Source: an uncultured bacterium (GTDB taxonomy: Bacteria; Patescibacteriota; Minisyncoccia; UBA6257; 2-01-FULL-56-20). From it: a stretch of 64,000 nucleotides of DNA. Below the pieces are notes generated by a model, which made no database searches, was not told where the DNA came from, and worked only from the letters and a program-made list of their open reading frames with translations. This document shows positions 1-64,000 of this stretch, one piece after another (positions within the stretch are counted from its first letter, which is position 1; each line of letters opens with the position of its first letter). The stretch spans positions 4,475-68,474 of the forward strand of contig CAWHOC010000012.1 in the NCBI GenBank assembly GCA_963830935.1. The letters run 5' to 3'. A program made the position numbers and the translations under genes.

Positions 1-427
1 TGATCGGATCGTCCTCGCCCGCCAAGCTCTGCGTCAACGAATCGATCTTGATGTTGTTCTTCTGAATGTCTTCCATCATCCACAGCGGCACCTTGATGCC
101 GGGCGTAAAACTTTCGGTGTGCCTGCCGTCCTGGGTCTGCATGGAAATGCCGATAACGTAATACCACTGCTCGGTGCTATAAATGAACGTGAGCGAGTTC
201 TCGATGCCGATGCCGATCTCCGCGCCATCAAGCCGGAGCGCCGCCGTGGAACATTCCGTCGCGCGCTTGAACATCTCCTCAAAGCCGAATGTTTGCGTCG
301 GTAGCGATGGTCGGAAGGAATTCACAAACTTGACGTCCACGCCGGGCGTAAGCCGTTTGAACGCCTCTTCCACCGCCGCTTTCTTTGCGTCATAGTAATG
401 CACCGATGTGTAAATACCGATCGTCAT
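1..427 (-). CDS. DUF84/YjjX-family inosine/xanthosine triphosphatase-like protein (partial, runs off window start)
   Basis: Absent from the ORF track because it is open at the window edge. Hand translation of the minus strand from ATG 427 gives MTIGIYTSVHYYDAKKAAVEEAFKRLTPGVDVKFVNSFRPSLPTQTFGFEEMFKRATE...AEIGIGIENSL...; the P-x-Q-x-FG-x-EE and IGIE blocks resemble YjjX NTPases. Confidence 0.45.
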   Translation of the reverse strand, partial: MTIGIYTSVHYYDAKKAAVEEAFKRLTPGVDVKFVNSFRPSLPTQTFGFEEMFKRATECSTAALRLDGAEIGIGIENSLTFIYSTEQWYYVIGISMQTQDGRHTESFTPGIKVPLWMMEDIQKNNIKIDSLTQSLAGEDDPI

Positions 428-474
428 ACTGTGAGTATAGCACCGAAATAAAAGAGCGAAGCATTCTGCTTCGC

Positions 475-1222
475 TCAGACCTCTGACCCTAGAGGGGTCG
501 CGTGCTTCCTTCGCCATGGAATTCGGATGTCGTGCGCCTTGCGCGGAGGAGCTTTCCCCTTGGCTTTGGCTGCTCTGTTTGCCGCCCTCCGAACCTTGGC
601 TCTCTCGCGGTATTCCGCTTCTTTCACTTTTCTTTCTTCGGGCGACAGCGCAAAATTCCAATCTTCCCTAGCGTATCTACCATCGGCATGGTTGTGGGTT
701 TGGTAGCAGGCCCAGAAGTTCCCATGATCATTGTCTTCTATGATCTTCATGTACGCGGGTTCCTTCACACTCTCGTTACGCCGCGCATTTTGGACACTTG
801 GGCCAGTTTTCCACCCGCTTCCATGTGATATGCGCATTCCAAAGAAAATTCTCCTTGAAATTCTGGGTCTTGTTGCAGGGCGTCGCGTAATAGATCGCCC
901 AGTCTTTGGAATCGACGATGAGCGCCCATCCCATACCAACCCCCGACGGAAAACTTACCGGAACGTCGAGCAAAAGCGGGATTTTCTTTTTGCACTCCAC
1001 CGCCAAGTCGTAATCGCAAGGCAACCGCAACCTTACGGTGTGCCCCCTGCCATCGCTCCGCTTGAACGCAATGCCCCTGGGCTGATACCGATGATGCTCG
1101 AGATGATATCTGCGAACATCATCCGTGATCTCCTTCCTCGTCATAAGCTCCCAATGGTCGCCCAGGAGCTCCTTCGCGATTTCAATAAGAACTCGCCGCG
1201 TTATTGGAACCTCTGTTGGCAC
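475..1222 (-). CDS. hypothetical protein, frame broken once (~780-800)
   Basis: ORFs 776..1231 and 475..939 overlap in different frames and read as one product. GGAGG lies 8 nt upstream of GTG 1222. No family recognised. Confidence 0.35.
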
Positions 1223-1312
1223 TGACAACACCTCCCCTGCTCTTCTTTAGAGCTCCGTATGTTATACAAAAATCGGGCGGGGATTGCAATACGTGTGTTC
1301 TATAAAAAAGAC

Positions 1313-1341
1313 AAAAGCGTAACCCGAAGGTGCGCTTTTTT
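1313..1341. terminator. bulged hairpin flanked by A-run and T-run (bidirectional terminator candidate, downstream of tyrS)
   Basis: AGCGTAACC-CGAA-GGTGCGCT, followed by TTTTTT and preceded by AAAA. Confidence 0.4.
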
Positions 1342-1501
1342 GTTTGGCTGCGGCACATAAATGTGCAGATGATGCGGTAGTGATTACTACCATTAAGGTC
1401 GCTTTTTAGGGCGATTGAGAGATGATATTTGATTGCTTTATTAATGACCTACAATAAGTATACCAACATCGTCTCGCGCCGCAAACCGCCCCTGTGGATA
1501 A

Positions 1502-2705
1502 CTACAGAATAACTTTAAAAAAGCGCTTTTTACCTACCTTTATCACCTCCCCGCCCCGGAGGACGAGCGGCGACTGGAGGTCACGGCAGGGACGGTTATC
1601 CACATCGAATCCCCCTTGCTGGATCAGGCGGCGCGCCTCGCTCTTGCTCTTGAACACGCCCGAGGCGACGATGAGGTCCACCGGCAATATCGTGCCGCTG
1701 CTTATCTTGAGCGTCGGGATAGCGTCCGGGATCTCGCGCCGTGAAAACGTTTTTGTGAAGTTTTCCGCCGCCGCGCGCGCTTTTTTCTCTCCGTGATAGC
1801 GCTTGACCACTTCGAATGCGAGAATCTCCTTCACTTTCTTTGGGTTGTCGCCGCCCTTGATGCCGTCAACGTGTTTTTTGATCTCTTTTTCCGGAACATC
1901 CGTCGCAAGATGGAAATAATTCGGGATCTGATCGTCGCGCACGGACATCACTTTGCCGAATTGATCGCCAGGCGCGTCCACTATATTGATGACATTGCCC
2001 CAGCTCGTGGACATTTTGCGGCCGTCGGTGCCGAGCAGCATTTTGTTCGTCATGATATCCTGCGGCTTTTGCTTGTAGCGCTCCTGGATCTTCCGCCCGG
2101 CGAGAAGATTGAAAAGTTGATCGGTGCCGCCGAGCTCCACGTCCGCCTTGACCGCAACGGAATCATATCCCTGCATCAGCGGGTACAAAAATTCGCGCAA
2201 GCTGATCTCCTTATGCGCTTCCCACCGATCCTTAAAGTTCCGGCGCTCCACCATCTGCTGAACGGTGAACGCTTCCGCGAGCTCCGAGATCTCCTGGAAA
2301 TTCAGCTTTTTCAGCCACTCGCTGTTATAGCGGATCTCCGTTTTTTTGAGATCGAGGATCTTGCCGATCTGCGCCAAGATAACTCTTAAGATTCTTCTTG
2401 ACCTGTGCGGCCGAGAGGAATGGCCGTTTTTCCAGCTTATCCGACGGATCCCCCACCTGCGCGGTAAAGTCGCCGATGATGAGCACTATCGTGTGCCCCA
2501 GATCCTGAAATTCCTTGAGCTTCCAAAACACCACCGCGCGGCCGATATGGATCTTGTCCCCCGTCGGATCGATACCAAACTTGACCCGGAGTTTTTTACC
2601 CGAAAGCAGCGCCGCGCGAAGGTGCTTTTCGTCGATCGCTTCCTCCACGTTGCGCGAGAGCAATGCTTCGATTTTCTCTTTATCTATCTCTTTACGAACC
2701 GCCAT
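1502..2705 (-). CDS. tyrS: tyrosine--tRNA ligase (one frame break near 2372-2380)
   Basis: The N-terminal ORF 2325..2705 has the '[13 protein letters not shown]' HIGH-type motif. The C-terminal ORF 1502..2377 has 'KMSTSWGN' (KMSKS) and an S4-like tail. The two join as ...[15 protein letters not shown].... Confidence 0.85.
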
Positions 2706-2761
2706 GTATCTTCATTTTAACACGTTTGGTATGATGATGATAGAAACGAGAACGACGCCGA

Positions 2762-3100
2762 ATGGCAGCAGGAGGAAGTGCAATGGCGACTACGCAAACG
2801 CAGTTGAAGCAACCTCTTGAGATGGATTTGAGAATTTTATATGGCGGCCCGATGCCCGACCCCTTTGAACGGGGAACCGTCTTCGTTTTCGACTCCGATT
2901 CTTGCAACGCCGTAGGCGATCCCGAAGGCAAGCAAAAAAAACCGAACATTGCGAAATTCGCATGTCCGGTATGTGGAGACGTTGGCCTCATCACTTGCCA
3001 AGAACTCTACGGTGCAGCAAGTATGATCTGTGGCGGAGAAACATGTTCGGCAGAATATCACATTGACGAGGATAGGGTGATATTTCGCCGGCCGCAATAG
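2762..3100 (+). CDS. hypothetical small Cys-rich protein (CPVC...C...C zinc-ribbon-like)
   Basis: 112-aa ORF divergent from tyrS and followed by a hairpin terminator. No recognised family. Confidence 0.3.
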   Translation: MAAGGSAMATTQTQLKQPLEMDLRILYGGPMPDPFERGTVFVFDSDSCNAVGDPEGKQKKPNIAKFACPVCGDVGLITCQELYGAASMICGGETCSAEYHIDEDRVIFRRPQ

Positions 3101-3120
3101 GTAGCGTATCCTTCAAATCA

Positions 3121-3153
3121 AAAACCCGCCGCTCCACGCGACGGGCCTTTTTT
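3121..3153. terminator. bidirectional rho-independent terminator candidate
   Basis: AAAA-CCCGCCGC-TCCAC-GCGACGGG-CC-TTTTTT, between the convergent ORF 2762..3100 and clpP. Confidence 0.5.
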
Positions 3154-3175
3154 ATCTTCCTCCAATGATTTCTTT

Positions 3176-3783
3176 TTATGATTTCTTGACGATCTCGTCC
3201 ACCACGCCGTAGGCCTTCGCCTCTTCCGCGGAGAGCCAGAAGTCGCGCTCGGTATCCTTTTCCACTTTTGCCACGTTCTGTCCGGTGCTCTTCGCGAGGA
3301 TCTGATTCAGGCGCGCCTTCGTCTTAAGGATCTGTCGCGCGGAGATCTCGATCTCCGTCGCCTGGCCGCCGATCGAATCCACCGACACCTGGTGAAAAGA
3401 ATCTCCGAGTTCGGCAGCGTCAATCGCTTGCCCTTTCTTGCCGGCGGCGAGGAGGAAAGAGCCCATGGACGCCGCGATGCCCACGCACATCGTCGCCACA
3501 TCCGGCTTTACGAACTGCATCGTGTCGTAGATGGCCATGCCGGCCGTGACCGAGCCGCCGGGGCTATTGATGTAGAGTTGGATATCCTTCTTGGAATCCT
3601 CGTGCGCGAGGAAGAGCAGCTGCGCGATCACTGTGTTCGCGACCGCGTCACTGATCGGGCCGCCCAAGAAGATGATGCGCTCCTTGAGCAATCGCGAATA
3701 GATGTCGTACGCCCGCTCGCCATTCGAGGTCTTCTCGATGACGGTCGGGATCAGATACTGCGAGTATTCTCCTCGTTGTTCAT
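3176..3783 (-). CDS. clpP: ATP-dependent Clp protease proteolytic subunit (N-terminal frame break plus an internal compensating pair)
   Basis: '[20 protein letters not shown]' and 'GGQATEIEI' match the ClpP core. The upstream frame encodes [27 protein letters not shown] 3783 is in another frame. A 12-codon out-of-frame patch lies between 3395-3398 and 3431-3433. Confidence 0.85.
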
Positions 3784-3804
3784 AATTGGTTATATCGAGT
3801 GATT

Positions 3805-5772
3805 TTAGTGAATAAATTTCACAATGAGCAGCGCGATGATGTTCACCACTTTGATCAACGGATTGATCGCCGGGCCGGTCGTATCCTTGTACGGATCGCC
3901 CACCGTGTCGCCGGTGACCGCCGCTTTGTGCGCCTCCGAACCCTTGCCGCCGAAGTTGCCGTCCTCTATATATTTCTTCGCGTTATCCCATGCCGCGCCG
4001 CCCGCGGTCATGGAAAGCGCCATGAAGAGTCCGCCGACGATCGTTCCGATCAAGAGTCCGCCGAGCGCCGCAGCGCCAAGCCAGAAACCGACGACGAGCA
4101 CGCCCACGATCGGCACGAGCGCCGGGACGATCATCTCTTTGATCGCCGCTTTCGTGACGATATCAACCGCCTTGCCGTACTCCGGCTTTGCGGTGCCTTC
4201 CATCAAGCCCTTGATCTCGCGGAACTGGCGGCGGATCTCATCCACCACCGCGCCCGCGGCGCGGCCCACCGAGCGGAGCGTGAGCGAAGCGAAGAAGTAG
4301 ACCATCGCCGCGCCGAGCAAAAGCCCGACGAGCACCGCCGGATTGCTCAAGCTGAACACAATACCTTTTGCCTCATTCGCATAGCTGGAGAAAAGCACCA
4401 ACGCCGCGAGTCCCGGCGGATGCGATCGCATATCCTTTCGTGATCGCCTTCGTGGTGTTCCCTACCGCGTCGAGCGAGTCGGTGATCTTGCGCACGTGCT
4501 CCGGCTGCTTCGTCATCTCCGCGATGCCGCCGGCGTTGTCCGTGATCGGACCGAACGAATCGATCGAAACGATGATGCCCGCCACAGAAAGCATCGCGAC
4601 CGATGCGATCGCCACGCCATAGATCCCGGAGAGCGCATAGCTCGCCAAAATTCCCAGCGCGATCACGAATGCCGGAAGGAGCGTTGATTCCATTCCCACC
4701 GAAAGGCCGATGATGATGTTCGTGCCGTGTCCGGACTTTGATGCTTCAGCGACGGACTTGCACCGGACGGAATTGCTTCGCCGTGTAGTAATCGGTGATG
4801 ATCACCATGAGCGCCGTGACGGCGAGGCCGGTCAGCGATGAAAGATAGATGTTCAAATACGCGGCGCCGAACACATACGTGGAGACAAAGTAGAATCCGA
4901 TCGCCGCGAACACGAGCGACGCGATCAGTCCTTTATAGAGCGCGCCCATGATCGAATTGTTTTTGCTCAAGCGCACAAAGAACGTTCCTAATATAGAGGC
5001 GATGATCGAGATGCCGCCAAGGAGCAACGGGAATTCGATCGTGCCCGACACGAGCGTCGTGAGCGAGCCGAGCAAGATGCCCGCGGTAAGCGTCACGGCA
5101 TACGTCTCAAAAAGATCCGCCGCCATGCCGGCGCAATCGCCGACGTTGTCGCCCACATTATCCGCAATGACGCCCGGGTTGCGCGGATCATCTTCCGGAA
5201 TCCCCGCCTCAACTTTTCCGACAAGGTCGGTGCCGACGTCGGCAGCCTTCGTATAAATGCCGCCACCCAAGCGCGCGAAGATCGAGATCAAGCTCGCGCC
5301 GAATCCAAGTCCGATGAGCGCCTCAATATTTCCGCCGGACACAAAATATGTTCCCGCAACGGCCAGCAAGTCCGAGCGCCGTCACCAAAAGTCCCGTGAC
5401 CGAACCCGCTTTGAACGCAAGCGAGAGCGCCGGGAACAATCCTTTCTTCGCCGCCTCTGCCGTCTTTGCGTTCGCGCGCACCGCAACGTTCATGCCGATA
5501 TATCCGGTAAGCGCCGATGCGATGCCGCCAACCAGGAACGCGAGCGCGACCGGCGCGCCAAGCGCGAACCAGATCACCGCCGCGAGTATCACCGCCACCA
5601 CGGCAACGGTTTTATACTGCCGGTTCAGATACGCCATCGATCCTTCCTGGATCGCCTTTGAAATCTCCACCATATCCGCGTCCCCTGCCGGCTGCTTCTT
5701 CAACCACAGCGCGAGCCACGCGCTATAAATTATTGCTATCGCGACCGGAACAAAAATGAATGTGTATGACAT
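3805..5772 (-). CDS. hppA: membrane-bound proton/sodium-translocating pyrophosphatase (at least 3 frame breaks)
   Basis: Four consecutive minus ORFs (5323..5772, 4746..5369, 4373..4699, 3805..4431) together carry '[20 protein letters not shown]', '[21 protein letters not shown]', 'DAVGNTTKA', '[12 protein letters not shown]' and '[11 protein letters not shown]'. Confidence 0.85.
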
Positions 5773-5801
5773 ATTTTTATTATAGATTTTATTTGAGACT
5801 T

Positions 5802-7064
5802 TTATATTGCGATATCTTCTTTGTCATCCGCTTCCGGCGTGGCGATCTGATCGCCGCCGCCGGAACCGCCTGCATCAACAAGTCCCGCGACGCCGCCCTC
5901 CACTTCTTCCTCCGGCCGCGTCTGCGAACGCACATCGATCTTCCATCCCGTCAGCTTCGCCGCAAGCCGCACGTTCTGTCCGCCCTTGCCGATCGCGAGC
6001 GACAGCTGGCTTTCGGGAACGTACGCGCGCGCTTCGCGCCGCGGCATGATCTCCACGCGCTCAACCTTCGCCGGCGAAAGCGCATTCGCGATAAACTTCT
6101 CCGGATCATCGGACCATTCCGCGATATCGATCTTCTCGTTGCCGAGCTCGTTGTTCACCGCCATCACGCGCGTGCCGCGCTGGCCGACGAGCGCACCCAC
6201 CGGATCGACGCCATCCGCTTTTGATGCCGCGGCGATCTTCGTGCGATTGCCCGGCTCGCGCGCGATCGCTTTGATCTCGATCGCATCCTCAACGAGCTCC
6301 GGCACCTCCATGCGGAAAAGTTCTGTGACAAACTTCGGATGCGAGCGCGAAAGAATGATACCCGGAAGCCGCGTGTCTTCCTGCACCGCTACCACGAAAA
6401 ATCGCAAGCGCTCCCCCGCTCTATAATGTTCGCCCGGAATGGATTCGTTGCCGAACATCACGCCGATCGTGCGTCCAAGATCCACAAAAATATTTCCGCG
6501 CTCAAAGCGCTGGATGACGCCGCTCACGATCTGCCCCTCGCGTCCGCGCCACTCGTTCAAAATGGAATCGCGCTCCGACTCGCGCAACTTCTGCAAAATA
6601 ACCTGCTTCGCGGTCTGCGCTGCGATGCGTCCGAAGTCTTCGTGTGTCTCCAAAGGAAACATCACCTCCTCGCCAAGCACAGCGTCTTTCTTTATTTTTT
6701 TCGCATCGTCCAATGTGATGTGCCGCTCCGGATTAAAGCGTGGAAGTTTTTCTTCGTCGTCCTCTATTATTACCTCTTTCTCTTTCTTGCCCTCGGTGGC
6801 GGCAGCTTCGGCCGCTTGTGCCTCCTCTGCTTCATCAACAAAACGGACCATAGTATCATCCACGACGGTCTTGGTCTGCCAAAAATTCAGCTCGCCGGTT
6901 TTCTGGTCCATCTTGCACTTCACGACCTCCCCGCGCTCACCATATTCTTTTTTGTATGCTGCCGCGATCGAGGACTCAATCACTTCCATAACCTTGTCCG
7001 GATCCAATCCTTTTTCTTCCGCGACCTGCTTCAGCGCTTTTGATAATTCTTTTATATTTAACAT
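5802..7064 (-). CDS. nusA: transcription termination/antitermination factor NusA
   Basis: Intact 420-aa ORF with S1/KH-type blocks ('IAIGKGGQNVRLAAKLTGWKIDV'). Confidence 0.9.
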   Translation of the reverse strand: MLNIKELSKALKQVAEEKGLDPDKVMEVIESSIAAAYKKEYGERGEVVKCKMDQKTGELNFWQTKTVVDDTMVRFVDEAEEAQAAEAAATEGKKEKEVIIEDDEEKLPRFNPERHITLDDAKKIKKDAVLGEEVMFPLETHEDFGRIAAQTAKQVILQKLRESERDSILNEWRGREGQIVSGVIQRFERGNIFVDLGRTIGVMFGNESIPGEHYRAGERLRFFVVAVQEDTRLPGIILSRSHPKFVTELFRMEVPELVEDAIEIKAIAREPGNRTKIAAASKADGVDPVGALVGQRGTRVMAVNNELGNEKIDIAEWSDDPEKFIANALSPAKVERVEIMPRREARAYVPESQLSLAIGKGGQNVRLAAKLTGWKIDVRSQTRPEEEVEGGVAGLVDAGGSGGGDQIATPEADDKEDIAI

Positions 7065-7185
7065 TTATTTAATTGTTATTTAGTTGTATCTCTTTAAAAA
7101 AGACCGCTTGAAAGCGGACTTACATCGTTCCTCTATTCTATTTGAAATTAACCCTCTCTGTCAAGGAGAAAACGGTGGGTTCGCC

Positions 7186-7563
7186 TCAGATATTTTCATA
7201 GTGCCGGAGATCGGCAAGTTTCCCGTTGACCAGGACGATCGCGATAAGATCAAACTGCCATCCCCTATCTCCCAGCGCCAATTCCGGATGTCTTACCAGG
7301 AAAACCTGGGCCGCTCGGAGCATCTTCCGCCGCTTCATCGGGCTCAGATTATCTTCCGGCATAAATCCACCCCAAAAGGATCTCTCGTCGCCATTAAGCG
7401 TTTTTACCTCACAAAATACTAATGTGCCATTAAAATGAAGGGCAATGACATCAATTTCATCAACTCTTTCTTTATGATTCCGAGCTAATATTAAATATTT
7501 ATTATTTAGTAGATATTTACATGCCATATCTTCGCCCATTTTGCCCGTTTCGGTATTTTTCAT
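7186..7563 (-). CDS. yraN: YraN/UPF0102 family endonuclease-like protein
   Basis: 'GEDMACKYLLNNKYLILARNHKERVDEIDVIA...FCEVKT'. The internal ATG 7563 is preferred over the track start 7632. Confidence 0.7.
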   Translation of the reverse strand: MKNTETGKMGEDMACKYLLNNKYLILARNHKERVDEIDVIALHFNGTLVFCEVKTLNGDERSFWGGFMPEDNLSPMKRRKMLRAAQVFLVRHPELALGDRGWQFDLIAIVLVNGKLADLRHYENI

Positions 7564-7611
7564 AGGAATTTTATTAATTAATAATGGTTTGTTGGCTGTC
7601 CGAATTTTAAA

Positions 7612-7704
7612 TGTGTTTTCCGTAAAACACATTTAAAATGTTTTTACACCTTTTTATTCTCCAAAATGGCCATTTTGAATTAAAATTGTGTTTTCCGTAA
7701 AACA
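7612..7704. promoter_or_regulatory. two copies of an 18-nt operator-like palindrome TGTGTTTTCCGTAAAACA (7612..7629, 7687..7704)
   Basis: Exact direct repeat 75 bp apart. Each copy has inverted arms TGTTTT/AAAACA. Located in an AT-rich intergenic region upstream of yraN. Confidence 0.35.
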
Positions 7705-7777
7705 ATTTTGCAAAACATTTTTGTTTAACAGTAGGTTTTACGGGCTTATCGGGTTTTGCCGTATTATTTCGATTTAA

Positions 7778-7836
7778 TCCGGCAATCCGGCAAAATTTCA
7801 TTAACTTTTAATATAATTCGGCAATCTATCCGGCAA
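7778..7836. repeat. TCCGGCAA octamer cluster (7778, 7786, 7829; variant TTCGGCAA at 7817)
   Basis: Read directly from the sequence: a tandem pair plus dispersed copies in the divergent promoter region between yraN and the DksA-like gene. Confidence 0.4.
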
Positions 7837-7954
7837 AAAATGATTTGCCCCCACCTTTGCCATTCTTGCCAGTTATCCACACTTGCGTCGTCAGTCCATT
7901 CTGGGATCTACGGGCTTCCCGTATTGCCTTAAGGAACTCCCGCCGTATTCTTAT

Positions 7955-8293
7955 ATGACTATGAACCAAGACCAATTAAAAGAATATAAAATTGCTTTAG
8001 AGAAGGAACGGGCGATGATAACTGCGGAGATCGCGCAGGATGAAAAACCCGTCGACTTCGGGAGCGACATCGATCATGGCGACGAGGAGAGCGATAAGTC
8101 GGAACAAGTGGGGGACCAGCTCGCCGCGGCGCAAGAGCTGAAGGACCGCCTGAATGAGATCGAGATCGCGCTGGGAAAGCTCCAGGCCGGGACATATGGG
8201 ATTTGCGAGAAGTGTGGGAAGCCCATCGAGCACGAAATCCTGGCCATTGATCCCGAGTCCCGTTTTTGTAAAGCCTGCAAATTATCCCACTAG
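7955..8293 (+). CDS. DksA/TraR-family C4 zinc-finger protein
   Basis: Coiled-coil N-terminus and 'CEKCGKPIEHEILAIDPESRFCKAC'. ATG 7955 is preferred over TTG 7883. Confidence 0.7.
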   Translation: MTMNQDQLKEYKIALEKERAMITAEIAQDEKPVDFGSDIDHGDEESDKSEQVGDQLAAAQELKDRLNEIEIALGKLQAGTYGICEKCGKPIEHEILAIDPESRFCKACKLSH

Positions 8294-8300
8294 CCCGAGA

Positions 8301-8374
8301 ATCTAAAATACCCATTTCTTTGTACCGTTACGTCCGCGCACTAGGTACAAGGGGTGGGTATTTTAGATTTTTTT
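8301..8374 (+). terminator. long hairpin plus T-run terminator
   Basis: ATCTAAAATACCCA (8301..8314) pairs with TGGGTATTTTAGAT (8355..8368). There is an inner TTGTACC/GGTACAA stem, followed by TTTTTTT. Confidence 0.5.
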
Positions 8375-8400
8375 AATGCGCAATATGCGATAGTGCATGC

Positions 8401-9936
8401 ATGAGTAAAAAAATGGGGCGGTTGTATTCCGCCGCGCTTGAAGGGATCGACGCAAAGATCATCGAAGTGGAAGCGGACATCAATGTCGGACTGCACTCGT
8501 TCAATATCGTCGGGCTCGGCGACCGGTCGCTCAACGAGGCGAAGGAGCGCGTCAACTCTGCGCTAAAAAATGCGGGGATCAAACCGCCGAACCGCGAGAA
8601 TCGAAAGATCACGATCAATCTCGCGCCGGCGGACATAAAAAAGACCGGGTCGCATTACGATCTCGCGATTGCACTTGGGTATCTTTTTGCGACGAAGCAG
8701 ATAAAAGAATTCGATTGCTCGGATAAGATATTTTTGGGGGAGCTCGCGCTCGATGGACGGCTTCGCCCCGTAAGCGGTGCGCTGAACATCGCGCAAAAAG
8801 CGGCGAGTGAAGGATTTAAATATCTGTTCCTTCCGCGCCAGAATGCGAACGAGGCGGCGGCGATCGCGGAGATCAAGGTCGTGCCCGTGGATGATCTCCG
8901 AGAAATGATCGCTATCCTTGAAGGGAGGACCGATAGGGCGCCTATACGATTCATTGATGGGAAGGGTCGCCGCGCTGGTGCTGCCGCAGATTTTTCGGAG
9001 ATCATCGGGCAGGAGAACGCGAAGCGCGCGCTCACGATCGCCGCCGCGGGGCAACATAACGTGCTCCTATTCGGGCCGCCGGGCGTCGGGAAAACATTTC
9101 TTTCGCACGCGCTCACGGGCATCATGCCGGATCTCACAACGCCCGAAGCCATTGAGACCACAAAGATATGGAGCGCCGCGGGGCTAAGCCCCGACGGCCT
9201 TATTCGCGAACGGCCGTTCCGGGCGCCGCACCACACCGCGTCCATCACGGCGCTCGTCGGCGGGGGACAGGACCCGCGCCCGGGAGAGATCAGCTTGGCA
9301 CATCACGGAATACTTTTCCTCGACGAACTGCCGGAGTTTCAAAAGAACGCGCTTGAGGCGTTGCGCCAACCGCTCGAGTCCGGCGTGGTGCATCTCGCGC
9401 GGACGAAACAAAGCGTCACGTTCCCGGCGAAGTTCATCCTCGTGGCGGCGATGAACCCGTGTCCGTGCGGATTCTACGGCGACACAGAAAAGGAATGTAA
9501 GTGCTCGGCATACGAGATAATAAAATATCAGAAAAAAATTTCCGGACCATTGCTCGATCGCATCGATATGCAGGTGAAGGTCGGAAGGGTCGCGATCGAA
9601 ACATTAAGAACGAGAACCGCTCACGAAGCCGGCCGCAAAGTTCGCGGAGAAAGCGCGGCGATAAAAGAATGCGTCATTCGCGCGCGAGCCGCGCAGGTCG
9701 CGCGCTACGGGAAGCTGAACGGCGAACTCAGCTCGCGAGAATCGCAGGAGTTGATCGCCATGGATGCCGAAGCGCGATTATTCTTGGAAACGCTGGACCA
9801 TAGCCATCTCTCGCCACGCGGATATTATCGATTACTGAAAATCGCGCGTACGATCGCGGACCTGGAGGAAAAAGATGCGGTCTCTTCGGAACACCTCGCG
9901 GAGGCGTTCAGCTATCGGCTGAAGGAAATATTCTAA
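8401..9936 (+). CDS. comM: YifB/ComM-family Mg-chelatase-like AAA+ ATPase
   Basis: Intact 511-aa ORF with 'GPPGVGKT', 'ISLAHHGILFLDELPEF' and 'CPCGFYGD...C'. Confidence 0.85.
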   Translation: MSKKMGRLYSAALEGIDAKIIEVEADINVGLHSFNIVGLGDRSLNEAKERVNSALKNAGIKPPNRENRKITINLAPADIKKTGSHYDLAIALGYLFATKQIKEFDCSDKIFLGELALDGRLRPVSGALNIAQKAASEGFKYLFLPRQNANEAAAIAEIKVVPVDDLREMIAILEGRTDRAPIRFIDGKGRRAGAAADFSEIIGQENAKRALTIAAAGQHNVLLFGPPGVGKTFLSHALTGIMPDLTTPEAIETTKIWSAAGLSPDGLIRERPFRAPHHTASITALVGGGQDPRPGEISLAHHGILFLDELPEFQKNALEALRQPLESGVVHLARTKQSVTFPAKFILVAAMNPCPCGFYGDTEKECKCSAYEIIKYQKKISGPLLDRIDMQVKVGRVAIETLRTRTAHEAGRKVRGESAAIKECVIRARAAQVARYGKLNGELSSRESQELIAMDAEARLFLETLDHSHLSPRGYYRLLKIARTIADLEEKDAVSSEHLAEAFSYRLKEIF

Positions 9937-9939
9937 ATT

Positions 9940-10551
9940 CTAGATGTCGTTCTTGCCAGGAATGACGATCGAAACGCCGGAGCTAAGCGGGGAAAAATTT
10001 ACAGATGGGTTGAATTCGACTATCGTATTCATAGGAACACCGAACGTGGCGGAGATGGATCGCAGGGTGTCGTTCGCGGTCGCGGTATAAATGATGCCCG
10101 TCGCCGGCGCTTTCGTGTTGCCGCTTCCAGAACTGTTCGTTGTGGTCTTCACGACCGGCTGGGAGTCCTTGAGGGCCCCTTCGCCATAGAGCACGTCAAC
10201 GTCCTCGGCTAGTTGGGAGCCGCCTGCGGCATCATTGCCGGAGGCAAGGAAGGGGGCGCTCTGCGGGGTCAATGCCGCGCTGTCTATCTCGGCGCCTTCG
10301 GCCTGGGGGATGAGCAATGGGCTACCCGGGGTTCTGTGTTCCTGTACCATTCCTGCCGAGCCGGAAACAAAAACGGAGCTCAGAATGAGTCCGGACAATA
10401 ACCCGCCGACCGCCAAAAAAACGGCCACTCCTAATGGCTTATAATCACTTTTGAGCTTTTGGATAGTCGTACTTATGAATTTGATGATACCACAATGCCC
10501 CCCAAACCTCAACCAATACCCCTGAATCCCGCCCAGGATGCGGCCGTCCAC
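9940..10551 (-). CDS. membrane-anchored LysM domain protein (start uncertain)
   Basis: Hydrophobic N-terminal segment and a C-terminal LysM ('YTATANDTLRSISATFGVPMNTIVEFNP'). Confidence 0.6.
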   Translation of the reverse strand: MDGRILGGIQGYWLRFGGHCGIIKFISTTIQKLKSDYKPLGVAVFLAVGGLLSGLILSSVFVSGSAGMVQEHRTPGSPLLIPQAEGAEIDSAALTPQSAPFLASGNDAAGGSQLAEDVDVLYGEGALKDSQPVVKTTTNSSGSGNTKAPATGIIYTATANDTLRSISATFGVPMNTIVEFNPSVNFSPLSSGVSIVIPGKNDI

Positions 10552-12383
10552 GCCCCGGGAGCCCCTCTATTAATAGTGGCGGGGGCCGGAACGGGCAAAA
10601 CGAAGACCCTGACGAGCCGGATTATCTATTTGATAGAGACCGGGACGCCCCCCGAGCGGATCTGCGCCATTACCTTTACCAACAAGGCGGCCAAGGAGAT
10701 GGCCAAGCGGGTCAATCGGCCCGGCCCGTTCATTGGCACTTTCCACTCCCTGGGGGCGAAAATCCTCCGAAAGGAGTGCCGGCTGGCGGGACGGGATCCC
10801 AATTTTGGCATTTTTGACGATCACGACTCCTTTGATCTGGTCAAAAAAGCGGTCAAAGCCGTCCTGCCACCAAAAAAAGATGACGAAGAGGATGGCATCG
10901 TCGCGAAGAAGAATAAAAAGGATACGCCGGTCTATTTTGCCAAAAAGATATCCGAGCTGAAAAATCTTGGCAAGCTTTTGCCCGACACACGCCCATCGCC
11001 GCCGGACAAAGAGGCGCAGGTTCGCCGCGTATTCGAAAAATATGAAGCGGCGCTCGAGCGTAACAATGCCTTCGATTTTGATGACCTCATTGAAAAGACG
11101 GTTGCGATACTAAAAAATAATCCCGCAGTGTTGAAAAAATATCAACGCATGTTTGATGCGATCCTTGTGGATGAATATCAGGACATCAATCCGAAACAAT
11201 ACGAGCTCGTAACGCTCCTGGCAGGCGAGCACCGGAACTTGAGCGTGGTGGGGGACGACGAGCAAACCATCTACAGCTGGCGCTACGCGGACATAAAAAC
11301 ATTTTTAAATTTCGATAAGGAGTGGAAGGGAGCGAGCGTGCATTTTTTGGAAGAGAACTATCGCTCGACGGGAATCATCATCCGCGCCGCAGCGGCCGTC
11401 GCGAAGAACAACCGGTTTCGCACGCCAAAAAATCTGTGGACGCAAAATCCGGACGGCGACCCTATCGTTTTGTTCGAGGCGTGGGGCGAGAACGAAGAAG
11501 CGGAGTGGATCGCGCAGCAAATTTATTCTTTGCGTACGCGCGATAAAAATGCGGACATCGGCATTCTCTACCGCACGAACGCGCAGTCGCGCGCGATCGA
11601 GCAGGCGCTGATTCGCAACAATATTCCGTACCGCATCTTCGGCGGGTTGAAATTCTACGAGCGACGGGAAATAAAAGATGCCGTGTCGGCGTTGCGCTAT
11701 ATTTCTAACGCTAAGGACGAGCCCGCGCGGGAACGGCTGGAAAAAAATCTCACAAAGCGGCGCTTTGCGGAGTTCAAGGATAAAGTGGCGACGCTGCAGG
11801 ATCCGGCGAAGCTGACACTCGGGAAGATCGCGCCGCTTGCCGCGCTGAAATTATTCCTGGAGACGTTCGGCTATTTCGAATATCTTGAGTCGAACTTTGT
11901 GAACTCCGACGAGCGGGAGGAGAACATCGCAGAGCTCATCACTTTCGCGACCGACTTTACCAGCTTGGACGAGCTATTGGAGCGCCTGAGCTTGTTGCAA
12001 GCCGCTGACGAGATAGGGAATAAGCCCGTTGACGGGCGCGAGGTCAACCTGATGACCATCCACCTTGCGAAGGGCCTGGAATTTGACTCGGTATTCATCG
12101 CAGGCGTGGCCGAAGGGCTATTGCCGCACGGCCGGTCGCTGGACGACGAGAACGCGCTCGAGGAAGAGCGCCGGCTGATGTACGTCGCCATGACGCGCGC
12201 GCGGAAGAATCTTTATCTCAGCTTCTACGGCATCCCGTCACGCTTTGTGAATGAGATCCCGGAGGACTGTATTGTGATGGCCGCGGGGGATGGATCGATG
12301 GAGGCGGGCGGCAAGAAAAATAAATCGGGCTGGTACGGCGACGACCAGTATGACGAGGATGAAGATGCCGTTTCACTGGATAA
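10495..12383 (+). CDS. pcrA: UvrD/PcrA-family ATP-dependent DNA helicase (stop apparently lost; reads in frame into rsmA)
   Basis: 'AGAGTGKTKTLTSRI', 'LVDEYQDIN', 'VGDDEQTIYSWRYA', 'MTIHLAKGLEFD', 'RRLMYVAMTRAR'. ATG 10495. The end given is the TAA at 12381..12383, which is reached only if TTT 12371-12373 is really TTTT. Confidence 0.75.
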
Positions 12384-12402
12384 TACATTTAATAATATTA
12401 AT

Positions 12403-13221
12403 ATGCAAAAGCTCGGACAACACTTTCTTAAGAAACGCCGCCGTCTGGGATCCATCGCCGCCGCGCTCGAGGTCCAAAGCGGTGACGTGATCATTGAGAT
12501 CGGCCCGGGGCACGGAGAGCTCACCACGTTCCTCGCGCGCGAGGCCGAGATTCGGGCGCGCAAAATCTTTTGCGTTGAAAAGGATCGCGGGCTGATCGCC
12601 CCGCTCGCCGCGCTGGCAGAAAAAGAAAAACCGGGACTCCTCACTATAATAGAGGGGGATGCGCTGAAACTTTTGCCCGGCATCGTGGCCGATCAGGTTG
12701 AACGTCATCAACAATATAAGATCGTCGGAAATATTCCCTATTACATTACTGGGAAATTATTGCGTGTGATAAGCGAGCTCGAGAAGAAGCCCGAGCGAAC
12801 GGTACTTCTTGTGCAAAAAGAAGTTGCCGAGCGCATGTGCGCCGAGCCGCCGCGCATGAACCGCCTCGCCGCGAGCGTACAGTTCTGGGCCGAGACGAAA
12901 TCCACACGCTCGTCCCGAGGAAAGATTTTTCTCCGCCGCCGGAAGTGGATTCCGCAGTGATCGTTCTCGCCAGCAAGAAAAGTTCTTTGAGCAACACTTC
13001 GCCCGTGCTCCCGGCGCACTATTATAGAGCGGTCCGCGCCATCTTTGCCCAGCCGCGGAAGAAACTCTTAAACAACCTGGCCGAGGGCGTGGCAGAGGGC
13101 GTTAAGAAGGAAAACATCGTGGCGCTATCTTCAAAAGATCGGCGTCGATCCCGGCGCGCGGCCGCAAAACCTCGCCATCAGCCAGATCGTCGCCATCGCG
13201 AGCGCCCCGATATGGGGATAA
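12403..13221 (+). CDS. rsmA: 16S rRNA (adenine1518/1519-N6)-dimethyltransferase (frame breaks ~12895 and ~13130)
   Basis: 'LGQHFLKK', 'IIEIGPGHGELT', 'VGNIPYYIT', 'PPPEVDSAVIVL'. The C-terminus 'IGVDPGARPQNLAISQIVAIA' is in a third frame. ATG 12403 follows an AT-rich spacer. Confidence 0.8.
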
Positions 13222-13264
13222 CCCTCATAGCAAGCAATTTCCTTTAGGGCTATAATTTGAATTA

Positions 13265-15454
13265 ATGATAGATGTCAAGAAGCTGATAACCGGGTTCCTT
13301 GTTTTGGCTACCATCGCCGTCTGCTCCGGTTTAGTGCTCTCGCTCGTCGCCGGTAACTCTTCCTCAAAAACCGCTAACGTCCCCACCGGGCCGAGCATCG
13401 CGGATTCCGGATCCTGCTCCCGTCCCCACCACTGCGTTCGTGGACACCGGCTCTCTCCAGGGGAACGCGGCCGAACTGCTCAGTTATGTGGACACCACAT
13501 CCACCGACGCGGTGGCAAACGATCCTAACAATCTTACCAACGTCCTTGCTGCCTCCTTTGTAAACGGGCTTGATGCCGCAAACCCGAACGGGATCACGAG
13601 TAATCCGGACGGCACGCTTAATATCGCCACACCAGACACCCAGGCGATCGCCCAGTCCATCTCCTCCGACCCTGCTATACAAAATATTGCGCTGCCGAAT
13701 TGGGACACCGAGGCGCAATCGCAACTCATAAAGACCACCCCTTCCGCTTCCCAAAGCGCCATCAGCCAGTACGGCAATTCCCTCGGTTCCGTGTTCAATA
13801 AATATTTCGTATCAAGCGGTTTACAAAACGAAGTGGGGAACACAAATAACGCCGACCCATCTAACTTTCCTTATCTCTCCTCGCAACTCCAGGGCGCGAT
13901 CGCCGACACACTTGCCGTCCCCACTCCCGCGCCGCTTACCGCACTCCAAGAAAGTTTCGTGCGGGTGATGGTGTATGAAAAGAACTTTACCCTTCTTGCG
14001 GAGAATTCTTCTCAGGACCCTGTTAAGGCGGCCCTCGTCTTCCAAGGGGAAGCACCCAAATACGATTCCGCGGTAGAGGCACTACAACAACAGATGGGAA
14101 AGGCCGCCTCCCTTGGGCTTTCATTCAATAACGCTCCGCGCACTTCCGTTCCTTTCATCGCCCAGCTATTCGGCGTCAAACCCGCGGAAGCGCAGTGGTA
14201 CGTGTTTGACGGCGTCAACTTCGCGCAATTAATAAAACAATATATCAACAGCATCATCCTCCAGATACTCAAGAACACGATCGTGCAACTCATTCAAAAG
14301 AAAGTGCTCGCCGCGATACAAGGAAGTGGCGCGCCGAAATTCGTTACTTCTTTCGCGTCGGAAATGATAAATTCCTATCAATCTGCGGCCATCAATACAA
14401 TAAATTCTGAAATGTCTCAAGTGCCACCGGCCCAGAAGGGGGCCCTCCAGATGCTTACTTCAATATCATATACAGCGCCGAATGGCTCCACGACCCTGGG
14501 CACTATCGGCCCCAACCCGACCGTTAGTGTCTCCGGCAATTTTACCAATATGTCTGACTATTTAAGCGAATTTAATTCGGGAGGAAATATCTGGGCAAAT
14601 GCCATAGCGATGCGCGACGACGCCATGACGGCTGCCGCAAACAGCCAGACCGCAAAACAGACGCAAAATATCGCCCAGCAGGGATGGCAAGGGGATTCGA
14701 CAGTGCAGTGACGGGAGTGATCCCCAGAATGGGACGCATGAAGTGTGCGAAGACGGCTCGGTACCCAACGTCGGCCCTGACGGCTATCTCTGCGCCGATG
14801 GCGGAACGACGGAAACCGTTCCCAATGGCGGAGAAATGCGCCGATGGCAGCGACCCCAAAACGATCCTCCCCGGACAGGTCACCGGCCAAGAATCAAACA
14901 CCGCCCTTAAGACCGGCACGGAAAACATCACGAGTGCGAACGATATTGTAGGGCTCGTGACCGCTTTCGCGACATCACTCCTTGGTCAGCTTGCTCAGAA
15001 CGCCATCAATCTGGCGAACAGCGCCATAAACGGCGTCATCAATACACAGAGCCCGAGCAATACCGGCCTGACCGGGGTCCAATCTTCCACGCTTACCAAT
15101 ACCGGTAACACGTCTGCCGCCACCCAGGGACCGGCGCAATGCCTCCCCTCCATTCAAAACGCGACCCTTGTCGTCTCCCCTTCCTCCACCAACGTGGCGG
15201 TCGTGAATCTTTCCGCTATTGGCGGCGCGATCGACACCGCGTGCGTCGCGAACAACACCTGCCCTGCCACGGAAAATTCCGACGGGACGCCGATTTATAG
15301 CTGGACCGCTCCGGGTCTATACAAGGGGGGTCCGGCGTGCCGATCACTGGACAAGCCCTCACGCTCACGTATTCCCACGCCGGGCACCTACACCGCCACC
15401 GTTACCGCTTCGACGGATAATTCACAATCAAGCTGCCAGATCACCGTACAATGA
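13265..15454 (+). CDS. large N-terminally anchored surface protein with Cys-rich C[SA]DGSDP repeats and a C-terminal PKD/Ig-like domain (at least 4 frame breaks); first gene of the T4SS-like operon
   Basis: ORFs 13265..13528, 13440..14711 and 14684..15454, plus a third-frame stretch QCSDGSDPQNGTHEVCEDGSVPNVGPDGYLCADGG. The tail 'YSWTAPG...TGQALTLTYSHAGTYTATVTASTD' becomes PKD-like after frame repair at the G-run ~15322-15330. Confidence 0.55.
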
Positions 15455-17748
15455 AGCCGAAAAATAAATTTAAGAAAAAAATCCTTTTCCCAGCCGCTAT
15501 CGGTTTCTTTTTGATTTTTCTTGGATTAGCGCAGCCCGCACAAGCTGGCACCTGGCATACTTGGCAGCCTGTTTACCCTAGACGGTGTACAATCCGGATT
15601 TATTTCAGGGATAATGGAGGGACTCACTTATTTCTTTGCATGGATTTTTGGCGCTCTTATTTCCGTCGAAACGTGGCTGATCAGCGTTGTCCTGAATATC
15701 AACGCCGGCATCATACAAACAAGCTTCGTTCAGACGGGTTTTTCCGTCTCCCTTTCCGTCGCGAATCTTGCGTTCGTGCTTGGCATCATCGTCATCGCTC
15801 TCGCGACGATCTTAAGAATAGAAAGCTACAGCATTAAAAAAATGCTGTGGAAGCTGGTGGTGATGGCGATCCTCGTCAACTTCGGGCTCGTGATCATTGC
15901 CCCTATCGTCGGGTTTGCCAACGGAGTCACACAGTATTTCTTAAACTCTTTCCCTGGCCAAGGGGGATTCGATGGTTTTGCCTCAACGTTTGCGGGGAAG
16001 TTCAACCCGCAGGCGATGTTTGCCGCTGTCTCAAATCCGACGCCGGGAACCGGACTCACGAATCCTCCTTTTTCCGCCTTGGCGCAGGCCGCCGGGAGCT
16101 CAATAAGCTCGTCGATGGTTCCTATCTTCAGCATGATCTTTACCATCGTCGATTTTATGCTCATTGTTTTTGTCCTTGGGGCGTTCATTATTATGTTGAT
16201 CATACGGTATATTTACATCGCGATCCTCGCGATCTTGCTTCCCTTTTGCCTGGGCGTCGTGGGTGTTCCCCAGTTTCAGCTCGATGAACAAAAAGTGGTG
16301 GGATAAGTTTCTCCAGTGGACATTTTTTGCCCCTATCTTTATGTTCTTCCTCTACTTGGCGCTCAGCACGATCGCAGGGGCACAAAATGGAGATGCTTTT
16401 GCTATAGGCGGCTATACACAAGGGAACGCTCTGTTTAGCCCCATAACTGCTTTTTTTGGGAGCCTCATAACCCCTATTCTCACTAATTTCCTCCAGGAGG
16501 TAACACTCGGCGGCATGATCATCGGCGGCTTGATCGCGGCGGACAGCATGGGCGTTAAGGTTTGCCGGCTCAGCGATAAAAGTGGCGCAGAATGCCGGAA
16601 AGGGCGTGCAGGGATATGTCGGCAAGCAATCGAAAAAAGCAGCGCGCGCGACATTCCGCAAAGCTGGAGGGGAAAAGGCAATCAACGCCATGAGAGAGGG
16701 AAGGTTTTTGGGGCTACAGGGAGTTCCGGGGCTCAAGTGGGCGACAAGCCGAGTAGCATCCAATTTGGGAACTGCGGTGGCTCCCCATCTTAAAAACTCC
16801 GACCTCGTTGATGATGAAAAGAAAAAAGTTTCAAAGGATCATGAGGTTGTTAAAGCCGAGCTTAAGGGAAATCTTAACACAGAGAAGGTGTTCGCCCGCA
16901 TTGCGTCGCTCGCTGATTCGGGGAAGCTTACCAAAGATACTATGGTAGGCAATCAAAAAGTTGGCGATTGGTTGGATTCTGATAAAAAAGATGCTGAGAA
17001 TTATGGCCAGGGGAAGACGACACACGACGCCGATATTGCTCTGGGAGGCGATGGGGCTATGCGCGCTGAGCAGAATACGATCGACACATTGCGCAGTAAG
17101 GGTCCGCTCACTCAAGCCGATGCCGCCACGGTGGCAGCTTCCGAGAAAGCGTTAAGTGATGCCACCGATGCCTTTGTCGCAAAACTTGAGAAGGCCGATA
17201 TGTCCAAGATGAATCTGAATGATATATTCAAAGAGAAGGTCGCCACGCCGCTCGCCGCCGCGCTCGCAAAGAGCCTCGCCGCTGTGGGCCCACACCTTGT
17301 ATCAAGCGGCATACCTAAAATGAATTCAAATGTTAAAGATAATTTTGCGGATGTCTATCAAAAACAGATAGAGAGCGAACGTGCGGCGTCTCCAAATCTT
17401 AAAATCATGGATGCGGCAGACGAGGAAATAAAGGCTTTTGAGAAAGAGAAAAAGGAAAGCCCAGCGATAAAACAACTCAGGGATGAGATAGAAAGTGTCA
17501 AGGTTGGGGAAGGGTTCGATGTTGATAAAGCCGAGAAGATCAAGGCGCTGAATGATCAGATCTCTCGGGCAACCCAGGCAATTGATGTAAAGATAGCGGC
17601 CTCCAAAACGAAAAAAGAGGCCGCAGAGAAGCTGCTCAATAAGAGAGAAAAGAATCTCGAATCTGCCTTGGACACGTTCCAGAAATCCCTTGGCGCGAAC
17701 GCTGTTTTTGGCGGCTTTGAACCGGGCACAGGACAAACCCCGGCCTAG
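15451..17748 (+). CDS. VirB6/TrbL-like polytopic membrane protein with a long coiled-coil, Lys/Glu-rich C-terminal tail (about 3 frame breaks)
   Basis: Signal peptide MKPKNKFKKKILFPAAIGFFLIFLGLAQPAQA, followed by multiple hydrophobic helices across ORFs 15614..16306 and 16263..16793, then a 390-aa hydrophilic tail (16582..17748). ATGA overlap with the upstream stop. Confidence 0.5.
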
Positions 17749-17798
17749 TTCCCACACCGGCTCCGGCTCCCCATTAATGATCTAAAGTACTCTATCCG

Positions 17799-18737
17799 AT
17801 GACCACCATTACTAAACAGCAAGCACTTATGCGCTGGGACACCCTCCCGGATCCTTTGCGCGAGGCACTTTATTCCGAACCGAACTCGGATTTTATCTGG
17901 AGCACCTGCCGCGGCGACAATATCCTGAGAAAAGCGATCTACGACGTCGCACGAATAGCGGGATGTGTATTGCTTGGGATTTTTCCATCCCGGAGACGTA
18001 AGAAGGAGTCGCGGGCGCTATCGGAGTCCCGCACCAGCGGCGAAAGATATTCATGAAGCTCCTGGATGCTAAATATTCGCTGCGCTTGATCCTGCCCTTC
18101 TTAAGGCTTACGCACCGCTTCCACATGAGGAACCATTATCGCAATCGCAGCCAACTATGGTAAAAGATATCAATCCGTTACCGATGCCTACTCCTCCAAA
18201 ACCCGCGCCGCTCTCGAGCGCCGGTGGTCGAAGATGCCGCCCTCGGCGATAGCGCCTGCGCCGATGCCTACCGCACCGCGCCCCATCGCTCCGCCTGCGC
18301 CAATACCCGCACCGACAGCGCCGGCTGCTCCCGCTCCTCGCGCCGCCGCAGAACCTGCGCCGATGATCCTTCACGAGGACACCTCATTTAAGGCGGCGGA
18401 GAAAAACGCTTCCTTCACACTCGCGCGCCCGAGCGCCGGAGCGGACATGCACATGAACCAAGCGCCTGCTGCCTCGGCTCCCACGCGGCCGGCGGTGCTG
18501 GAGTTCGGCGGAATAAAGCCGCCTGCCGCACCCGTGAATAAAGCTCCATCAGCGCCAGCGGCGAATGCCATTCGCTATGCGGATACCGGACCAAGAAGTG
18601 TCAGCCAGATTACGCAGCCGCCGGCTCCTCCAAAACCACCCGCTCCGTCATCGAACAATGTTCCAATGCCACCGACGCCGCCGCAGCCGCCGTCTCCTCA
18701 ACAAACCAACAAACCGATCGTAAAAGATTTCCTTTAA
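17799..18737 (+). CDS. hypothetical protein with Pro/Ala-rich C-terminal half (multiple frame breaks)
   Basis: ORFs 17799..18056 and 18234..18737 are joined by other-frame text (...PAPAAKDIHEALDAKIFA...). Confidence 0.4.
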
Positions 18738-18764
18738 TATCCCACTCGGCTTACAATAGAGGGG

Positions 18765-19397
18765 ATGCAGTACCAGGTACCACAATTCATCGACACCGAA
18801 GATAAGCTGGTAGGGCCGTTCTCCCTCCGCCAGTTCGCTTTTATTGGCGCGGCGGGGCTCATAAGCGCCATATGCTATTTCTTCGTACAAACGTGGCTGT
18901 TCGTCATCGTGGCGATCATCACGCTCGGCGGTGCGGTGGCGCTTTCTTTCGTTAAGATCAATGGCCGGCCGCTCATCAAGGTCATCATCTCCGCTTTTAA
19001 TTTTTACTGGAAGCCACAAATATACATCTGGAAAGCGGACCATCCGGTCGTGGCGCATAAACCGCAAGCTCCCACAAAAGCGGCGCGGGTATTGCCGGTT
19101 ATAAAAGAGGAGGGATCGTCTCGCAGGATAGTGGCGAGCAGCGGGGAAGCCGCACCGGCGGCAACATACGTTCCTCCGAGCGCGCCCGAACGCGAGCTGC
19201 CGCCGGTTCAGACGATCGCGCAAGGCGACTCGCTCCATAAGAGCTGGGAAAATCTCCAGACCGGCACGCCGGAAGGAGGCGATACTAGGAAAACATCCGA
19301 TCGGCAGTTTTTGGAGAAGAAGATGGCGGAGCGCTATCAAATATTCCAACGGATCGGCGGCGACCGCGCGGCGGCGCGGCGCGTGGATTATCGCTAG
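18765..19397 (+). CDS. PrgI-family (VirB3-like) T4SS membrane protein
   Basis: 'MQYQVPQFIDTEDKLVGPFSLRQFAFIGAAG' followed by two TM helices. Lies immediately upstream of the VirB4 ATPase, as in Gram-positive-type T4SS. Confidence 0.6.
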   Translation: MQYQVPQFIDTEDKLVGPFSLRQFAFIGAAGLISAICYFFVQTWLFVIVAIITLGGAVALSFVKINGRPLIKVIISAFNFYWKPQIYIWKADHPVVAHKPQAPTKAARVLPVIKEEGSSRRIVASSGEAAPAATYVPPSAPERELPPVQTIAQGDSLHKSWENLQTGTPEGGDTRKTSDRQFLEKKMAERYQIFQRIGGDRAAARRVDYR

Positions 19398-19418
19398 GAA
19401 ATATGGGAAAATAACATC

Positions 19419-21868
19419 ATGGCACCGGTACAAAAACAGGAGGCAGGAAATTCCGTCGACCTTGTTGACGTCAAAGAGATCAAAGAGAAGACCGTCGTCG
19501 TGAAAGACGGGAGCCTGCGCCAGATCATCATGGTGGGCGGCGTCAATTTTTCCCTCAAGTCCGACACGGAACAAAACATCATCACGCAGGGATACCAGAC
19601 ATTCCTGAACAGCATCGATTTCCCTCTGCAGATCGTGATCCATTCGCGGAAGGTGAACATTGATAAGTATATAGAGAGCTTGTTGCAAAGAAAAGAAGTT
19701 GAGCCGTCGCCCATCCTCCAAAACCAGATCGAGGAATACACAAAGTTCGTGAAGGGATTTGTGGAACAGAACGCGATCATGGAAAAGATCTTCTTGGTGG
19801 TCGTGTCGTTTTACCCCTTGGCCAGCGGCATCCAGAGCGTCAAAAAGGCCTCCGGCATACTCTCGTCCCTTGGCCTTGGGAAGAAGAAGGGGACCGCCGC
19901 CGAGGTGACGGCGCAGCACGCGGAAGATGAGGCGAAGGAGTTCGGGGAAAACCTCGCGCAACTGAACCAGCGCGTGACCCAGATAACGACGGGGCTCCTG
20001 AACATCGGCCTTGAGGCGACGCTCCTTGACGACGAACAACTCGTGGAGCTTTTCTATAATTTCTACAATCCCCAAACGGTCGAACGCACGGCGGCGCCCG
20101 TCGACCCCCGAACATAATATTATTTCACCATGCCGGAAGAACAGGAAAAAAATACTTTTGAGAATGTAAAGAAGATCATCGCGCCTGCGGGGGCGCAGGT
20201 GTTCCCTAATTACCTGAAGATCGGCGATAAACTCGCCAAGACATTCTTTGTATTTTCCTATCCACGCTATCTTTCGACCGGCTGGTTCGAGCCGCTCATC
20301 AATCTTGCCCAACCTTTTTGACATTTCCATCTTCATCAATCCGGTCGATACCGGGAGCGCGCTCAAAAAGCTCCGCAAAAAAGCGGGCCAACTCGAGTCG
20401 GAAATGAACGAGGAGCAGGCAAAGGGCTTGGTGCGAAACCCCGTGCTCGAGACCGCCATCAACGACGTGGAGGGATTACGTGATTCACTGCAACAGTCCG
20501 AGGAAAAACTTTTTGATACCGGCGTCTACATCACGATCTATTCGGATACCACGGAAGAGCTCGCGCGGCTCGAGAGCAAGCTCGTAACGATGATGGAAGC
20601 GAAATTGATCTACATCAAGCCCGCGCTTTTTGAGCAGCTTGAGGGCCTTTCTTCTGTGCTGCCCATCAACAACGATAAGTTGCAGATCTATTCCCCGATG
20701 AACACGAGCCCGATCTCCTCGTTCTTCCCGTTCGTGTCCGAAGACCTTTCGTCCAACCAGGGGATCATGTACGGCATCAACCTTCACAATAATAACCTTG
20801 TGATCTTCGACCGCTTCTCGCTCGAGAACGCGAACGAAGTGGTGTTCGCAAAGTCCGGCTCCGGCAAATCGTACACGACGAAGCTCGAGATATTGCGCGC
20901 GCTCATGGCGGGTATTGATATGGTGATCGTCATCGACCCGGAGAACGAGTATGGCCGCCTCGCGGAGACATTTGCGGGAAGCATGTTCAACATCTCTTTA
21001 TCGTCGCACGAGCACATCAATCCGTTCGATATCCCGCCGATTCCCGAGGGCGAGACGCCATCCGACGTATTGCGTTCACACATCGTAAACCTCGCGAGCT
21101 TGCTAAAGCTTATGCTTGGGAAGCTTACTCCCGAAGAGGACTCACTGCTCGACCGCGCGATCACGGAGACGTACGCCTCGCGCGAGATCGTCGCCGATAC
21201 GGACTTCACCGGGTAAAGAGCCGCCACTCTTGGGAGACCTGGAGACCATTTTACGGAATCTGGAAGGAGGCAAGGAACTTGCCGAAAAGCTATACAAATA
21301 CACAAAGGGCAGTTTTGCGGGATTCCTGAATCAGCCGACGAACATCGACGTCGCGAACCGCCTCATCATCTTCTCCATCCGCGACCTCGAAGAGGAGCTT
21401 CGCCCGCTCGGCATGTTCGTCGTGCTCAACTTCATCTGGAACCTTATCCGCGCGAAGCTCGCGAAGCGTCTGCTCTTCATTGACGAGGCATGGATCATGA
21501 TGAAGAACGACGACAGCGCCACATTCCTCTTCGGCCTCGTCAAGCGCGCGCGCAAATATTATTTGGGTGTCACCACGATCACGCAGGATGTGGAGGACTT
21601 TCTGCGGTCGCCCTATGGTCGCCCGATCGTCACCAACTCGTCACTCCAGTTATTGCTCAAGCAGGCGCCTGCCACGATTGATATCTTGGCGAAGGCGTTT
21701 GACCTGACGGATGCGGAAAAAAACTTTTTGCTCGGCGCCGCGGTCGGCACCGGCATCTTCTTTGCCGGCAAGCGCCACGTCGCCATCCAGATCGTCCCGT
21801 CATATTACGAAGATCAGATCATCACCACGAACCCCGAACAGTTGCTCGAGGAGAAAAATCAGAGCTAA
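19419..21868 (+). CDS. virB4: VirB4/TraE(TrsE)-type T4SS ATPase (in-frame TAA at 20115..20117 plus frame breaks ~20300 and ~21208)
   Basis: The N-domain 'VVVKDGSLRQIIMVGGVNFSLKSDTEQ', middle 'FVFSYPRYLSTGWFEPLINL', Walker A 'AKSGSGKSYT' and Walker B 'RLLFIDEAW' are spread over 4 track ORFs. Confidence 0.8.
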
Positions 21869-21880
21869 CCTTTATTTAGT

Positions 21881-22750
21881 ATGGCCGCGAAACCGGATCC
21901 AAAAATATCCACATCGGAGGCAGTACTTGTCGGGATATTTTTACTTGGCCTGGATGCGATCGATCTTATTCCTTTTGCGGGGGATCTTACCGATGTCGCC
22001 GCGGCGCCCTTGTTGCTCTACTATCACATGAAGCATATCAACGGGGTCATGTATGGGGTCGGCTTAATACTTGATCTCATTCCGGTCACGCAAGAATTTC
22101 CAACACGAAGCCTTGTGTGGTGGGGGACGGTCGCATTCGATCGCTTCGCCCCGGCAAAAGTTGAGGAGGCGGTTGAAAAACTCGGGGAGGTGGAAGAGGG
22201 AGGCGAGGGCGGCCCTGGAGGGGTTGAAGGCGAAGGAGAGCTCGGCGCCGGCGCGGCGGAGGGAACACAGCAGGGCGCGCAATCTGCGGAGCAAGCGGGT
22301 GAGAATGCTACTGCTGAGGCTAATGTTGAAAGCGAGCAGGCCGGAGAACGGGGCGGAGCGGGAGAATCCTCTGACGAGGGGGGTGGGGGCTCTCGTGTGG
22401 AACGCGAAGGAGGCGAGGCCGGCCAGGGAGAAGAAGCCGTGGAGGGTGAGGCGGGCGGAGGCGAGGGAGAAGAAGGCGGCGGCGAAAATAGAGAGGAAGA
22501 GGACCCAATGAGGAGAGATGCGGAAATAACGCCGGAGGAGGAAGCGGCAGAGGCGTCGTTTGGGCCTACGGAAACCGGAGACGACACTCCTCAAGCGGAG
22601 GAGGAACAGGACGAGGAAGCGCCGCCACATGACATCGATCCACAGGTGGACGGACCCGGGAGCAATGTGGACCAACCAAATAGTGGTGGTGCCGGGTCAA
22701 GGGATGGCGGCGGGCAAAGGAGGCGCCACAGCACTCGCCGCAGGCGTTAA
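21881..22750 (+). CDS. membrane protein with long acidic Gly/Glu-rich low-complexity tail
   Basis: Intact 289-aa ORF with N-terminal hydrophobic helices followed by an EGGEGG-type tail. Confidence 0.5.
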   Translation: MAAKPDPKISTSEAVLVGIFLLGLDAIDLIPFAGDLTDVAAAPLLLYYHMKHINGVMYGVGLILDLIPVTQEFPTRSLVWWGTVAFDRFAPAKVEEAVEKLGEVEEGGEGGPGGVEGEGELGAGAAEGTQQGAQSAEQAGENATAEANVESEQAGERGGAGESSDEGGGGSRVEREGGEAGQGEEAVEGEAGGGEGEEGGGENREEEDPMRRDAEITPEEEAAEASFGPTETGDDTPQAEEEQDEEAPPHDIDPQVDGPGSNVDQPNSGGAGSRDGGGQRRRHSTRRRR

Positions 22751-22772
22751 TTTGCTATACTAAAGTAAAGAT

Positions 22773-23489
22773 ATGCCCGCTCGTTCTACTATCAAGAAGG
22801 GAGTCGCGCTGGGATTTTTTGTTTTCTTTGGCGTCCTTTTCTTTTCGCTCAAAGGGGCAAGTGCCCAGACCGCATCGTCGCCACAATTTTTATTGACCTG
22901 GAAGGCCTCGAATAGTTATGTCCCCGCGTTCTATCAAGGGAAGGCGTTGCCCGGTTCGCCCGGGTCACAAATTACGGCGTCAGTGGAGTTGGTCTCCAAT
23001 GGAAAGCTCGTTAATTTGAGTTCTCAAAATATTTATTGGTACGAGGATGAGGTGCTGGTGGGAGGAGGGCCCGGCGTGCAACAGGTGACATTTTCTCCAT
23101 TCGGGGAGCCGCCCAGTACATTAATTTTGGACGTGGAAATTCCTCAGTACAGCGGCGGCTATCTTACCCACACGGTCGATATCCCGTTCGTGAGGCCCCA
23201 GGCGGTGATCTACGCCCCTTATCCCAATCAAGAATTTTCCACCAACCTCCTTGCGGTCCAGGGGCTTCCGTATTTCTTCTACGCAACATCGACGAATAAT
23301 CTTGTATTCAAATGGTCGGTCAACGGCCAAACCGGATCGAATCAGGAAAATCCGGATGTGGCGGAGATCACGCTCCCGCCGGGGACTCCGGGCGGAACAA
23401 GCTTTGGTGTTTCCCTTTCTATCAGTAACCCCTCCGGATCCACGGTCGCGACCGCGAACCAGGACTTTACATTCCAGAACCAGCTATGA
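22773..23489 (+). CDS. secreted hypothetical protein (signal peptide, beta-rich)
   Basis: Intact 238-aa ORF with 'ALGFFVFFGVLFFSLKGASAQ'. Its stop overlaps the next start (ATGA). Confidence 0.55.
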   Translation: MPARSTIKKGVALGFFVFFGVLFFSLKGASAQTASSPQFLLTWKASNSYVPAFYQGKALPGSPGSQITASVELVSNGKLVNLSSQNIYWYEDEVLVGGGPGVQQVTFSPFGEPPSTLILDVEIPQYSGGYLTHTVDIPFVRPQAVIYAPYPNQEFSTNLLAVQGLPYFFYATSTNNLVFKWSVNGQTGSNQENPDVAEITLPPGTPGGTSFGVSLSISNPSGSTVATANQDFTFQNQL

Positions 23490-23937
23490 TGCACTCTCTT
23501 TTTCTCGTAGCGCACGCGGTCACGATAAGCACTGCCATCCCCGGCAGCAATCTGAATAGCACCTCCACCGCCCCCGGGGCATACATCGCCAACTTCTATC
23601 AGTTCGCATTGTTGATAGGAGGGATCCTTGCCTTTGGCGCCATCGTATTTGGAGGCATCAAGTATGTGGCGTCCGCAGGCAATCCTTCCGCGCAAAGTGA
23701 TGGAAAGGAATGGATCTGGGGAGCCCTTATCGGACTGCTGCTCTTGCTGGAGTATATCTGATCCTGCAGGTGATCAATCCCCAGTTGCTCAACCTGAACC
23801 TGCCGACGTTGAATGCGATCACGGCGGCGAACAATACACAATCTGGGGCAGGTGGGGGAGCGGCTGCGTGTGGAAGCGGGAGCACTGACCCTAACTGCAC
23901 CTGTCCTACCGGACAATCTCCACAAGCCCAGCGGTGA
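23486..23937 (+). CDS. TrbC/VirB2-like T4SS pilin (frame break ~23745)
   Basis: 'ANFYQFALLIGGILAFGAIVFGGIKYVASAGNPSAQSDGKEWIWGALIGLLLL' continues in another frame as 'AGVYLILQVINPQLLNLNLP'. This is the two-helix pilin pattern common in CPR T4SS-like loci. Confidence 0.6.
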
Positions 23938-24116
23938 AGGACGGGGGGAAAGAGATAACTGACTATATCTGTGGAACTGGAGGTGGGGGTGGGGGGGGAG
24001 GGCAATACACGTGCAGCGGAACTACTTCCGGCACTTGCGCACCGGGGCAAACATGCCAGTCCACAAATTTCACTTCGGCGAGCGGAGTCGTCACAAAACT
24101 ATACTATTGCGGGTAG
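23934..24116 (+). CDS. Cys/Gly-rich small ORF, possibly the C-terminal extension of the pilin
   Basis: 60-aa ORF (GTG start) 'ICGTGGGGGGGGQYTCSGTTSGTCAPGQTC'. It abuts the pilin ORF with a 1-nt frame offset. Confidence 0.3.
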   Translation: MKDGGKEITDYICGTGGGGGGGGQYTCSGTTSGTCAPGQTCQSTNFTSASGVVTKLYYCG

Positions 24117-24140
24117 GCCAATACAAACACGATTAAAATT

Positions 24141-25484
24141 ATGAAACGCTATATTTATATCATCATCGGCATCGTGGTCGCGGCAGTGATAATCATCCTG
24201 GTTCTTTTCCTTATTAAAAACCGCGCGGCTGGCCCTTCTCTCGTCACATCAGGGACCGGTTCATTGCCCGCTACCGGCGCTCAAGGCAGCGGCAGCTCGT
24301 CGCCGGCGGGAAGCGGAGGGACGGCGTGTGGCGCCAGCCCAATTGGCCTTTCTCCTATAACCGGAAGCAGCACGCCCACCACCACGAGCGGACAAATGGC
24401 CGTGCAAAGTTTTGGCGTTCTTTCAAGCAATCCGGTCATTGATTATTTTGTTGACTCACATAACACCATCACCGCAATCGAGCCGACAGGGGAGGTATTC
24501 ACGGTCTCAAGTGGACAGTCTACGATAGTGAACTCTTCAACGATCGACAATATTATTTCCGCAAAGTTTTCTTACGACGGAAAGAAAATACTGGTAAGCT
24601 ATGGCGATCCCTCCAACCCACAAGCGGGGGTTTTTGATGTGGCGACCAACGCGTGGACATCCCTCCCTCAGGGTATGATATCTCCAGAGTGGGCTCCTCT
24701 TAATACGTATCAGATCGCATACCTCGTAACGACCAATAGTGGAAAGCTCGCACTCGCGACCATGGATGCGGCAAATCTTAAGATCGCTCCCTCCGCGCTG
24801 CTTTCACTCAACGCGAGCGACCTTACCCTCCAGTGGCCGTCAAAGACCGAATTCATTCTTTCTGACCGACCGACGGCACAAAGCCCCGGATCCATATGGG
24901 CGTTTAATTCTCAAACCGGAGGATTTTCTTCAATTCTGTATGGGGTAGATGGAGCGGAGAGCATGTGGAGCAATAACTCAACATTCCCTTATGGCCTCTT
25001 ATTCTTTAATGGGAATAGTGGGAACACCCTGGAGCTACAGGCGCTTTCAGGAAATCTCCCCACCGAATCTCTTACGTTCGCCACGCTTCCGTCAAAATGT
25101 GTATTTAATACGGAATCGATGCCTATCGCCTCATCCAGCACTTCAACAACTGCCGCCACATCGACGCCTTCTTCCACCACAAAGAAAGCCCCTGCGCCGG
25201 CCAAAAACTCTCCGACATCAACCCCGTATCTCGCCCTCTATTGTGGCGTTCCGCGCGGCTCAAGCGGATTCTCTTCGGCACATCTTCCGGACGACTACAA
25301 TATGATGGCTCTTTTCACTTCGGATGACCTCTATAAGGTAAACACGCAGACAGGGGCGGTGCAGTCGCTCTGGAGCGACGCGACGCAGAACGTGGATGTC
25401 TCGGATGTAAAGTTTGCGAACAACGCGCTCTTCTTCGTCAACCGTTACGATCAGAAACTGTACGGGCTTACATTCACAAATTAA
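24141..25484 (+). CDS. N-terminally anchored hypothetical protein, beta-propeller-like body; last gene of the T4SS-like operon
   Basis: Intact 447-aa ORF with TM helix 'YIYIIIGIVVAAVIIILVLFLI', a Ser/Thr/Gly linker and repetitive beta-strand-like segments. Confidence 0.6.
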   Translation: MKRYIYIIIGIVVAAVIIILVLFLIKNRAAGPSLVTSGTGSLPATGAQGSGSSSPAGSGGTACGASPIGLSPITGSSTPTTTSGQMAVQSFGVLSSNPVIDYFVDSHNTITAIEPTGEVFTVSSGQSTIVNSSTIDNIISAKFSYDGKKILVSYGDPSNPQAGVFDVATNAWTSLPQGMISPEWAPLNTYQIAYLVTTNSGKLALATMDAANLKIAPSALLSLNASDLTLQWPSKTEFILSDRPTAQSPGSIWAFNSQTGGFSSILYGVDGAESMWSNNSTFPYGLLFFNGNSGNTLELQALSGNLPTESLTFATLPSKCVFNTESMPIASSSTSTTAATSTPSSTTKKAPAPAKNSPTSTPYLALYCGVPRGSSGFSSAHLPDDYNMMALFTSDDLYKVNTQTGAVQSLWSDATQNVDVSDVKFANNALFFVNRYDQKLYGLTFTN

Positions 25485-25539
25485 AAAGCTTGCTGTTCGC
25501 CTCCAGGCAGATGACCGTTCGGCGAACAGCAAGCTTTTT
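25483..25539. terminator. bidirectional hairpin, copy A of the conserved-core hairpin family
   Basis: AAAAAGCTTGCTG / CAGCAAGCTTTTT arms around the core TTCGCCTCCAGGCAGATGACCGTTCGGCGAA (25496..25526), which is the reverse complement of the core in copies B and C. Confidence 0.55.
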
Positions 25540-25544
25540 AATTT

Positions 25545-25979
25545 TTATATGATGGGCTTAATTATTACGTAGCGTTCTTTCCCTTCGCCGGCGCTTTCTG
25601 TTTTCACTTCGGGGTGTAGAGCGAGCTCCATGTGCACGAGGCGCCGCTCGTATGAGTTCATCGCGGGAAGCGCGACCTCCGTCTTGGTTCCTGCCGCTTT
25701 TTTCGCCGCCGCTCGTGCGAGCTCTCCGATCAACCGCTCGCGGTCGTGCCGGTAATTATTAACGTCGAGAAATATCGCCTCGGTCTGATTTTTTTTGGCG
25801 ACCATCTGTAAAATATGATTGACCGCGTCCACGATCGCGGGAAGGTTCTCTTTCACCATCTCCTGGTCCTCATAAATGAATACCGATCCGCGGCGCTCGT
25901 CCATCTTGATCTCCAAATGATAATCGGCGAACCCGATAAGGTCGAAGGTTTTTTTAATGTATGATTCCCAATTGTCCAT
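25545..25979 (-). CDS. jag: Jag/KhpB-like RNA-binding protein (KH + R3H)
   Basis: 'LPAMNSYERRLVHMELALHPEVKTESAGEGKERYVII' is an R3H motif. Conserved position downstream of yidC. Confidence 0.75.
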   Translation of the reverse strand: MDNWESYIKKTFDLIGFADYHLEIKMDERRGSVFIYEDQEMVKENLPAIVDAVNHILQMVAKKNQTEAIFLDVNNYRHDRERLIGELARAAAKKAAGTKTEVALPAMNSYERRLVHMELALHPEVKTESAGEGKERYVIIKPII

Positions 25980-26030
25980 GTATTCCCGTTATCATTCCAT
26001 ATTTTACGTACAAAATCAAGCGAGGCGCAT

Positions 26031-26084
26031 AAAATATCCGTTCCGCCGGAACGATCATCTGCCTGGAGGCGAAGCGGATATTTT
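26031..26084. terminator. hairpin, copy B of the conserved-core family (downstream of yidC)
   Basis: AAAATATCCG / CGGATATTTT arms around TTCCGCCGGAACGATCATCTGCCTGGAGGCGAA. Confidence 0.5.
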
Positions 26085-26099
26085 GTCGCGTGCGATACT

Positions 26100-26813
26100 T
26101 TACGCGCCGAATTTCTTCTGCAGATGCTTGTTCACGAAATACTGCTGGATGGCGGAGAAGAGCGCGCTCATGAACCAATATAAGCTGAGCGCCGCAGGGA
26201 AATTATAAAATACGAGGATGGTGATGACGGGGCCGACAAACACCATCTGCCGCGCGATCTTTTCCGCTTGCGTCGGCGCGGCGGTGTTGGATGGGTTGCG
26301 ATAGATGGCGAGGCGCGCCTGAAGAAATTGCGCGAGCGCGGCGGCGAAGATGAGAATGAGGTTCGGCTTCGCGAGGTCGACGAAGGTAAGGAAGATGGTG
26401 TTGATGTGTTGTGGCGCGGCGATGAACGAGTAGAGTCCGGTGATCTCGGCGGTGCCGACGCCGGAGCGGATCACCCAATAGAACGTGAGGAGGATCGGGA
26501 TCTGTATGATGAGCAGTAATATGCCGGAGAACGGATTGACGCCGTGCTCTTTATAGAGCTCCATCAGCGCTTTCGCCTGCTGATCGCGATCGTTCTTATG
26601 TTTGGTCTGAATATCTTTTATCTTTGGCTGGATCCTCTGCATCAACATCTGCTGCTTCGCACCGGTGTGGAAGAACGGATAGAGGACGAGCCGGATGAAA
26701 AGGGTTACCAATATGATCGCGATGCCGAGGTCGTGGAACCCGATTGTGTTATAGAAAAAAATAAGGAGGTTGAGGATCGGCCGATAAAGGATCTGTTGAT
26801 AAAGATATACCAT
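26100..26813 (-). CDS. yidC: membrane protein insertase YidC (short form)
   Basis: Intact 237-aa ORF in the conserved rpmH-rnpA-yidC-jag order. Multi-TM, with 'ELYKEHGVNPFSG'. Confidence 0.85.
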   Translation of the reverse strand: MVYLYQQILYRPILNLLIFFYNTIGFHDLGIAIILVTLFIRLVLYPFFHTGAKQQMLMQRIQPKIKDIQTKHKNDRDQQAKALMELYKEHGVNPFSGILLLIIQIPILLTFYWVIRSGVGTAEITGLYSFIAAPQHINTIFLTFVDLAKPNLILIFAAALAQFLQARLAIYRNPSNTAAPTQAEKIARQMVFVGPVITILVFYNFPAALSLYWFMSALFSAIQQYFVNKHLQKKFGA

Positions 26814-26819
26814 GGGTTT

Positions 26820-27140
26820 TTATTTTGGTCGGTTTTTTGCGAGCGCTTTTGTAAGCTCTTCCTGAAATTGCTTTTTCGTCAGCCGGTTCACTCCTGGCAA
26901 AACTATCATAAGGATATCACTTCCTGCGTCTGCCTGTGGCGCAAGCCCATGGAGCGCCTGGCGCTTCCAAAAATTCCTTTTTACTGCGGTTTTATGCACG
27001 GAAGTTCCCACCACCACCCCGATCCTCGTGCTGGCCCCATTGTTCTTTTTTGTTTTTAGTAGAAAAAATGGGGTTGGGGTTGTTTTATAGCCCCGCACGC
27101 GGAACTGATCCGACGGAAGCCGCGCTATTTTTGTGGCCAT
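26820..27140 (-). CDS. rnpA: ribonuclease P protein component
   Basis: 106-aa basic protein between rpmH and yidC, with 'GVVVGTSVHKTAVKRNFWKR'. Confidence 0.75.
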   Translation of the reverse strand: MATKIARLPSDQFRVRGYKTTPTPFFLLKTKKNNGASTRIGVVVGTSVHKTAVKRNFWKRQALHGLAPQADAGSDILMIVLPGVNRLTKKQFQEELTKALAKNRPK

Positions 27141-27158
27141 AGCGGCAAAATACCCTTT

Positions 27159-27293
27159 TTAAACGCTCAATTTCCGCCTTCCCTTCGCGCGGCGGCGCGA
27201 GAGCACGCGGCGGCCCGTAGGCGTGGCCTGGCGGACCAAAAACCCGTGGGTCGTCTTCCTTTTTTTCTTTTTGGGATTGTATGTGAACGACAT
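27159..27293 (-). CDS. rpmH: 50S ribosomal protein L34
   Basis: '[44 protein letters not shown]', starting at the internal ATG 27293 of track ORF 27159..27440. Confidence 0.9.
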
Positions 27294-27461
27294 TCCCCGA
27301 TGATACCACGCCATTTTTAAAAAGCAAAATTGTTTTTTGCGCCGGTTTTGCGTTCTCCCCACGTTCTCCCCAGGAAGAGAACTTTCGCGCCCTTCCCGGC
27401 CCTTTGACTTGTGTGAAAGAAGAGATAATAATGAATCCACAAACTTAATTAATTTTTAATC

Positions 27462-28816
27462 ATGGACCTTGAACAAATGTGGCAGTCGACGTTGGGGGAG
27501 ATGGAGGTTCAACTGACGAAGGCACACTTTGCAACCTGGTTAAAAAATAGCCGGCCGATCGACAAGAAGGATGATACGCTGTTCGTCGCACTCCAAAGCA
27601 ACTTCGCGAAGACGTGGGTGGAGGAAAAATATCAAAAGAACATCATCGGCATCGTCCGCAATATGGACACGTCGGTCAAAAAGATAGAGTTCGTGGTGGG
27701 GAATAAGAACATTCCAGTCAGCAGGCCTTCTTTGGACGCAAAAGATGAACCGAACAGCGCCGCAGCGGAGCTCGATTTCAATAAGACCGACCCGGAGACG
27801 GGGCTGAACCCTAAATATACCCTGGCGTCTTTTGTTGTTGGCCCGTCGAACGAGCTTGCGTTCGCCGCCGCGACCGCCATCACGGACGGTCCCGGGAAAA
27901 AATATAATCCTTTCTTTGTATACGGCGGCGTCGGCCTCGGCAAGACGCATCTCATCCAGGCGATCGGCAATGAGATCGTCACGAAGTATAAAAACAAAAT
28001 AAAACCAAAATATGTTTCCTCGGAACAGTTCACGCGCGACATCGTCTGGGGGTTGCGCAACGACCGGATCGAGAGCGTAAAGAAAAAATATCGAGATGTC
28101 GACGTATTGATCATCGATGACATCCAATTCATCGGCGGGAAGGAAAAGACGGAGGAAGAATTCTTTCACACCTTCAACGCGCTCTATGAAAGCAATAAAC
28201 AGATTATTATTTCGTCTGACCGGCCGCCACAGTCGCTGCCAACCCTCCAGGAACGCCTCCGCTCGCGCTTTGAAGGCGGGCTTATCGCCGATGTGTCCTA
28301 CCCGGAGTACGAGATGCGTGTGGCTATTATCCGAAGCAAGCTCCAGGAGATGAACCGGAAGCTCTCCGACCAGGTGATAGACCTCATCGCAAAGAAGCTC
28401 CGCAAGAACATCCGCGAGTTGGAGGGGGTACTCAAAAAGATCATATTTTATGAGGAACGGAAGCAGACCGAGATCAGTATAAAGATGGCGGAGGAGATCA
28501 TAGAAAAGGCGACCCAAAACCTTTCAAAGAGGGTGAATGACTCGCAGATATTGAAGGCGGTCGCGGAGTTCTTTAGTATCACCGTAGAGGACCTTGTGAG
28601 CCATAACCGGCGCAAGGAAGTGGTGGAGCCGCGCCAGATCGCGATCTATCTTCTTCGGGATATCTCCGACCTTTCCTATCCGTATATTGGTGAGAAGCTG
28701 GGAGAGATCACACCACCGCGATCCACTCCTATGAAAAGATCAACAATGAGATCAACAGAAATCCGGCACTTAATCAAAAGATATTAACAATAAAAGATAT
28801 AATTTATAAGAGTTAA
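27462..28816 (+). CDS. dnaA: chromosomal replication initiator DnaA (frame break ~28700 at a G-run)
   Basis: 'FVYGGVGLGKTHL', 'LIIDDIQFIGGKEKTEEEFFHTFN'. The true C-terminus 'GRDHTTAIHSYEKINNEI...' is in the next frame and ends at TAA 28814..28816. Confidence 0.9.
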
Positions 28817-28948
28817 TCCCATCGCTATCCACATAGGATATCCAATACAAAGCATACTGGTATTGAATAATAAAAAGTTATCCACTAAAAATCCATTACC
28901 AACAACAACTCTTATAAAAAGTATTTAAATATAATCTATAATTAAGAG
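28817..28948. other. candidate oriC (dnaA-dnaN intergenic): AT-rich with DnaA boxes
   Basis: cTATCCACA at 28825..28833 and TTATCCACt at 28878..28886, followed by a very AT-rich stretch ATAAAAAGTATTTAAATATAATCTATAATTAAG. Confidence 0.5.
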
Positions 28949-30062
28949 ATGAAATTTATCGCGATACGGGCAAATATCAAAGACGCTGTTTCTGTGATTG
29001 AGAAGGCGGTGGGGGAAAATACCAACCTCCCAATACTAAAAAATATCCTCATTGAGGCGGAGGATAATACAATTATATTTACCGCCACAAACCTAGAGGT
29101 TGCGATAGCACACCGGGTTGCGGGAAAAGTGATTGAGAATGGAAAGCTTACCGTCCCACTGGCACTTTTCTCGAGCTTAATTGGGAATATCCAAAGTGAC
29201 CGGCTAAATTTCGAGAAGAAAGAGAATAACCTCGAGATCGCCACGGATAATTACAGCGCGACGATCAATGGGATGCCCGCCGATGATTTTCCTATTACGC
29301 CAAAAATAAAAAATACCGAGAGCTATATCGAGATAAAAAATGTCTTCCTCAAAGAAGCCATCCAGCAGGTCACGGTTGCGTCGCAATATTCCGATCTGCG
29401 GCCGGAGTTGAACAGCGTCCTATTCAACTTCTCACTCGAGAGCTTAGTGCTGGCGTCAACCGACGGATTCCGTCTCGCGGAAAAATCCATACCCTCAAGC
29501 GCTTTCGGCGACGAAGAAAAAAGAACCATTTAGAATGCTTGTGCCCCTCCGGACCGCCCTTGAGGTCGCGCGGATCATGCGGGACGAAGAAATGGTGCGG
29601 ATCTATCAGGATGAGAATCAGGTATTATTCAAAACCGACCAGACCGAGATGATCTCGCGCCTCGTGGAAGGCAGCTTCCCGGACTATTCCGCGATCGTGC
29701 CGCACGAGTTCGCCGCCGAGATCGTGGTAGAGCGGGACGAATTTATCAACGCGATAAAACTCGCCGGCGTCTTCGGGCAGAAGAACAGCGAGGTCAAGAT
29801 AAAGATCCATCAGAACAAAAAAGCGATAGAGATCAGTTCCGCGGACCAAGCGCTTGGTGAGAACAATCACATCCTCCCCGCAAAGATCAAAGGCGAGATC
29901 CCGGAAGTGTTTTTCAACTGGCGTTATCTCTCCGATCCAATAAAAGCGATCAAGACAGAAGATGTGTTCCTCGGCCTCCAAGAAGACGCGGGCCCGGCGC
30001 TCATCCGCTCCGTCAGCGATGCATCGTATTTCTACGTTCTTAAGCCGATATTAAAATCGTAA
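28949..30062 (+). CDS. dnaN: DNA polymerase III beta sliding clamp (frame break in the A6 run 29517..29522)
   Basis: ORFs 28949..29533 and 29535..30062. Reading through the A-run gives ...GDEEKKEPFRMLVPLRTALE.... Confidence 0.85.
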
Positions 30063-30071
30063 GTCGGTCGG

Positions 30072-32201
30072 CTAACCACCATAACCGTTCGCGAGCGCCC
30101 AGTTGTCGACGCCCGTCTCCCAATTATTATATTGGGGATCTATCGCGGGATTCGTCGGATCCGGCCCGTTCGGATCGCTCTTGTCGACGTAGTAGAGGAT
30201 GTCGTGTACTTGTCCGTTGATAACATATTGCCCACTAAGGGTCGGCTTGGTGGACGTCGTCGGGTTCGGCTGGATGAACGTCGTATTCGGCACTTCGGGA
30301 AGCGCCTGCGTCATGAAGGCGCTCCACATCGGGACCGCCGCGAGGATGCTCGAGCCCGCTTTTTGCATCGGCGCGTCGTTCGTGTTTCCCGCCCACACGC
30401 CGACGACGAGTGACGGGGTATAGCCCATTGCCCACGCATCAGTGTAGTTGTTTGATGTTCCGGTCTTCAGCGCCACGTCATAGCCGGGAAATACCGTCAG
30501 GTTCTGGCTCCCGCCCATAAGCGGCGCGCGCGCGGACGCATCCGAAAGAATATCATTGATAAGATTCACCGACTGCGCATCCGCCACTGTCGAGGTTTGG
30601 TCACTGTACGATTCAAGCGTGTTGCCATTCGCATCCTGCACGGAGAGGATCATGCTCTGCGCGTGCTTTACCCCCTGCTGTGAGAGCACCGAATATGCCT
30701 CAGTGAGATCGATGAGCTTCACCGCGCCGCCGCCCAACACCAACGAGAGCCCGTACTGCGACGGATCGGTCAGGGTGGTAAGGCCGAAATTGTAGGCGTT
30801 CTGGATGGCGTTCTGTTCGCCTACGAGATAAAGCATTTTTACCGCGGGGACGTTCACGGATTGCGCGAGCGCGTTGCGGATCGTGAGAGGACCGGCGAAC
30901 GTCCCTTCAAAATCTTGAGGATGGAAGCATTTGGTGTTCGTGGAATTATAATCGGGGACCGCGGGACACTGCGCGTTGATGCTGAATTCCGTCGGCACAT
31001 CGAAGAGAATCGTGTCCGGCGTATATCCCATCTGGAATGCGGTAAGATAGACAAATGGCTTGAGCGACGAGCCCGGCTGGCGCAGGCCTTGCGTCGCCAC
31101 ATCAAAATTGCCGTCATTCGAGGTGTCGAAGTAATCTGCCGACCCAACTAGTGCGAGAATTTGCCCCGTGGTCGGGTCCTGCGCCACCAGCGCGGCATTC
31201 GTCGCTTTATAGAGTTGCGTGTTGCGCGCGACGCCCGCCGTGACGGCGGCTTCCGCCTGCTGCTGCATCGTCCAGTTGAGCGTGGTGATCACCTTGAGGC
31301 CGCCGTTATCCACCTCGTTCTCGCCGTATTTCTGCACGAGATAATTTTCCACCGCCATCACGAAGTGCGGCGCGCGGATTCCCGACCCGCTCGCGGTCTG
31401 CGGCTGGAAGACGATTTTGAAGTTCTGCGCGGCGGTAAGCTGCGCTTTTGTGATCTTGCCGGTGTCGTACATCTGCTGGAGTACCAACTGCTGGCGTTGG
31501 AGCAGCTCCTTCACGTGCGTGCCGTACGGGGAATAATACGTTGGCGCCTGCGGGAGTGCGGCGAGCACGGCGCTCTGCGCGATATTGAGCTGTCCCACCG
31601 GTACGCCAAAATAATCCTGCGCTGCCTCGCCGACACCAGAGATATTCGGTCCATAGGGAACCTCGTTTAAATAGAGCGCGAGTATCTGGTCCTTTGAGTA
31701 ATATTCATTCAATTTGACCGCGAGAATGAACTCGCGGATCTTGCGCGAGACCGTCTGATCGAGTGTGAGAAACGCGGTGCGCGCAAGCTGTTGAGTGATC
31801 GTAGAGCCGCCCTCCGCAAATGAGTGGGTGGTAATGTCCACAAAGAGCGCGCGGAGGATCCCTTTTATATCAAACGCCGGCTCATTATAAAAATTCTGAT
31901 CCTCGATGGCGATCGTCGCATCCTTGACGCTCTGCGGAATCTGGTCGAACGGTACGAGCGTGCGGTGGTTGCCGTTGTCGATGTCGTACAACAGCACGGC
32001 GCCGGTGCGATCATAGATCTTCGTGGACTGGCCGATCTGCTGGCTGCCGATCTCCTGGATGGACGGCACGGTCTTCGCGAAATAAAGCACCGCGATCGAT
32101 ATCGCAATCACCAACACAACCACAACGACCCCGGCTATCTGGAGGATCTTGATATACCTCTTTTTTTTCTTCTTTGGAGACGGTCGGAAGTCGCTATTCA
32201 T
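30072..32201 (-). CDS. class A penicillin-binding protein (transglycosylase/transpeptidase)
   Basis: Intact 709-aa ORF with an N-terminal TM. GT51 motifs 'IAIEDQNFY' and 'GGSTITQQLAR'; transpeptidase motifs 'SSLKP' and 'KTGTS'. Confidence 0.85.
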   Translation of the reverse strand: MNSDFRPSPKKKKKRYIKILQIAGVVVVVLVIAISIAVLYFAKTVPSIQEIGSQQIGQSTKIYDRTGAVLLYDIDNGNHRTLVPFDQIPQSVKDATIAIEDQNFYNEPAFDIKGILRALFVDITTHSFAEGGSTITQQLARTAFLTLDQTVSRKIREFILAVKLNEYYSKDQILALYLNEVPYGPNISGVGEAAQDYFGVPVGQLNIAQSAVLAALPQAPTYYSPYGTHVKELLQRQQLVLQQMYDTGKITKAQLTAAQNFKIVFQPQTASGSGIRAPHFVMAVENYLVQKYGENEVDNGGLKVITTLNWTMQQQAEAAVTAGVARNTQLYKATNAALVAQDPTTGQILALVGSADYFDTSNDGNFDVATQGLRQPGSSLKPFVYLTAFQMGYTPDTILFDVPTEFSINAQCPAVPDYNSTNTKCFHPQDFEGTFAGPLTIRNALAQSVNVPAVKMLYLVGEQNAIQNAYNFGLTTLTDPSQYGLSLVLGGGAVKLIDLTEAYSVLSQQGVKHAQSMILSVQDANGNTLESYSDQTSTVADAQSVNLINDILSDASARAPLMGGSQNLTVFPGYDVALKTGTSNNYTDAWAMGYTPSLVVGVWAGNTNDAPMQKAGSSILAAVPMWSAFMTQALPEVPNTTFIQPNPTTSTKPTLSGQYVINGQVHDILYYVDKSDPNGPDPTNPAIDPQYNNWETGVDNWALANGYGG

Positions 32202-32240
32202 AAGTAAAACGCCTTCTTATTTTACCTCTTTTAAGGAAAT

Positions 32241-32293
32241 AAAATACCCCTTTCGCCGAACAGTCATCTGCCTTGAGGCGAAGGGGGTATTTT
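32241..32293. terminator. hairpin, copy C of the conserved-core family
   Basis: AAAATACCCCT / AGGGGGTATTTT arms around TTCGCCGAACAGTCATCTGCCTTGAGGCGAA. Confidence 0.5.
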
Positions 32294-32298
32294 ATCTA

Positions 32299-32487
32299 TT
32301 ATTCTATCGGGCTCGCGCTGTCATCCGTGTCGGTATCAGTCGCGACATCCGTGTCATCGTCCTCATCCATATCGTCGTCGTCAAGATCGCCGGGAGCATC
32401 GACGACGGTCGGGTCCTCGTCGTCTTCGTCGCTCAATCCGCGAAAGGCGAGCTTTGCTGGAAATAATTCAGTTACCATAATTGCCAA
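32299..32487 (-). CDS. small highly acidic hypothetical protein
   Basis: 62-aa ORF (Asp/Glu-rich) between ruvC and hairpin C. Coding status uncertain. Confidence 0.3.
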   Translation of the reverse strand: MAIMVTELFPAKLAFRGLSDEDDEDPTVVDAPGDLDDDDMDEDDDTDVATDTDTDDSASPIE

Positions 32488-32526
32488 AGTTTCACGACCT
32501 TTTTATTTTTCAACCAGTATATTGTA

Positions 32527-33010
32527 TCATCGCGCACTGTCAAGTAAGCGCTCCCCTGTGGATAAAATAGCCAGGGCGAGCGCGTCGCTCGCATCATCGA
32601 TCAGCTTCAAGTCTCCCTTGCCGAGGATAAGGCGGACCATTTTAAGCACCGCCTTCTTGTCCGCGAGGCCGTATCCCGTCACGCCCGACTTTACTTCGTT
32701 TGGCGTGTACTCCTTTATACGAACACCGCGCTCTTTTGTTGCAAGCAGGATGACGCCCCGCGCTTGCGCGACGGCGAGCGCGGTCCTTGGTGTTTTTGGC
32801 GAAGAAAAGCTTTTCAATTGCCACCACATCGGGCTTGTGCTTTTTTATGAGCGCGTCGATGCCTTTTTTGGTCTCCTCAAGCGCCGGCACGTCATCGGTG
32901 GAGGTGATCGCAAGGATCCCCGCTGTCACGAACGTTATCGTGGGGCCGTTGCATTCCACCACGCCGTATCCTATCCGCCGGGTTCCCGGGTCGATGCCGA
33001 GCGCGATCAT
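32527..33010 (-). CDS. ruvC: crossover junction endodeoxyribonuclease RuvC (frame break ~32790)
   Basis: 'MIALGIDPGTRRIGYGVVE' is in ORF 32642..33091. 'ALAVAQARGVILLA...GYGLADKKAV...DDASDALALA' is in ORF 32527..32829. Confidence 0.8.
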
Positions 33011-33017
33011 AAAAATT

Positions 33018-33560
33018 TCATGAAAAATTAATATTACTATAGACGTTTTGGACGTCGTCATTGTCCTCGAGCGCATCAAGGAGGGCGACAAGTTTTTCTT
33101 TCTCTTCGTCCGGAATATCTTGCGGAAATTTTGCCGTCCATTCGCCGCCGGGGCCGCCCGCGTGTTCGAACGCCCATTGCACGCTTCCGGACTCCGCCCA
33201 CTTGCCGTTGTGGTCGCGCAGAACTGTTTTTATTTCCTGCGCCGTGCGGTTGCGGTTATCGCTGAGCGCCTCGATGAGGATCGCCGCGCCGCCGGGCCCG
33301 TACGCTTCATATAATAATTCCTCCAATTTTTCCGCCGGGTCGGCGGCGCGCTTGATTGCGCGATCGATCGTGTCCGCCGGCACGCCTGCCTCGCGCGCTT
33401 TCGCGACCGCCGTGCGGAGGCGCGGATTGAAGTCCGGGTTCGGCTCGGCGTGCGCCGCCGCCGAGATCAATTTGAGCGATTTCGAAAATATCTTTCCCCG
33501 CTTCTTGTCGGTGATCTCTTTTTTGTGTTTTATTCCCGCCCAATGCGAATGTCCTGACAT
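33018..33560 (-). CDS. yebC: YebC/PmpR-family DNA-binding regulator (short form)
   Basis: 'MSGHSHWAGIKHKKEITDKKRGKIFSK...' starts at the internal ATG 33560. TGA stop at 33018..33020. Confidence 0.8.
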   Translation of the reverse strand: MSGHSHWAGIKHKKEITDKKRGKIFSKSLKLISAAAHAEPNPDFNPRLRTAVAKAREAGVPADTIDRAIKRAADPAEKLEELLYEAYGPGGAAILIEALSDNRNRTAQEIKTVLRDHNGKWAESGSVQWAFEHAGGPGGEWTAKFPQDIPDEEKEKLVALLDALEDNDDVQNVYSNINFS

Positions 33561-33598
33561 ATTGCTTGCATTATATCCACGCGGTATCATCATAGCAA

Positions 33599-35353
33599 AT
33601 GCTTGACGCACCTCAGAACGACCTAAAAGAGAAGCTCGCAAAGCTCCGGCGCGACGGCGAGGAGCGCGCCGCCCAACGGCTCGCGGAGAAGCTTGGGCTT
33701 TCGTATGTGGACCTCGGAAAGGTTCCCGTGTCGCTCGATGCGGTGAGGATATTAGCCGGAGAACGAGGCGAAGGACGCAAAAGTTGCGGCAATCGAACTG
33801 AAAGCGAATAAGGTTGCGCTTGCGGCGGCTCAATCCGGAACTGCCCGCCACAAAACAAGTCGTCGAGGAGCTCGCGGCAAAAAAATATGAAGTAAAGGTG
33901 GTCGTTGTTTCGCCATCCAGTATGGATGCGGCGTGGCATTTTTATCAGTTCATAAACCCGGCGTCGGAAACGATCACGGGGAAGGTGGAGATCGCCGAGG
34001 AGCGCCTTGATGCGCTTGAAGGCAAGGCTTGATGACGATCGACGCGGTGCACAAAGAGATCGCTGCGCTTCCGCTCGCGAATGTGTCGCCGGTGGCGCTC
34101 ATCGAAATAATTTTGGCGGGCGCGATGGGATTGCGCGCGTCGGACATTCACACCGAGGCGGGGGAGAAAAAAGCGAAGATCCGTTTCCGCATCGACGGAC
34201 TGCTTGCACGACATGTTTGACGACATTCCGCTTGGCGCGTATCACACGTTCGTGTCGCGCATCAAATTGCTTTCCGAGATGAAGCTGAATGTGCGCGATG
34301 CGGCACAGGACGGCCGCTTTACGATCGGGCTTGGCGATAAAGATATCGAGATGCGCGTGTCCGTGATCCCGGCGGAGTTCGGCGAGACGATCGTTATGAG
34401 AATTTTGGATCCGTCGGCGACGATGGTCACCTTGCCGCAGCTTGGACTTCGCGCGGACAACCTCGCGCTCGTAAAGAAGAAGATATCCCAGCCGAACGGG
34501 CTTGATTTTGAACACCGGGCCGACCGGTTCCGGAAAGACGACGACACTTTACGCGTTCTTGCGCACCATGAACGATCCGACGATGAAGATCATCACCCTT
34601 GAGGACCCGATCGAGTATCGGATCGAGGGCATGGAGCAGACGCAGATCGACGAGGAGGCCGGATATACCTTTGGCAACGGGTTGCGCGCCATCGTGCGCC
34701 AGGACCCGGACGTGATCCTGGTTGGCGAGGTACGCGATCTTGAGACGGCGGATATCGCGCTTGAAGCGGCGCTGACCGGGCACTTGGTGCTCTCAACGCT
34801 GCACACGAACGATGCGGTCGGCGCGGTGCCGCGCTTGATCAATCTTGGCGTGAAGGCGGTGAGCATCGGCCCGGCGCTTTCGCTCGCGATCGCGCAACGC
34901 CTCGTGCGCGTGCTCTGCAAGGATTGCAAAAAAGAGGCCGCGCTGGATGCGGCGACCGCGGAGAAGATCGCAAAATTCCTTGCCGCGTTGCCGGCTAAGG
35001 TGGATAAGAAAGCCATATGACGGCTATAAGATCTATGCGCCGGTGGGATGCGAAAAGTGCAATGGCATCGGATACAAAGGTCGCGTTGGCGTATTTGAAT
35101 TTTTGGAAGGCGGCGGCGGATCTGGAGAAAACAATCTTGCAGGAAGCGTCGGAGGTTGCGTTTGCGCGAGGTGGCCGCGCGGCAGGAGATGGTGACGATG
35201 CAGCAGGACGGAATTTTGAAAGTGCTTGAAGGGAAGACGACATTTGAGGAGGTGATCGGCGCGACGGGGGATGTTGGTGTGGTGAGTCGCGATTATGTTA
35301 CCTGCCGGCAGATGATAGTTCGGCAAAAATACATGCGCACTCACGCTCATTGA
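33599..35353 (+). pseudogene. GspE/PilB-type type II secretion / type IV pilus assembly ATPase, about 7 frame breaks or stops
   Basis: Fragments lie in 7 or more track ORFs. They include the N-terminal T2SSE_N-like 'LAEKLGLSYVDLGKVPVSLDA', 'ASDIHTEAGEKKAKIRFRIDG', Walker A 'TGPTGSGKTTTL', 'IVRQDPDVILVGEVRD', 'TGHLVLSTLHTNDA' and 'CEKCNGIGYKGRVGVFE'. Confidence 0.75.
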
Positions 35354-35360
35354 TAATAAA

Positions 35361-35386
35361 AAAATAAGCGCGGACGCTTATTTTTT
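35361..35386 (+). terminator. rho-independent terminator
   Basis: AAAATAAGCG-CGGA-CGCTTATTTTTT. Confidence 0.55.
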
Positions 35387-35402
35387 AACAAACGTAGTAA
35401 AC

Positions 35403-35546
35403 TCAGACCTGGGGGCAATTCCTCGCGAAAGGATAATGATCTCTTCTATCTAATGATAAAAGAGGCTAGAATTACTCAAAGGAGAGGACCAGCCGAAACC
35501 GGTTCATCCTGTAGTTTTTAGAAATAACTCCCGCCCCCAGATCTGA
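35403..35546. other. 144-nt element bounded by 14-nt imperfect inverted repeats (structured ncRNA or MITE-like candidate)
   Basis: TCAGACCTGGGGGC (35403..35416) versus GCCCCCAGATCTGA (35533..35546), with 13 of 14 positions complementary. Internal direct repeat TAGAATTACTC / TAGAAATAACTC. Confidence 0.3.
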
Positions 35547-35667
35547 ATCAGCTACTTTTAATGAACATGTGATTTGCCAACAGCCCATATTTATTGAGCA
35601 CTGGGATATGTTAGCATATAGAATATTATTTGTCAAGCCAGCCTATCCATATAATCCACCCAAACCC

Positions 35668-36689
35668 ATGCCAAAAACACCCCACGCCAACGGTCCTGCT
35701 AATGCCTCAGGCAACAAAGAAGACCCGAATATCGATCTCACCCTCCGGCCCACCGAGTGGGATGAGTATATCGGCCAGGAAAAAATAAAAGATAATTTAA
35801 AAACGCTTTTGAGCGCCGCGAAAAAACGCGGCGAGTCCGCCGACCATCTTTTATTTTCCGGCCCGGCGGGATTGGGGAAGACGACGCTCGCGTATCTCGT
35901 TGCGCGCGAACTTGGCGGGATGATCAAAACCACATCCGGCCCGGCGTTGGAAAAAGCGGGCGACCTTGCCGCGGTGCTCACCAATCTTTCGCCCGGCGAA
36001 ATTTTATTTATCGACGAAGCGCATCGCATCAACCCGATGATCGAAGAGGTGTTATATCCGGCGATGGAGGCGCGCAAGCTGCACCTCGTTGTCGGCAAAG
36101 GGCCGTCGGCGCGGACGCTCTCGCTCGATCTTCCGCCGTTCACGTTGATCGCGGCGACGACGCGCGAGAATCTTTTTCGCAGCCATTGCGCTCGCGTTTC
36201 GGCGCGACGTTGCGCCTCGGCTATTACACGCCGGATGATATCAAAAGTATCTTAAAGCGCTCGGCAGCAATTTTGGGCGTGGAGGCCAAGCCCGAGGCGA
36301 TCGACATCCTTGCGCGCGCGTCGCGCGGGACACCGCGCGTTGCGAACCGGCTCTTGCGCCGCGCGCGCGACTTTGCCGAAGTGCACGGCGAGAGCGTGAT
36401 CGACGAGGACGCCGCGCGGAAGACGCTCGCGATGCTCGAGATCGACGAGGTGGGGCTTGAGCCGCAGGACCGCGAGCTTCTTATGACAATCATTGAGAAG
36501 TTCCATGGCGGCCCCGTGGGCATCAACACCATCGCCGCCGCGCTCGCGCAGGATCGCGGCGCGATCGAGGATATCTACGAGCCGTATCTAATGACGCTCG
36601 GTTTCCTCCAGCGCTCTTCCGCAGGGCGCATCGTCCTGCCTGCGGCATATCGGCATTTGAAGATAAAAGGGTACGAGGAATTGCTGTAG
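35668..36689 (+). CDS. ruvB: Holliday junction branch migration helicase RuvB (frame break in the T5 run 36173..36177)
   Basis: '[15 protein letters not shown]', 'ILFIDEAHR'. A T6 run would give ...[25 protein letters not shown].... Confidence 0.9.
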
Positions 36690-36694
36690 GAAAT

Positions 36695-36745
36695 ATTAAA
36701 AAATCATTAAAAAGTTTTTGACTTTTATTTTGCGCGGACTAGAAT
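36695..36745 (+). promoter_or_regulatory. promoter-like block, copy 1 (A/T UP-like tract, TTGACT-16 nt-TAGAAT)
   Basis: The 34-nt ATTAAAAAATCATTAAAAAGTTTTTGACTTTTAT (36695..36728) is identical to 45097..45130. -35 at 36718..36723 and -10 at 36740..36745. Confidence 0.4.
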
Positions 36746-36751
36746 AATAGG

Positions 36752-36834
36752 CGAGACAGTGTCCTGCCGAGATGGCGGACCCAAATCCTGTTTGTCACAA
36801 AAATAGCCCCTTCGCGGGGGCTGTTTTTGTTTTT
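36752..36834 (+). ncRNA. candidate small RNA (~80 nt) between the promoter-like block and an intrinsic terminator
   Basis: A hairpin GTCC-T-GCC/GAGAT/GGC-GGAC, then the terminator AGCCCC-TTCGCG-GGGGCT + GTTTTTGTTTTT (36805..36834). No family recognised. Confidence 0.3.
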
Positions 36835-36885
36835 AGATAGTTTTAATTGGTCATTGGTTATTCTGCTTTTGCCGGTGGAAACCAT

Positions 36886-36958
36886 GGGCCCGTCGTCTAT
36901 ATGGTAAGACACTGTTTTTGACAAACAGGGAAAACGGGTTCGACTCCCGCCGGGTCCA
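36886..36958 (+). tRNA. class-I tRNA, hand-folded anticodon UGA, acceptor G3:U70 with A73; isotype ambiguous
   Basis: Cloverleaf: acceptor GGGCCCG/CGGGTCC, D stem GTCT/AGAC, anticodon stem CTGTT/AACAG with loop TTTGACA, 5-nt variable region, T arm (A)CGGG-TTCGACT-CCCG(C). Confidence 0.7.
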
Positions 36959-37022
36959 CCGGTGCGCCCGGGCTGTACACGGGCATAGCTTGGGCGCGTG
37001 CCCCCGACACCAATAATAAAAT

Positions 37023-37331
37023 ATGATCTATATCAACGAATGGCTTCCAAATCCGGTCGGCAATGATGCGGCAGGAGAATTCATCGAGCTCTATAATAGC
37101 GGCACGGGAGTTGCGAGCCTTGATGCCTACACGCTCGGCGATGGCGCGAAGAAAACATTTTCGCTCGCTGGGTACGGCATCCCGCCCGGCGGGTATCTTG
37201 TTCTGAAGAAAGCGCAGGATAAATTGTCTTTAAAAAACACAGACGGGACAGTAATGTTATATGGTCCCGGCGGGCAGGTGATAGATAGCGCGAGCTTTGC
37301 CGGCGCGGCGCCGGAAGGGAAGAGCTTCTCC
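37023..37331 (+). CDS. lamin-tail-domain (LTD) protein, end undefined (homology stops ~37331)
   Basis: 'INEWLPNPVGNDAAGEFIELYNSGTGVASLDAYTLGD...APEGKSFS'. The track ORF continues as antisense of the apbE fragment. Confidence 0.5.
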
Positions 37332-37619
37332 GGACGGATCAAGATTTCCTGCCGGTGTTTTGATATCGAAGTAGCCGTTTGTCTCGCGCTTCGTCTCCTC
37401 GCACATCGCGAAGATGAGCCGCATCTCCTCGCTCGCGTCCGCGAGAGCGAGCGTGCCGCGATTGATCGCTTCTATCTCGCTCGTCGATTTATACGTGCTG
37501 AACTTCTCATCGATGTGCGCGAAATACGTGAAAACTTCATTAAAAATATCGCCGGTCGCTTTCGCGTCGACGATCTCTATGGTGATGGGCATGCCCATCA
37601 TGACGCGGGTTTCTTTCAT
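37329..37619 (-). pseudogene. apbE: ApbE-like flavin transferase, N-terminal ~97 codons only
   Basis: 'MGMPITIEIVD...EKFSTYKSTSEIEAINRG...TNGYFDIKTPAGNLDPSG', after which homology is lost. Downstream of an FMN-binding-domain gene. Confidence 0.5.
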
Positions 37620-37624
37620 CCGTA

Positions 37625-38137
37625 TTAGGTTTTTGCCTGTGCGAGCGCCGACGCGAGCGACTGTTGGAAGGCGTTGGAATCCTGCGTCGCGCCGGAAACG
37701 GCGTCCACGTTCGCGCTCTGCGCGGCGATCGCCTCCTGCCGCAGCTGGGGCAATGCGTACGCGGCCACCTCGCCCGAGTGACCGCCGCTCGGGTGTTGCG
37801 GGAATTGAACGTCCGCAAGCGCCCCACCCTGAATGACGGCGATCACTTGAAGATTTCCATAGAACGCGTCAGCAACCGCGCCGGTGTAGCTGCCGTCTTT
37901 ATATTGTCCGGTGGGAGTAGTCGTTGTGGCGGGAGTATTTACCGGAGTGCCCGGCGGGTTCCCCGCGGGTGGCGTGGTGGCCGGGATCGTCGAAGTGGGA
38001 CCGTTCGTATTCGGCGTGCCGGTTGACGTCGCGGTCGGCGCCACCGGTGTAATGGGCTGATTGTTGTTATTGTTGGCAAAAATGGCGTACGCGATGAACG
38101 CGGCCGCCACTACTCCGCCAATGAGGTATTTTTTCAT
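37625..38137 (-). CDS. secreted/anchored FMN-binding domain protein
   Basis: N-terminal TM, a Thr/Pro linker and 'NVDAVSGATQDSNAF' (flavinylation-type SGAT motif). Confidence 0.7.
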   Translation of the reverse strand: MKKYLIGGVVAAAFIAYAIFANNNNNQPITPVAPTATSTGTPNTNGPTSTIPATTPPAGNPPGTPVNTPATTTTPTGQYKDGSYTGAVADAFYGNLQVIAVIQGGALADVQFPQHPSGGHSGEVAAYALPQLRQEAIAAQSANVDAVSGATQDSNAFQQSLASALAQAKT

Positions 38138-38220
38138 GGAAGCGCCTCGTTTATTACGTACATCCTACTTCGCTTCTTACGACGCCGCAAGCGGCTTTGG
38201 TGCGGCGCTATGCCTAAAAC

Positions 38221-40056
38221 CTAGAGCTTTTTCGCGAGCTCTTCCGCCTCCGCGATCATCGCGGCCAAGCTCACATTGATGCCGTTCTCCCAGAAATCCT
38301 TGCCGGTAGGATCAAGTCCGAACGGGGCGAGCAATTCAACGACATCCTTTGTGCCTCCAGAACGCAGGAGGTCAAGATAGAGGGGTTCGAAACGATCACC
38401 GAGTGATGGCTGTTGTGCGTACAAACTCTGGGTCAGCAGTTCTCCAAATGCATAGCCGTACACATAGAACGGCCGTTGAAAGTGCGACACATACGTCCAA
38501 AGATGTTCGCTGTTCTCGTATGTGAAAACCTCCCCATCGTTTCCGTAGAATTCTTTGAGTGTTGTGAGCCAGATCGCGTCCAGTTCTTCCACGGAAAGTT
38601 TTTTGGGTTCGGCCCATGTTTTGTACGTCGCATCCATGCCGTGCAGGCGCCGCTCGAAGTTCGAGAACCCGATCTGGCGCACGACCGTGTTCAGGTTTCC
38701 GTCTATCTTATCGATGATGAGCGCGAGCAGCGCTTTCACATCACCCTTCTCCTTCAATCGCTGTTTCAAAAAATTGAACGTGGTCATCTCGCCGAACACC
38801 GATGCGGTCTCGGCGTACGCGATCGGCGCCTGTGCCATGAGCACGCCCTGGGCCTCGCCCGCGAGCATGCCGTGAACGCCATGCCCCAATTCGTGGGCGA
38901 GCGTCATCACGTCATTGTCGGACCCGAGATAGTTCAAGAATACAAAAGAGGTGGGATGGTTGCCGGGGAGCACAATGGAATAATTGAATGCGCCGCCGCG
39001 CCGCCCTTTCGTGACGGGCGCATCGATGCGATGCGTTGCGGCGAAATTTTTTACCAGTCCTGCGAGCGTCGGACTGAAGCTCGCGTATGCCGCGAGCACG
39101 GTCTCCATCGCTTTGTCGAACGGCACGATCGTCGTATCGGCGAACGGCAGCGGCGCATTGCGGTCGCTCCACTTCAATTTCTCCATTCCGAACAGTTCGG
39201 CTTTCAGCGCGTAATGGCGGCGAGCGAGCGGACCTGCCGTCGTCGTGACCGCTTCGTGCAGCGCGTTCACCACCGCGTCGGGGATATGGTTCGATTTATT
39301 GCGGCCATCCATCGGATGTTTGTATTCGCGTTCGCGCCGTTCCACCGCCATCTCGCCGGCAACAACATAAAGTGATTGCGCCGCGTATTTTGCAAAATAG
39401 CCGCCGAGCCCGGCGTTGATCACTTTCAATGCCTCGGCGCGTTCCCCGGCATCCTTGGAATTGGTGAGCACATCAAGAAGTTCGGTGAGCGTTTTTTCCG
39501 TGCCGCGGAACGGGAGCCGTATGTCCGCTTCCACTTCGTCAAAAAACTCGCTCCATGAACCGGGACCGAACGGAGATCGTTTTGCGAGCGCGCCTTCCAC
39601 CGGCTCGCTCAAGAGATGCGGTTTGAAAACGCGTGCGTGTTCGATCCACGGCCGGTGGCGTGCCACCACCGGGTCGGACTCGTAGAATTTTGCGAGCGTC
39701 GCGTCGTCAAGCGCCACGAGCTCGATATCAAAGAACGTGAGAAAATTTCCGCTTGCCTCGCTCGATATCCGTTCCGCTTCAGCTATCTTCGCCTTTACCG
39801 TGGCCTCGGTCACATCCAAACTCTGCCGGAGATAAAGATAGACGAAGATCTTTTCCACACGCATCGATATTTCCGCGAAATCGGCGATCGCACCGCCCAA
39901 CCTCTCCGCCAATTTGCCCTTATAGTTCTCGTAAAATTTCTTTTCGAGCGCGACGAGTTCCGCCAAGTCCTTGTCTATCTGCGGATCACCGACGCCCGAG
40001 TAGAAGTTGCTAAGATCCCACCGCACCTGCTCCGTCCCTAAAGCATTATTTTCCAT
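38221..40056 (-). CDS. pepF: M3-family oligoendopeptidase F
   Basis: Intact 611-aa ORF with the 'TLAHELGHGVH' zinc motif. Confidence 0.85.
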   Translation of the reverse strand: MENNALGTEQVRWDLSNFYSGVGDPQIDKDLAELVALEKKFYENYKGKLAERLGGAIADFAEISMRVEKIFVYLYLRQSLDVTEATVKAKIAEAERISSEASGNFLTFFDIELVALDDATLAKFYESDPVVARHRPWIEHARVFKPHLLSEPVEGALAKRSPFGPGSWSEFFDEVEADIRLPFRGTEKTLTELLDVLTNSKDAGERAEALKVINAGLGGYFAKYAAQSLYVVAGEMAVERREREYKHPMDGRNKSNHIPDAVVNALHEAVTTTAGPLARRHYALKAELFGMEKLKWSDRNAPLPFADTTIVPFDKAMETVLAAYASFSPTLAGLVKNFAATHRIDAPVTKGRRGGAFNYSIVLPGNHPTSFVFLNYLGSDNDVMTLAHELGHGVHGMLAGEAQGVLMAQAPIAYAETASVFGEMTTFNFLKQRLKEKGDVKALLALIIDKIDGNLNTVVRQIGFSNFERRLHGMDATYKTWAEPKKLSVEELDAIWLTTLKEFYGNDGEVFTYENSEHLWTYVSHFQRPFYVYGYAFGELLTQSLYAQQPSLGDRFEPLYLDLLRSGGTKDVVELLAPFGLDPTGKDFWENGINVSLAAMIAEAEELAKKL

Positions 40057-40133
40057 GCATAAAGTATAAACGGTCAGGCCTCATGAGTGCAAAGTTTAGA
40101 TAGTTTTAATCGGCATTGTTGTATGCTCCCCGC

Positions 40134-41285
40134 ATGACAACAAAAAAACTATCTGCGGTGCTTGTCGCGCTCCTCGCGGCCGCTTCCGCGTTTGTTCCCG
40201 TGCTGTTTCCCGTCGGCGTAGCAAACGCGGCATATCGGTTCTCGGATTTTCAGGGAAAGCCGCCGGTGCACATTTATCGGTCGGCCGAAAAGGCGCCTTC
40301 CGGAGTGTCGCCGGCGGAGATAAAAAAGATCTACGACCTTCCCGCGACTGGCGGGAAGGGGACGATCGCGCTCATCGATGCATACGACGACCCGAACATG
40401 GAGAGCGACCTCGCAGCGTTCGACAAACAGTACAATTTGCCGGCGTGTACCACGGCGAACGGGTGTTTTGAGAAGCATAAAATGGCGAGCTCGACCGCGG
40501 CGAACAGCGACTGGGCGATGGAGACATCACTCGACGTGGAGTGGGCGCACGCGATCGCACCGACTGCGAAAATATTATTGGTCGAGGCGAAGACGCCCTC
40601 GGGCGCGAATCTGATGAGCGCCGTGGATTACGCCGCGGCGCGGAAGGATGTCGTCGCGGTCTCAATGAGCTGGGGCGGCGCGGAATTTTCCGATGAGCTG
40701 GCGGAGGACTCGCACTTTGTCGGAAAGGCGAGCTCAAGCATCGCGTTCTTTGCATCGTCGGGCGATGACGGCACAGGCGCCAGCTGGCCCGCGTCCTCGC
40801 CGAACGTGATCGGCGTCGGCGGTACGTCGCTCGAGCTCGCGTCGAGCGGCGCGCTCGTCGCCGAGAGCGCATGGTCGGGGAGCGGCGGCGGCGTGAGCGC
40901 GTACGAAAAAGAGCCCGCGTGGCAGACGGCATACAAGATCTCGAAAGCGAACGGCATGCGCGCGATCCCGGATGTCTCGTATGACGCCGATCCGGCGTCG
41001 GGATATCCTGTCTACCTCACGACAGGCACCGGCAGCAAGGCCAAGGGTGCGTGGAACACCGTCGGCGGCACGAGCGCGGGCGCGCCGCAGTGGGCCGCGA
41101 TCCAGGCGCTCGGCGGTTCCGCCGCGCTCGCGAAGTTCTACACCGATAAGGCCTCCACGAGTACGCTCAAATATTTCCGCGACATCACGAGCGGTTCAAA
41201 CGGCACCTGTAAGTATTACTGTGACGCGCGCAAACGGTACGATTACGTGACGGGATTGGGCAGTCCGCAAACAACAAAGTTCTAA
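40134..41285 (+). CDS. secreted S53 (sedolisin/kumamolisin-like) serine peptidase
   Basis: Signal peptide, plus 'LDVEWAHAIAP', 'FFASSGDDG' and 'VGGTSAGAPQWAA'. Confidence 0.7.
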   Translation: MTTKKLSAVLVALLAAASAFVPVLFPVGVANAAYRFSDFQGKPPVHIYRSAEKAPSGVSPAEIKKIYDLPATGGKGTIALIDAYDDPNMESDLAAFDKQYNLPACTTANGCFEKHKMASSTAANSDWAMETSLDVEWAHAIAPTAKILLVEAKTPSGANLMSAVDYAAARKDVVAVSMSWGGAEFSDELAEDSHFVGKASSSIAFFASSGDDGTGASWPASSPNVIGVGGTSLELASSGALVAESAWSGSGGGVSAYEKEPAWQTAYKISKANGMRAIPDVSYDADPASGYPVYLTTGTGSKAKGAWNTVGGTSAGAPQWAAIQALGGSAALAKFYTDKASTSTLKYFRDITSGSNGTCKYYCDARKRYDYVTGLGSPQTTKF

Positions 41286-41297
41286 AGTATAAAAATG

Positions 41298-41327
41298 GGC
41301 CTTGGCGAAATCTGCCAAGGCCTCTTT
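41298..41327. terminator. hairpin between convergent genes
   Basis: GGCCTTGGC-GAAATCT-GCCAAGGCC, with AAAAA upstream and TCTTT downstream. Confidence 0.4.
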
Positions 41328-41345
41328 GCGTCGGTGGCGTCTTAT

Positions 41346-41612
41346 TTAGACGCTCACCTTCTTGAAGAAGATGGAGGAACCATGATCAGCGATGAATCCG
41401 CACTCCCCACATCCCATTTGTTGAGGGTTCTCGGGGTTTATCCTGGCCAGGGTTTTGCATGTCCGACAAACGTATTCCGGGGATTCGTTCCACCCCCTGA
41501 GCTTGGCGTCCGGCGCCCGGGTGCCGGAATGTTGTTCGGTAAGATAAATTGCTTTCATAGCCACCTCTTTTCTTGCCTGGGATAGTATAGCGGAAACCGG
41601 CTGTTTAGTCAA
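41346..41612 (-). CDS. small zinc-ribbon-like hypothetical protein
   Basis: 88-aa ORF with 'CRTC...CGEC'. The start may be the internal ATG (MKAIYL...). Confidence 0.4.
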   Translation of the reverse strand: MTKQPVSAILSQARKEVAMKAIYLTEQHSGTRAPDAKLRGWNESPEYVCRTCKTLARINPENPQQMGCGECGFIADHGSSIFFKKVSV

Positions 41613-41708
41613 TAATGGCGGCCCTTGCCGCTATGTATTTCTTCTCCGAAACATGCTAAAATACCTGTATTGCCGTAGCGGCATTTTTTAACGAAAACTC
41701 CAAGAAAA

Positions 41709-43868
41709 ATGGCCCAAGAATCAACAAAGCAAGAACCCAAAAAAGAAGCAAAAAAAGCGTCAAAAGCTCCGGTTAAAGCCGGAGCAAAAAATGACAACAA
41801 AGGCAGTGCAACATACGGCGCGAAGGATATCACCGTCCTCGAAGGGCTCGAGCCGGTACGGCTTCGTCCGGGCATGTACATCGGTTCCACGAGCGCGACC
41901 GGTCTGCATCACCTGATCTGGGAGATCGTGGATAACGGCATCGACGAGGCGATGGCGGGATTCGCGAAGAATATCACCGTGGAACTTTTACCCGAAAACA
42001 AAGTTCGCGTTTCGGACGACGGGCGCGGCATTCCGGTGGACATCCACCCTCAAACAAAGAAGTCCGCGCTCGAAACGATCATGACCGTGCTCCATGCCGG
42101 GGGAAAGTTCGGCGGCGAAGGATACAAGGTGTCCGGTGGTCTGCACGGCGTCGGCGCTTCCGTCGTGAACGCGCTTTCGTCGTGGGTAAAAGTAGAAGTG
42201 GAACGCGATGGGGGATCGTACGTGCAGGAATATAAGCGCGGCGTTCCGGAATATAAGGTAAAGAAGATCGGCGCATCCAAGCGTCATGGCACCAGGACCA
42301 CATTTTCTCCCGACCCCACGATTTTTTCAGAGATAGAGTTTAATGACAAAGTGATCCTCGAGCGTTTGCGCCAGCAGGCCTATCTCACGAAAGGCATCCG
42401 CATCAATTTCTATGATCGCCGCCTGGCGGTACCATATTTCTACGGCTTCTATTTTGAAGGTGGCGTGCTCTCGTACGTAAAGTTCCTTTCGCAGAAAAAG
42501 AACCGGCTGAACGAGGATATTTTCTACGTGGAGAAGGAGGCGGAGAAGTTGGATATTGAAGCGGCGTTTTTGTATGTGGACGACGTGCGTGTAGTTGAGA
42601 TGAGCTTCGCAAATAATATCTTTACGCCGGAAGGAGGTATGCATCTCACCGGATTCCGTTCGGCGCTCACGCGCACTTTGAACAACTTCGCGCGCGCGGA
42701 AGGATATCTAAAAGAGAAGGAAGAAAACCTGACGGCCGACGACGTCCGCGAGGGATTGATCGCCGTCATCTCAGTAAAGCTCCGCGACCCGCAGTTCGAG
42801 GGCCAGACGAAAGCCAAGCTTGGCAATCCGGAGGCGCGCACCGCGACGGAAGCCGTCATCAACGAGGCGCTTAAGGAATTTTTGGAGAAGCATCCGCAGG
42901 AGGGCAAGGCGATCATCCAAAAAGTTATTTTGACCGCGAAGGCGCGGCTCGCGGCAAAGGCAGCGCGCGAAACGGTGCTGCGCAAAGGCGCGTTCGAGGG
43001 ACTCACACTGCCGGGCAAGCTCGCGGACTGCACGTCCAAGATCGCGGCCGAGTCCGAGCTATTTATAGTAGAGGGAGATTCGGCAGGAGGCACGGCAAAG
43101 CAGGGCCGCAACCGCCACACGCAGGCGATCCTTCCGCTGCGCGGCAAGCCGCTCAACGTGGAGCGCGCGCGCCTGGACAAGATGCTCGCGAACGCGGAGG
43201 TCCGCTCGCTCGTCATCGCGATCGGCACCGCGATCGGCGAGGAGTTCAGCATCGACAAGCTGCGCTATCACAAGATCATCATCATGACGGATGCGGACGT
43301 TGATGGCGCGCACATCCGCACGCTGCTCCTCACGTTGTTCTATCGCTATTTCCGCGAAGTGGTGGACGGCGGCTATGTGTACATCGCCCAACCGCCGCTC
43401 TATCGCATCCAGCTTGGAAAGAACATCAAGTATGCGTTCTCTGATGAGGAGAAAGATAAAGTGATCGTGGAGATGCAGAAGCTCGCGCCGGCAGCGGCAG
43501 CCACGAAGGGCGCCAAGGGCGCAGCGGCAAAGAAAGGAGGCAAAAAAGCGGAGACGCTCGCGGAGCTTGCCGATCTCGCTGCGGAAGAAAATGCGGCGGA
43601 GGGTGAAGCGCCTGAGGGCGTCACCGAGGGCCAGGGTGACGGAAAGCGCCAGCCGAACATCCAGCGCTACAAGGGTCTCGGTGAAATGAACGCGGAGCAG
43701 CTCTGGGAGACCACGATGAATCCGGAAGTACGCTTGATGAAGCAGGTGATGGTGGACGACGCTGAAAAAGCGGACAAACTTTTCGACACACTCATGGGCG
43801 ACGCCGTGGAGCCGCGCAAGAACTTCATCCAGTCCCACGCCGCGACGGTGCAGAATCTCGATGTCTAG
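41709..43868 (+). CDS. gyrB: DNA gyrase subunit B
   Basis: Intact 719-aa ORF with 'LEGLEPVRLRPGMYIGS', 'GGLHGVGASVVNALS', 'EGDSAGG', 'MTDADVDGAHI' and 'QRYKGLGEMN'. Confidence 0.95.
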   Translation: MAQESTKQEPKKEAKKASKAPVKAGAKNDNKGSATYGAKDITVLEGLEPVRLRPGMYIGSTSATGLHHLIWEIVDNGIDEAMAGFAKNITVELLPENKVRVSDDGRGIPVDIHPQTKKSALETIMTVLHAGGKFGGEGYKVSGGLHGVGASVVNALSSWVKVEVERDGGSYVQEYKRGVPEYKVKKIGASKRHGTRTTFSPDPTIFSEIEFNDKVILERLRQQAYLTKGIRINFYDRRLAVPYFYGFYFEGGVLSYVKFLSQKKNRLNEDIFYVEKEAEKLDIEAAFLYVDDVRVVEMSFANNIFTPEGGMHLTGFRSALTRTLNNFARAEGYLKEKEENLTADDVREGLIAVISVKLRDPQFEGQTKAKLGNPEARTATEAVINEALKEFLEKHPQEGKAIIQKVILTAKARLAAKAARETVLRKGAFEGLTLPGKLADCTSKIAAESELFIVEGDSAGGTAKQGRNRHTQAILPLRGKPLNVERARLDKMLANAEVRSLVIAIGTAIGEEFSIDKLRYHKIIIMTDADVDGAHIRTLLLTLFYRYFREVVDGGYVYIAQPPLYRIQLGKNIKYAFSDEEKDKVIVEMQKLAPAAAATKGAKGAAAKKGGKKAETLAELADLAAEENAAEGEAPEGVTEGQGDGKRQPNIQRYKGLGEMNAEQLWETTMNPEVRLMKQVMVDDAEKADKLFDTLMGDAVEPRKNFIQSHAATVQNLDV

Positions 43869-44661
43869 AAAGATGATTAAAGAATCATTTAATAACCCCG
43901 AGAGTCGCCAAGAAGAAGATAGGAAAACACTTGAGGCTACAAAAGAAGCCGTAATTAACCTCGGACTTTTCGATAAGGAATATCTTGATAGTCTGAATTA
44001 TCATTTTCTCGATAATACCGGGACCGTGGAAGCTTCTACAGAGGATGATCCCCAGCGCGATGTTTATATTCCGCCGCAAGCGATGATGGATATGGCGTTG
44101 AATAGAGAATGGTGGGGCGACAGATCGGCAGTAACGAGAATTCCGTACATCTGGTTTGGGAAGGAGGATACTGCCACGTGGAAGAAAATGGGAAAACTCG
44201 ATGCAACAATCGCACACGAGCTGGGCCATCCCAAATCTCATAGACTATTTCCCGACGATGGGGCATTTCCTTCCGAAGCATTCAAAAAGAATATTCTCGC
44301 GATGGACAAGACGGAATTGGGAAATACGCCCGGCTTGGATTTTAATAAGTTCGAGTATTCTATCGACGAATGGTCGGAGATCTATGCCGACATGTATAAA
44401 CGCGAATATTTACGAAGGGTATCACCCGAAGGGGAGGATCTTATCCGATCCTACGACGAGCGCATATACCAGTCGGCACGGGATTTGAAAAAAGCGGCGA
44501 AAGATATAAGCGAAGAATTCCAAATAGAGATAGCCCCCGATTTAATCTATCAAGATGTGCACGTACTCGTGTATCTTTTGGCGGGAGTTATAGAAAAACA
44601 GCACCCTGATTTTGATGAAAGGATGAAATATGTGGAATCGTTAGGCAGGGAGTCGGAATAA
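43861..44661 (+). CDS. hypothetical HExxH protein (ImmA/IrrE-like metallopeptidase candidate)
   Basis: Intact 266-aa ORF with 'ATIAHELGHPKSH'. Low-GC region. Overlaps the gyrB stop by 8 nt. Confidence 0.45.
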   Translation: MSRKMIKESFNNPESRQEEDRKTLEATKEAVINLGLFDKEYLDSLNYHFLDNTGTVEASTEDDPQRDVYIPPQAMMDMALNREWWGDRSAVTRIPYIWFGKEDTATWKKMGKLDATIAHELGHPKSHRLFPDDGAFPSEAFKKNILAMDKTELGNTPGLDFNKFEYSIDEWSEIYADMYKREYLRRVSPEGEDLIRSYDERIYQSARDLKKAAKDISEEFQIEIAPDLIYQDVHVLVYLLAGVIEKQHPDFDERMKYVESLGRESE

Positions 44662-44686
44662 CGGGAATTTCATAGGCAAAATTTGT

Positions 44687-45073
44687 TCAAGCCTCATCTA
44701 CGTTGTCCGCTGAAGTGCGGCTTCGTATTCGACGTAACTTCAAAATTTTTCCTACCCATCGCAATGGAAATGGAAATGCGGCAGATTTCCATCGCGTGCG
44801 CCAGATATATTTTTGGGTCTCGGCGACGTTCCGTGAGTTATTGCATCGCGGACATGCGATTACGAGCGTCTGTGTTTTCATCCGAACATCTTCTCGGGGT
44901 TGCATGAATGACGAAATAAGATGGTCGATGGTGGGATAATCCTCGGGCATGAATTTGAAGCCATTTTTACCATAGCCCGGATAAAGGGTTAACGGCCGTC
45001 GACACCAGTGGCAATGCGGATCTTTGCGCATAAGTTTTTCCCGACGCTTTCGATAATATCCCGGTGGTGGCAT
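44687..45073 (-). CDS. HNH endonuclease
   Basis: 128-aa ORF with 'CHWCRRPL...DYPTIDHLIS...CPRCNNSRN'. Confidence 0.65.
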   Translation of the reverse strand: MPPPGYYRKRREKLMRKDPHCHWCRRPLTLYPGYGKNGFKFMPEDYPTIDHLISSFMQPREDVRMKTQTLVIACPRCNNSRNVAETQKYIWRTRWKSAAFPFPLRWVGKILKLRRIRSRTSADNVDEA

Positions 45074-45096
45074 ATCAAAGTCATACCATAATGCAC

Positions 45097-45147
45097 ATTA
45101 AAAAATCATTAAAAAGTTTTTGACTTTTATCTCCTGGAGATTAGAAT
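45097..45147 (+). promoter_or_regulatory. promoter-like block, copy 2 (TTGACT 45120..45125, TAGAAT 45142..45147)
   Basis: 34-nt exact copy of 36695..36728. The -10 box overlaps ATG 45146, so the real start of the next gene may be ATG 45185. Confidence 0.35.
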
Positions 45148-45577
45148 GATGGTTGAAATCCGCCCATACACAACATCGTGGTATATGATAAAAGAGCCCA
45201 ACGGAGATATAATCTTTGAGCGGGGAAGTAATAGATACGTTTTTGATGCGTATAACTATAAGAGTCATTGCCTAAGGCATCCGAAGATCATACACGATAA
45301 GCATCTGGCGGAGATTGAAGGTGCGTTATGCGATCCCGACGTTACGACCCAATCACGGCGCAAAGGTCGGTATATCTCAAGCGAACGTATATATTATAAG
45401 GTTCAATCATATCAGAACAATCGCAGTGGCACCTTCGTAAGGGCGTGGAAGATCGTGGTATACTTGAAACAAGGAGGCGGAACTATCGCTACTGCGTATG
45501 AAGTGAATGCCTTAAACTCGCAACTTATTCATTATCTGGAAAAAGTATTATGGAGAAAACCAAATTCACTGATCTAA
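45146..45577 (+). CDS. hypothetical protein, BECR-fold RNase-toxin-like pattern (speculative)
   Basis: 'HCLRHPKIIHDKHLAEIEGALCDPDVTT...YYK...AWKIVVYLKQGGGTIATAYEVN'. Overlaps the next ORF by 28 nt. Confidence 0.4.
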   Translation: MMVEIRPYTTSWYMIKEPNGDIIFERGSNRYVFDAYNYKSHCLRHPKIIHDKHLAEIEGALCDPDVTTQSRRKGRYISSERIYYKVQSYQNNRSGTFVRAWKIVVYLKQGGGTIATAYEVNALNSQLIHYLEKVLWRKPNSLI

Positions 45578-45993
45578 TAGACAGCCTTGGCGCCATCGCC
45601 GCCAAAAATAAATGGACGCCTTATTATGATAAGAAGCTGGATTCTTTTTATTGGCACCAAACCCCCCTCTCTTCCGATTCAAACTTAGTAAAAATTTCCC
45701 ACGAGACATCCGTATATGTAAGTGCAAAAGGGAATATCGAGGGACTATTCGTGGAATATCTGAAGAACAATTTGGTCGAACACAATCCGATCTTTAAAAA
45801 TTTACCGGGGTCTTTTAAAGAGAGGGTCGATGATTCGTTGTCCACTATTCCTAAAGGCGATAGAAGCAAAATGCAGGTTCAGCTACTTTCGTTAATGGAG
45901 TCCATAAAAGCGGACATATATAAAGACGCGGTTGAAAATCAATATTCAACAGCCGAGTTGGCCGGGTTAGTTTCGTTTGCGGGCAGATCATAG
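45550..45993 (+). CDS. hypothetical protein, DUF2283-like antitoxin pattern (speculative)
   Basis: 'YYDKKLDSFYWH...SVYVSAKGNIEGLFVEYL' resembles the YD-x-x-x-D-x-x-Y...G-x-I-x-G core. Confidence 0.4.
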   Translation: MEKTKFTDLIDSLGAIAAKNKWTPYYDKKLDSFYWHQTPLSSDSNLVKISHETSVYVSAKGNIEGLFVEYLKNNLVEHNPIFKNLPGSFKERVDDSLSTIPKGDRSKMQVQLLSLMESIKADIYKDAVENQYSTAELAGLVSFAGRS

Positions 45994-46011
45994 GGACAAA
46001 GCGTGTCCCGG

Positions 46012-46040
46012 TTGACGCCAAGCCCTGCCAGTGCTACACT
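46012..46040 (+). promoter_or_regulatory. sigma70-like promoter for secE-nusG (TTGACG-17 nt-TACACT)
   Basis: -35 at 46012..46017 and -10 at 46035..46040, about 65 nt upstream of the secE ATG. Confidence 0.35.
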
Positions 46041-46105
46041 CTTATTACCTCCAACCGCGAGTATAGCGGTATTTTAATTGGGAAAAACAGCGTACAACAG
46101 AAATC

Positions 46106-46294
46106 ATGTTCGCCCGGATAAAAAAATTCTTCAGTGAGGCGCAAAACGAGATCCGCCACGTCAATTGGCCGACCCGCCAAGAGGCAACCCGCCTCACCCT
46201 CATCGTCATCGGGATCGCCGTCGGCCTCGCGATCTTTTTGGGCTCGTTCGATTATCTTTTCTCGTATTTGATAAAGAATTTTATTTTGGCGTAA
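46106..46294 (+). CDS. secE: preprotein translocase subunit SecE
   Basis: 62 aa with 'FFSEAQNEIRHVNWPTRQE' and a single TM. Precedes nusG. Confidence 0.8.
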   Translation: MFARIKKFFSEAQNEIRHVNWPTRQEATRLTLIVIGIAVGLAIFLGSFDYLFSYLIKNFILA

Positions 46295-46312
46295 TATATA
46301 GAGTAGGTCACT

Positions 46313-46885
46313 ATGGCACTTAACCATCCAAGTTCAGGCACACAGAACGAAAAACCGGCGGTACGGCAATGGTACGCCGTGCAGACGTATTCGGGTTACG
46401 AAGAGGCGGTCTCGCGCTATCTGAAGCAGCGCGTTGAATCGCTCGCGATGGGTGACAAGATTTTTAATATCCTCGTTCCGAAGGAGAAAAAGATAAAAGT
46501 GAAGGCAGGCAAGCGCACGACTGTTGAGGAGAAGATCTATCCGGGCTACGTGCTCGTGGAGATGATCCTCACCGAGGATTCGTGGTACGTGGTGCGCAAC
46601 ACGCCGCGCGTGACCGGCTTCGTCGGTCCCGATAACACGACGCCGACGCCGCTTTCCAAGGACGAGGTGGACTTCCTCCTCGCGCGCACCGGCGAGGGCG
46701 ACAAGAAGATGATCCTTGACTTGAAGGTAGGCGATCTGGTAAAAATAACCGACGGTCCGTTCAAGGAATACGACGGCAAGATCTCCGAAGTGAACGAAGA
46801 GAAGGGGAGCATCAAGGTATTGGTGCCCATCTTCGGCCGGGACACCGCAGTAGAGCTGGATTCGCTCCAGGTAAGGAAAGTATAG
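46313..46885 (+). CDS. nusG: transcription termination/antitermination factor NusG
   Basis: 'WYAVQTYSGYEE', a KOW region 'VGDLVKITDGPFKEYDGKISEV' and 'IFGRDTAVELD'. Confidence 0.9.
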   Translation: MALNHPSSGTQNEKPAVRQWYAVQTYSGYEEAVSRYLKQRVESLAMGDKIFNILVPKEKKIKVKAGKRTTVEEKIYPGYVLVEMILTEDSWYVVRNTPRVTGFVGPDNTTPTPLSKDEVDFLLARTGEGDKKMILDLKVGDLVKITDGPFKEYDGKISEVNEEKGSIKVLVPIFGRDTAVELDSLQVRKV

Positions 46886-46921
46886 TAACCAGGTCACCTA
46901 GTAACAAATTACAAGAACAAT

Positions 46922-47137
46922 ATGGCCCCCACAACCGCCCAGCAGTGCTTTTTCTGCTCGCAGAACCTAAAGAACATCGACTACAAAGAGATCGACCTTT
47001 TGCGCCGCTTCGTTTCGAGCCAGGCAAAGATCATCGACCCGCGCCACACGCATATCTGCGCCAAGCATCAGCGCAAGCTTTCGACCGCCATCAAGCAGGC
47101 CAGGTTCATGGCACTCCTTCCATACGTTCGTAAATAA
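46922..47137 (+). CDS. rpsR: 30S ribosomal protein S18
   Basis: 'CFFCSQNLKNIDYKEIDLLRRFVSSQAKIIDPRHTHICAKHQRKLSTAIKQARFMALLPY'. Confidence 0.85.
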   Translation: MAPTTAQQCFFCSQNLKNIDYKEIDLLRRFVSSQAKIIDPRHTHICAKHQRKLSTAIKQARFMALLPYVRK

Positions 47138-47145
47138 TATAAATG

Positions 47146-47171
47146 AAAACGCCCCGTATAGGGGCGTTTTT
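47146..47171 (+). terminator. rho-independent terminator
   Basis: AAAACGCCCC-GTATA-GGGGCGTTTTT. Confidence 0.6.
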
Positions 47172-47185
47172 GTTATAATCGTGAT

Positions 47186-47632
47186 ATGACCCCATTGGAT
47201 TTCCTTATCATTAACCTTGCACTCGGTTTTTATAATGTTGGAACAATATGGGCAATGGAAGTGGATATTTTTCGATCGTGGAAATCCATTGGCGTGGATT
47301 TTCATACTGTCCAGGAAGTGCATTGGAAAAAACTTCCATACTGGATATTTACGCCGGTAGCGCTCGCGCTTATCGGCTCGATCGCGCTTTTCTGGTATCA
47401 CCCTGTAAATTCTCCTGTTTGGGCGATTTGGGGCGTTTTTATTTTACAGGTGATCTCGCTGGTGCTTACTGCGATCTTTTGGGGGCAGTGGCAGGCAAAG
47501 TTGAGCAAGGACCCGCTCGGGTCGCAAAGCCCGTATCTTGCAAAAATATTAAGAACGCATTGGGCGCGCACGCTTCTCATCAATCTTTACGCATTCATTC
47601 TTCTCGTGTGGGTATTGCTGTCCGTACGGTAG
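47186..47632 (+). CDS. hypothetical 4-TM membrane protein
   Basis: Intact 148-aa hydrophobic ORF. Confidence 0.5.
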   Translation: MTPLDFLIINLALGFYNVGTIWAMEVDIFRSWKSIGVDFHTVQEVHWKKLPYWIFTPVALALIGSIALFWYHPVNSPVWAIWGVFILQVISLVLTAIFWGQWQAKLSKDPLGSQSPYLAKILRTHWARTLLINLYAFILLVWVLLSVR

Positions 47633-47655
47633 AGCGGATGCTATAATAGACGAAT

Positions 47656-48194
47656 ATGTTCGCGCTCAACCAGGGCTGTTTCCGTTCTTTTATGCCGCCG
47701 GGCATCATAACGCATTCTGGGATGTGCTTGCGATATTCTTTGCCGAATACCTGCCGTACCTGCTCGTGCTCGCGTTTCTGGTGCTCGTGTATTACCAAAA
47801 GGGATGGCGGCGGAAGGTATATCTTTTTTGCGAGGCGGCGCTTGCGATCATTCTTGCGCGCGGGATCGTGACGACGGCCATCCACTATTTCTATCACGAG
47901 CCGCGCCCGTTCGTGTTCTACAACTTCACGCCGCTCGTGAGCGAGAGCGGGTCGTCGTTCCCGTCGGCGCACGCCGCGTGGTTCTTCGCGCTCGCGCTCG
48001 TCGTTTTGTTCGCCAATCGCAAGTGGGGCTGTTGGTTTCTCGCGCTCGCGGTGCTTATGGGCATCGCGCGGATCTACGCCGGCGTGCATTGGCCGATGGA
48101 CATCGTGGGCGGCGCGGCGCTTGGCTTGCTGTGCGCGTGGTTCATTCACTGGTTGCTCGCGGGAAGTAGGAAGGGGTTGGAGAGAAATATCTAA
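47656..48194 (+). CDS. PAP2-family phosphatase (undecaprenyl-diphosphatase-like), frame break ~47675
   Basis: 'YHEPRPF', 'SFPSAHAA', 'ARIYAGVHWPMDIVGG'. The N-terminus MFALNQG/LFPFFYAAGHHNAFWDVLAIFFAEYL spans two frames. Confidence 0.7.
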
Positions 48195-48200
48195 TAGAAT

Positions 48201-48826
48201 ATGGCAAAGGCGGTCATCTTTGACGTGGACGGGGTGCTGCTCGATTCCTTTGAGGCAAATTTTGAATTCTTTAAAAATCTAATGACAGAAGCGGGATATA
48301 AAGCTCCCACCCGAAAGGAGTATGCGCCCTTATTCCATAGAACCTTTCACGACATCGTACAGATTCTTACCGGCCTCAAGAACGAAGCGGATATAAAAAA
48401 AGTCTGCGATATGGTGGAGGTCGTTGACGGGCCGCCGCCGATCATTTCTCCCCGGGCGTGCCGGAAACAATAAAAATATTGAGCGAAGAATATCCGCTGG
48501 CGGTCGTCACGAGCAGGATCAAAGCATATGCCTATGAGCCCCCGCTCAATACTCTAGAGCATTATTTCAAGGTGACCATCGCGTATGAGGATACCAAGAA
48601 TCATAAGCCCGATCCCGAGCCGCTTATTCTTGCCGCAAAGCAGCTTGGTGTGCGGCCGGACGAATGCGTGTATGTCGGCGATGTGGAAAATGATATGAAA
48701 GCGGCGCATGGGGCGGGGATGAAATTCATTCTTTATTCCAAAGAGAGTGTGAACGGAGCGGAAATGAGAACGGCGGATTTTAAGGAACTACCCGGTTTGA
48801 TCCGATCAATTCAATTGAATAAATAA
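48201..48826 (+). CDS. HAD-IA family hydrolase (frame break ~48445)
   Basis: 'AVIFDVDGVLLDS', 'LAVVTSR', 'KPDPEPL', 'VYVGDVENDMKAAHGAGM'. Confidence 0.7.
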
Positions 48827-48831
48827 TTACA

Positions 48832-50055
48832 GTGAGCAAGCTCGAATTTCCAAAAGGATTTCTCTAGGGCGCAGCCACTGCGGCACATCAGGTGGAGGGT
48901 GGCACGCATAATAACTGGAGTGAATGGGAGAGGTCGCCTGCGCGACTTGCGCAGCTTGAAAGAGATGGATTGATCGCAAAATATGGCCGCGAGAATTTTA
49001 TCTCGAGCCAGGCCGCGGATCACTCATCATCGCTACAAAGAAGACTTTGCGCTCTGGCGCGGTCGCTTGGCGATAACGCTACGCGCATTTCCATCGAGTG
49101 GTCACGCGTTGAGCCGGAGGAGGGGAAGCTCTGATGATGCAGCGATTGAGCACTACCGCGACGTCATCGCCGTGATCCGCGCGAACGGCATGGAGCCATT
49201 CGTTACGCTATGGCACTGGACGGTGCCGCTTTGGTTTTGTGATAAGCACGAGTTTGAGCGCCGCGGGAACGTCCGTTACTTCACGCGTTTTGCGGAAAAG
49301 ATGGCCACCGAGCTGCCGGACGTAAAAGTTCTGGATCACGCTGAACGAGCCGGAGATCCACACGAACGACTCATATATAAAGGGCGTGTGGCCGCCGCAG
49401 AAGCATGACCCATTCCTCGCGCTCGTGGTGTACGAGAATCTTATCCGCGCCCATCGCGCGGCGTACAAAGCGATAAAAAGCGGTCCGACCCGGCGCGCAG
49501 GTGGGCGTCGCGAAGAACAATGTCTGCTACGAAGCATATAAAGGACGATTGTGGAATAAGTTTTTAAAACGCGTCGCCGACTGGGCGCTCAATCTCTATT
49601 TTCTCGATCACATAAAAGACAAGCAGGACTTCATCGGCCTCAATCATTATTTTCATAATCGCGTCGACGGATGGTTCGGTAAGAACGAGAATGCGCGGAC
49701 GAGTGATATGGGATGGGAGCTCTATCCCGAAGCGATCTATCGCGTACTCGTCGATCTAAAAAAGTATCGTGTGCCTATCTACATCACCGAAAACGGCCTC
49801 GCGGACGCACGTGACGCCCAACGCGAATGGTTCCTGTGGAAAACGCTCGCGAACGTGCATCGCGCAATTAACGAAGGCGGCGTGGACGTGCGCGGCTATC
49901 TACACTGGTCGCTCATGGACAACTTCGAGTGGCACCACGGCTTCTGGCCCCGCTTTGGCATGATCGAGATCGACTACGCCACGCAGGCGCGGAAGCCGCG
50001 CCCGTCGGCGCTGTTTTATAAGAAAGTGTGCGAAGGGAATGGGGTAGTGAAGTAA
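48832..50055 (+). pseudogene. GH1 beta-glucosidase, one nonsense codon plus at least 5 frame breaks
   Basis: 'FPKGFL*GAATAAHQVEGG' has TAG 48865..48867 where Trp is expected. 'HHRYKEDFAL', 'SIEWSRVEPEEGK', 'TLNEPE' and 'YITENGLAD' are scattered over four or more frames. Confidence 0.8.
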
Positions 50056-50059
50056 AACC

Positions 50060-51847
50060 CTATCCCGCAAATCCCGTCTGCATTTCGTACAAGCCGCGAT
50101 AGACGCCGCCGGGGAGCTTCATGAGAGCCGCGTGGTTGCCCTGTTCCACGATCTCGCCGTTTTTTAGAACCAGGATCAGGTCCGCTTCGCGGACGGTCGA
50201 GAGGCGGTGGGCGATGATGAACGTAGTGCGGCCCTGCATCAGCTTCTCGAACGATGCCTTGATGAGGTGCTCGGACTTTGCATCGAGCGCGGATGTGGGT
50301 TCGTCCAAAACGAGGATGTCCGGACTGCGCAAAAACGCGCGCGCGAGCGCGATGCGCTGCTTTTGCCCGATGGAGAGCTTGACCCCGCGCCAGCCGACGA
50401 TCGTCTTATACTTCTTCGGGAATGCCTCTATGAATTCCTGCGCGTAGGCATCTTTGCATGCGGCCACCATTTCCTCGTGCGACTTGCCGGGATTGCCGTA
50501 GCGGATGTTCGCCTCGATCGTGTCGTTGAAGAGCGTCGGCTCCTGCGGCACGGTGCCGATGCGCGAGCGATACTCCTTAAGGTTCAGTTTCTTGATATCG
50601 ATGCCGTCGACGAGTATATGTCCCTTTTGCGGGAAATAGAAACCGGAGAGCAGGTCGATGATCGTCGTTTTACCGACGCCTGATTCGCCGACGAGCGCGA
50701 TCTTTGCCCCGGGCGCGGCATGGAAGGAGATACCTTTCAGTGTCTCGTTGCTTGTTTTGTACGCAAAGCGGACGTCTCGGAACTCAACGTCGCCTTCGAT
50801 TTTCTTTGGGGAGATGCCACCGACGGGATTATATTTTTCCACCGGCTGAGCGAGCAGTTTGTCCGCGCGGACGAGCGCCACGAAGCCGTTCTGGATCGTC
50901 TGCCATTGCTGGCCGAGCAGGACGAACGGACCGAGGATCATCGCCGCGTATCCGTTGAACGCCACGAGGCCGCCCGGCGTAAGCGTCCCGTTCCGCACGA
51001 AGAAAATGGAAATGATAAAAATGGAAAGCTGGGTAAGCGTGACGAGCATCTTCTGCGCGAACGTGAGCCGCGCGAAGATCGTGTTCAGATCCACCCAAAA
51101 CTGCGCGGCGCGGTCGATATAATTGCGGCGGATCTTTTTGCGCTCCTGCTTCTCCGTTGCCGCCTGCTTGATCTCGCGGATGTTGCCGAGCGCGTCGTGC
51201 GCGTCGCCATAGGCGCGATTCCACGCGCGGTGCATGCGCTTCTGGAGCCCGGAGAGCCGCGGGACCGCGCTCCACAAAATGCCGGCGTAGATCACGATCG
51301 CGGCCAAAAGCACGAGCGTGAGCTGCCAGTTGATGAAATAGGTGATGATGAGCGCGACGCCGATGCTTAAGAAGCTCGGCAGGAGCGAGAGCAGAACGTT
51401 GCCGACGATCTGGTCCAGCCAGTTCGCCGCGCGGTTGATGCGGTCGCTCGTATCGCCCTGCTTCTGCATGGTATGGAATCCGAGCGGCATCTCGAAGAGT
51501 TTGCTGAATCCCTCCGCGGTATATTCGGCGAGCATCACCGTGCTTAGCTTGTCGTTCTGGAATCCGGTCCACCAACTGATGCCGTTGCTCGCAAGGTTCA
51601 GCGCCGCCCAAATGATGAGGAGCGTGATGAACGGCATGAGCACCACCGCGGGATTTTGGGAAATTTTAATGATCGCGTCGAAAATTTTACCGGCGATGAG
51701 CGGCACGAACGCCTGCGCCGTTGCGTTGAGCAACCCAAAGACGGAGAGCCAGATCAGGATCTTCTTGTACGGGCGCAGCTGCCGCGCGATGATAGCGGCG
51801 CCACTAAAAAATGTATCCCGGTTGATGCCGGAAGAAGGAGTTGCCAT
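50060..51847 (-). CDS. ABC transporter, fused permease/ATP-binding protein (MsbA-like exporter)
   Basis: Intact ORF with six TM helices, then 'GESGVGKTT', 'LSIGQKQRIALARA' and 'LVLDEPTSALD'. ATG 51847 preferred. Confidence 0.85.
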   Translation of the reverse strand: MATPSSGINRDTFFSGAAIIARQLRPYKKILIWLSVFGLLNATAQAFVPLIAGKIFDAIIKISQNPAVVLMPFITLLIIWAALNLASNGISWWTGFQNDKLSTVMLAEYTAEGFSKLFEMPLGFHTMQKQGDTSDRINRAANWLDQIVGNVLLSLLPSFLSIGVALIITYFINWQLTLVLLAAIVIYAGILWSAVPRLSGLQKRMHRAWNRAYGDAHDALGNIREIKQAATEKQERKKIRRNYIDRAAQFWVDLNTIFARLTFAQKMLVTLTQLSIFIISIFFVRNGTLTPGGLVAFNGYAAMILGPFVLLGQQWQTIQNGFVALVRADKLLAQPVEKYNPVGGISPKKIEGDVEFRDVRFAYKTSNETLKGISFHAAPGAKIALVGESGVGKTTIIDLLSGFYFPQKGHILVDGIDIKKLNLKEYRSRIGTVPQEPTLFNDTIEANIRYGNPGKSHEEMVAACKDAYAQEFIEAFPKKYKTIVGWRGVKLSIGQKQRIALARAFLRSPDILVLDEPTSALDAKSEHLIKASFEKLMQGRTTFIIAHRLSTVREADLILVLKNGEIVEQGNHAALMKLPGGVYRGLYEMQTGFAG

Positions 51848-51889
51848 AGGACTTATATTATAACACGAAAACCGGGGTAATCGGAGTGC

Positions 51890-51918
51890 TTGACATATAT
51901 ATAGTGGCGTGATATATA
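51890..51918 (+). promoter_or_regulatory. sigma70-like promoter candidate (TTGACA-17 nt-TATATA)
   Basis: -35 at 51890..51895 and -10 at 51913..51918, in the divergent region between the two ABC genes. Confidence 0.3.
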
Positions 51919-52187
51919 TAGAAACGTGAAGAACAATCATATTATTTTTAACGATCGTACGGGCCAGGGGAACGGCAGTTCTCCCAAGGCCTTCCTTAAG
52001 GGCACCAATGGGGTCATGGGCGGTATTTGTTCTTTTCGGCAGTGCATATTTGATTTTATAGGATCGTAGCCATCTCTCTATATCTTCTTGAAGTCAAATA
52101 TGCCTTGCCGAATGTCGGTAAGGCATATGTTTTTTGAACGATCTTTCACAATTGAATGTCAAAGTTTCGGAAAAGGAGGGAAGTACT

Positions 52188-54069
52188 ATGTACGATCTGG
52201 AAGATGCGAGGGATGTCCCGACGACATGGCGGGAATACCTGCGTCAAAGCAAAGAAATGTTCGGGGCCATCGTGTGGGCGTGGCGAGATTTCAAGACTGC
52301 GGAAGCTCTCAGGTGGTATCGCTGGCTTGCCGTTGCCGTGATAATTGCGACCATCTTTTCGGTGGCGCTTCCACAGACGCTCAAGATTCTCCTCGATGGG
52401 ATAGGCAGGCATGACGCACGGCTTGCCATCGTCGGACTAACAGGATTTTTCATCTGCTTCGTCATGCAACGATTTGCGGGCAACCATCACGACCGATTCC
52501 GCGAATGCCTGCTCGGATCCAATATGGGACAGCTCGACAGCAACATGACGGAACGGTTCTTCGGAAAATCCATCGGTCAGCATGTTCAGGAGAATCACCG
52601 CCTGAACCCCGAAAGCATCATGACCGGGCGCGAGCGCTTGCTCGCCACCCAGTCATTGTTGTTCTTCGAGGGAGTTCCTACCGCCGTCGCACTCTGCTTT
52701 TCCTATGTCCTTCTGTGGTGGCTCAGCTGGGTCATCGGGCTTACCCTCACGGTGTTCCTTGTCGCATACGGTCTCTATCTGCTCTATCTGAATCAAAAGG
52801 TGCTTGAAGCATGCACGCCGCTCGAAGTCGAGTGGCGTCGCCTGAAGCGGTACCGTTTTGAACGGATGAAGAATGTGGAGCGTGTGAAAATATCGGCACG
52901 GGAGATCGATGAATTACGGATCATGAAGGAGGCCTTTGAGGCGGTGCTCGGAAAGGACCGTTCGTTCTGGCTATGGTATATCAGACAGACCTTGCGTCGG
53001 GGGTTGATCCTCGTCGTCGGGATGATGTTGATCCTGATATACGGGACATGGTTGGCGTGGACCGGTCGCTGGACCGTCGCAGCATTCTTTCCGCTCATAA
53101 TGTGGAGCTTGGAGATCGTGAACAACGTCTGGCGGGTCGGGTATATCGAGCGGCAACTCAACTGGTTTCTGCCCGCCGTTCGTCATATGATCGAAGCGCT
53201 TGCCATTCCGCCCGCCATCACATCAAAACCGGATGCGATCGTGCTCACCAAAAATGAGCCGATCGAGATCTGTTTCGATGGAATCACGACGGATATCCGG
53301 CGGACAGCAACGATAACGGAACAAGCGCTTCGGTACCTGCGCCCGTCCTTAAGAAAGTAACGTTTTCCATCGGACAGAGCGATAGGGTCGCTTTGATCGG
53401 TCCCTCCGGGGCCGGCAAGACGACGTTGATGAACCTTCTGCTTCGGGTCTATGATCCGGAGCAGGGCGCGGTCCGCATCAACGGCATCGATCTGCGCGAC
53501 ATATCTCTGCCTTCATGGTGGAGATCGGTCGCGTACATTCCACAGCATCCGCAGATCTTCGACGGGACGATACGCTATAACCTGGCGTACGCGCTTTCCG
53601 AAGAACAGCGGGAGTATTGGAATGACGATCGCATGTGGGAACTGATGCGTAAGTTGCGCATCGATTTCGGCGAGCGATTGATCGACGGGCTTGATACGGT
53701 CGTGGGCGAGCGGGGGACGAAGCTTTCCGGCGGTCAGGCGCAGCGCCTGATCATCGGTGCTGCCGTCATCAAGCAGGCGCCGTTCATCATCATCGATGAG
53801 GGCACCAGCAATCTTGATTCCTCTACGGACGGGCCGTGCACGACGGTTTGGCGGAGATCCTGAGCGATCAGGTCGGGGCACTTATCATCGCGCATCGGCT
53901 TTCCACCGTTCGGAATCTTTGCAACCGCTTCGTCGTGCTTCGGAACGCGGAAGACGTGCGGAACGGCGATTCGCAGATCGAAGCGATCGCGGACTCATTC
54001 GAAGAGCTCTACGCGACCTCTCCCACCTTCCGGCAACTTGCCGACGATCAGCACATTACCATCCAGTAG
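52188..54069 (+). CDS. ABC transporter, fused permease/ATP-binding protein (frame breaks ~53290 and ~53830)
   Basis: AAGGAGG 8 nt upstream of ATG 52188. A TMD followed by 'GPSGAGKTT', 'LSGGQAQRL' and 'IIIDEGTSNLD'. The tail lies in ORF 53836..54069. Confidence 0.8.
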
Positions 54070-54079
54070 TCAGTACCAG

Positions 54080-54115
54080 TGGCGTTGTCGCATAAAGCGA
54101 CGACGCCATTTTTTT
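54080..54115 (+). terminator. rho-independent terminator
   Basis: TGGCGTTGTCGC-ATAAA-GCGACGACGCCA followed by TTTTTTT. Confidence 0.55.
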
Positions 54116-54123
54116 ATGAAAGC

Positions 54124-54537
54124 CTATTTTTCCGGCTTCAACGCTCGTGCAATACGCACAACGATGTGCTTTGTCGGAATGTTGCTCAGGCACTCGGGGC
54201 AAACTTTCGTCGTTGCCTCCGGCGGAGGGCCTTTATGAATACTGCTCAGCTTATTGATCGGAAGCACGATGACGAAGTAGATCGTGGCGGCGGTGATGAG
54301 GAACGAGATGAAGTTATTGATGAAATCGCCGTAGAGGAACTGGCTCCCGTTCACGGTAAATATGAGCGTGGAGAAGTTGGGCTGCTTAAAGATGGCCGCG
54401 ATGAGCGGCGTCATCAGGTCTTTTACGAGCGATGACACGACGCTATTGAACGCCGCGCCGACCATGACGCCGACCGCGAGATCCACCACGCTCCCGCGCA
54501 ATATGAACTCCTTAAATCCCTTCAACATGGCTTTCAT
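54124..54537 (-). CDS. mscL: large-conductance mechanosensitive channel
   Basis: 'GFKEFILRGSVVDLAVGVMVGAAFNSVVSSLVKDLMTPLI'. Confidence 0.85.
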   Translation of the reverse strand: MKAMLKGFKEFILRGSVVDLAVGVMVGAAFNSVVSSLVKDLMTPLIAAIFKQPNFSTLIFTVNGSQFLYGDFINNFISFLITAATIYFVIVLPINKLSSIHKGPPPEATTKVCPECLSNIPTKHIVVRIARALKPEK

Positions 54538-55081
54538 GTATTTTCTTGATTATATAATATCCGATCGGCAAAAGGATGATGACGCCCACGGTGTACCATT
54601 CCAAATAGGTGCCGGAATAGCGCACCGCCCTGCCGAGGAAGTAGCCGATGAGCAGCAGTATCGTGGAGCGGACGGCATTCATCGGCGTAATATACTCCAA
54701 AAATTTCTGGTAGACCATCTTTGAGGCCCCGGCTGCGATGAGGAAGAGCGATCCGACCCCGTACGACGCCTTACTTATAAGGAACGTCTTTCCGGGATGC
54801 GTCTCGTAATGCTTCTCGAGCTTCAGAAGCCGCGCTTCAGTGATATGGAGGAACTTTATCCGCTCCAAAAACCTCCTCCCGCGAGCGCCGAGGGCGAAAT
54901 AAAAAGAATCGGAGATCATGTCTCCGGCGAAGACCACCAAGAAGGTGGGAATGAAGCTCAGGACGCCGAGCGATATGAGGAACCCGGACACCATCGTGAT
55001 GATAGGTCCCTCGATCGTCGCGACGGGGAATATCACCCAGTATTTATACTGTATGAGGAACCGGAAAAGTTGGCGTGACAC
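54512..55081 (-). CDS. DedA-family membrane protein
   Basis: 189-aa ORF with 'FPVATIEGPIITMVSGFL' and 'FAGDMISDSFYFALG'. Confidence 0.7.
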   Translation of the reverse strand: MSRQLFRFLIQYKYWVIFPVATIEGPIITMVSGFLISLGVLSFIPTFLVVFAGDMISDSFYFALGARGRRFLERIKFLHITEARLLKLEKHYETHPGKTFLISKASYGVGSLFLIAAGASKMVYQKFLEYITPMNAVRSTILLLIGYFLGRAVRYSGTYLEWYTVGVIILLPIGYYIIKKIHESHVEGI

Positions 55082-55090
55082 CCAACTATT

Positions 55091-55541
55091 TTACTTCATC
55101 GCCAAGTTCTGGTCGAGAATGACGATCTCGGCGTGCTCGATACCGAAGTTGACCGCCTTGCTGACGCGTGGGCATCCAGATGTCCACGCGTCCGCCGAAC
55201 CGCGCGCTCGTGCGGTCTTCAACCGTAAAGACCTTGGTGCCGAAGAGGGACGGGATCTCTATCTGGGTGCCGAAAGGGAGGAAGTTGGCCGCGACGATGC
55301 CGTCGCCCACCATGCCGCCGGAAGCGGTGATAAGGGGGTGGTCGGACGTCTCGTCCGGGTCGCTCGTATAGGCCGTCACCCAGACGGTTTTGGTGGACGC
55401 GACCGCCGCCGGGGCGGGCAGAACCGCCGTATCGGCCTGGATGGTTGCCGGGTAAGCCAGGAGTCCTAAGACCGCCAGAGCTTTAAGGCATTTGACTACT
55501 TTCCCAACAAAAATGCCCCTCGCGGGGCGCATGGTACTCAT
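55091..55541 (-). CDS. 3D-domain protein (MltA/RlpA-like fold), C-terminal frame break ~55160
   Basis: 'VWVTAYTSDPDETSDHPLITASGGMVGDGIVAANFLPFGTQIEIP...VEDRTSARFGGRVDIW'. An alternative frame gives 'SKAVNFGIEHAEIVILDQ' and ends at TAA 55091..55093. Confidence 0.6.
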
Positions 55542-55638
55542 TTATTTGTACTTCCATCTTAGCAGACCCCACCCCAAAAGTCAACCGCCGGGGTCAAGGG
55601 GCGGGCCAGTAGGCGGTTGGGCCTCAATAGCCCATATT

Positions 55639-56649
55639 TTACGCTTTATCCAGGAAATCCTCGACTATTTTGCGCACCTCGGCCGCATTTTCTGCCTCCA
55701 TGAGGCGCAGCCGGAGCTCTTTGGCCCCATCAAAGCCGCCTTGGCCATCGGGTTGGGCGCTGGTATAGGATTTGTAATGCTTTTTCATGACGTCGAAGTT
55801 CTTCGAGGTTATCGCTCCGGTAGAGCTTCTCAAAGAGCTCGGTGTGGGCCACGAGGCGTTCGAGCCGCTCCCGGACGCCGGGCGTCCGGCCGGAGAAGAA
55901 CCAGGGGTTGCCGAAGAGGCCGGAGCCCACCATCACGCCATCCATGCCGGACGCGACGGCCTTGGCGCGGCCGTCTTCGAGCGAGCGGACGTCGCCGTTG
56001 CCCAGGAGGACGGTTTTGGGAGCGATCCGATCGCGGAGAGCCACTATCTTTGGCGCCAGCTCCCAGCGGGCCGGCACGTCGGACATCTCGTTGCGGGTAC
56101 GGAGGTGGACGGTGAGCGCGGCCAGGTCTTCTTCGAGGAGTGCCGGGATCCACTCATCCATCTCCGCGATGTTCGCATAGCCGAGCCGGGTTTTTACGGA
56201 AACGGGCAGGCCGCCCGCGCCGCGTTTGAGCGCGCGGATGATTTCCTTGGCCACCGCCGGGGATTTAATGAGTGCTGCGCCTCCGCCGGACTTCTCCACG
56301 CCGCGGTCAGGGCAGCCCATGTTGATGTCGATGCCGTCAAAGCCGAGCGATTTGATGAGCGGGCCGATGGCTTCGAATTGTTCCGGCTTCCCGCCGAAGA
56401 TCTGTGCCACGATCGGATGCTCGGCGGGCTCGCGTTGTCGAACCAGAGATCGGTCAGCAACTTCTCGCGCCCGCGCGAGAGCAGCCCTTCTACCGAAACG
56501 AATTCCGTCCAAAAGACGTCCGGCTTGCCGCACTCCGCGAACATGCGGCGGAACGCCGCGTCCGTGACGTTCGCCATCGGCGCCTGCGCCATGATCGGGC
56601 GGGGGAGGGAGAGCCAGAAATTTTTATCGTCGTGCGCAGCGTCAGCCAT
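55639..56649 (-). CDS. dus: tRNA-dihydrouridine synthase (2 frame breaks)
   Basis: 'MAQAPMANVTDAAFR', 'IVAQIFGGKPE', 'GFDGIDINMGCP', 'VSVKTRLG' and 'GNGDV' are spread over ORFs 56194..56664, 55730..56533 and 55639..55833. Confidence 0.8.
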
Positions 56650-56738
56650 AATGACCATTAGCATAATTCAATTGCTGTGAGGGGGGAAGCCCTGGCCAAA
56701 AATTTTTTCTAACCTTGTAAATCCCGTAAAAATCTCAT

Positions 56739-57014
56739 ATGCTCTTCATTATGACCACCGAAGAGTCGATAAAAGAGAAACTTCAATCCGCGTCGCTTTC
56801 TGAATATGAAATGTCGCTTTGGGAAGGTGTTGTAAAAAGCCTTCCAGAAAATATGCTTCAGGATATTTTAGAAGTCTTTAATGTAAGCCCTGAGGCCACC
56901 CGCACACTGACCGATAATCTTGTTGTCAAAACAGACGCTCTAAAAAGCGGGGACATAAGGGAGTGGGAAAAGGTATTAGAAAACGATAAAGCTATAATAG
57001 CCGGCGTTGCATAA
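56739..57014 (+). CDS. hypothetical protein
   Basis: 91-aa ORF. No family recognised. Confidence 0.35.
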   Translation: MLFIMTTEESIKEKLQSASLSEYEMSLWEGVVKSLPENMLQDILEVFNVSPEATRTLTDNLVVKTDALKSGDIREWEKVLENDKAIIAGVA

Positions 57015-57422
57015 AGCGATGGCATTCGAAACCCACATGAAAAATCAGGAATCCGAACGCGTGCGCACGCCAGAGGAACAGGAGAAAGAGCTGAGGGCAA
57101 AAATGTTCAAGGGCCTCCTTGCTGTGGGCGCCGGTGTCTTATGGTCGGAAGGCCGGTTTCTCGAGCGGGCATTTTCCATCCCCTTTCCTTTGGCAGTTCC
57201 GAATCCGAAAGCGAGAGGCGCGATAGCAAACTGATCGACGAAAAAGGATTTCTAGGAGCAGCGGCTGAAAAAACAAAAGCAGCCTATGGAAATATAGATA
57301 GGTTTGAAAAATTTCTTAACCCGCAGGGTGAAACGAGCTTACTTGAAGTTTTTGACAAAATCACCCGCGCGGCGGGAGGGGCTCCAGAGGAAGAGGGCGG
57401 AAGTCACGGGGAAGTGGCTTAA
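57007..57422 (+). CDS. hypothetical protein (frame break ~57190)
   Basis: ORFs 57007..57234 and 57141..57422 overlap in different frames. Confidence 0.3.
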
Positions 57423-57462
57423 TTAAAAAAAGACCCGACAAATGAATTGCCGGGCGGACAGC

Positions 57463-57829
57463 CTATTGAGCGTTTGTTTTGAATATTCGTTCGGCGTCCT
57501 CCACTGTATCGCGGTATTTCTGATTCTTCTTGAGCCGATCCGCGACGACACGTAGCGTCCGTTTCCCAAAACGATGGACCGTCACCTGATCCTCCGGCGA
57601 AAGTTTTTCGTAAAGGTCAAGCAGCACGAGAATGATTTTCATACCCGCGAAAATCGCTAAGATCACGTATGATCGCTCGCGTAGCGATGAGTAGCACGAT
57701 GAATGCCACGACGCTTTTTGGTACAAAAGCGAAAATCGCTACAAGCGATGCGATACTGCCGAGAGCCGATACGACGATCCCGACATTTAAAACGCGGTGC
57801 AGATTCATGGAATTTTCCTCGAGAACCAC
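57463..57829 (-). CDS. hypothetical small membrane protein (frame break ~57650)
   Basis: ORFs 57617..57829 (two TM helices) and 57463..57726. Confidence 0.35.
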
Positions 57830-57927
57830 TAATCAAATTGTATCATGTATTGATATGTATGTCAATTTTTTCGTATCAAATCACGGCATCGTTGGAAAAT
57901 AGTCAATCTGCTTCATACTTTGCTACA

Positions 57928-58020
57928 ATGAAAGGAAATAACATTAACCCTATGACAATAAACTATTGGGCGGTGCTCGCGGCTGCGGTGGCATCGATGA
58001 TCATTGGGGTTTGGAGATAG
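57928..58020 (+). pseudogene. DUF1761-like N-terminal remnant (30 codons)
   Basis: 'MKGNNINPMTINYWAVLAAAVASMIIGVWR*' resembles the first helix of DUF1761 proteins and then terminates. Confidence 0.3.
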
Positions 58021-58201
58021 GAATGATATTCCTTAAACCAAAAAGCGACGCCATAACATGGGGTCGCATTGTGTCGAGAAAATCGGAGGTGCCAGGCGAT
58101 CCCTAGGCACCTCCAAGGATCCATTAGGCGCTCTCTGCGGAGCTGCCTTGACTGTATCACGATTTAATAATTCTTTCATGCGCGAGTGGTAGGGTTGGGA
58201 A

Positions 58202-59266
58202 ATGGAACGAAAATATATCGTGTCGGCCGCGCGCGGCGCAGGGGCGGTACTCTTTTGTGCCTGTGCGCTTATTGTTGTGCAAAGATTTTTCATTCCGAGC
58301 AAGAGTCCGGCTCCGGCCGGCACTCTCTCGCTCATAGTCGAGCCGGATAACGGTATCGCGCCGGTGCTCACCATGATCAGTGGCGCATCGTCATCCGTGG
58401 ATCTCGTAATGTACGAGCTTGATGACATGCGGATCGAGTCGGCGCTTGCTGCGGACGAGGTGCGTGGCGTGGCGGTGCGCGTGATCCTGAGCGGAGGATA
58501 TAAAGGAGCGACGTCTACTATGAATGCGTCGGCGTATAACTTTCTGGCCGCGCACGGCGTGCCGGTGCGGTACTCGCCGGCATATTTTTCTCTAACGCAC
58601 GAAAAATCACTGGTCGTCGACCACAGCCGCGCGCTCATCATGACGTTCAACCTGGTATCAAAGTATTATCCGACGGGCAGGGACTTCGGGATCGTTGACG
58701 CCGATGTGCGCGACGTCGCGGCGATGGAGGATACGTTCGACGACGATTGGCGGGGAAGCGGTTCGGGTGATACGGCGCGGGCGTCGCTCGGCGGCAATGA
58801 TGGTGATGTAGGCGACGATCTTTTATGGAGCCCCGGCTCGGAGCCGGCGTTGCTTGACCTCATTACGGGCGCGAAGCGATCGCTCTATATTTACAACGAG
58901 GAGATGGACGATAGCCATGTGACGAAGGCGCTTATTGATGCCGCTCGCCGCGGCGTGGCGGTCTATGTGGATATGACCGGCGCGGACGAATGGAAATATG
59001 AGTTCGCAGAGCTCGCGACCGCGGGCGCGCATGTGCGCACGTACGCCGACGCGGATGACGCGCCGCTTTATATCCACGCCAAGATGATCGTGGCGGACGA
59101 GGGGAGCGCGGACGCCCGCGCCTTCGTCGGCTCGGAAAATTTTTCACCGACGTCGCTTGGCGAGAATCGCGAGCTCGGGATCATTACAAGCGATCAGAAC
59201 ATTATCGCGCCGCTTATGAAAATATTTGCCGCCGACTGGCGCGCCGCAACGCCATTCACGCTTTAG
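58202..59266 (+). CDS. phospholipase D / cardiolipin-synthase-like protein with two HKD motifs
   Basis: 'THEKSLVVD' and 'IHAKMIVAD...GSENFS'. N-terminal TM. Confidence 0.75.
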   Translation: MERKYIVSAARGAGAVLFCACALIVVQRFFIPSKSPAPAGTLSLIVEPDNGIAPVLTMISGASSSVDLVMYELDDMRIESALAADEVRGVAVRVILSGGYKGATSTMNASAYNFLAAHGVPVRYSPAYFSLTHEKSLVVDHSRALIMTFNLVSKYYPTGRDFGIVDADVRDVAAMEDTFDDDWRGSGSGDTARASLGGNDGDVGDDLLWSPGSEPALLDLITGAKRSLYIYNEEMDDSHVTKALIDAARRGVAVYVDMTGADEWKYEFAELATAGAHVRTYADADDAPLYIHAKMIVADEGSADARAFVGSENFSPTSLGENRELGIITSDQNIIAPLMKIFAADWRAATPFTL

Positions 59267-59281
59267 GCGTATACTTAGGTA

Positions 59282-59839
59282 ATGCTTACTCTTAAAAACA
59301 TCGTCATTCTCATCTGGATCGTCTTCGTGGTGTACTGGTTCGTCTCCGCGATCGGAGTGAAGCAGAACATCAAAGGCGGCAGCTGGGCGCGCAGTGCCGT
59401 TTACCGCATTGCGCTTGTTGTCATGGTTGTTGCTTTACTGCAGGCAAGTTCGTCCTGGCAAGTATACGCATACCGGTTCAATTTTGATGTACAGCTCGCG
59501 GGCACTATCCTCTGCGCTATCGGGATCGGGATCGCGATCTGGGCGCGCCGCTATCTGGGCAGGAACTGGAGCGGCACGCCGTCCATAAAAAAAGATCACG
59601 AACTTGTGACGTCCGGACCATATCGCTTCGTGCGCCACCCGATCTATACCGGAATGATCCTCGCCCTCTTCGGTTCCGCGCTCGTTGCGGGCGTCGTATG
59701 GTTCGTCATATTCCTCGTTTTCACCGTGATGTTCCTCTTCCGCATCCCGGTGGAGGAGCGGTACATGATGCAGCTTTTTCCGGACCAATATCCTGCGTAT
59801 AAGAAACGGACGAAGGCGCTGATCCCGTTCGTCTGGTAA
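59282..59839 (+). CDS. isoprenylcysteine carboxyl / phospholipid methyltransferase-family membrane protein
   Basis: 'ELVTSGPYRFVRHPIYTGMILALFG'. Confidence 0.7.
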   Translation: MLTLKNIVILIWIVFVVYWFVSAIGVKQNIKGGSWARSAVYRIALVVMVVALLQASSSWQVYAYRFNFDVQLAGTILCAIGIGIAIWARRYLGRNWSGTPSIKKDHELVTSGPYRFVRHPIYTGMILALFGSALVAGVVWFVIFLVFTVMFLFRIPVEERYMMQLFPDQYPAYKKRTKALIPFVW

Positions 59840-59881
59840 TAAAAGAATAAAAAAAAGAGCCCCGGAGAATTCGGAACTCTG

Positions 59882-60652
59882 TTACGAAGCCCTTGCGATC
59901 TTTATGAGCCCGCAAAAACACATCAGCCTGATGAATACCCATCCGAGATCGAACTCGTACCACTTGTAGCTCAGGGAAGGATTTCCGGGCGCGTTATGGT
60001 GGTTGTTGTGGAATCCCTCCCCCATCGTGATCCAGGCAACGAAGTGATTGTTGAATGCCACGACCGGTAACGGAAAATTTTTATATCCCCGGTAATGGCA
60101 CAACCCGTTGACCAGGTTGTTCAGGAGAAACAAGTACAGCAACATATGGGTTGCGACGATGATCAGCATCGGCAAAAGGCCGAATGCCCACCATAGCAAT
60201 GCGGGCGCAACAACAAAGGGACCGATGAGTGTCCAGCGAAATATGATCCGTTCCGCGAACGTCGGCACGATATTCCTCCCATACCACAAGGTCTTAGGGT
60301 CTCGTGCGGCGCGGCGGTACAAAAAGATGTTTCCTAATTGCACCGGCCACAATCCAAGAAGAATCGGACTGTGCGGATCGCCCTCCACATCGGCGTGCGC
60401 GTGATGGCACAGATGGACCGCGACCCATTCTTTGCGGTTGATCCCGGTGGTCAGCCATAGCCCGAGTTGCATGAGGAACTCGAGGACAGGATTGAATTTC
60501 AGCGAGCGGTGAGTCGAGCCCCTGTGAAGGTACACGGTCGTGAGCAATGATGCGATCTCTGCGACCAGGAATCCGATGACATATAGGTGGGCATATACGC
60601 CCACCAGACGAGATGGAAATGACCCATGATCATAATGCACCTCCCAGGGCAT
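59882..60652 (-). CDS. membrane fatty-acid (acyl-lipid/acyl-CoA) desaturase
   Basis: Three His boxes: 'HRGSTHRS', 'HLCHHAHAD' and 'GFHNNHHNAPG'. Confidence 0.8.
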   Translation of the reverse strand: MPWEVHYDHGSFPSRLVGVYAHLYVIGFLVAEIASLLTTVYLHRGSTHRSLKFNPVLEFLMQLGLWLTTGINRKEWVAVHLCHHAHADVEGDPHSPILLGLWPVQLGNIFLYRRAARDPKTLWYGRNIVPTFAERIIFRWTLIGPFVVAPALLWWAFGLLPMLIIVATHMLLYLFLLNNLVNGLCHYRGYKNFPLPVVAFNNHFVAWITMGEGFHNNHHNAPGNPSLSYKWYEFDLGWVFIRLMCFCGLIKIARAS

Positions 60653-60815
60653 TACATTGGAAGTTTGAAGATCCACTATTAAATGTATACTGAACCGACA
60701 TTCAAAGCCACCGGTGAGTTTTGCCAATGAGGCGTTGACTTAATGGTCGCGGATTGTAGTATATACGCAAAGGCACGCAAGAGGAGTCATTCTAGGAAAA
60801 AAACACGATAATTTT

Positions 60816-61130
60816 ATGACAACGAAAGGACTCTCCACGGGTACGGTGCACACATTGCCTTCGGATCTGCGAAAAGTGCTGATGTCGGACAAGGCCGCGC
60901 GGGCAAAGTGGGAGGACATCACGCCCCTCGCGCGCAACGAATGGATCTGCTGGACCATCTCCGTCAAGCAGGCGGAAACAAGGAAGGATCACGTGAAGAG
61001 GGTTGTCTCGGAGCTCAAAGAGGGAATGCGCCGGCCGTGCTGCTGGATCGGCTGTACTCATCGCACGGACAAGGCGATAAGCCGTTCGGTGCGAGGACTG
61101 CTCGCCGGGCGATCTAAAAGATCAAAATAA
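60816..61130 (+). CDS. YdeI/OmpD-associated-family-like protein
   Basis: 'LPSDLRKVLMSDKAARAKWEDITPLARNEWICWTISVKQAETR'. Confidence 0.5.
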   Translation: MTTKGLSTGTVHTLPSDLRKVLMSDKAARAKWEDITPLARNEWICWTISVKQAETRKDHVKRVVSELKEGMRRPCCWIGCTHRTDKAISRSVRGLLAGRSKRSK

Positions 61131-61140
61131 GATTCAGTTG

Positions 61141-61227
61141 CGGAGACGGAAGGATTCGAACCTTCGAGGGGATTTCTCCCCTAACATCTTAGCAGGATGC
61201 TGCCTTCAGCCACTCGGCCACGTCTCC
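61141..61227 (-). tRNA. tRNA-Ser (GCU)
   Basis: Minus-strand cloverleaf: GGAGACG...CATCC-TGCTAAG..., a long variable arm TAGGGGAGAAATCCCCTC, T arm GAAGG-TTCGAAT-CCTTC, and CGTCTCC-G. Confidence 0.9.
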
Positions 61228-61296
61228 ACTGCGCTTAAAATGCATTAGAAGCATATCAAAGCAGCCGCGAATTATCAAACGCGTTGGGAGCAGTTG

Positions 61297-61476
61297 TTAT
61301 TTTTTCCGTGGCACCTTCGCGCCGCGCTTTCGCGCTTCGGAGAGGCCGATGGCGACGGCCTGTTTGCGGCTCGTCACCTTCTTCCCACTCCTGCCGCTCT
61401 TAAGTTTGCCGCGCTTGAATTCGTGCATAACCTTTTCCACTTTTTGCTGCGCTTTAAGGCTATATTTTCTGGGCAT
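61297..61476 (-). CDS. small basic conserved protein (DUF6496-like)
   Basis: 59 aa, which is below the track cut-off. Hand translation gives MPRKYSLKAQQKVEKVMHEFKRGKLKSGRSGKKVTSRKQAVAIGLSEARKRGAKVPRKK*. Confidence 0.55.
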   Translation of the reverse strand: MPRKYSLKAQQKVEKVMHEFKRGKLKSGRSGKKVTSRKQAVAIGLSEARKRGAKVPRKK

Positions 61477-61599
61477 ATTATTGTAGATTGATTTTTATCG
61501 CGCTTCCTTGTACTAAAGCTGATTTTTTGCTATAATGTGTTGGAGTTTGGAACTTTACTTTATTTTAATAATTCCATTCCGATTCACTATTTTCTATTT

Positions 61600-63103
61600 A
61601 TGCCAAAAGAAACACTCAAAAAAATTTCGGTTGAAGCCACAGTCAAGACCCGTCCGCCGATCGTCGTCGTGATGGGCCATGTTGACCATGGCAAGACGAC
61701 GCTGCTCGACTATATCCGCAAGGCGAACATCGCCGCCCGTGAGGCGGGCGGCATCACGCAGGCGACTGCCGCGTACGAAATAGTACACGCCGACCGCAAA
61801 ATTACTTTCATCGATACGCCCGGACACGAGGCGTTCACGGCGATGCGTTCGCGCGGCGCGCAGGTGGCGGACCTTGCGATCCTCGTCGTTGCCGCGGACG
61901 AAGGCGTGAAGCCGCAGACGAAAGAAGCGATCCAGATCATTGTGGACGCGAAGACGCCGTTCATCGTTGCGATCAACAAGGTGGACAAGACCGGCGGCAA
62001 CTTGGACAAGGCGCGCAACGATCTCATGGCCGCGGGCGTGATGCTCGAGGGCTATGGCGGTCAGGTGAGTTACTGCGCCGTTTCCGCAAAGACGGGCGAG
62101 GGGATTCCGGAACTGTTGGACCTCGTTCTGCTCGCCGCCGACGTAGAGGAATTGACGTACGACGCTTCCGCGCCGGCATCCGGTTTTGTTCTGGAAGCCA
62201 AGCGCGATCCGCAGCGCGGCATCGAGGCCGCGGTGATCGTCAAGAACGGGACGCTCTCGCGCGGCGACGCCGTGCATACGCGCACCGCTTCCGGCAAGGT
62301 CAAGATCCTGGAGGATTTTTTGGGCAAGACAGTGTCGGAGCTCGAGCCGTCCGCGCCGGCGATCATTATCGGCTTTGAAAAGATCCCGCAGGTGGGTGAG
62401 GAATTCGCGGTGGGCGAGTTGGCGGAAGAGTCCGGCGGCGCGGCGGCGTTCGGTGCAGGAATATCCGGCGTTGCAGTCAAAACGGTAAATCAGATCGCAA
62501 AATCAAAACCCAACACACTCAATCTGATACTTGAAGGCCGGCGACGCCGGATCACTCGAGGCGCTCTCGGTGGTATTGCGCGGTATCGATCAGAAGGGCG
62601 GCAAGGAGATCAATATAGTGGAGGAAGGCGTGGGCGACATCACGGACGGCGACATCCGCCACGCGATGGCGACGCAGGCCACGATCATCGGTTTCAAGAA
62701 CCGCGTGGAGAAGGGCGCGAAGGTGCTCGCCGACGCGCAGACGGTGACGGTGATCACGTCGGAGATCGTGTACGATCTTTCGACGGCAGTGGAGGAATAC
62801 TTTAGCGGCGCGCGCGGGCCGGCGGGAGCGGGAGAGCTCGAGGTGCTTGCGCTCTTCAACCAGGAGAAACCGCAAAAGCAGCTGGTAGGCGGTCGCGTGA
62901 CGAACGGCACGTTCCGGGGAAAGACATCATTCGACGTGGTGCGCGGGGTCGTCGGCTCAACGCCGATCGGCAATGGAAAAGTGTTAGGATTACGCGAAAA
63001 GAAGAGCGAGATATTCCAGGCGGACAAAGGAAAGGAGATCGGCGTCCTGCTCGATTCGCAGACGATCGTGCAGGTGGGGGATAAATTAGTGATTAGAAAA
63101 TAA
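61600..63103 (+). CDS. infB: translation initiation factor IF-2, short form starting at the G domain (frame break ~62530)
   Basis: '[16 protein letters not shown]', 'DTPGHEAF', 'AINKVD'. The C-terminus is in ORF 62531..63103. Confidence 0.9.
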
Positions 63104-63109
63104 CCGGCG

Positions 63110-63463
63110 ATGAACTTCCGCTCCGAGCGGGTGGGAAAATTGATACGCGAGGAACTTTCGAAGATGATCCTTCGCGAAGTGGAGCTTCCCGCGCTCGCGA
63201 CGATCACGGAGGTGGAGGTGGATAAGAATTTGGAGGGCGCGCGGGTGAAGGTGAGCGTGCTTCCGGCGTCGGGGGAGAAAGCGGTCATGGCCGAGCTTGC
63301 AAAGAACGCGGGATATCTTCAGCATCTCCTCCTCAAAAAAATAAACATCAAGCCGATGCCGCGGATCGTCTTCGTGATCGACCACGGGCCGGAGAACGCC
63401 GCGCTGGTTGAAAAATTACTGGAGCAGGATACTATTAAGGGCAAGGACGGATTGGAGCAGTAA
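63110..63463 (+). CDS. rbfA: ribosome-binding factor A
   Basis: 'RSERVGKLIREELSKMILREV' in the conserved infB-rbfA order. Confidence 0.85.
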   Translation: MNFRSERVGKLIREELSKMILREVELPALATITEVEVDKNLEGARVKVSVLPASGEKAVMAELAKNAGYLQHLLLKKINIKPMPRIVFVIDHGPENAALVEKLLEQDTIKGKDGLEQ

Positions 63464-63535
63464 GGCCACGTAGCCAAGTGGGAAGGCAGGGGTCTGCAAA
63501 ACCCCTACTCACGGGTTCGATTCCCGTCGTGGCCT
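63464..63535 (+). tRNA. tRNA-Cys (GCA)
   Basis: GGCCACG...GGGGT-CTGCAAA-ACCCC...ACGGG-TTCGATT-CCCGT-CGTGGCC with U73. Starts immediately after the rbfA stop. Confidence 0.9.
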
Positions 63536-63593
63536 CAATTGGAAGTCGCTAAAATTTAATATAATTTTAATGTGGGTTTGGTTTAATTGTTTT

Positions 63594-64000
63594 ATGGTTG
63601 ATTTTAAGAACATAAAGCAAGAGCATTTATGGTACGTTGTTGGGTTGATTGCCACTGACGGGAATCTGAGTAGCAATGGTCGGCATATTAATATAACCTC
63701 AAAAGACAGAGATTACTTATTTTTAGTGAGGAATGCGCTGGGGTTACATTGTGCGATCGGGAGGAAAGCGAACGGTAGCGTAAAAGAGAAAAAATATTCC
63801 GTACTGCAATTTAGTGATGTCGTTTTCTATGAATATCTGAAAAGCATCGGACTCTTTCCAAGAAAATCTTTAACCTTAGGAGAAATAGCTGTCCCGCAGC
63901 AATATTTTCCCGACTTCTTTCGTGGCGTTATCGATGGCGATGGTTGTATTTCGACGTGGATACATAGAACCAACGGGTATCGACAATGGTCGCTTTTTAT
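63594..64000 (+). CDS. LAGLIDADG homing endonuclease (partial, runs off window end)
   Basis: Not in the track because it is open at the edge. Hand translation gives MVDFKNIKQEHLWYVVGLIATDGNLSSNGRHINITSKD...FFRGVIDGDGCISTW, which contains two LAGLIDADG-type motifs. The region is AT-rich. Confidence 0.75.
   Translation, partial: MVDFKNIKQEHLWYVVGLIATDGNLSSNGRHINITSKDRDYLFLVRNALGLHCAIGRKANGSVKEKKYSVLQFSDVVFYEYLKSIGLFPRKSLTLGEIAVPQQYFPDFFRGVIDGDGCISTWIHRTNGYRQWSLF

Follow-up and report, generated by a model that had tools for sequence, protein, structure and literature searches.

A conserved tip on terminator-like hairpins at the ends of genes and tRNAs in a clade of ultra-small CPR bacteria

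RESULTS

Hairpins with a common tip in the dnaA/yidC region

The window, that is, the whole 64-kb stretch of DNA that was analyzed, is the dnaA/yidC replication-origin region of an uncultured ultra-small CPR (Paceibacteria-like) bacterium. Three hairpins in it, copies A, B, and C (Table 1), share a nearly invariant 31-base tip in which a TTCGCC/GGCGAA closing helix encloses a 19-nt loop, while the complementary arms below the tip are unrelated between copies and are bordered by an A-run and an opposing T-run. When up to 3 mismatches were allowed, the pattern GAACRRTCATCTGCCTKGAGGCGAA matched the window exactly 3 times versus 0.00 times expected from 100 shuffles, which bears out the three copies and common core listed in a first-pass annotation of this DNA. 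Its description of the arms as different and self-complementary also holds. All three copies fold as long hairpins with loops of 19 to 20 nt (fold z-scores of -9.8 for copy A, -7.3 for copy C, and -3.4 for copy B). It had further called the arms compensatory; they are complementary and different, but for the most part they are independent, locus-specific stems rather than covariation among orthologues. The fold of copy A (-39.8 kcal/mol, 25 pairs) extends its pairing to 25476-25546, and this copy carries the GAACGGTCATCTGCCTGGA (GAACGG) form of the loop on the minus strand. The stem of copy B is imperfect because its 5' closing arm, TTCCGCCG, has one or two additional bases, and the closing helix of copy C reads TTTCGCC/GGCGAA.

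Table 1. Hairpins, core copies, and neighboring genes in the window
Feature	Position	Strand	Details
Terminator-like hairpin with A-run/T-run	8298..8371		Unrelated 40-nt interior; not a family member
447-aa ORF	24141..25484	+	No Pfam match; last gene of conserved T4SS-like operon
Copy A	25483..25539	-	Arms AAAAAGCTTGCTG / CAGCAAGCTTTTT, 25483-25495 and 25527-25539
Copy A closing helix	25496-25501 and 25521-25526		TTCGCC/GGCGAA; 19-nt loop 25502-25520
jag (R3H domain)	25545..25979	-	PF01424, E = 8e-17
Copy B	26031..26084	+	Arms AAAATATCCG / CGGATATTTT; loop GAACGATCATCTGCCTGGA 26049-26067
yidC	26100..26813	-	PF02096, E = 2.5e-46
Copy C	32241..32293	+	Arms AAAATACCCC / GGGGGTATTTT; loop GAACAGTCATCTGCCTTGA 32258-32276
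Small acidic ORF	32299..32487	-	Downstream of ruvC; 56-63-aa gene called here in all relatives
Decayed core copy	35298..35326	-	Type 1b loop GCCGAACTATCATCTGCCGG; flanks only partly complementary

Copy A lies between convergent genes: the stop codon of the 447-aa ORF overlaps the first arm bases of the hairpin, so that its transcript enters copy A, and the jag stop codon (25545) is 5 nt past the hairpin on the other side. Copy B, upstream of jag, is 15 nt past the yidC stop codon (26100, minus strand) and 51 nt from the jag start (25979). The yidC transcript therefore carries the UC form of the loop, and yidC is the gene predicted to be terminated by copy B. Copy C is located 5 nt past the stop codon of the small acidic ORF, the gene whose transcription it is predicted to end, and 39 nt upstream of the PBP1A start (32201). 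Together with these genes, a T4SS-like operon and pilus genes adjoin the site in these bacteria, as judged from synteny with Pfam marks.

Two further elements were assessed. A fourth copy of the core, overlooked in the first-pass annotation, matches the covariance model described below at 19.6 bits over model positions 20 to 48, and an unbroken run of 20 of its bases also occurs, without mismatch, in the type 1b loop of loci L011, L026, and L114. The hairpin that the annotation had placed at 8301..8374 is real, and its outer arm, AAAATACCCA, is similar to that of copy C. It was rejected as a member of the family, its interior being unrelated and having no copy in any fetched locus.

A repeat family in close relatives

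Pattern scans and a covariance model recovered some 80 to 87 further distinct copies from about nine related MAGs and from JGI metagenome contigs, whose accession series suggests an origin in peat or bog samples. The genome scan yielded 26 loci, of which about 20 were true copies, in approximately nine CPR MAGs, and the metagenome scan yielded 82 loci; in all, 87 distinct copies were compiled. Eighty copies align to the covariance model, a check that the first-pass annotation had proposed. That annotation had also reasoned that a core with no further copies and no conservation in related genomes would reflect chance or local duplication. Instead, the core is present at more than 80 distinct sites in relatives and metagenomes and therefore defines a genuine repeat family. 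Chance resemblance or duplication near the origin, which the confinement of the three window copies to 7 kb might have suggested, has virtually no probability left and is refuted by the zero expected matches, the >80 copies elsewhere, and the unrelated arms and neighbor genes.

The host range is narrow. Carriers belong to a Paceibacteria-like CPR clade, and those demonstrated have a YidC at least about 82% identical to that of the window. The core pattern had no match in viral contigs, phage genome records had no match for the 24- to 33-kb region, Rfam held no family matching the hairpin or core, and full-text literature searches returned no trace of either core or repeat. The 125 ORFs flanking the copies had hits to 95 Pfam families, none of which was enriched, and there was no association with gene function.

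Position and orientation

All copies are located at gene ends and start 0 to 15 nt past a stop codon or the 3' end of a tRNA; measured from the hairpin foot, ORF stop codons are at -5 to +13 nt. About 30% of them (26 of 87) directly follow the 3' end of a tRNA, and in these the stem often pairs with the last 4 to 8 nt of the tRNA. Relative to neighboring transcription, 42 copies are antisense only, 7 are sense only, and 14 are convergent; for tRNAs the ratio is 22:4. Given this 42:7 bias (about 6:1), the transcript of the terminated gene carries 5'-UCCAGGCAGAUGACCGUUC-3'. Neither the tRNA association nor the strong orientation bias had been foreseen in the first-pass annotation, and the same is true of the exchange among several tip modules described below.

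These positions raise the possibility of a host-selected 3'-end tag, in which the loop UCCAGGCAGAUGACCGUUC on the transcript would be read by a clade-specific RNA-binding protein or antisense RNA. The targets of such a factor would be tRNA precursors and mRNAs, with effects on trailer removal, protection from 3' exonucleases, entry into decay, or termination efficiency, and separate factors would recognize the other loop types. The direct abutment of hairpins on tRNA 3' ends and the orientation bias are what this explanation would expect. We nevertheless consider it doubtful, although deserving of serious consideration, in part because sense-oriented copies retain the same loop and no partner RNA emerged: loop complementarity to the 5' half of 16S rRNA or to tmRNA did not exceed that of shuffled versions, and no trans copy of the loop was found in 0.7 Mb.

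The minority of sense-only copies bears on a small-RNA network, in which the 19-nt loops of GA-form hairpins would base-pair with the many UC-form loops found at the 3' ends of transcripts, which would couple the fates of these RNAs, with each loop type forming a separate network. The two loop forms are perfectly complementary, and both are expected to be transcribed, given the 7 sense-only and 14 convergent copies beside the 42 antisense-only ones. Each of the two best-sampled MAGs has about one sense-only copy, in both cases beside a stable-RNA gene (L005 at tRNA-Ser; L002 upstream of tmRNA). However, the 64-kb window contains no sense-only copy, a 19-nt loop-loop duplex would be topologically strained, and no observation requires kissing loops, so that we regard such a network as very improbable.

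Retention of the same sequence in both orientations would also be compatible with a DNA-level signal, in which a DNA-binding protein with a role in, for example, DNA uptake, recombination, topology, or roadblock termination would bind the 31-bp core, either as a duplex or as an extruded single-strand hairpin. Terminator loops would then simply be the one tolerant place for the core in a compact genome. The sequence TTCGCCGAA is a 9-bp palindrome, read directly from the sequence, and the adjoining T4SS-like operon and pilus genes would fit a signal of this kind. Known uptake sequences are far denser: copies here are single, at about one per 20 kb in the window (3 in 64 kb), and only 2 type 1/1b copies reached the covariance-model threshold in 207 kb of loci that had been selected for their synteny, independently of the loop pattern. 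Moreover, the core invariably occupies the very apex of an uninterrupted stem, which a duplex binding site would not require; around dnaA, which has copies B and C on opposite sides, copies A, B, and C are oriented by transcription and not by the direction of replication; and one genome can hold several unrelated loop families. To our knowledge, the core does not resemble parS, dif, Ter, or DnaA boxes. We therefore consider a DNA-level signal unlikely.

Conservation of the tip and turnover at orthologous sites

The family combines a locus-specific stem of 13 to 25 bp, whose arms are unrelated from site to site, with a tip module of about 31 nt, the TTCGCC/GGCGAA closing helix around the 19-nt loop, that caps more than 80 terminator stems, otherwise unrelated to one another, in close relatives. 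In the stems, 92.5% of cells are paired and 16 of 20 pairs are changed on both sides, a level that 0 of 500 shuffles reached. Plain terminators of the same genomes have the same build of A-run, stem, and T-run with loops of 4 to 7 nt. The boundary of the module is not sharp, with conservation tapering off from CGCC across the two T positions, and the copies have no target-site duplication.

The loop is nearly invariant across more than 60 unrelated stems. In 17 orthologous pairs that retain the module, it has 10 changes in 323 positions while the flanks are about 16% divergent and the arms also change more, which amounts to about five times fewer loop changes than in flanking DNA, an estimate biased by the fact that both partners were found with the loop pattern. 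This constancy resembles the effect of purifying selection for a host function and, with the bias just noted counting against it, is a point in favor of the 3'-end tag and against a REP-like module. The closing helix shows compensatory flips from CGCC/GGCG to CGGC/GCCG and to CGTC/GACG; pairing, not sequence, is therefore kept there, as a tag would also lead one to expect. Wobble pairs, on the other hand, favor the GAACGG strand (26 G·T versus 12, and 10 versus 3 in the closing helix alone), which is antisense to most of the terminated genes. This bias runs opposite to a transcript tag and is explained neither by it nor by a REP-like module; together with a possible tandem G·A closure, it would suit a DNA signal on that strand, which serves as the template for most terminated genes.

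At orthologous sites of close relatives, the tip may be nearly unchanged, replaced by one from another conserved tip family (types 2 to 5), flipped, or absent, leaving a plain small-loop terminator. Site A, occupied by type 1 in the window, carries type 3 (opposite form) in L114, type 4 in L115, and type 5 in L116; L112, L113, L118, and L120 have plain terminators there, and L006 has an orthologous copy with related arms. Site B has an orthologous copy with common arms, AAAATATCC, in L007/L113, a type 1b loop in L114, and other modules in L115 and L116. At site C, L112 (YidC 95% identical) has the same outer arms, AAAATACCCC, but the apex CCCGTATTCGAATACGGG in place of the core. L026 and L073 share an identical tRNA-Pro(cgg) followed by arms that are closely alignable, with compensatory changes between them, but L026 carries a type 1 loop and L073 a type 2 loop. 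The clade has at least five apex-module families, several of them unrelated within one genome. For a host tag, these replacements are a difficulty: the module appears dispensable, since relatives with a YidC 91 to 95% identical have plain terminators or a different module at orthologous sites, and each of the at least five families would require its own reader in a genome of ~0.8 Mb.

DISCUSSION

The closest known analogue is the TRIT ("Tuberculosis Rho-independent terminator") motif of Mycobacterium (Gardner et al. 2011, PMC3152330). TRIT has 147 copies in M. tuberculosis, is lineage restricted, lies tight at gene ends, and is mostly bidirectional; it is described as palindromic, with sequence conservation in both its 5' and its 3' half, and because of this conservation its authors proposed extra machinery that binds it, the same logic that supports a host tag here (PMC3152330). 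Both are thus lineage-restricted, multicopy terminator hairpins at gene ends with conserved sequence and structure. They share no sequence similarity, and in the family described here the long stem is locus specific and only the tip (the loop and a 4- to 6-bp closing helix) is conserved. The portions of the TRIT description consulted mention no tRNA association, orientation rule, or exchange of tip families (PMC3152330). Unexplained dyads are also found in Methanopyrus kandleri, in which a palindromic CGTTA-N9-TAACG lies ~10 bp downstream of about half of the tRNA genes, and in Mycobacterium, whose motif CGAAA(N)19TTTCG has a 19-nt spacer; their authors suggested a 3'-maturation signal, with function not established (PMC5217627). 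The resemblance lies in a conserved dyad just past tRNA genes or with a 19-nt spacer, but the sequences and organisms differ and it is the dyad halves that are conserved there.

Among other repeats, REP/BIME/REPIN elements of Proteobacteria are short extragenic palindromes found at gene 3' ends and in the gaps between convergent genes. They are nonautonomous, have a species-specific consensus, can serve as terminators or stabilize RNA, and are debated as host serving or selfish. Their conserved part is the stem, with a GTAG-type head recognized by the RAYT transposase, and they number in the hundreds, often as doublets or clusters. The present family is likewise an extragenic hairpin repeat at gene 3' ends, including between convergent genes, but has unique stems, single copies, and no GTAG head, and in weak tests no RAYT was found: there was no transposase or RAYT among the best 25 of the 95 Pfam families from flanking ORFs, and tblastn with IS200 TnpA and RAYT queries returned nothing in ~0.7 Mb. 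Neisseria DUS and Pasteurellaceae USS form terminator stems as inverted pairs and occur about once per kb, also inside genes. As in these uptake-sequence terminators, a clade-specific conserved sequence lies within many terminator hairpins, but here it is a single asymmetric loop sequence, rare, only extragenic, and oriented to transcription. Dedicated proteins read RNA 3'-end hairpins sequence specifically in the histone mRNA stem-loop/SLBP system and in chloroplast 3' inverted repeats with PPR-type binders, controlling 3'-end formation and stability in eukaryotic or organellar settings. The analogy is functional only, as the hairpin here has a U-run like an ordinary bacterial terminator, and we know of no binder for it. 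Motif pairs linked to terminators have also been listed for H. influenzae and A. pleuropneumoniae, where they are not called uptake sequences (PMC5217627). A terminator repeat conserved only at its tip does not seem to have been described before.

The first-pass annotation had offered a REP/MITE-like repeat, a protein- or RNA-binding motif, or a structured RNA module that doubles as a bidirectional terminator. Of this, a true repeat family is borne out, as are hairpins with the build of two-way terminators at the ends of genes; the data narrow these options without settling the choice, while a strict REP or MITE does not agree with the nonconserved stems, the lack of target-site duplications, the failure to find a RAYT or transposase, and the modest copy number. 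The failure to find copying machinery in those weak tests, the lack of duplications, and the unsharp boundary also weigh against a REP-like module, and the 6:1 orientation bias and 30% tRNA association suit an RNA 3'-end function just as well. On balance, we tentatively favor two-way intrinsic terminators with a REP-like apex module spreading among hairpin tips. We propose the REP-like component because the tip occurs on unrelated stems, is exchanged, flipped, or lost at orthologous sites, and exists in decayed copies. Each copy would be a two-way intrinsic (Rho-independent-type) terminator of A-run, locus-specific stem, and T-run, in which the stem and U-run would end transcription and the apex module would be dispensable for doing so. 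The tip would then be a nonautonomous, REP-like repeat that spreads by some copy or replacement process and whose niche is the loop of terminator hairpins.

The core hairpins form a family that reaches beyond the window

Three hairpins in the window (copies A, B and C) share a 31-nt core, in which a 19-nt loop is closed by TTCGCC and GGCGAA; we call this tip type 1. The window sequence confirms exactly the coordinates that a first-pass annotation had assigned to them (see the table), and on folding each forms a single long hairpin with a 19-20-nt loop at about -25 to -40 kcal/mol. Searched with up to three mismatches, the 64-kb window matches the core pattern at these copies only, with 0 matches expected in shuffled sequence. 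Chance is excluded as the origin of the core hairpins. A further hairpin had been singled out as resembling copy C in its arms and differing in its core; its outer arm is indeed similar, and its unrelated interior and the lack of a copy elsewhere rule it out as a family member. In three other window hairpins, an A-run and a T-run flank an unusually large interior (13-35 nt) that bears no relation to the core, as in AAAAATATCCAC-ATCGGAGGCAGTACTTGT-CGGGATATTTTT; these may be other or decayed tip families.

The copies are spread along the replication-origin region, where a type IV secretion system (T4SS)-like operon ending in a 447-aa open reading frame (ORF) is followed by copy A, jag, copy B, yidC, rnpA, dnaA, dnaN, PBP1A, copy C, a small acidic ORF, ruvC and yebC. 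Other contigs with an identical YidC carry unbroken dnaN (370 aa) and ruvC (160 aa) genes, and we therefore read the disruption of both in the window as assembly errors or strain defects: probably the assembly has indel errors, perhaps from long reads, or the strain is defective. In all relatives examined, the T4SS-like operon is conserved and adjoins the origin genes; it encodes a DUF87/TraG-like ATPase, TraC-like and PrgI-like proteins and several proteins of no family, with T4SS_pilin Pfam matches that are weak to unmarked and vary by locus; its last gene, the 447-aa ORF, is predicted to be terminated by copy A.

Copies were also found well outside the window. When one genome per species was scanned with the exact pattern, about 20 true copies came up in about nine CPR metagenome-assembled genomes (MAGs), along with a few chance matches in coding DNA of unrelated bacteria. 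A metagenome scan added 82 further stretches with the core, mostly, we infer from the accession series alone, from peat or bog samples. Relatives carry the labels Paceibacterota, Minisyncoccia or Parcubacteria. With duplicates removed, the pattern and covariance-model scans gave 87 distinct copies, 80 of which align to the covariance model; the family suspected from three copies is real and reaches well past the window. One chance pattern hit, in a Poriferihabitaceae MAG (L024), lies in a 294-bp tandem repeat of at least five copies that is unrelated to the hairpins.

The conserved part comprises only the loop and a 4-6-bp closing helix. The loop reads GAACGGTCATCTGCCTGGA in 64 of 79 distinct rows, a near-invariance that is partly built in, since the scan patterns fixed 15 of its 19 positions; diverged loops are seen among covariance-model hits in flanking sequence. 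The distal arms are unrelated between sites yet complementary (92.5% of cells paired), and 16 of 20 stem pairs have changed on both sides, which none of 500 shuffles attained. The closing helix itself shows true compensatory flips, CGCC/GGCG having changed to CGGC/GCCG or to CGTC/GACG. Whether derived from 24 copies or from 80, the consensus has an A-run before the stem and a T-run after it. A candidate base pair within the loop (columns 30:41 of alignment A4: GT 67, GC 4, TG 3, AT 2, TA 2, GG 1) was treated as weak, being mostly accounted for by transitions and one subfamily event.

Features discussed in the text. Positions are in nucleotides; L-numbers are loci from related MAGs or metagenome contigs, L112 to L121 being syntenic origin regions.
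Feature	Source	Position	Loop	Strand	Energy (kcal/mol)	z	Remark
Copy A	window	25483-25539	25502-25520	GAACGG form on -	-39.8	-9.8	
Copy B	window	26031-26084	26049-26067		-24.8	-3.4	1-2 extra bases in 5' closing arm
Copy C	window	32241-32293	32258-32276		-31.9	-7.3	
Decayed fourth core	window	35298-35326		-			covariance-model hit
Hairpin with arm similar to copy C	window	8301-8374					unrelated interior
Large-interior hairpins	window	21901-21943, 15467-15527, 1307-1345					
Ordinary terminator	window	36797-36830	TTCG				upstream of tRNA-Ser(tga)
tRNA genes	window	36886, 61140, 63464					
T4SS-like operon	window	~14000-25484					
T4SS-like operon	L112-L121	11287-20714					
dnaN	window	28949-30062					two ORFs, different frames, broken at ~29533
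ruvC	window	32527-33091					split into ORFs 32642-33091 and 32527-32829
tmRNA gene	L002	2110-2424					
tmRNA gene	L077	4825-5144					
tRNA-Pro(cgg) between two tips	L026 (same as L035)	2285-2539					type 1b upstream, type 1 downstream
Other tip families	L115	10725-10790, 11390-11490, 10850-10927					unrelated arms
Other tip families	L116	10718-10787, 11301-11376					unrelated arms
Other tip families	L077	6657-6742					
Other tip families	L086	3315					
Other tip families	L105	476					
Tandem repeat	L024	176-1374					chance pattern hit

The hairpins sit at gene ends and are predicted two-way terminators

All intact copies are extragenic; the sole case within a coding sequence is a decayed copy. 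At least one side of the hairpin faces a gene end in 63 of 80 copies, 14 of which lie between convergent genes, and the distance between an ORF stop codon and the foot of the hairpin ranges from -5 to +13 nt. Among the flanking protein genes, an assortment of ordinary housekeeping functions, we found no association with a gene family or transposase. Directly following a tRNA 3' end are 26 of the 87 copies, their 5' arm beginning 0-8 nt past the discriminator base and their stem often pairing with the final 4-8 nt of the tRNA; CCA is encoded in only some of these tRNA genes. At seven loci (L008, L016, L020, L037, L049, L099 and L106) the stem reaches 4-8 nt into the 3' acceptor strand, at L016 taking in the encoded CCA, so that the tRNA fold and the terminator base would be in competition over shared nucleotides of the primary transcript. 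At another locus, a type 1b and a type 1 loop flank a single tRNA-Pro(cgg) within 255 nt. None of the three window tRNA genes is followed by a core hairpin; the orthologue of its tRNA-Ser is so followed in L005 and L037, and in the window a strong ordinary terminator (ACAAAAATAGCCCC-TTCG-CGGGGGCTGTTTTTGT) lies immediately upstream of that gene.

These genomes also have plain terminators, built identically of A-run, stem and T-run, with 4-7-nt loops. Intrinsic terminators typically have loops of 3-8 nt; the 19-nt loop of copies A, B and C exceeds that range, which is why a simple terminator scan did not pick up their complete long-stem hairpins. The copies combine a stable, partly G+C-rich hairpin and a T-run with a place just 3' of transcription-unit ends. 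Given this position and the build shared with plain terminators, we predict that the core hairpins are two-way intrinsic terminators.

The core is also oriented. In 42 of 80 canonical copies, gene ends occur solely on the flank from which transcription would yield 5'-UCCAGGCAGAUGACCGUUC-3' (the UC form); in 7 they occur solely on the opposite flank, 14 are convergent and 17 unclear, a bias of 6:1 overall and of 22:4 at tRNA genes. dnaA separates copies B and C, which have the same orientation, and copies A and B, both on one side of it, are oppositely oriented. This arrangement rules out replication direction as the setter of orientation; the rule tracks transcription. There are weak hints that the opposite, GAACGG strand is the better-folded one, which would be at odds with the orientation rule: non-Watson-Crick stem pairs are G·T on that strand in 26 cases versus 12 on the transcript strand (10 versus 3 in the closing helix), and GA...GA brackets the loop on that strand in all loop types. 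A GAACGG-form transcript is expected in few contexts; among them are the tmRNA loci of L002 and L077, whose tmRNA genes (tags ANSKVAAPRAFAFA* or ANSKVAAPKFALAYA*) lie ~300 nt downstream of sense-oriented copies.

Tips are exchanged at orthologous sites

We compared the positions of copies A, B and C (sites A, B and C) in ten syntenic origin regions picked by YidC identity (95% to 66%) and not by motif. At site C, where the window has the core, L112 (YidC 95%) has the same outer arms (AAAATACCCC) with the apex CCCGTATTCGAATACGGG, the one good case of an "empty site" among the syntenic loci; a search for such sites, with identical arms and no core, returned only chance matches of low-complexity arms. 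Six other relatives carry small-loop hairpins at site C, and L115, L116 and L119 have large non-core interiors, that of L115 being type 3-like. Site B holds type 1 in the window and L113, type 1b in L114, an unrelated loop in L112, a type 4 loop in L115 and a type 5 interior in L116. At site A the window carries type 1 and L114 the opposite form of type 3; L115 has type 4, L116 type 5, and L112, L113, L118 and L120 plain terminators. No recognized tip family occurs at the three sites in relatives whose YidC is 76% identical or less; these have mostly small-loop terminators, with large unrelated interiors in L118 (site B) and L119 (sites A and C). In the genomes that do carry tip families, YidC identity is at least ~81%.

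Exchange is also seen elsewhere. Behind an identical tRNA-Pro(cgg) gene, on closely aligned arms with compensatory changes, L026 carries a type 1 loop and L073 a type 2 loop, and types 1 and 3 are switched at two further orthologous sites. Where both members of an orthologous pair have type 1 (17 pairs), the loop differs at 10 of 323 positions, an ascertainment-biased figure, while the flanks are ~16% divergent and the arms more so. These comparisons indicate that the tip is either nearly unchanged or wholly replaced, and that several families coexist. Of the other families, found on unrelated arms, type 4 (GGGCTCACCCTTCGGGATTG) holds a CCC-UUCG-GGG mini-hairpin and type 5 (TTTCGTTCCGACGTCGGAACGTCCGCTCGCTCAG) a 16-nt palindrome; there is an additional related loop, AAATACCACGTWGGAACGTGA, and none of the three has an Rfam match. 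Since plain hairpins serve the same orthologous sites, the tip appears not to be needed for termination, for which the stem and U-run would account, with the tip as an add-on.

Known classes and candidate explanations

The structured RNA module considered in the first-pass annotation has no Rfam counterpart at threshold: at the gathering threshold the window yields three tRNAs only, and permissive scans gave generic hairpin matches only (e.g., mir-3660, 34.5 bits against a threshold of 70). These scans rule out a known RNA family. A phage origin is likewise ruled out, as the 24-33 kb region of the window has no match among phage genome records and the core pattern has 0 matches in viral contigs. 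Likenesses of CCAGGCAGAUGAC to E. coli 4.5S RNA, the C-box/K-turn, the hammerhead CUGAUGA, the PyrR site and the elemental pause consensus were dropped, either for want of the required partner elements or because loop types 2 and 3 do not retain the feature. Pairing of the loop with 16S rRNA (5' half only) or tmRNA was also rejected, with duplex energies no better than those of shuffled loops. A trans copy or a split, interrupted core was looked for in ~0.7 Mb and not found, all matches being chance 11-mers in coding sequence.

REP and REPIN elements have a conserved palindromic stem, a GTAG-like head and a RAYT (Y1/HUH) transposase in the genome, and MITEs have terminal inverted repeats, a target-site duplication, a sharp similarity boundary and a length of 50-500 bp. 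The earlier suggestion of a REP/MITE-like repeat holds in part. The copies are a repeat family placed as REPs are (multiple, extragenic, at 3' gene ends or between convergent genes), but they lack a conserved REP stem, their distal arms being unrelated, and the core has no GTAG head. Nor is there a direct duplication or a sharp boundary: similarity fades over positions 19-21 of a unit of ~31 bp, although the inverted closers of 6 bp might be taken for terminal repeats. The family shares the lifestyle of REP/BIME elements with a different architecture, without the defining REP and MITE features tested.

The nearest precedent is the mycobacterial TRIT motif, described as a two-way terminator confined to one genus, in which both sequence and structure are conserved; it has 147 copies, and its authors suspected extra machinery (PMC3152330). 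TRIT is presented there as palindromic, with both halves conserved in sequence; here the tip alone is conserved. No description turned up when we searched full-text literature for the core sequence and for terminator or RNA motifs of CPR bacteria, and the family appears to be undescribed. The core hairpins are best filed as sequence-conserved, terminator-associated repeats, unusual in that the loop is conserved, the stem variable and the tips exchangeable.

Our leading but tentative reading is that the core is a non-autonomous, REP-like repeat with terminator loops as its niche. This would fit the unrelated stems, the graded subfamilies (1, 1b and 2), the swaps, flips and losses, and the decayed copies. 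Against it, besides the missing target duplication and sharp boundary, no copying enzyme was found: the top Pfam families listed for flanking ORFs include no RAYT/TnpA-type family, and a weak tblastn search with approximate RAYT and IS200 TnpA queries gave no match in ~0.7 Mb of flanks. A host 3'-end tag read by a putative factor, which we consider possible though doubtful, would account about as well for the conserved loop, its orientation rule and its association with tRNAs.

Two other explanations are less likely than the REP-like repeat and the host tag. A signal acting at the DNA level is improbable. DNA uptake sequences, for comparison, occur about once per kb, also inside genes and independently of orientation; the density here is modest (3 copies per 64 kb in the window, 5-8 per MAG by exact pattern), intact copies are never coding and the orientation is biased. 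A kissing-loop or small-RNA network is more improbable still.

A broader proposal, which we regard as rather unlikely, is that the clade's terminator tips are tiny (~18-34 nt) swappable cassettes of at least five families, the 31-nt core being the commonest, that home precisely to the apex of unrelated hairpins and replace one another there, oriented with transcription. They would be either a new kind of mobile DNA, extremely small and aimed at the tips of hairpins, or an "address code" borne at the 3' ends of tRNA precursors and mRNAs and read by putative factors.

Terminators are usually regarded as sequence-free structures. Here, in an ultra-small uncultured clade, a 19-nt loop is kept near letter-perfect on dozens of unrelated terminator stems, preferentially behind tRNA genes and in the orientation of transcription, and is exchanged for other conserved tips between close relatives. 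To our knowledge, almost no regulators are known in these organisms. Whether the loop is a host tag or a self-propagating cassette, the motif serves as a marker of terminators and strand orientation in these MAGs, for which a covariance model is easily built and could be deposited in Rfam. A loop that propagates itself would rank with the smallest repeats to occupy a defined niche, and would add a new case of DNA homing to the tips of hairpins; a loop read by a factor would represent a new layer of 3'-end control, acting on termination, tRNA trailer removal or RNA stability.
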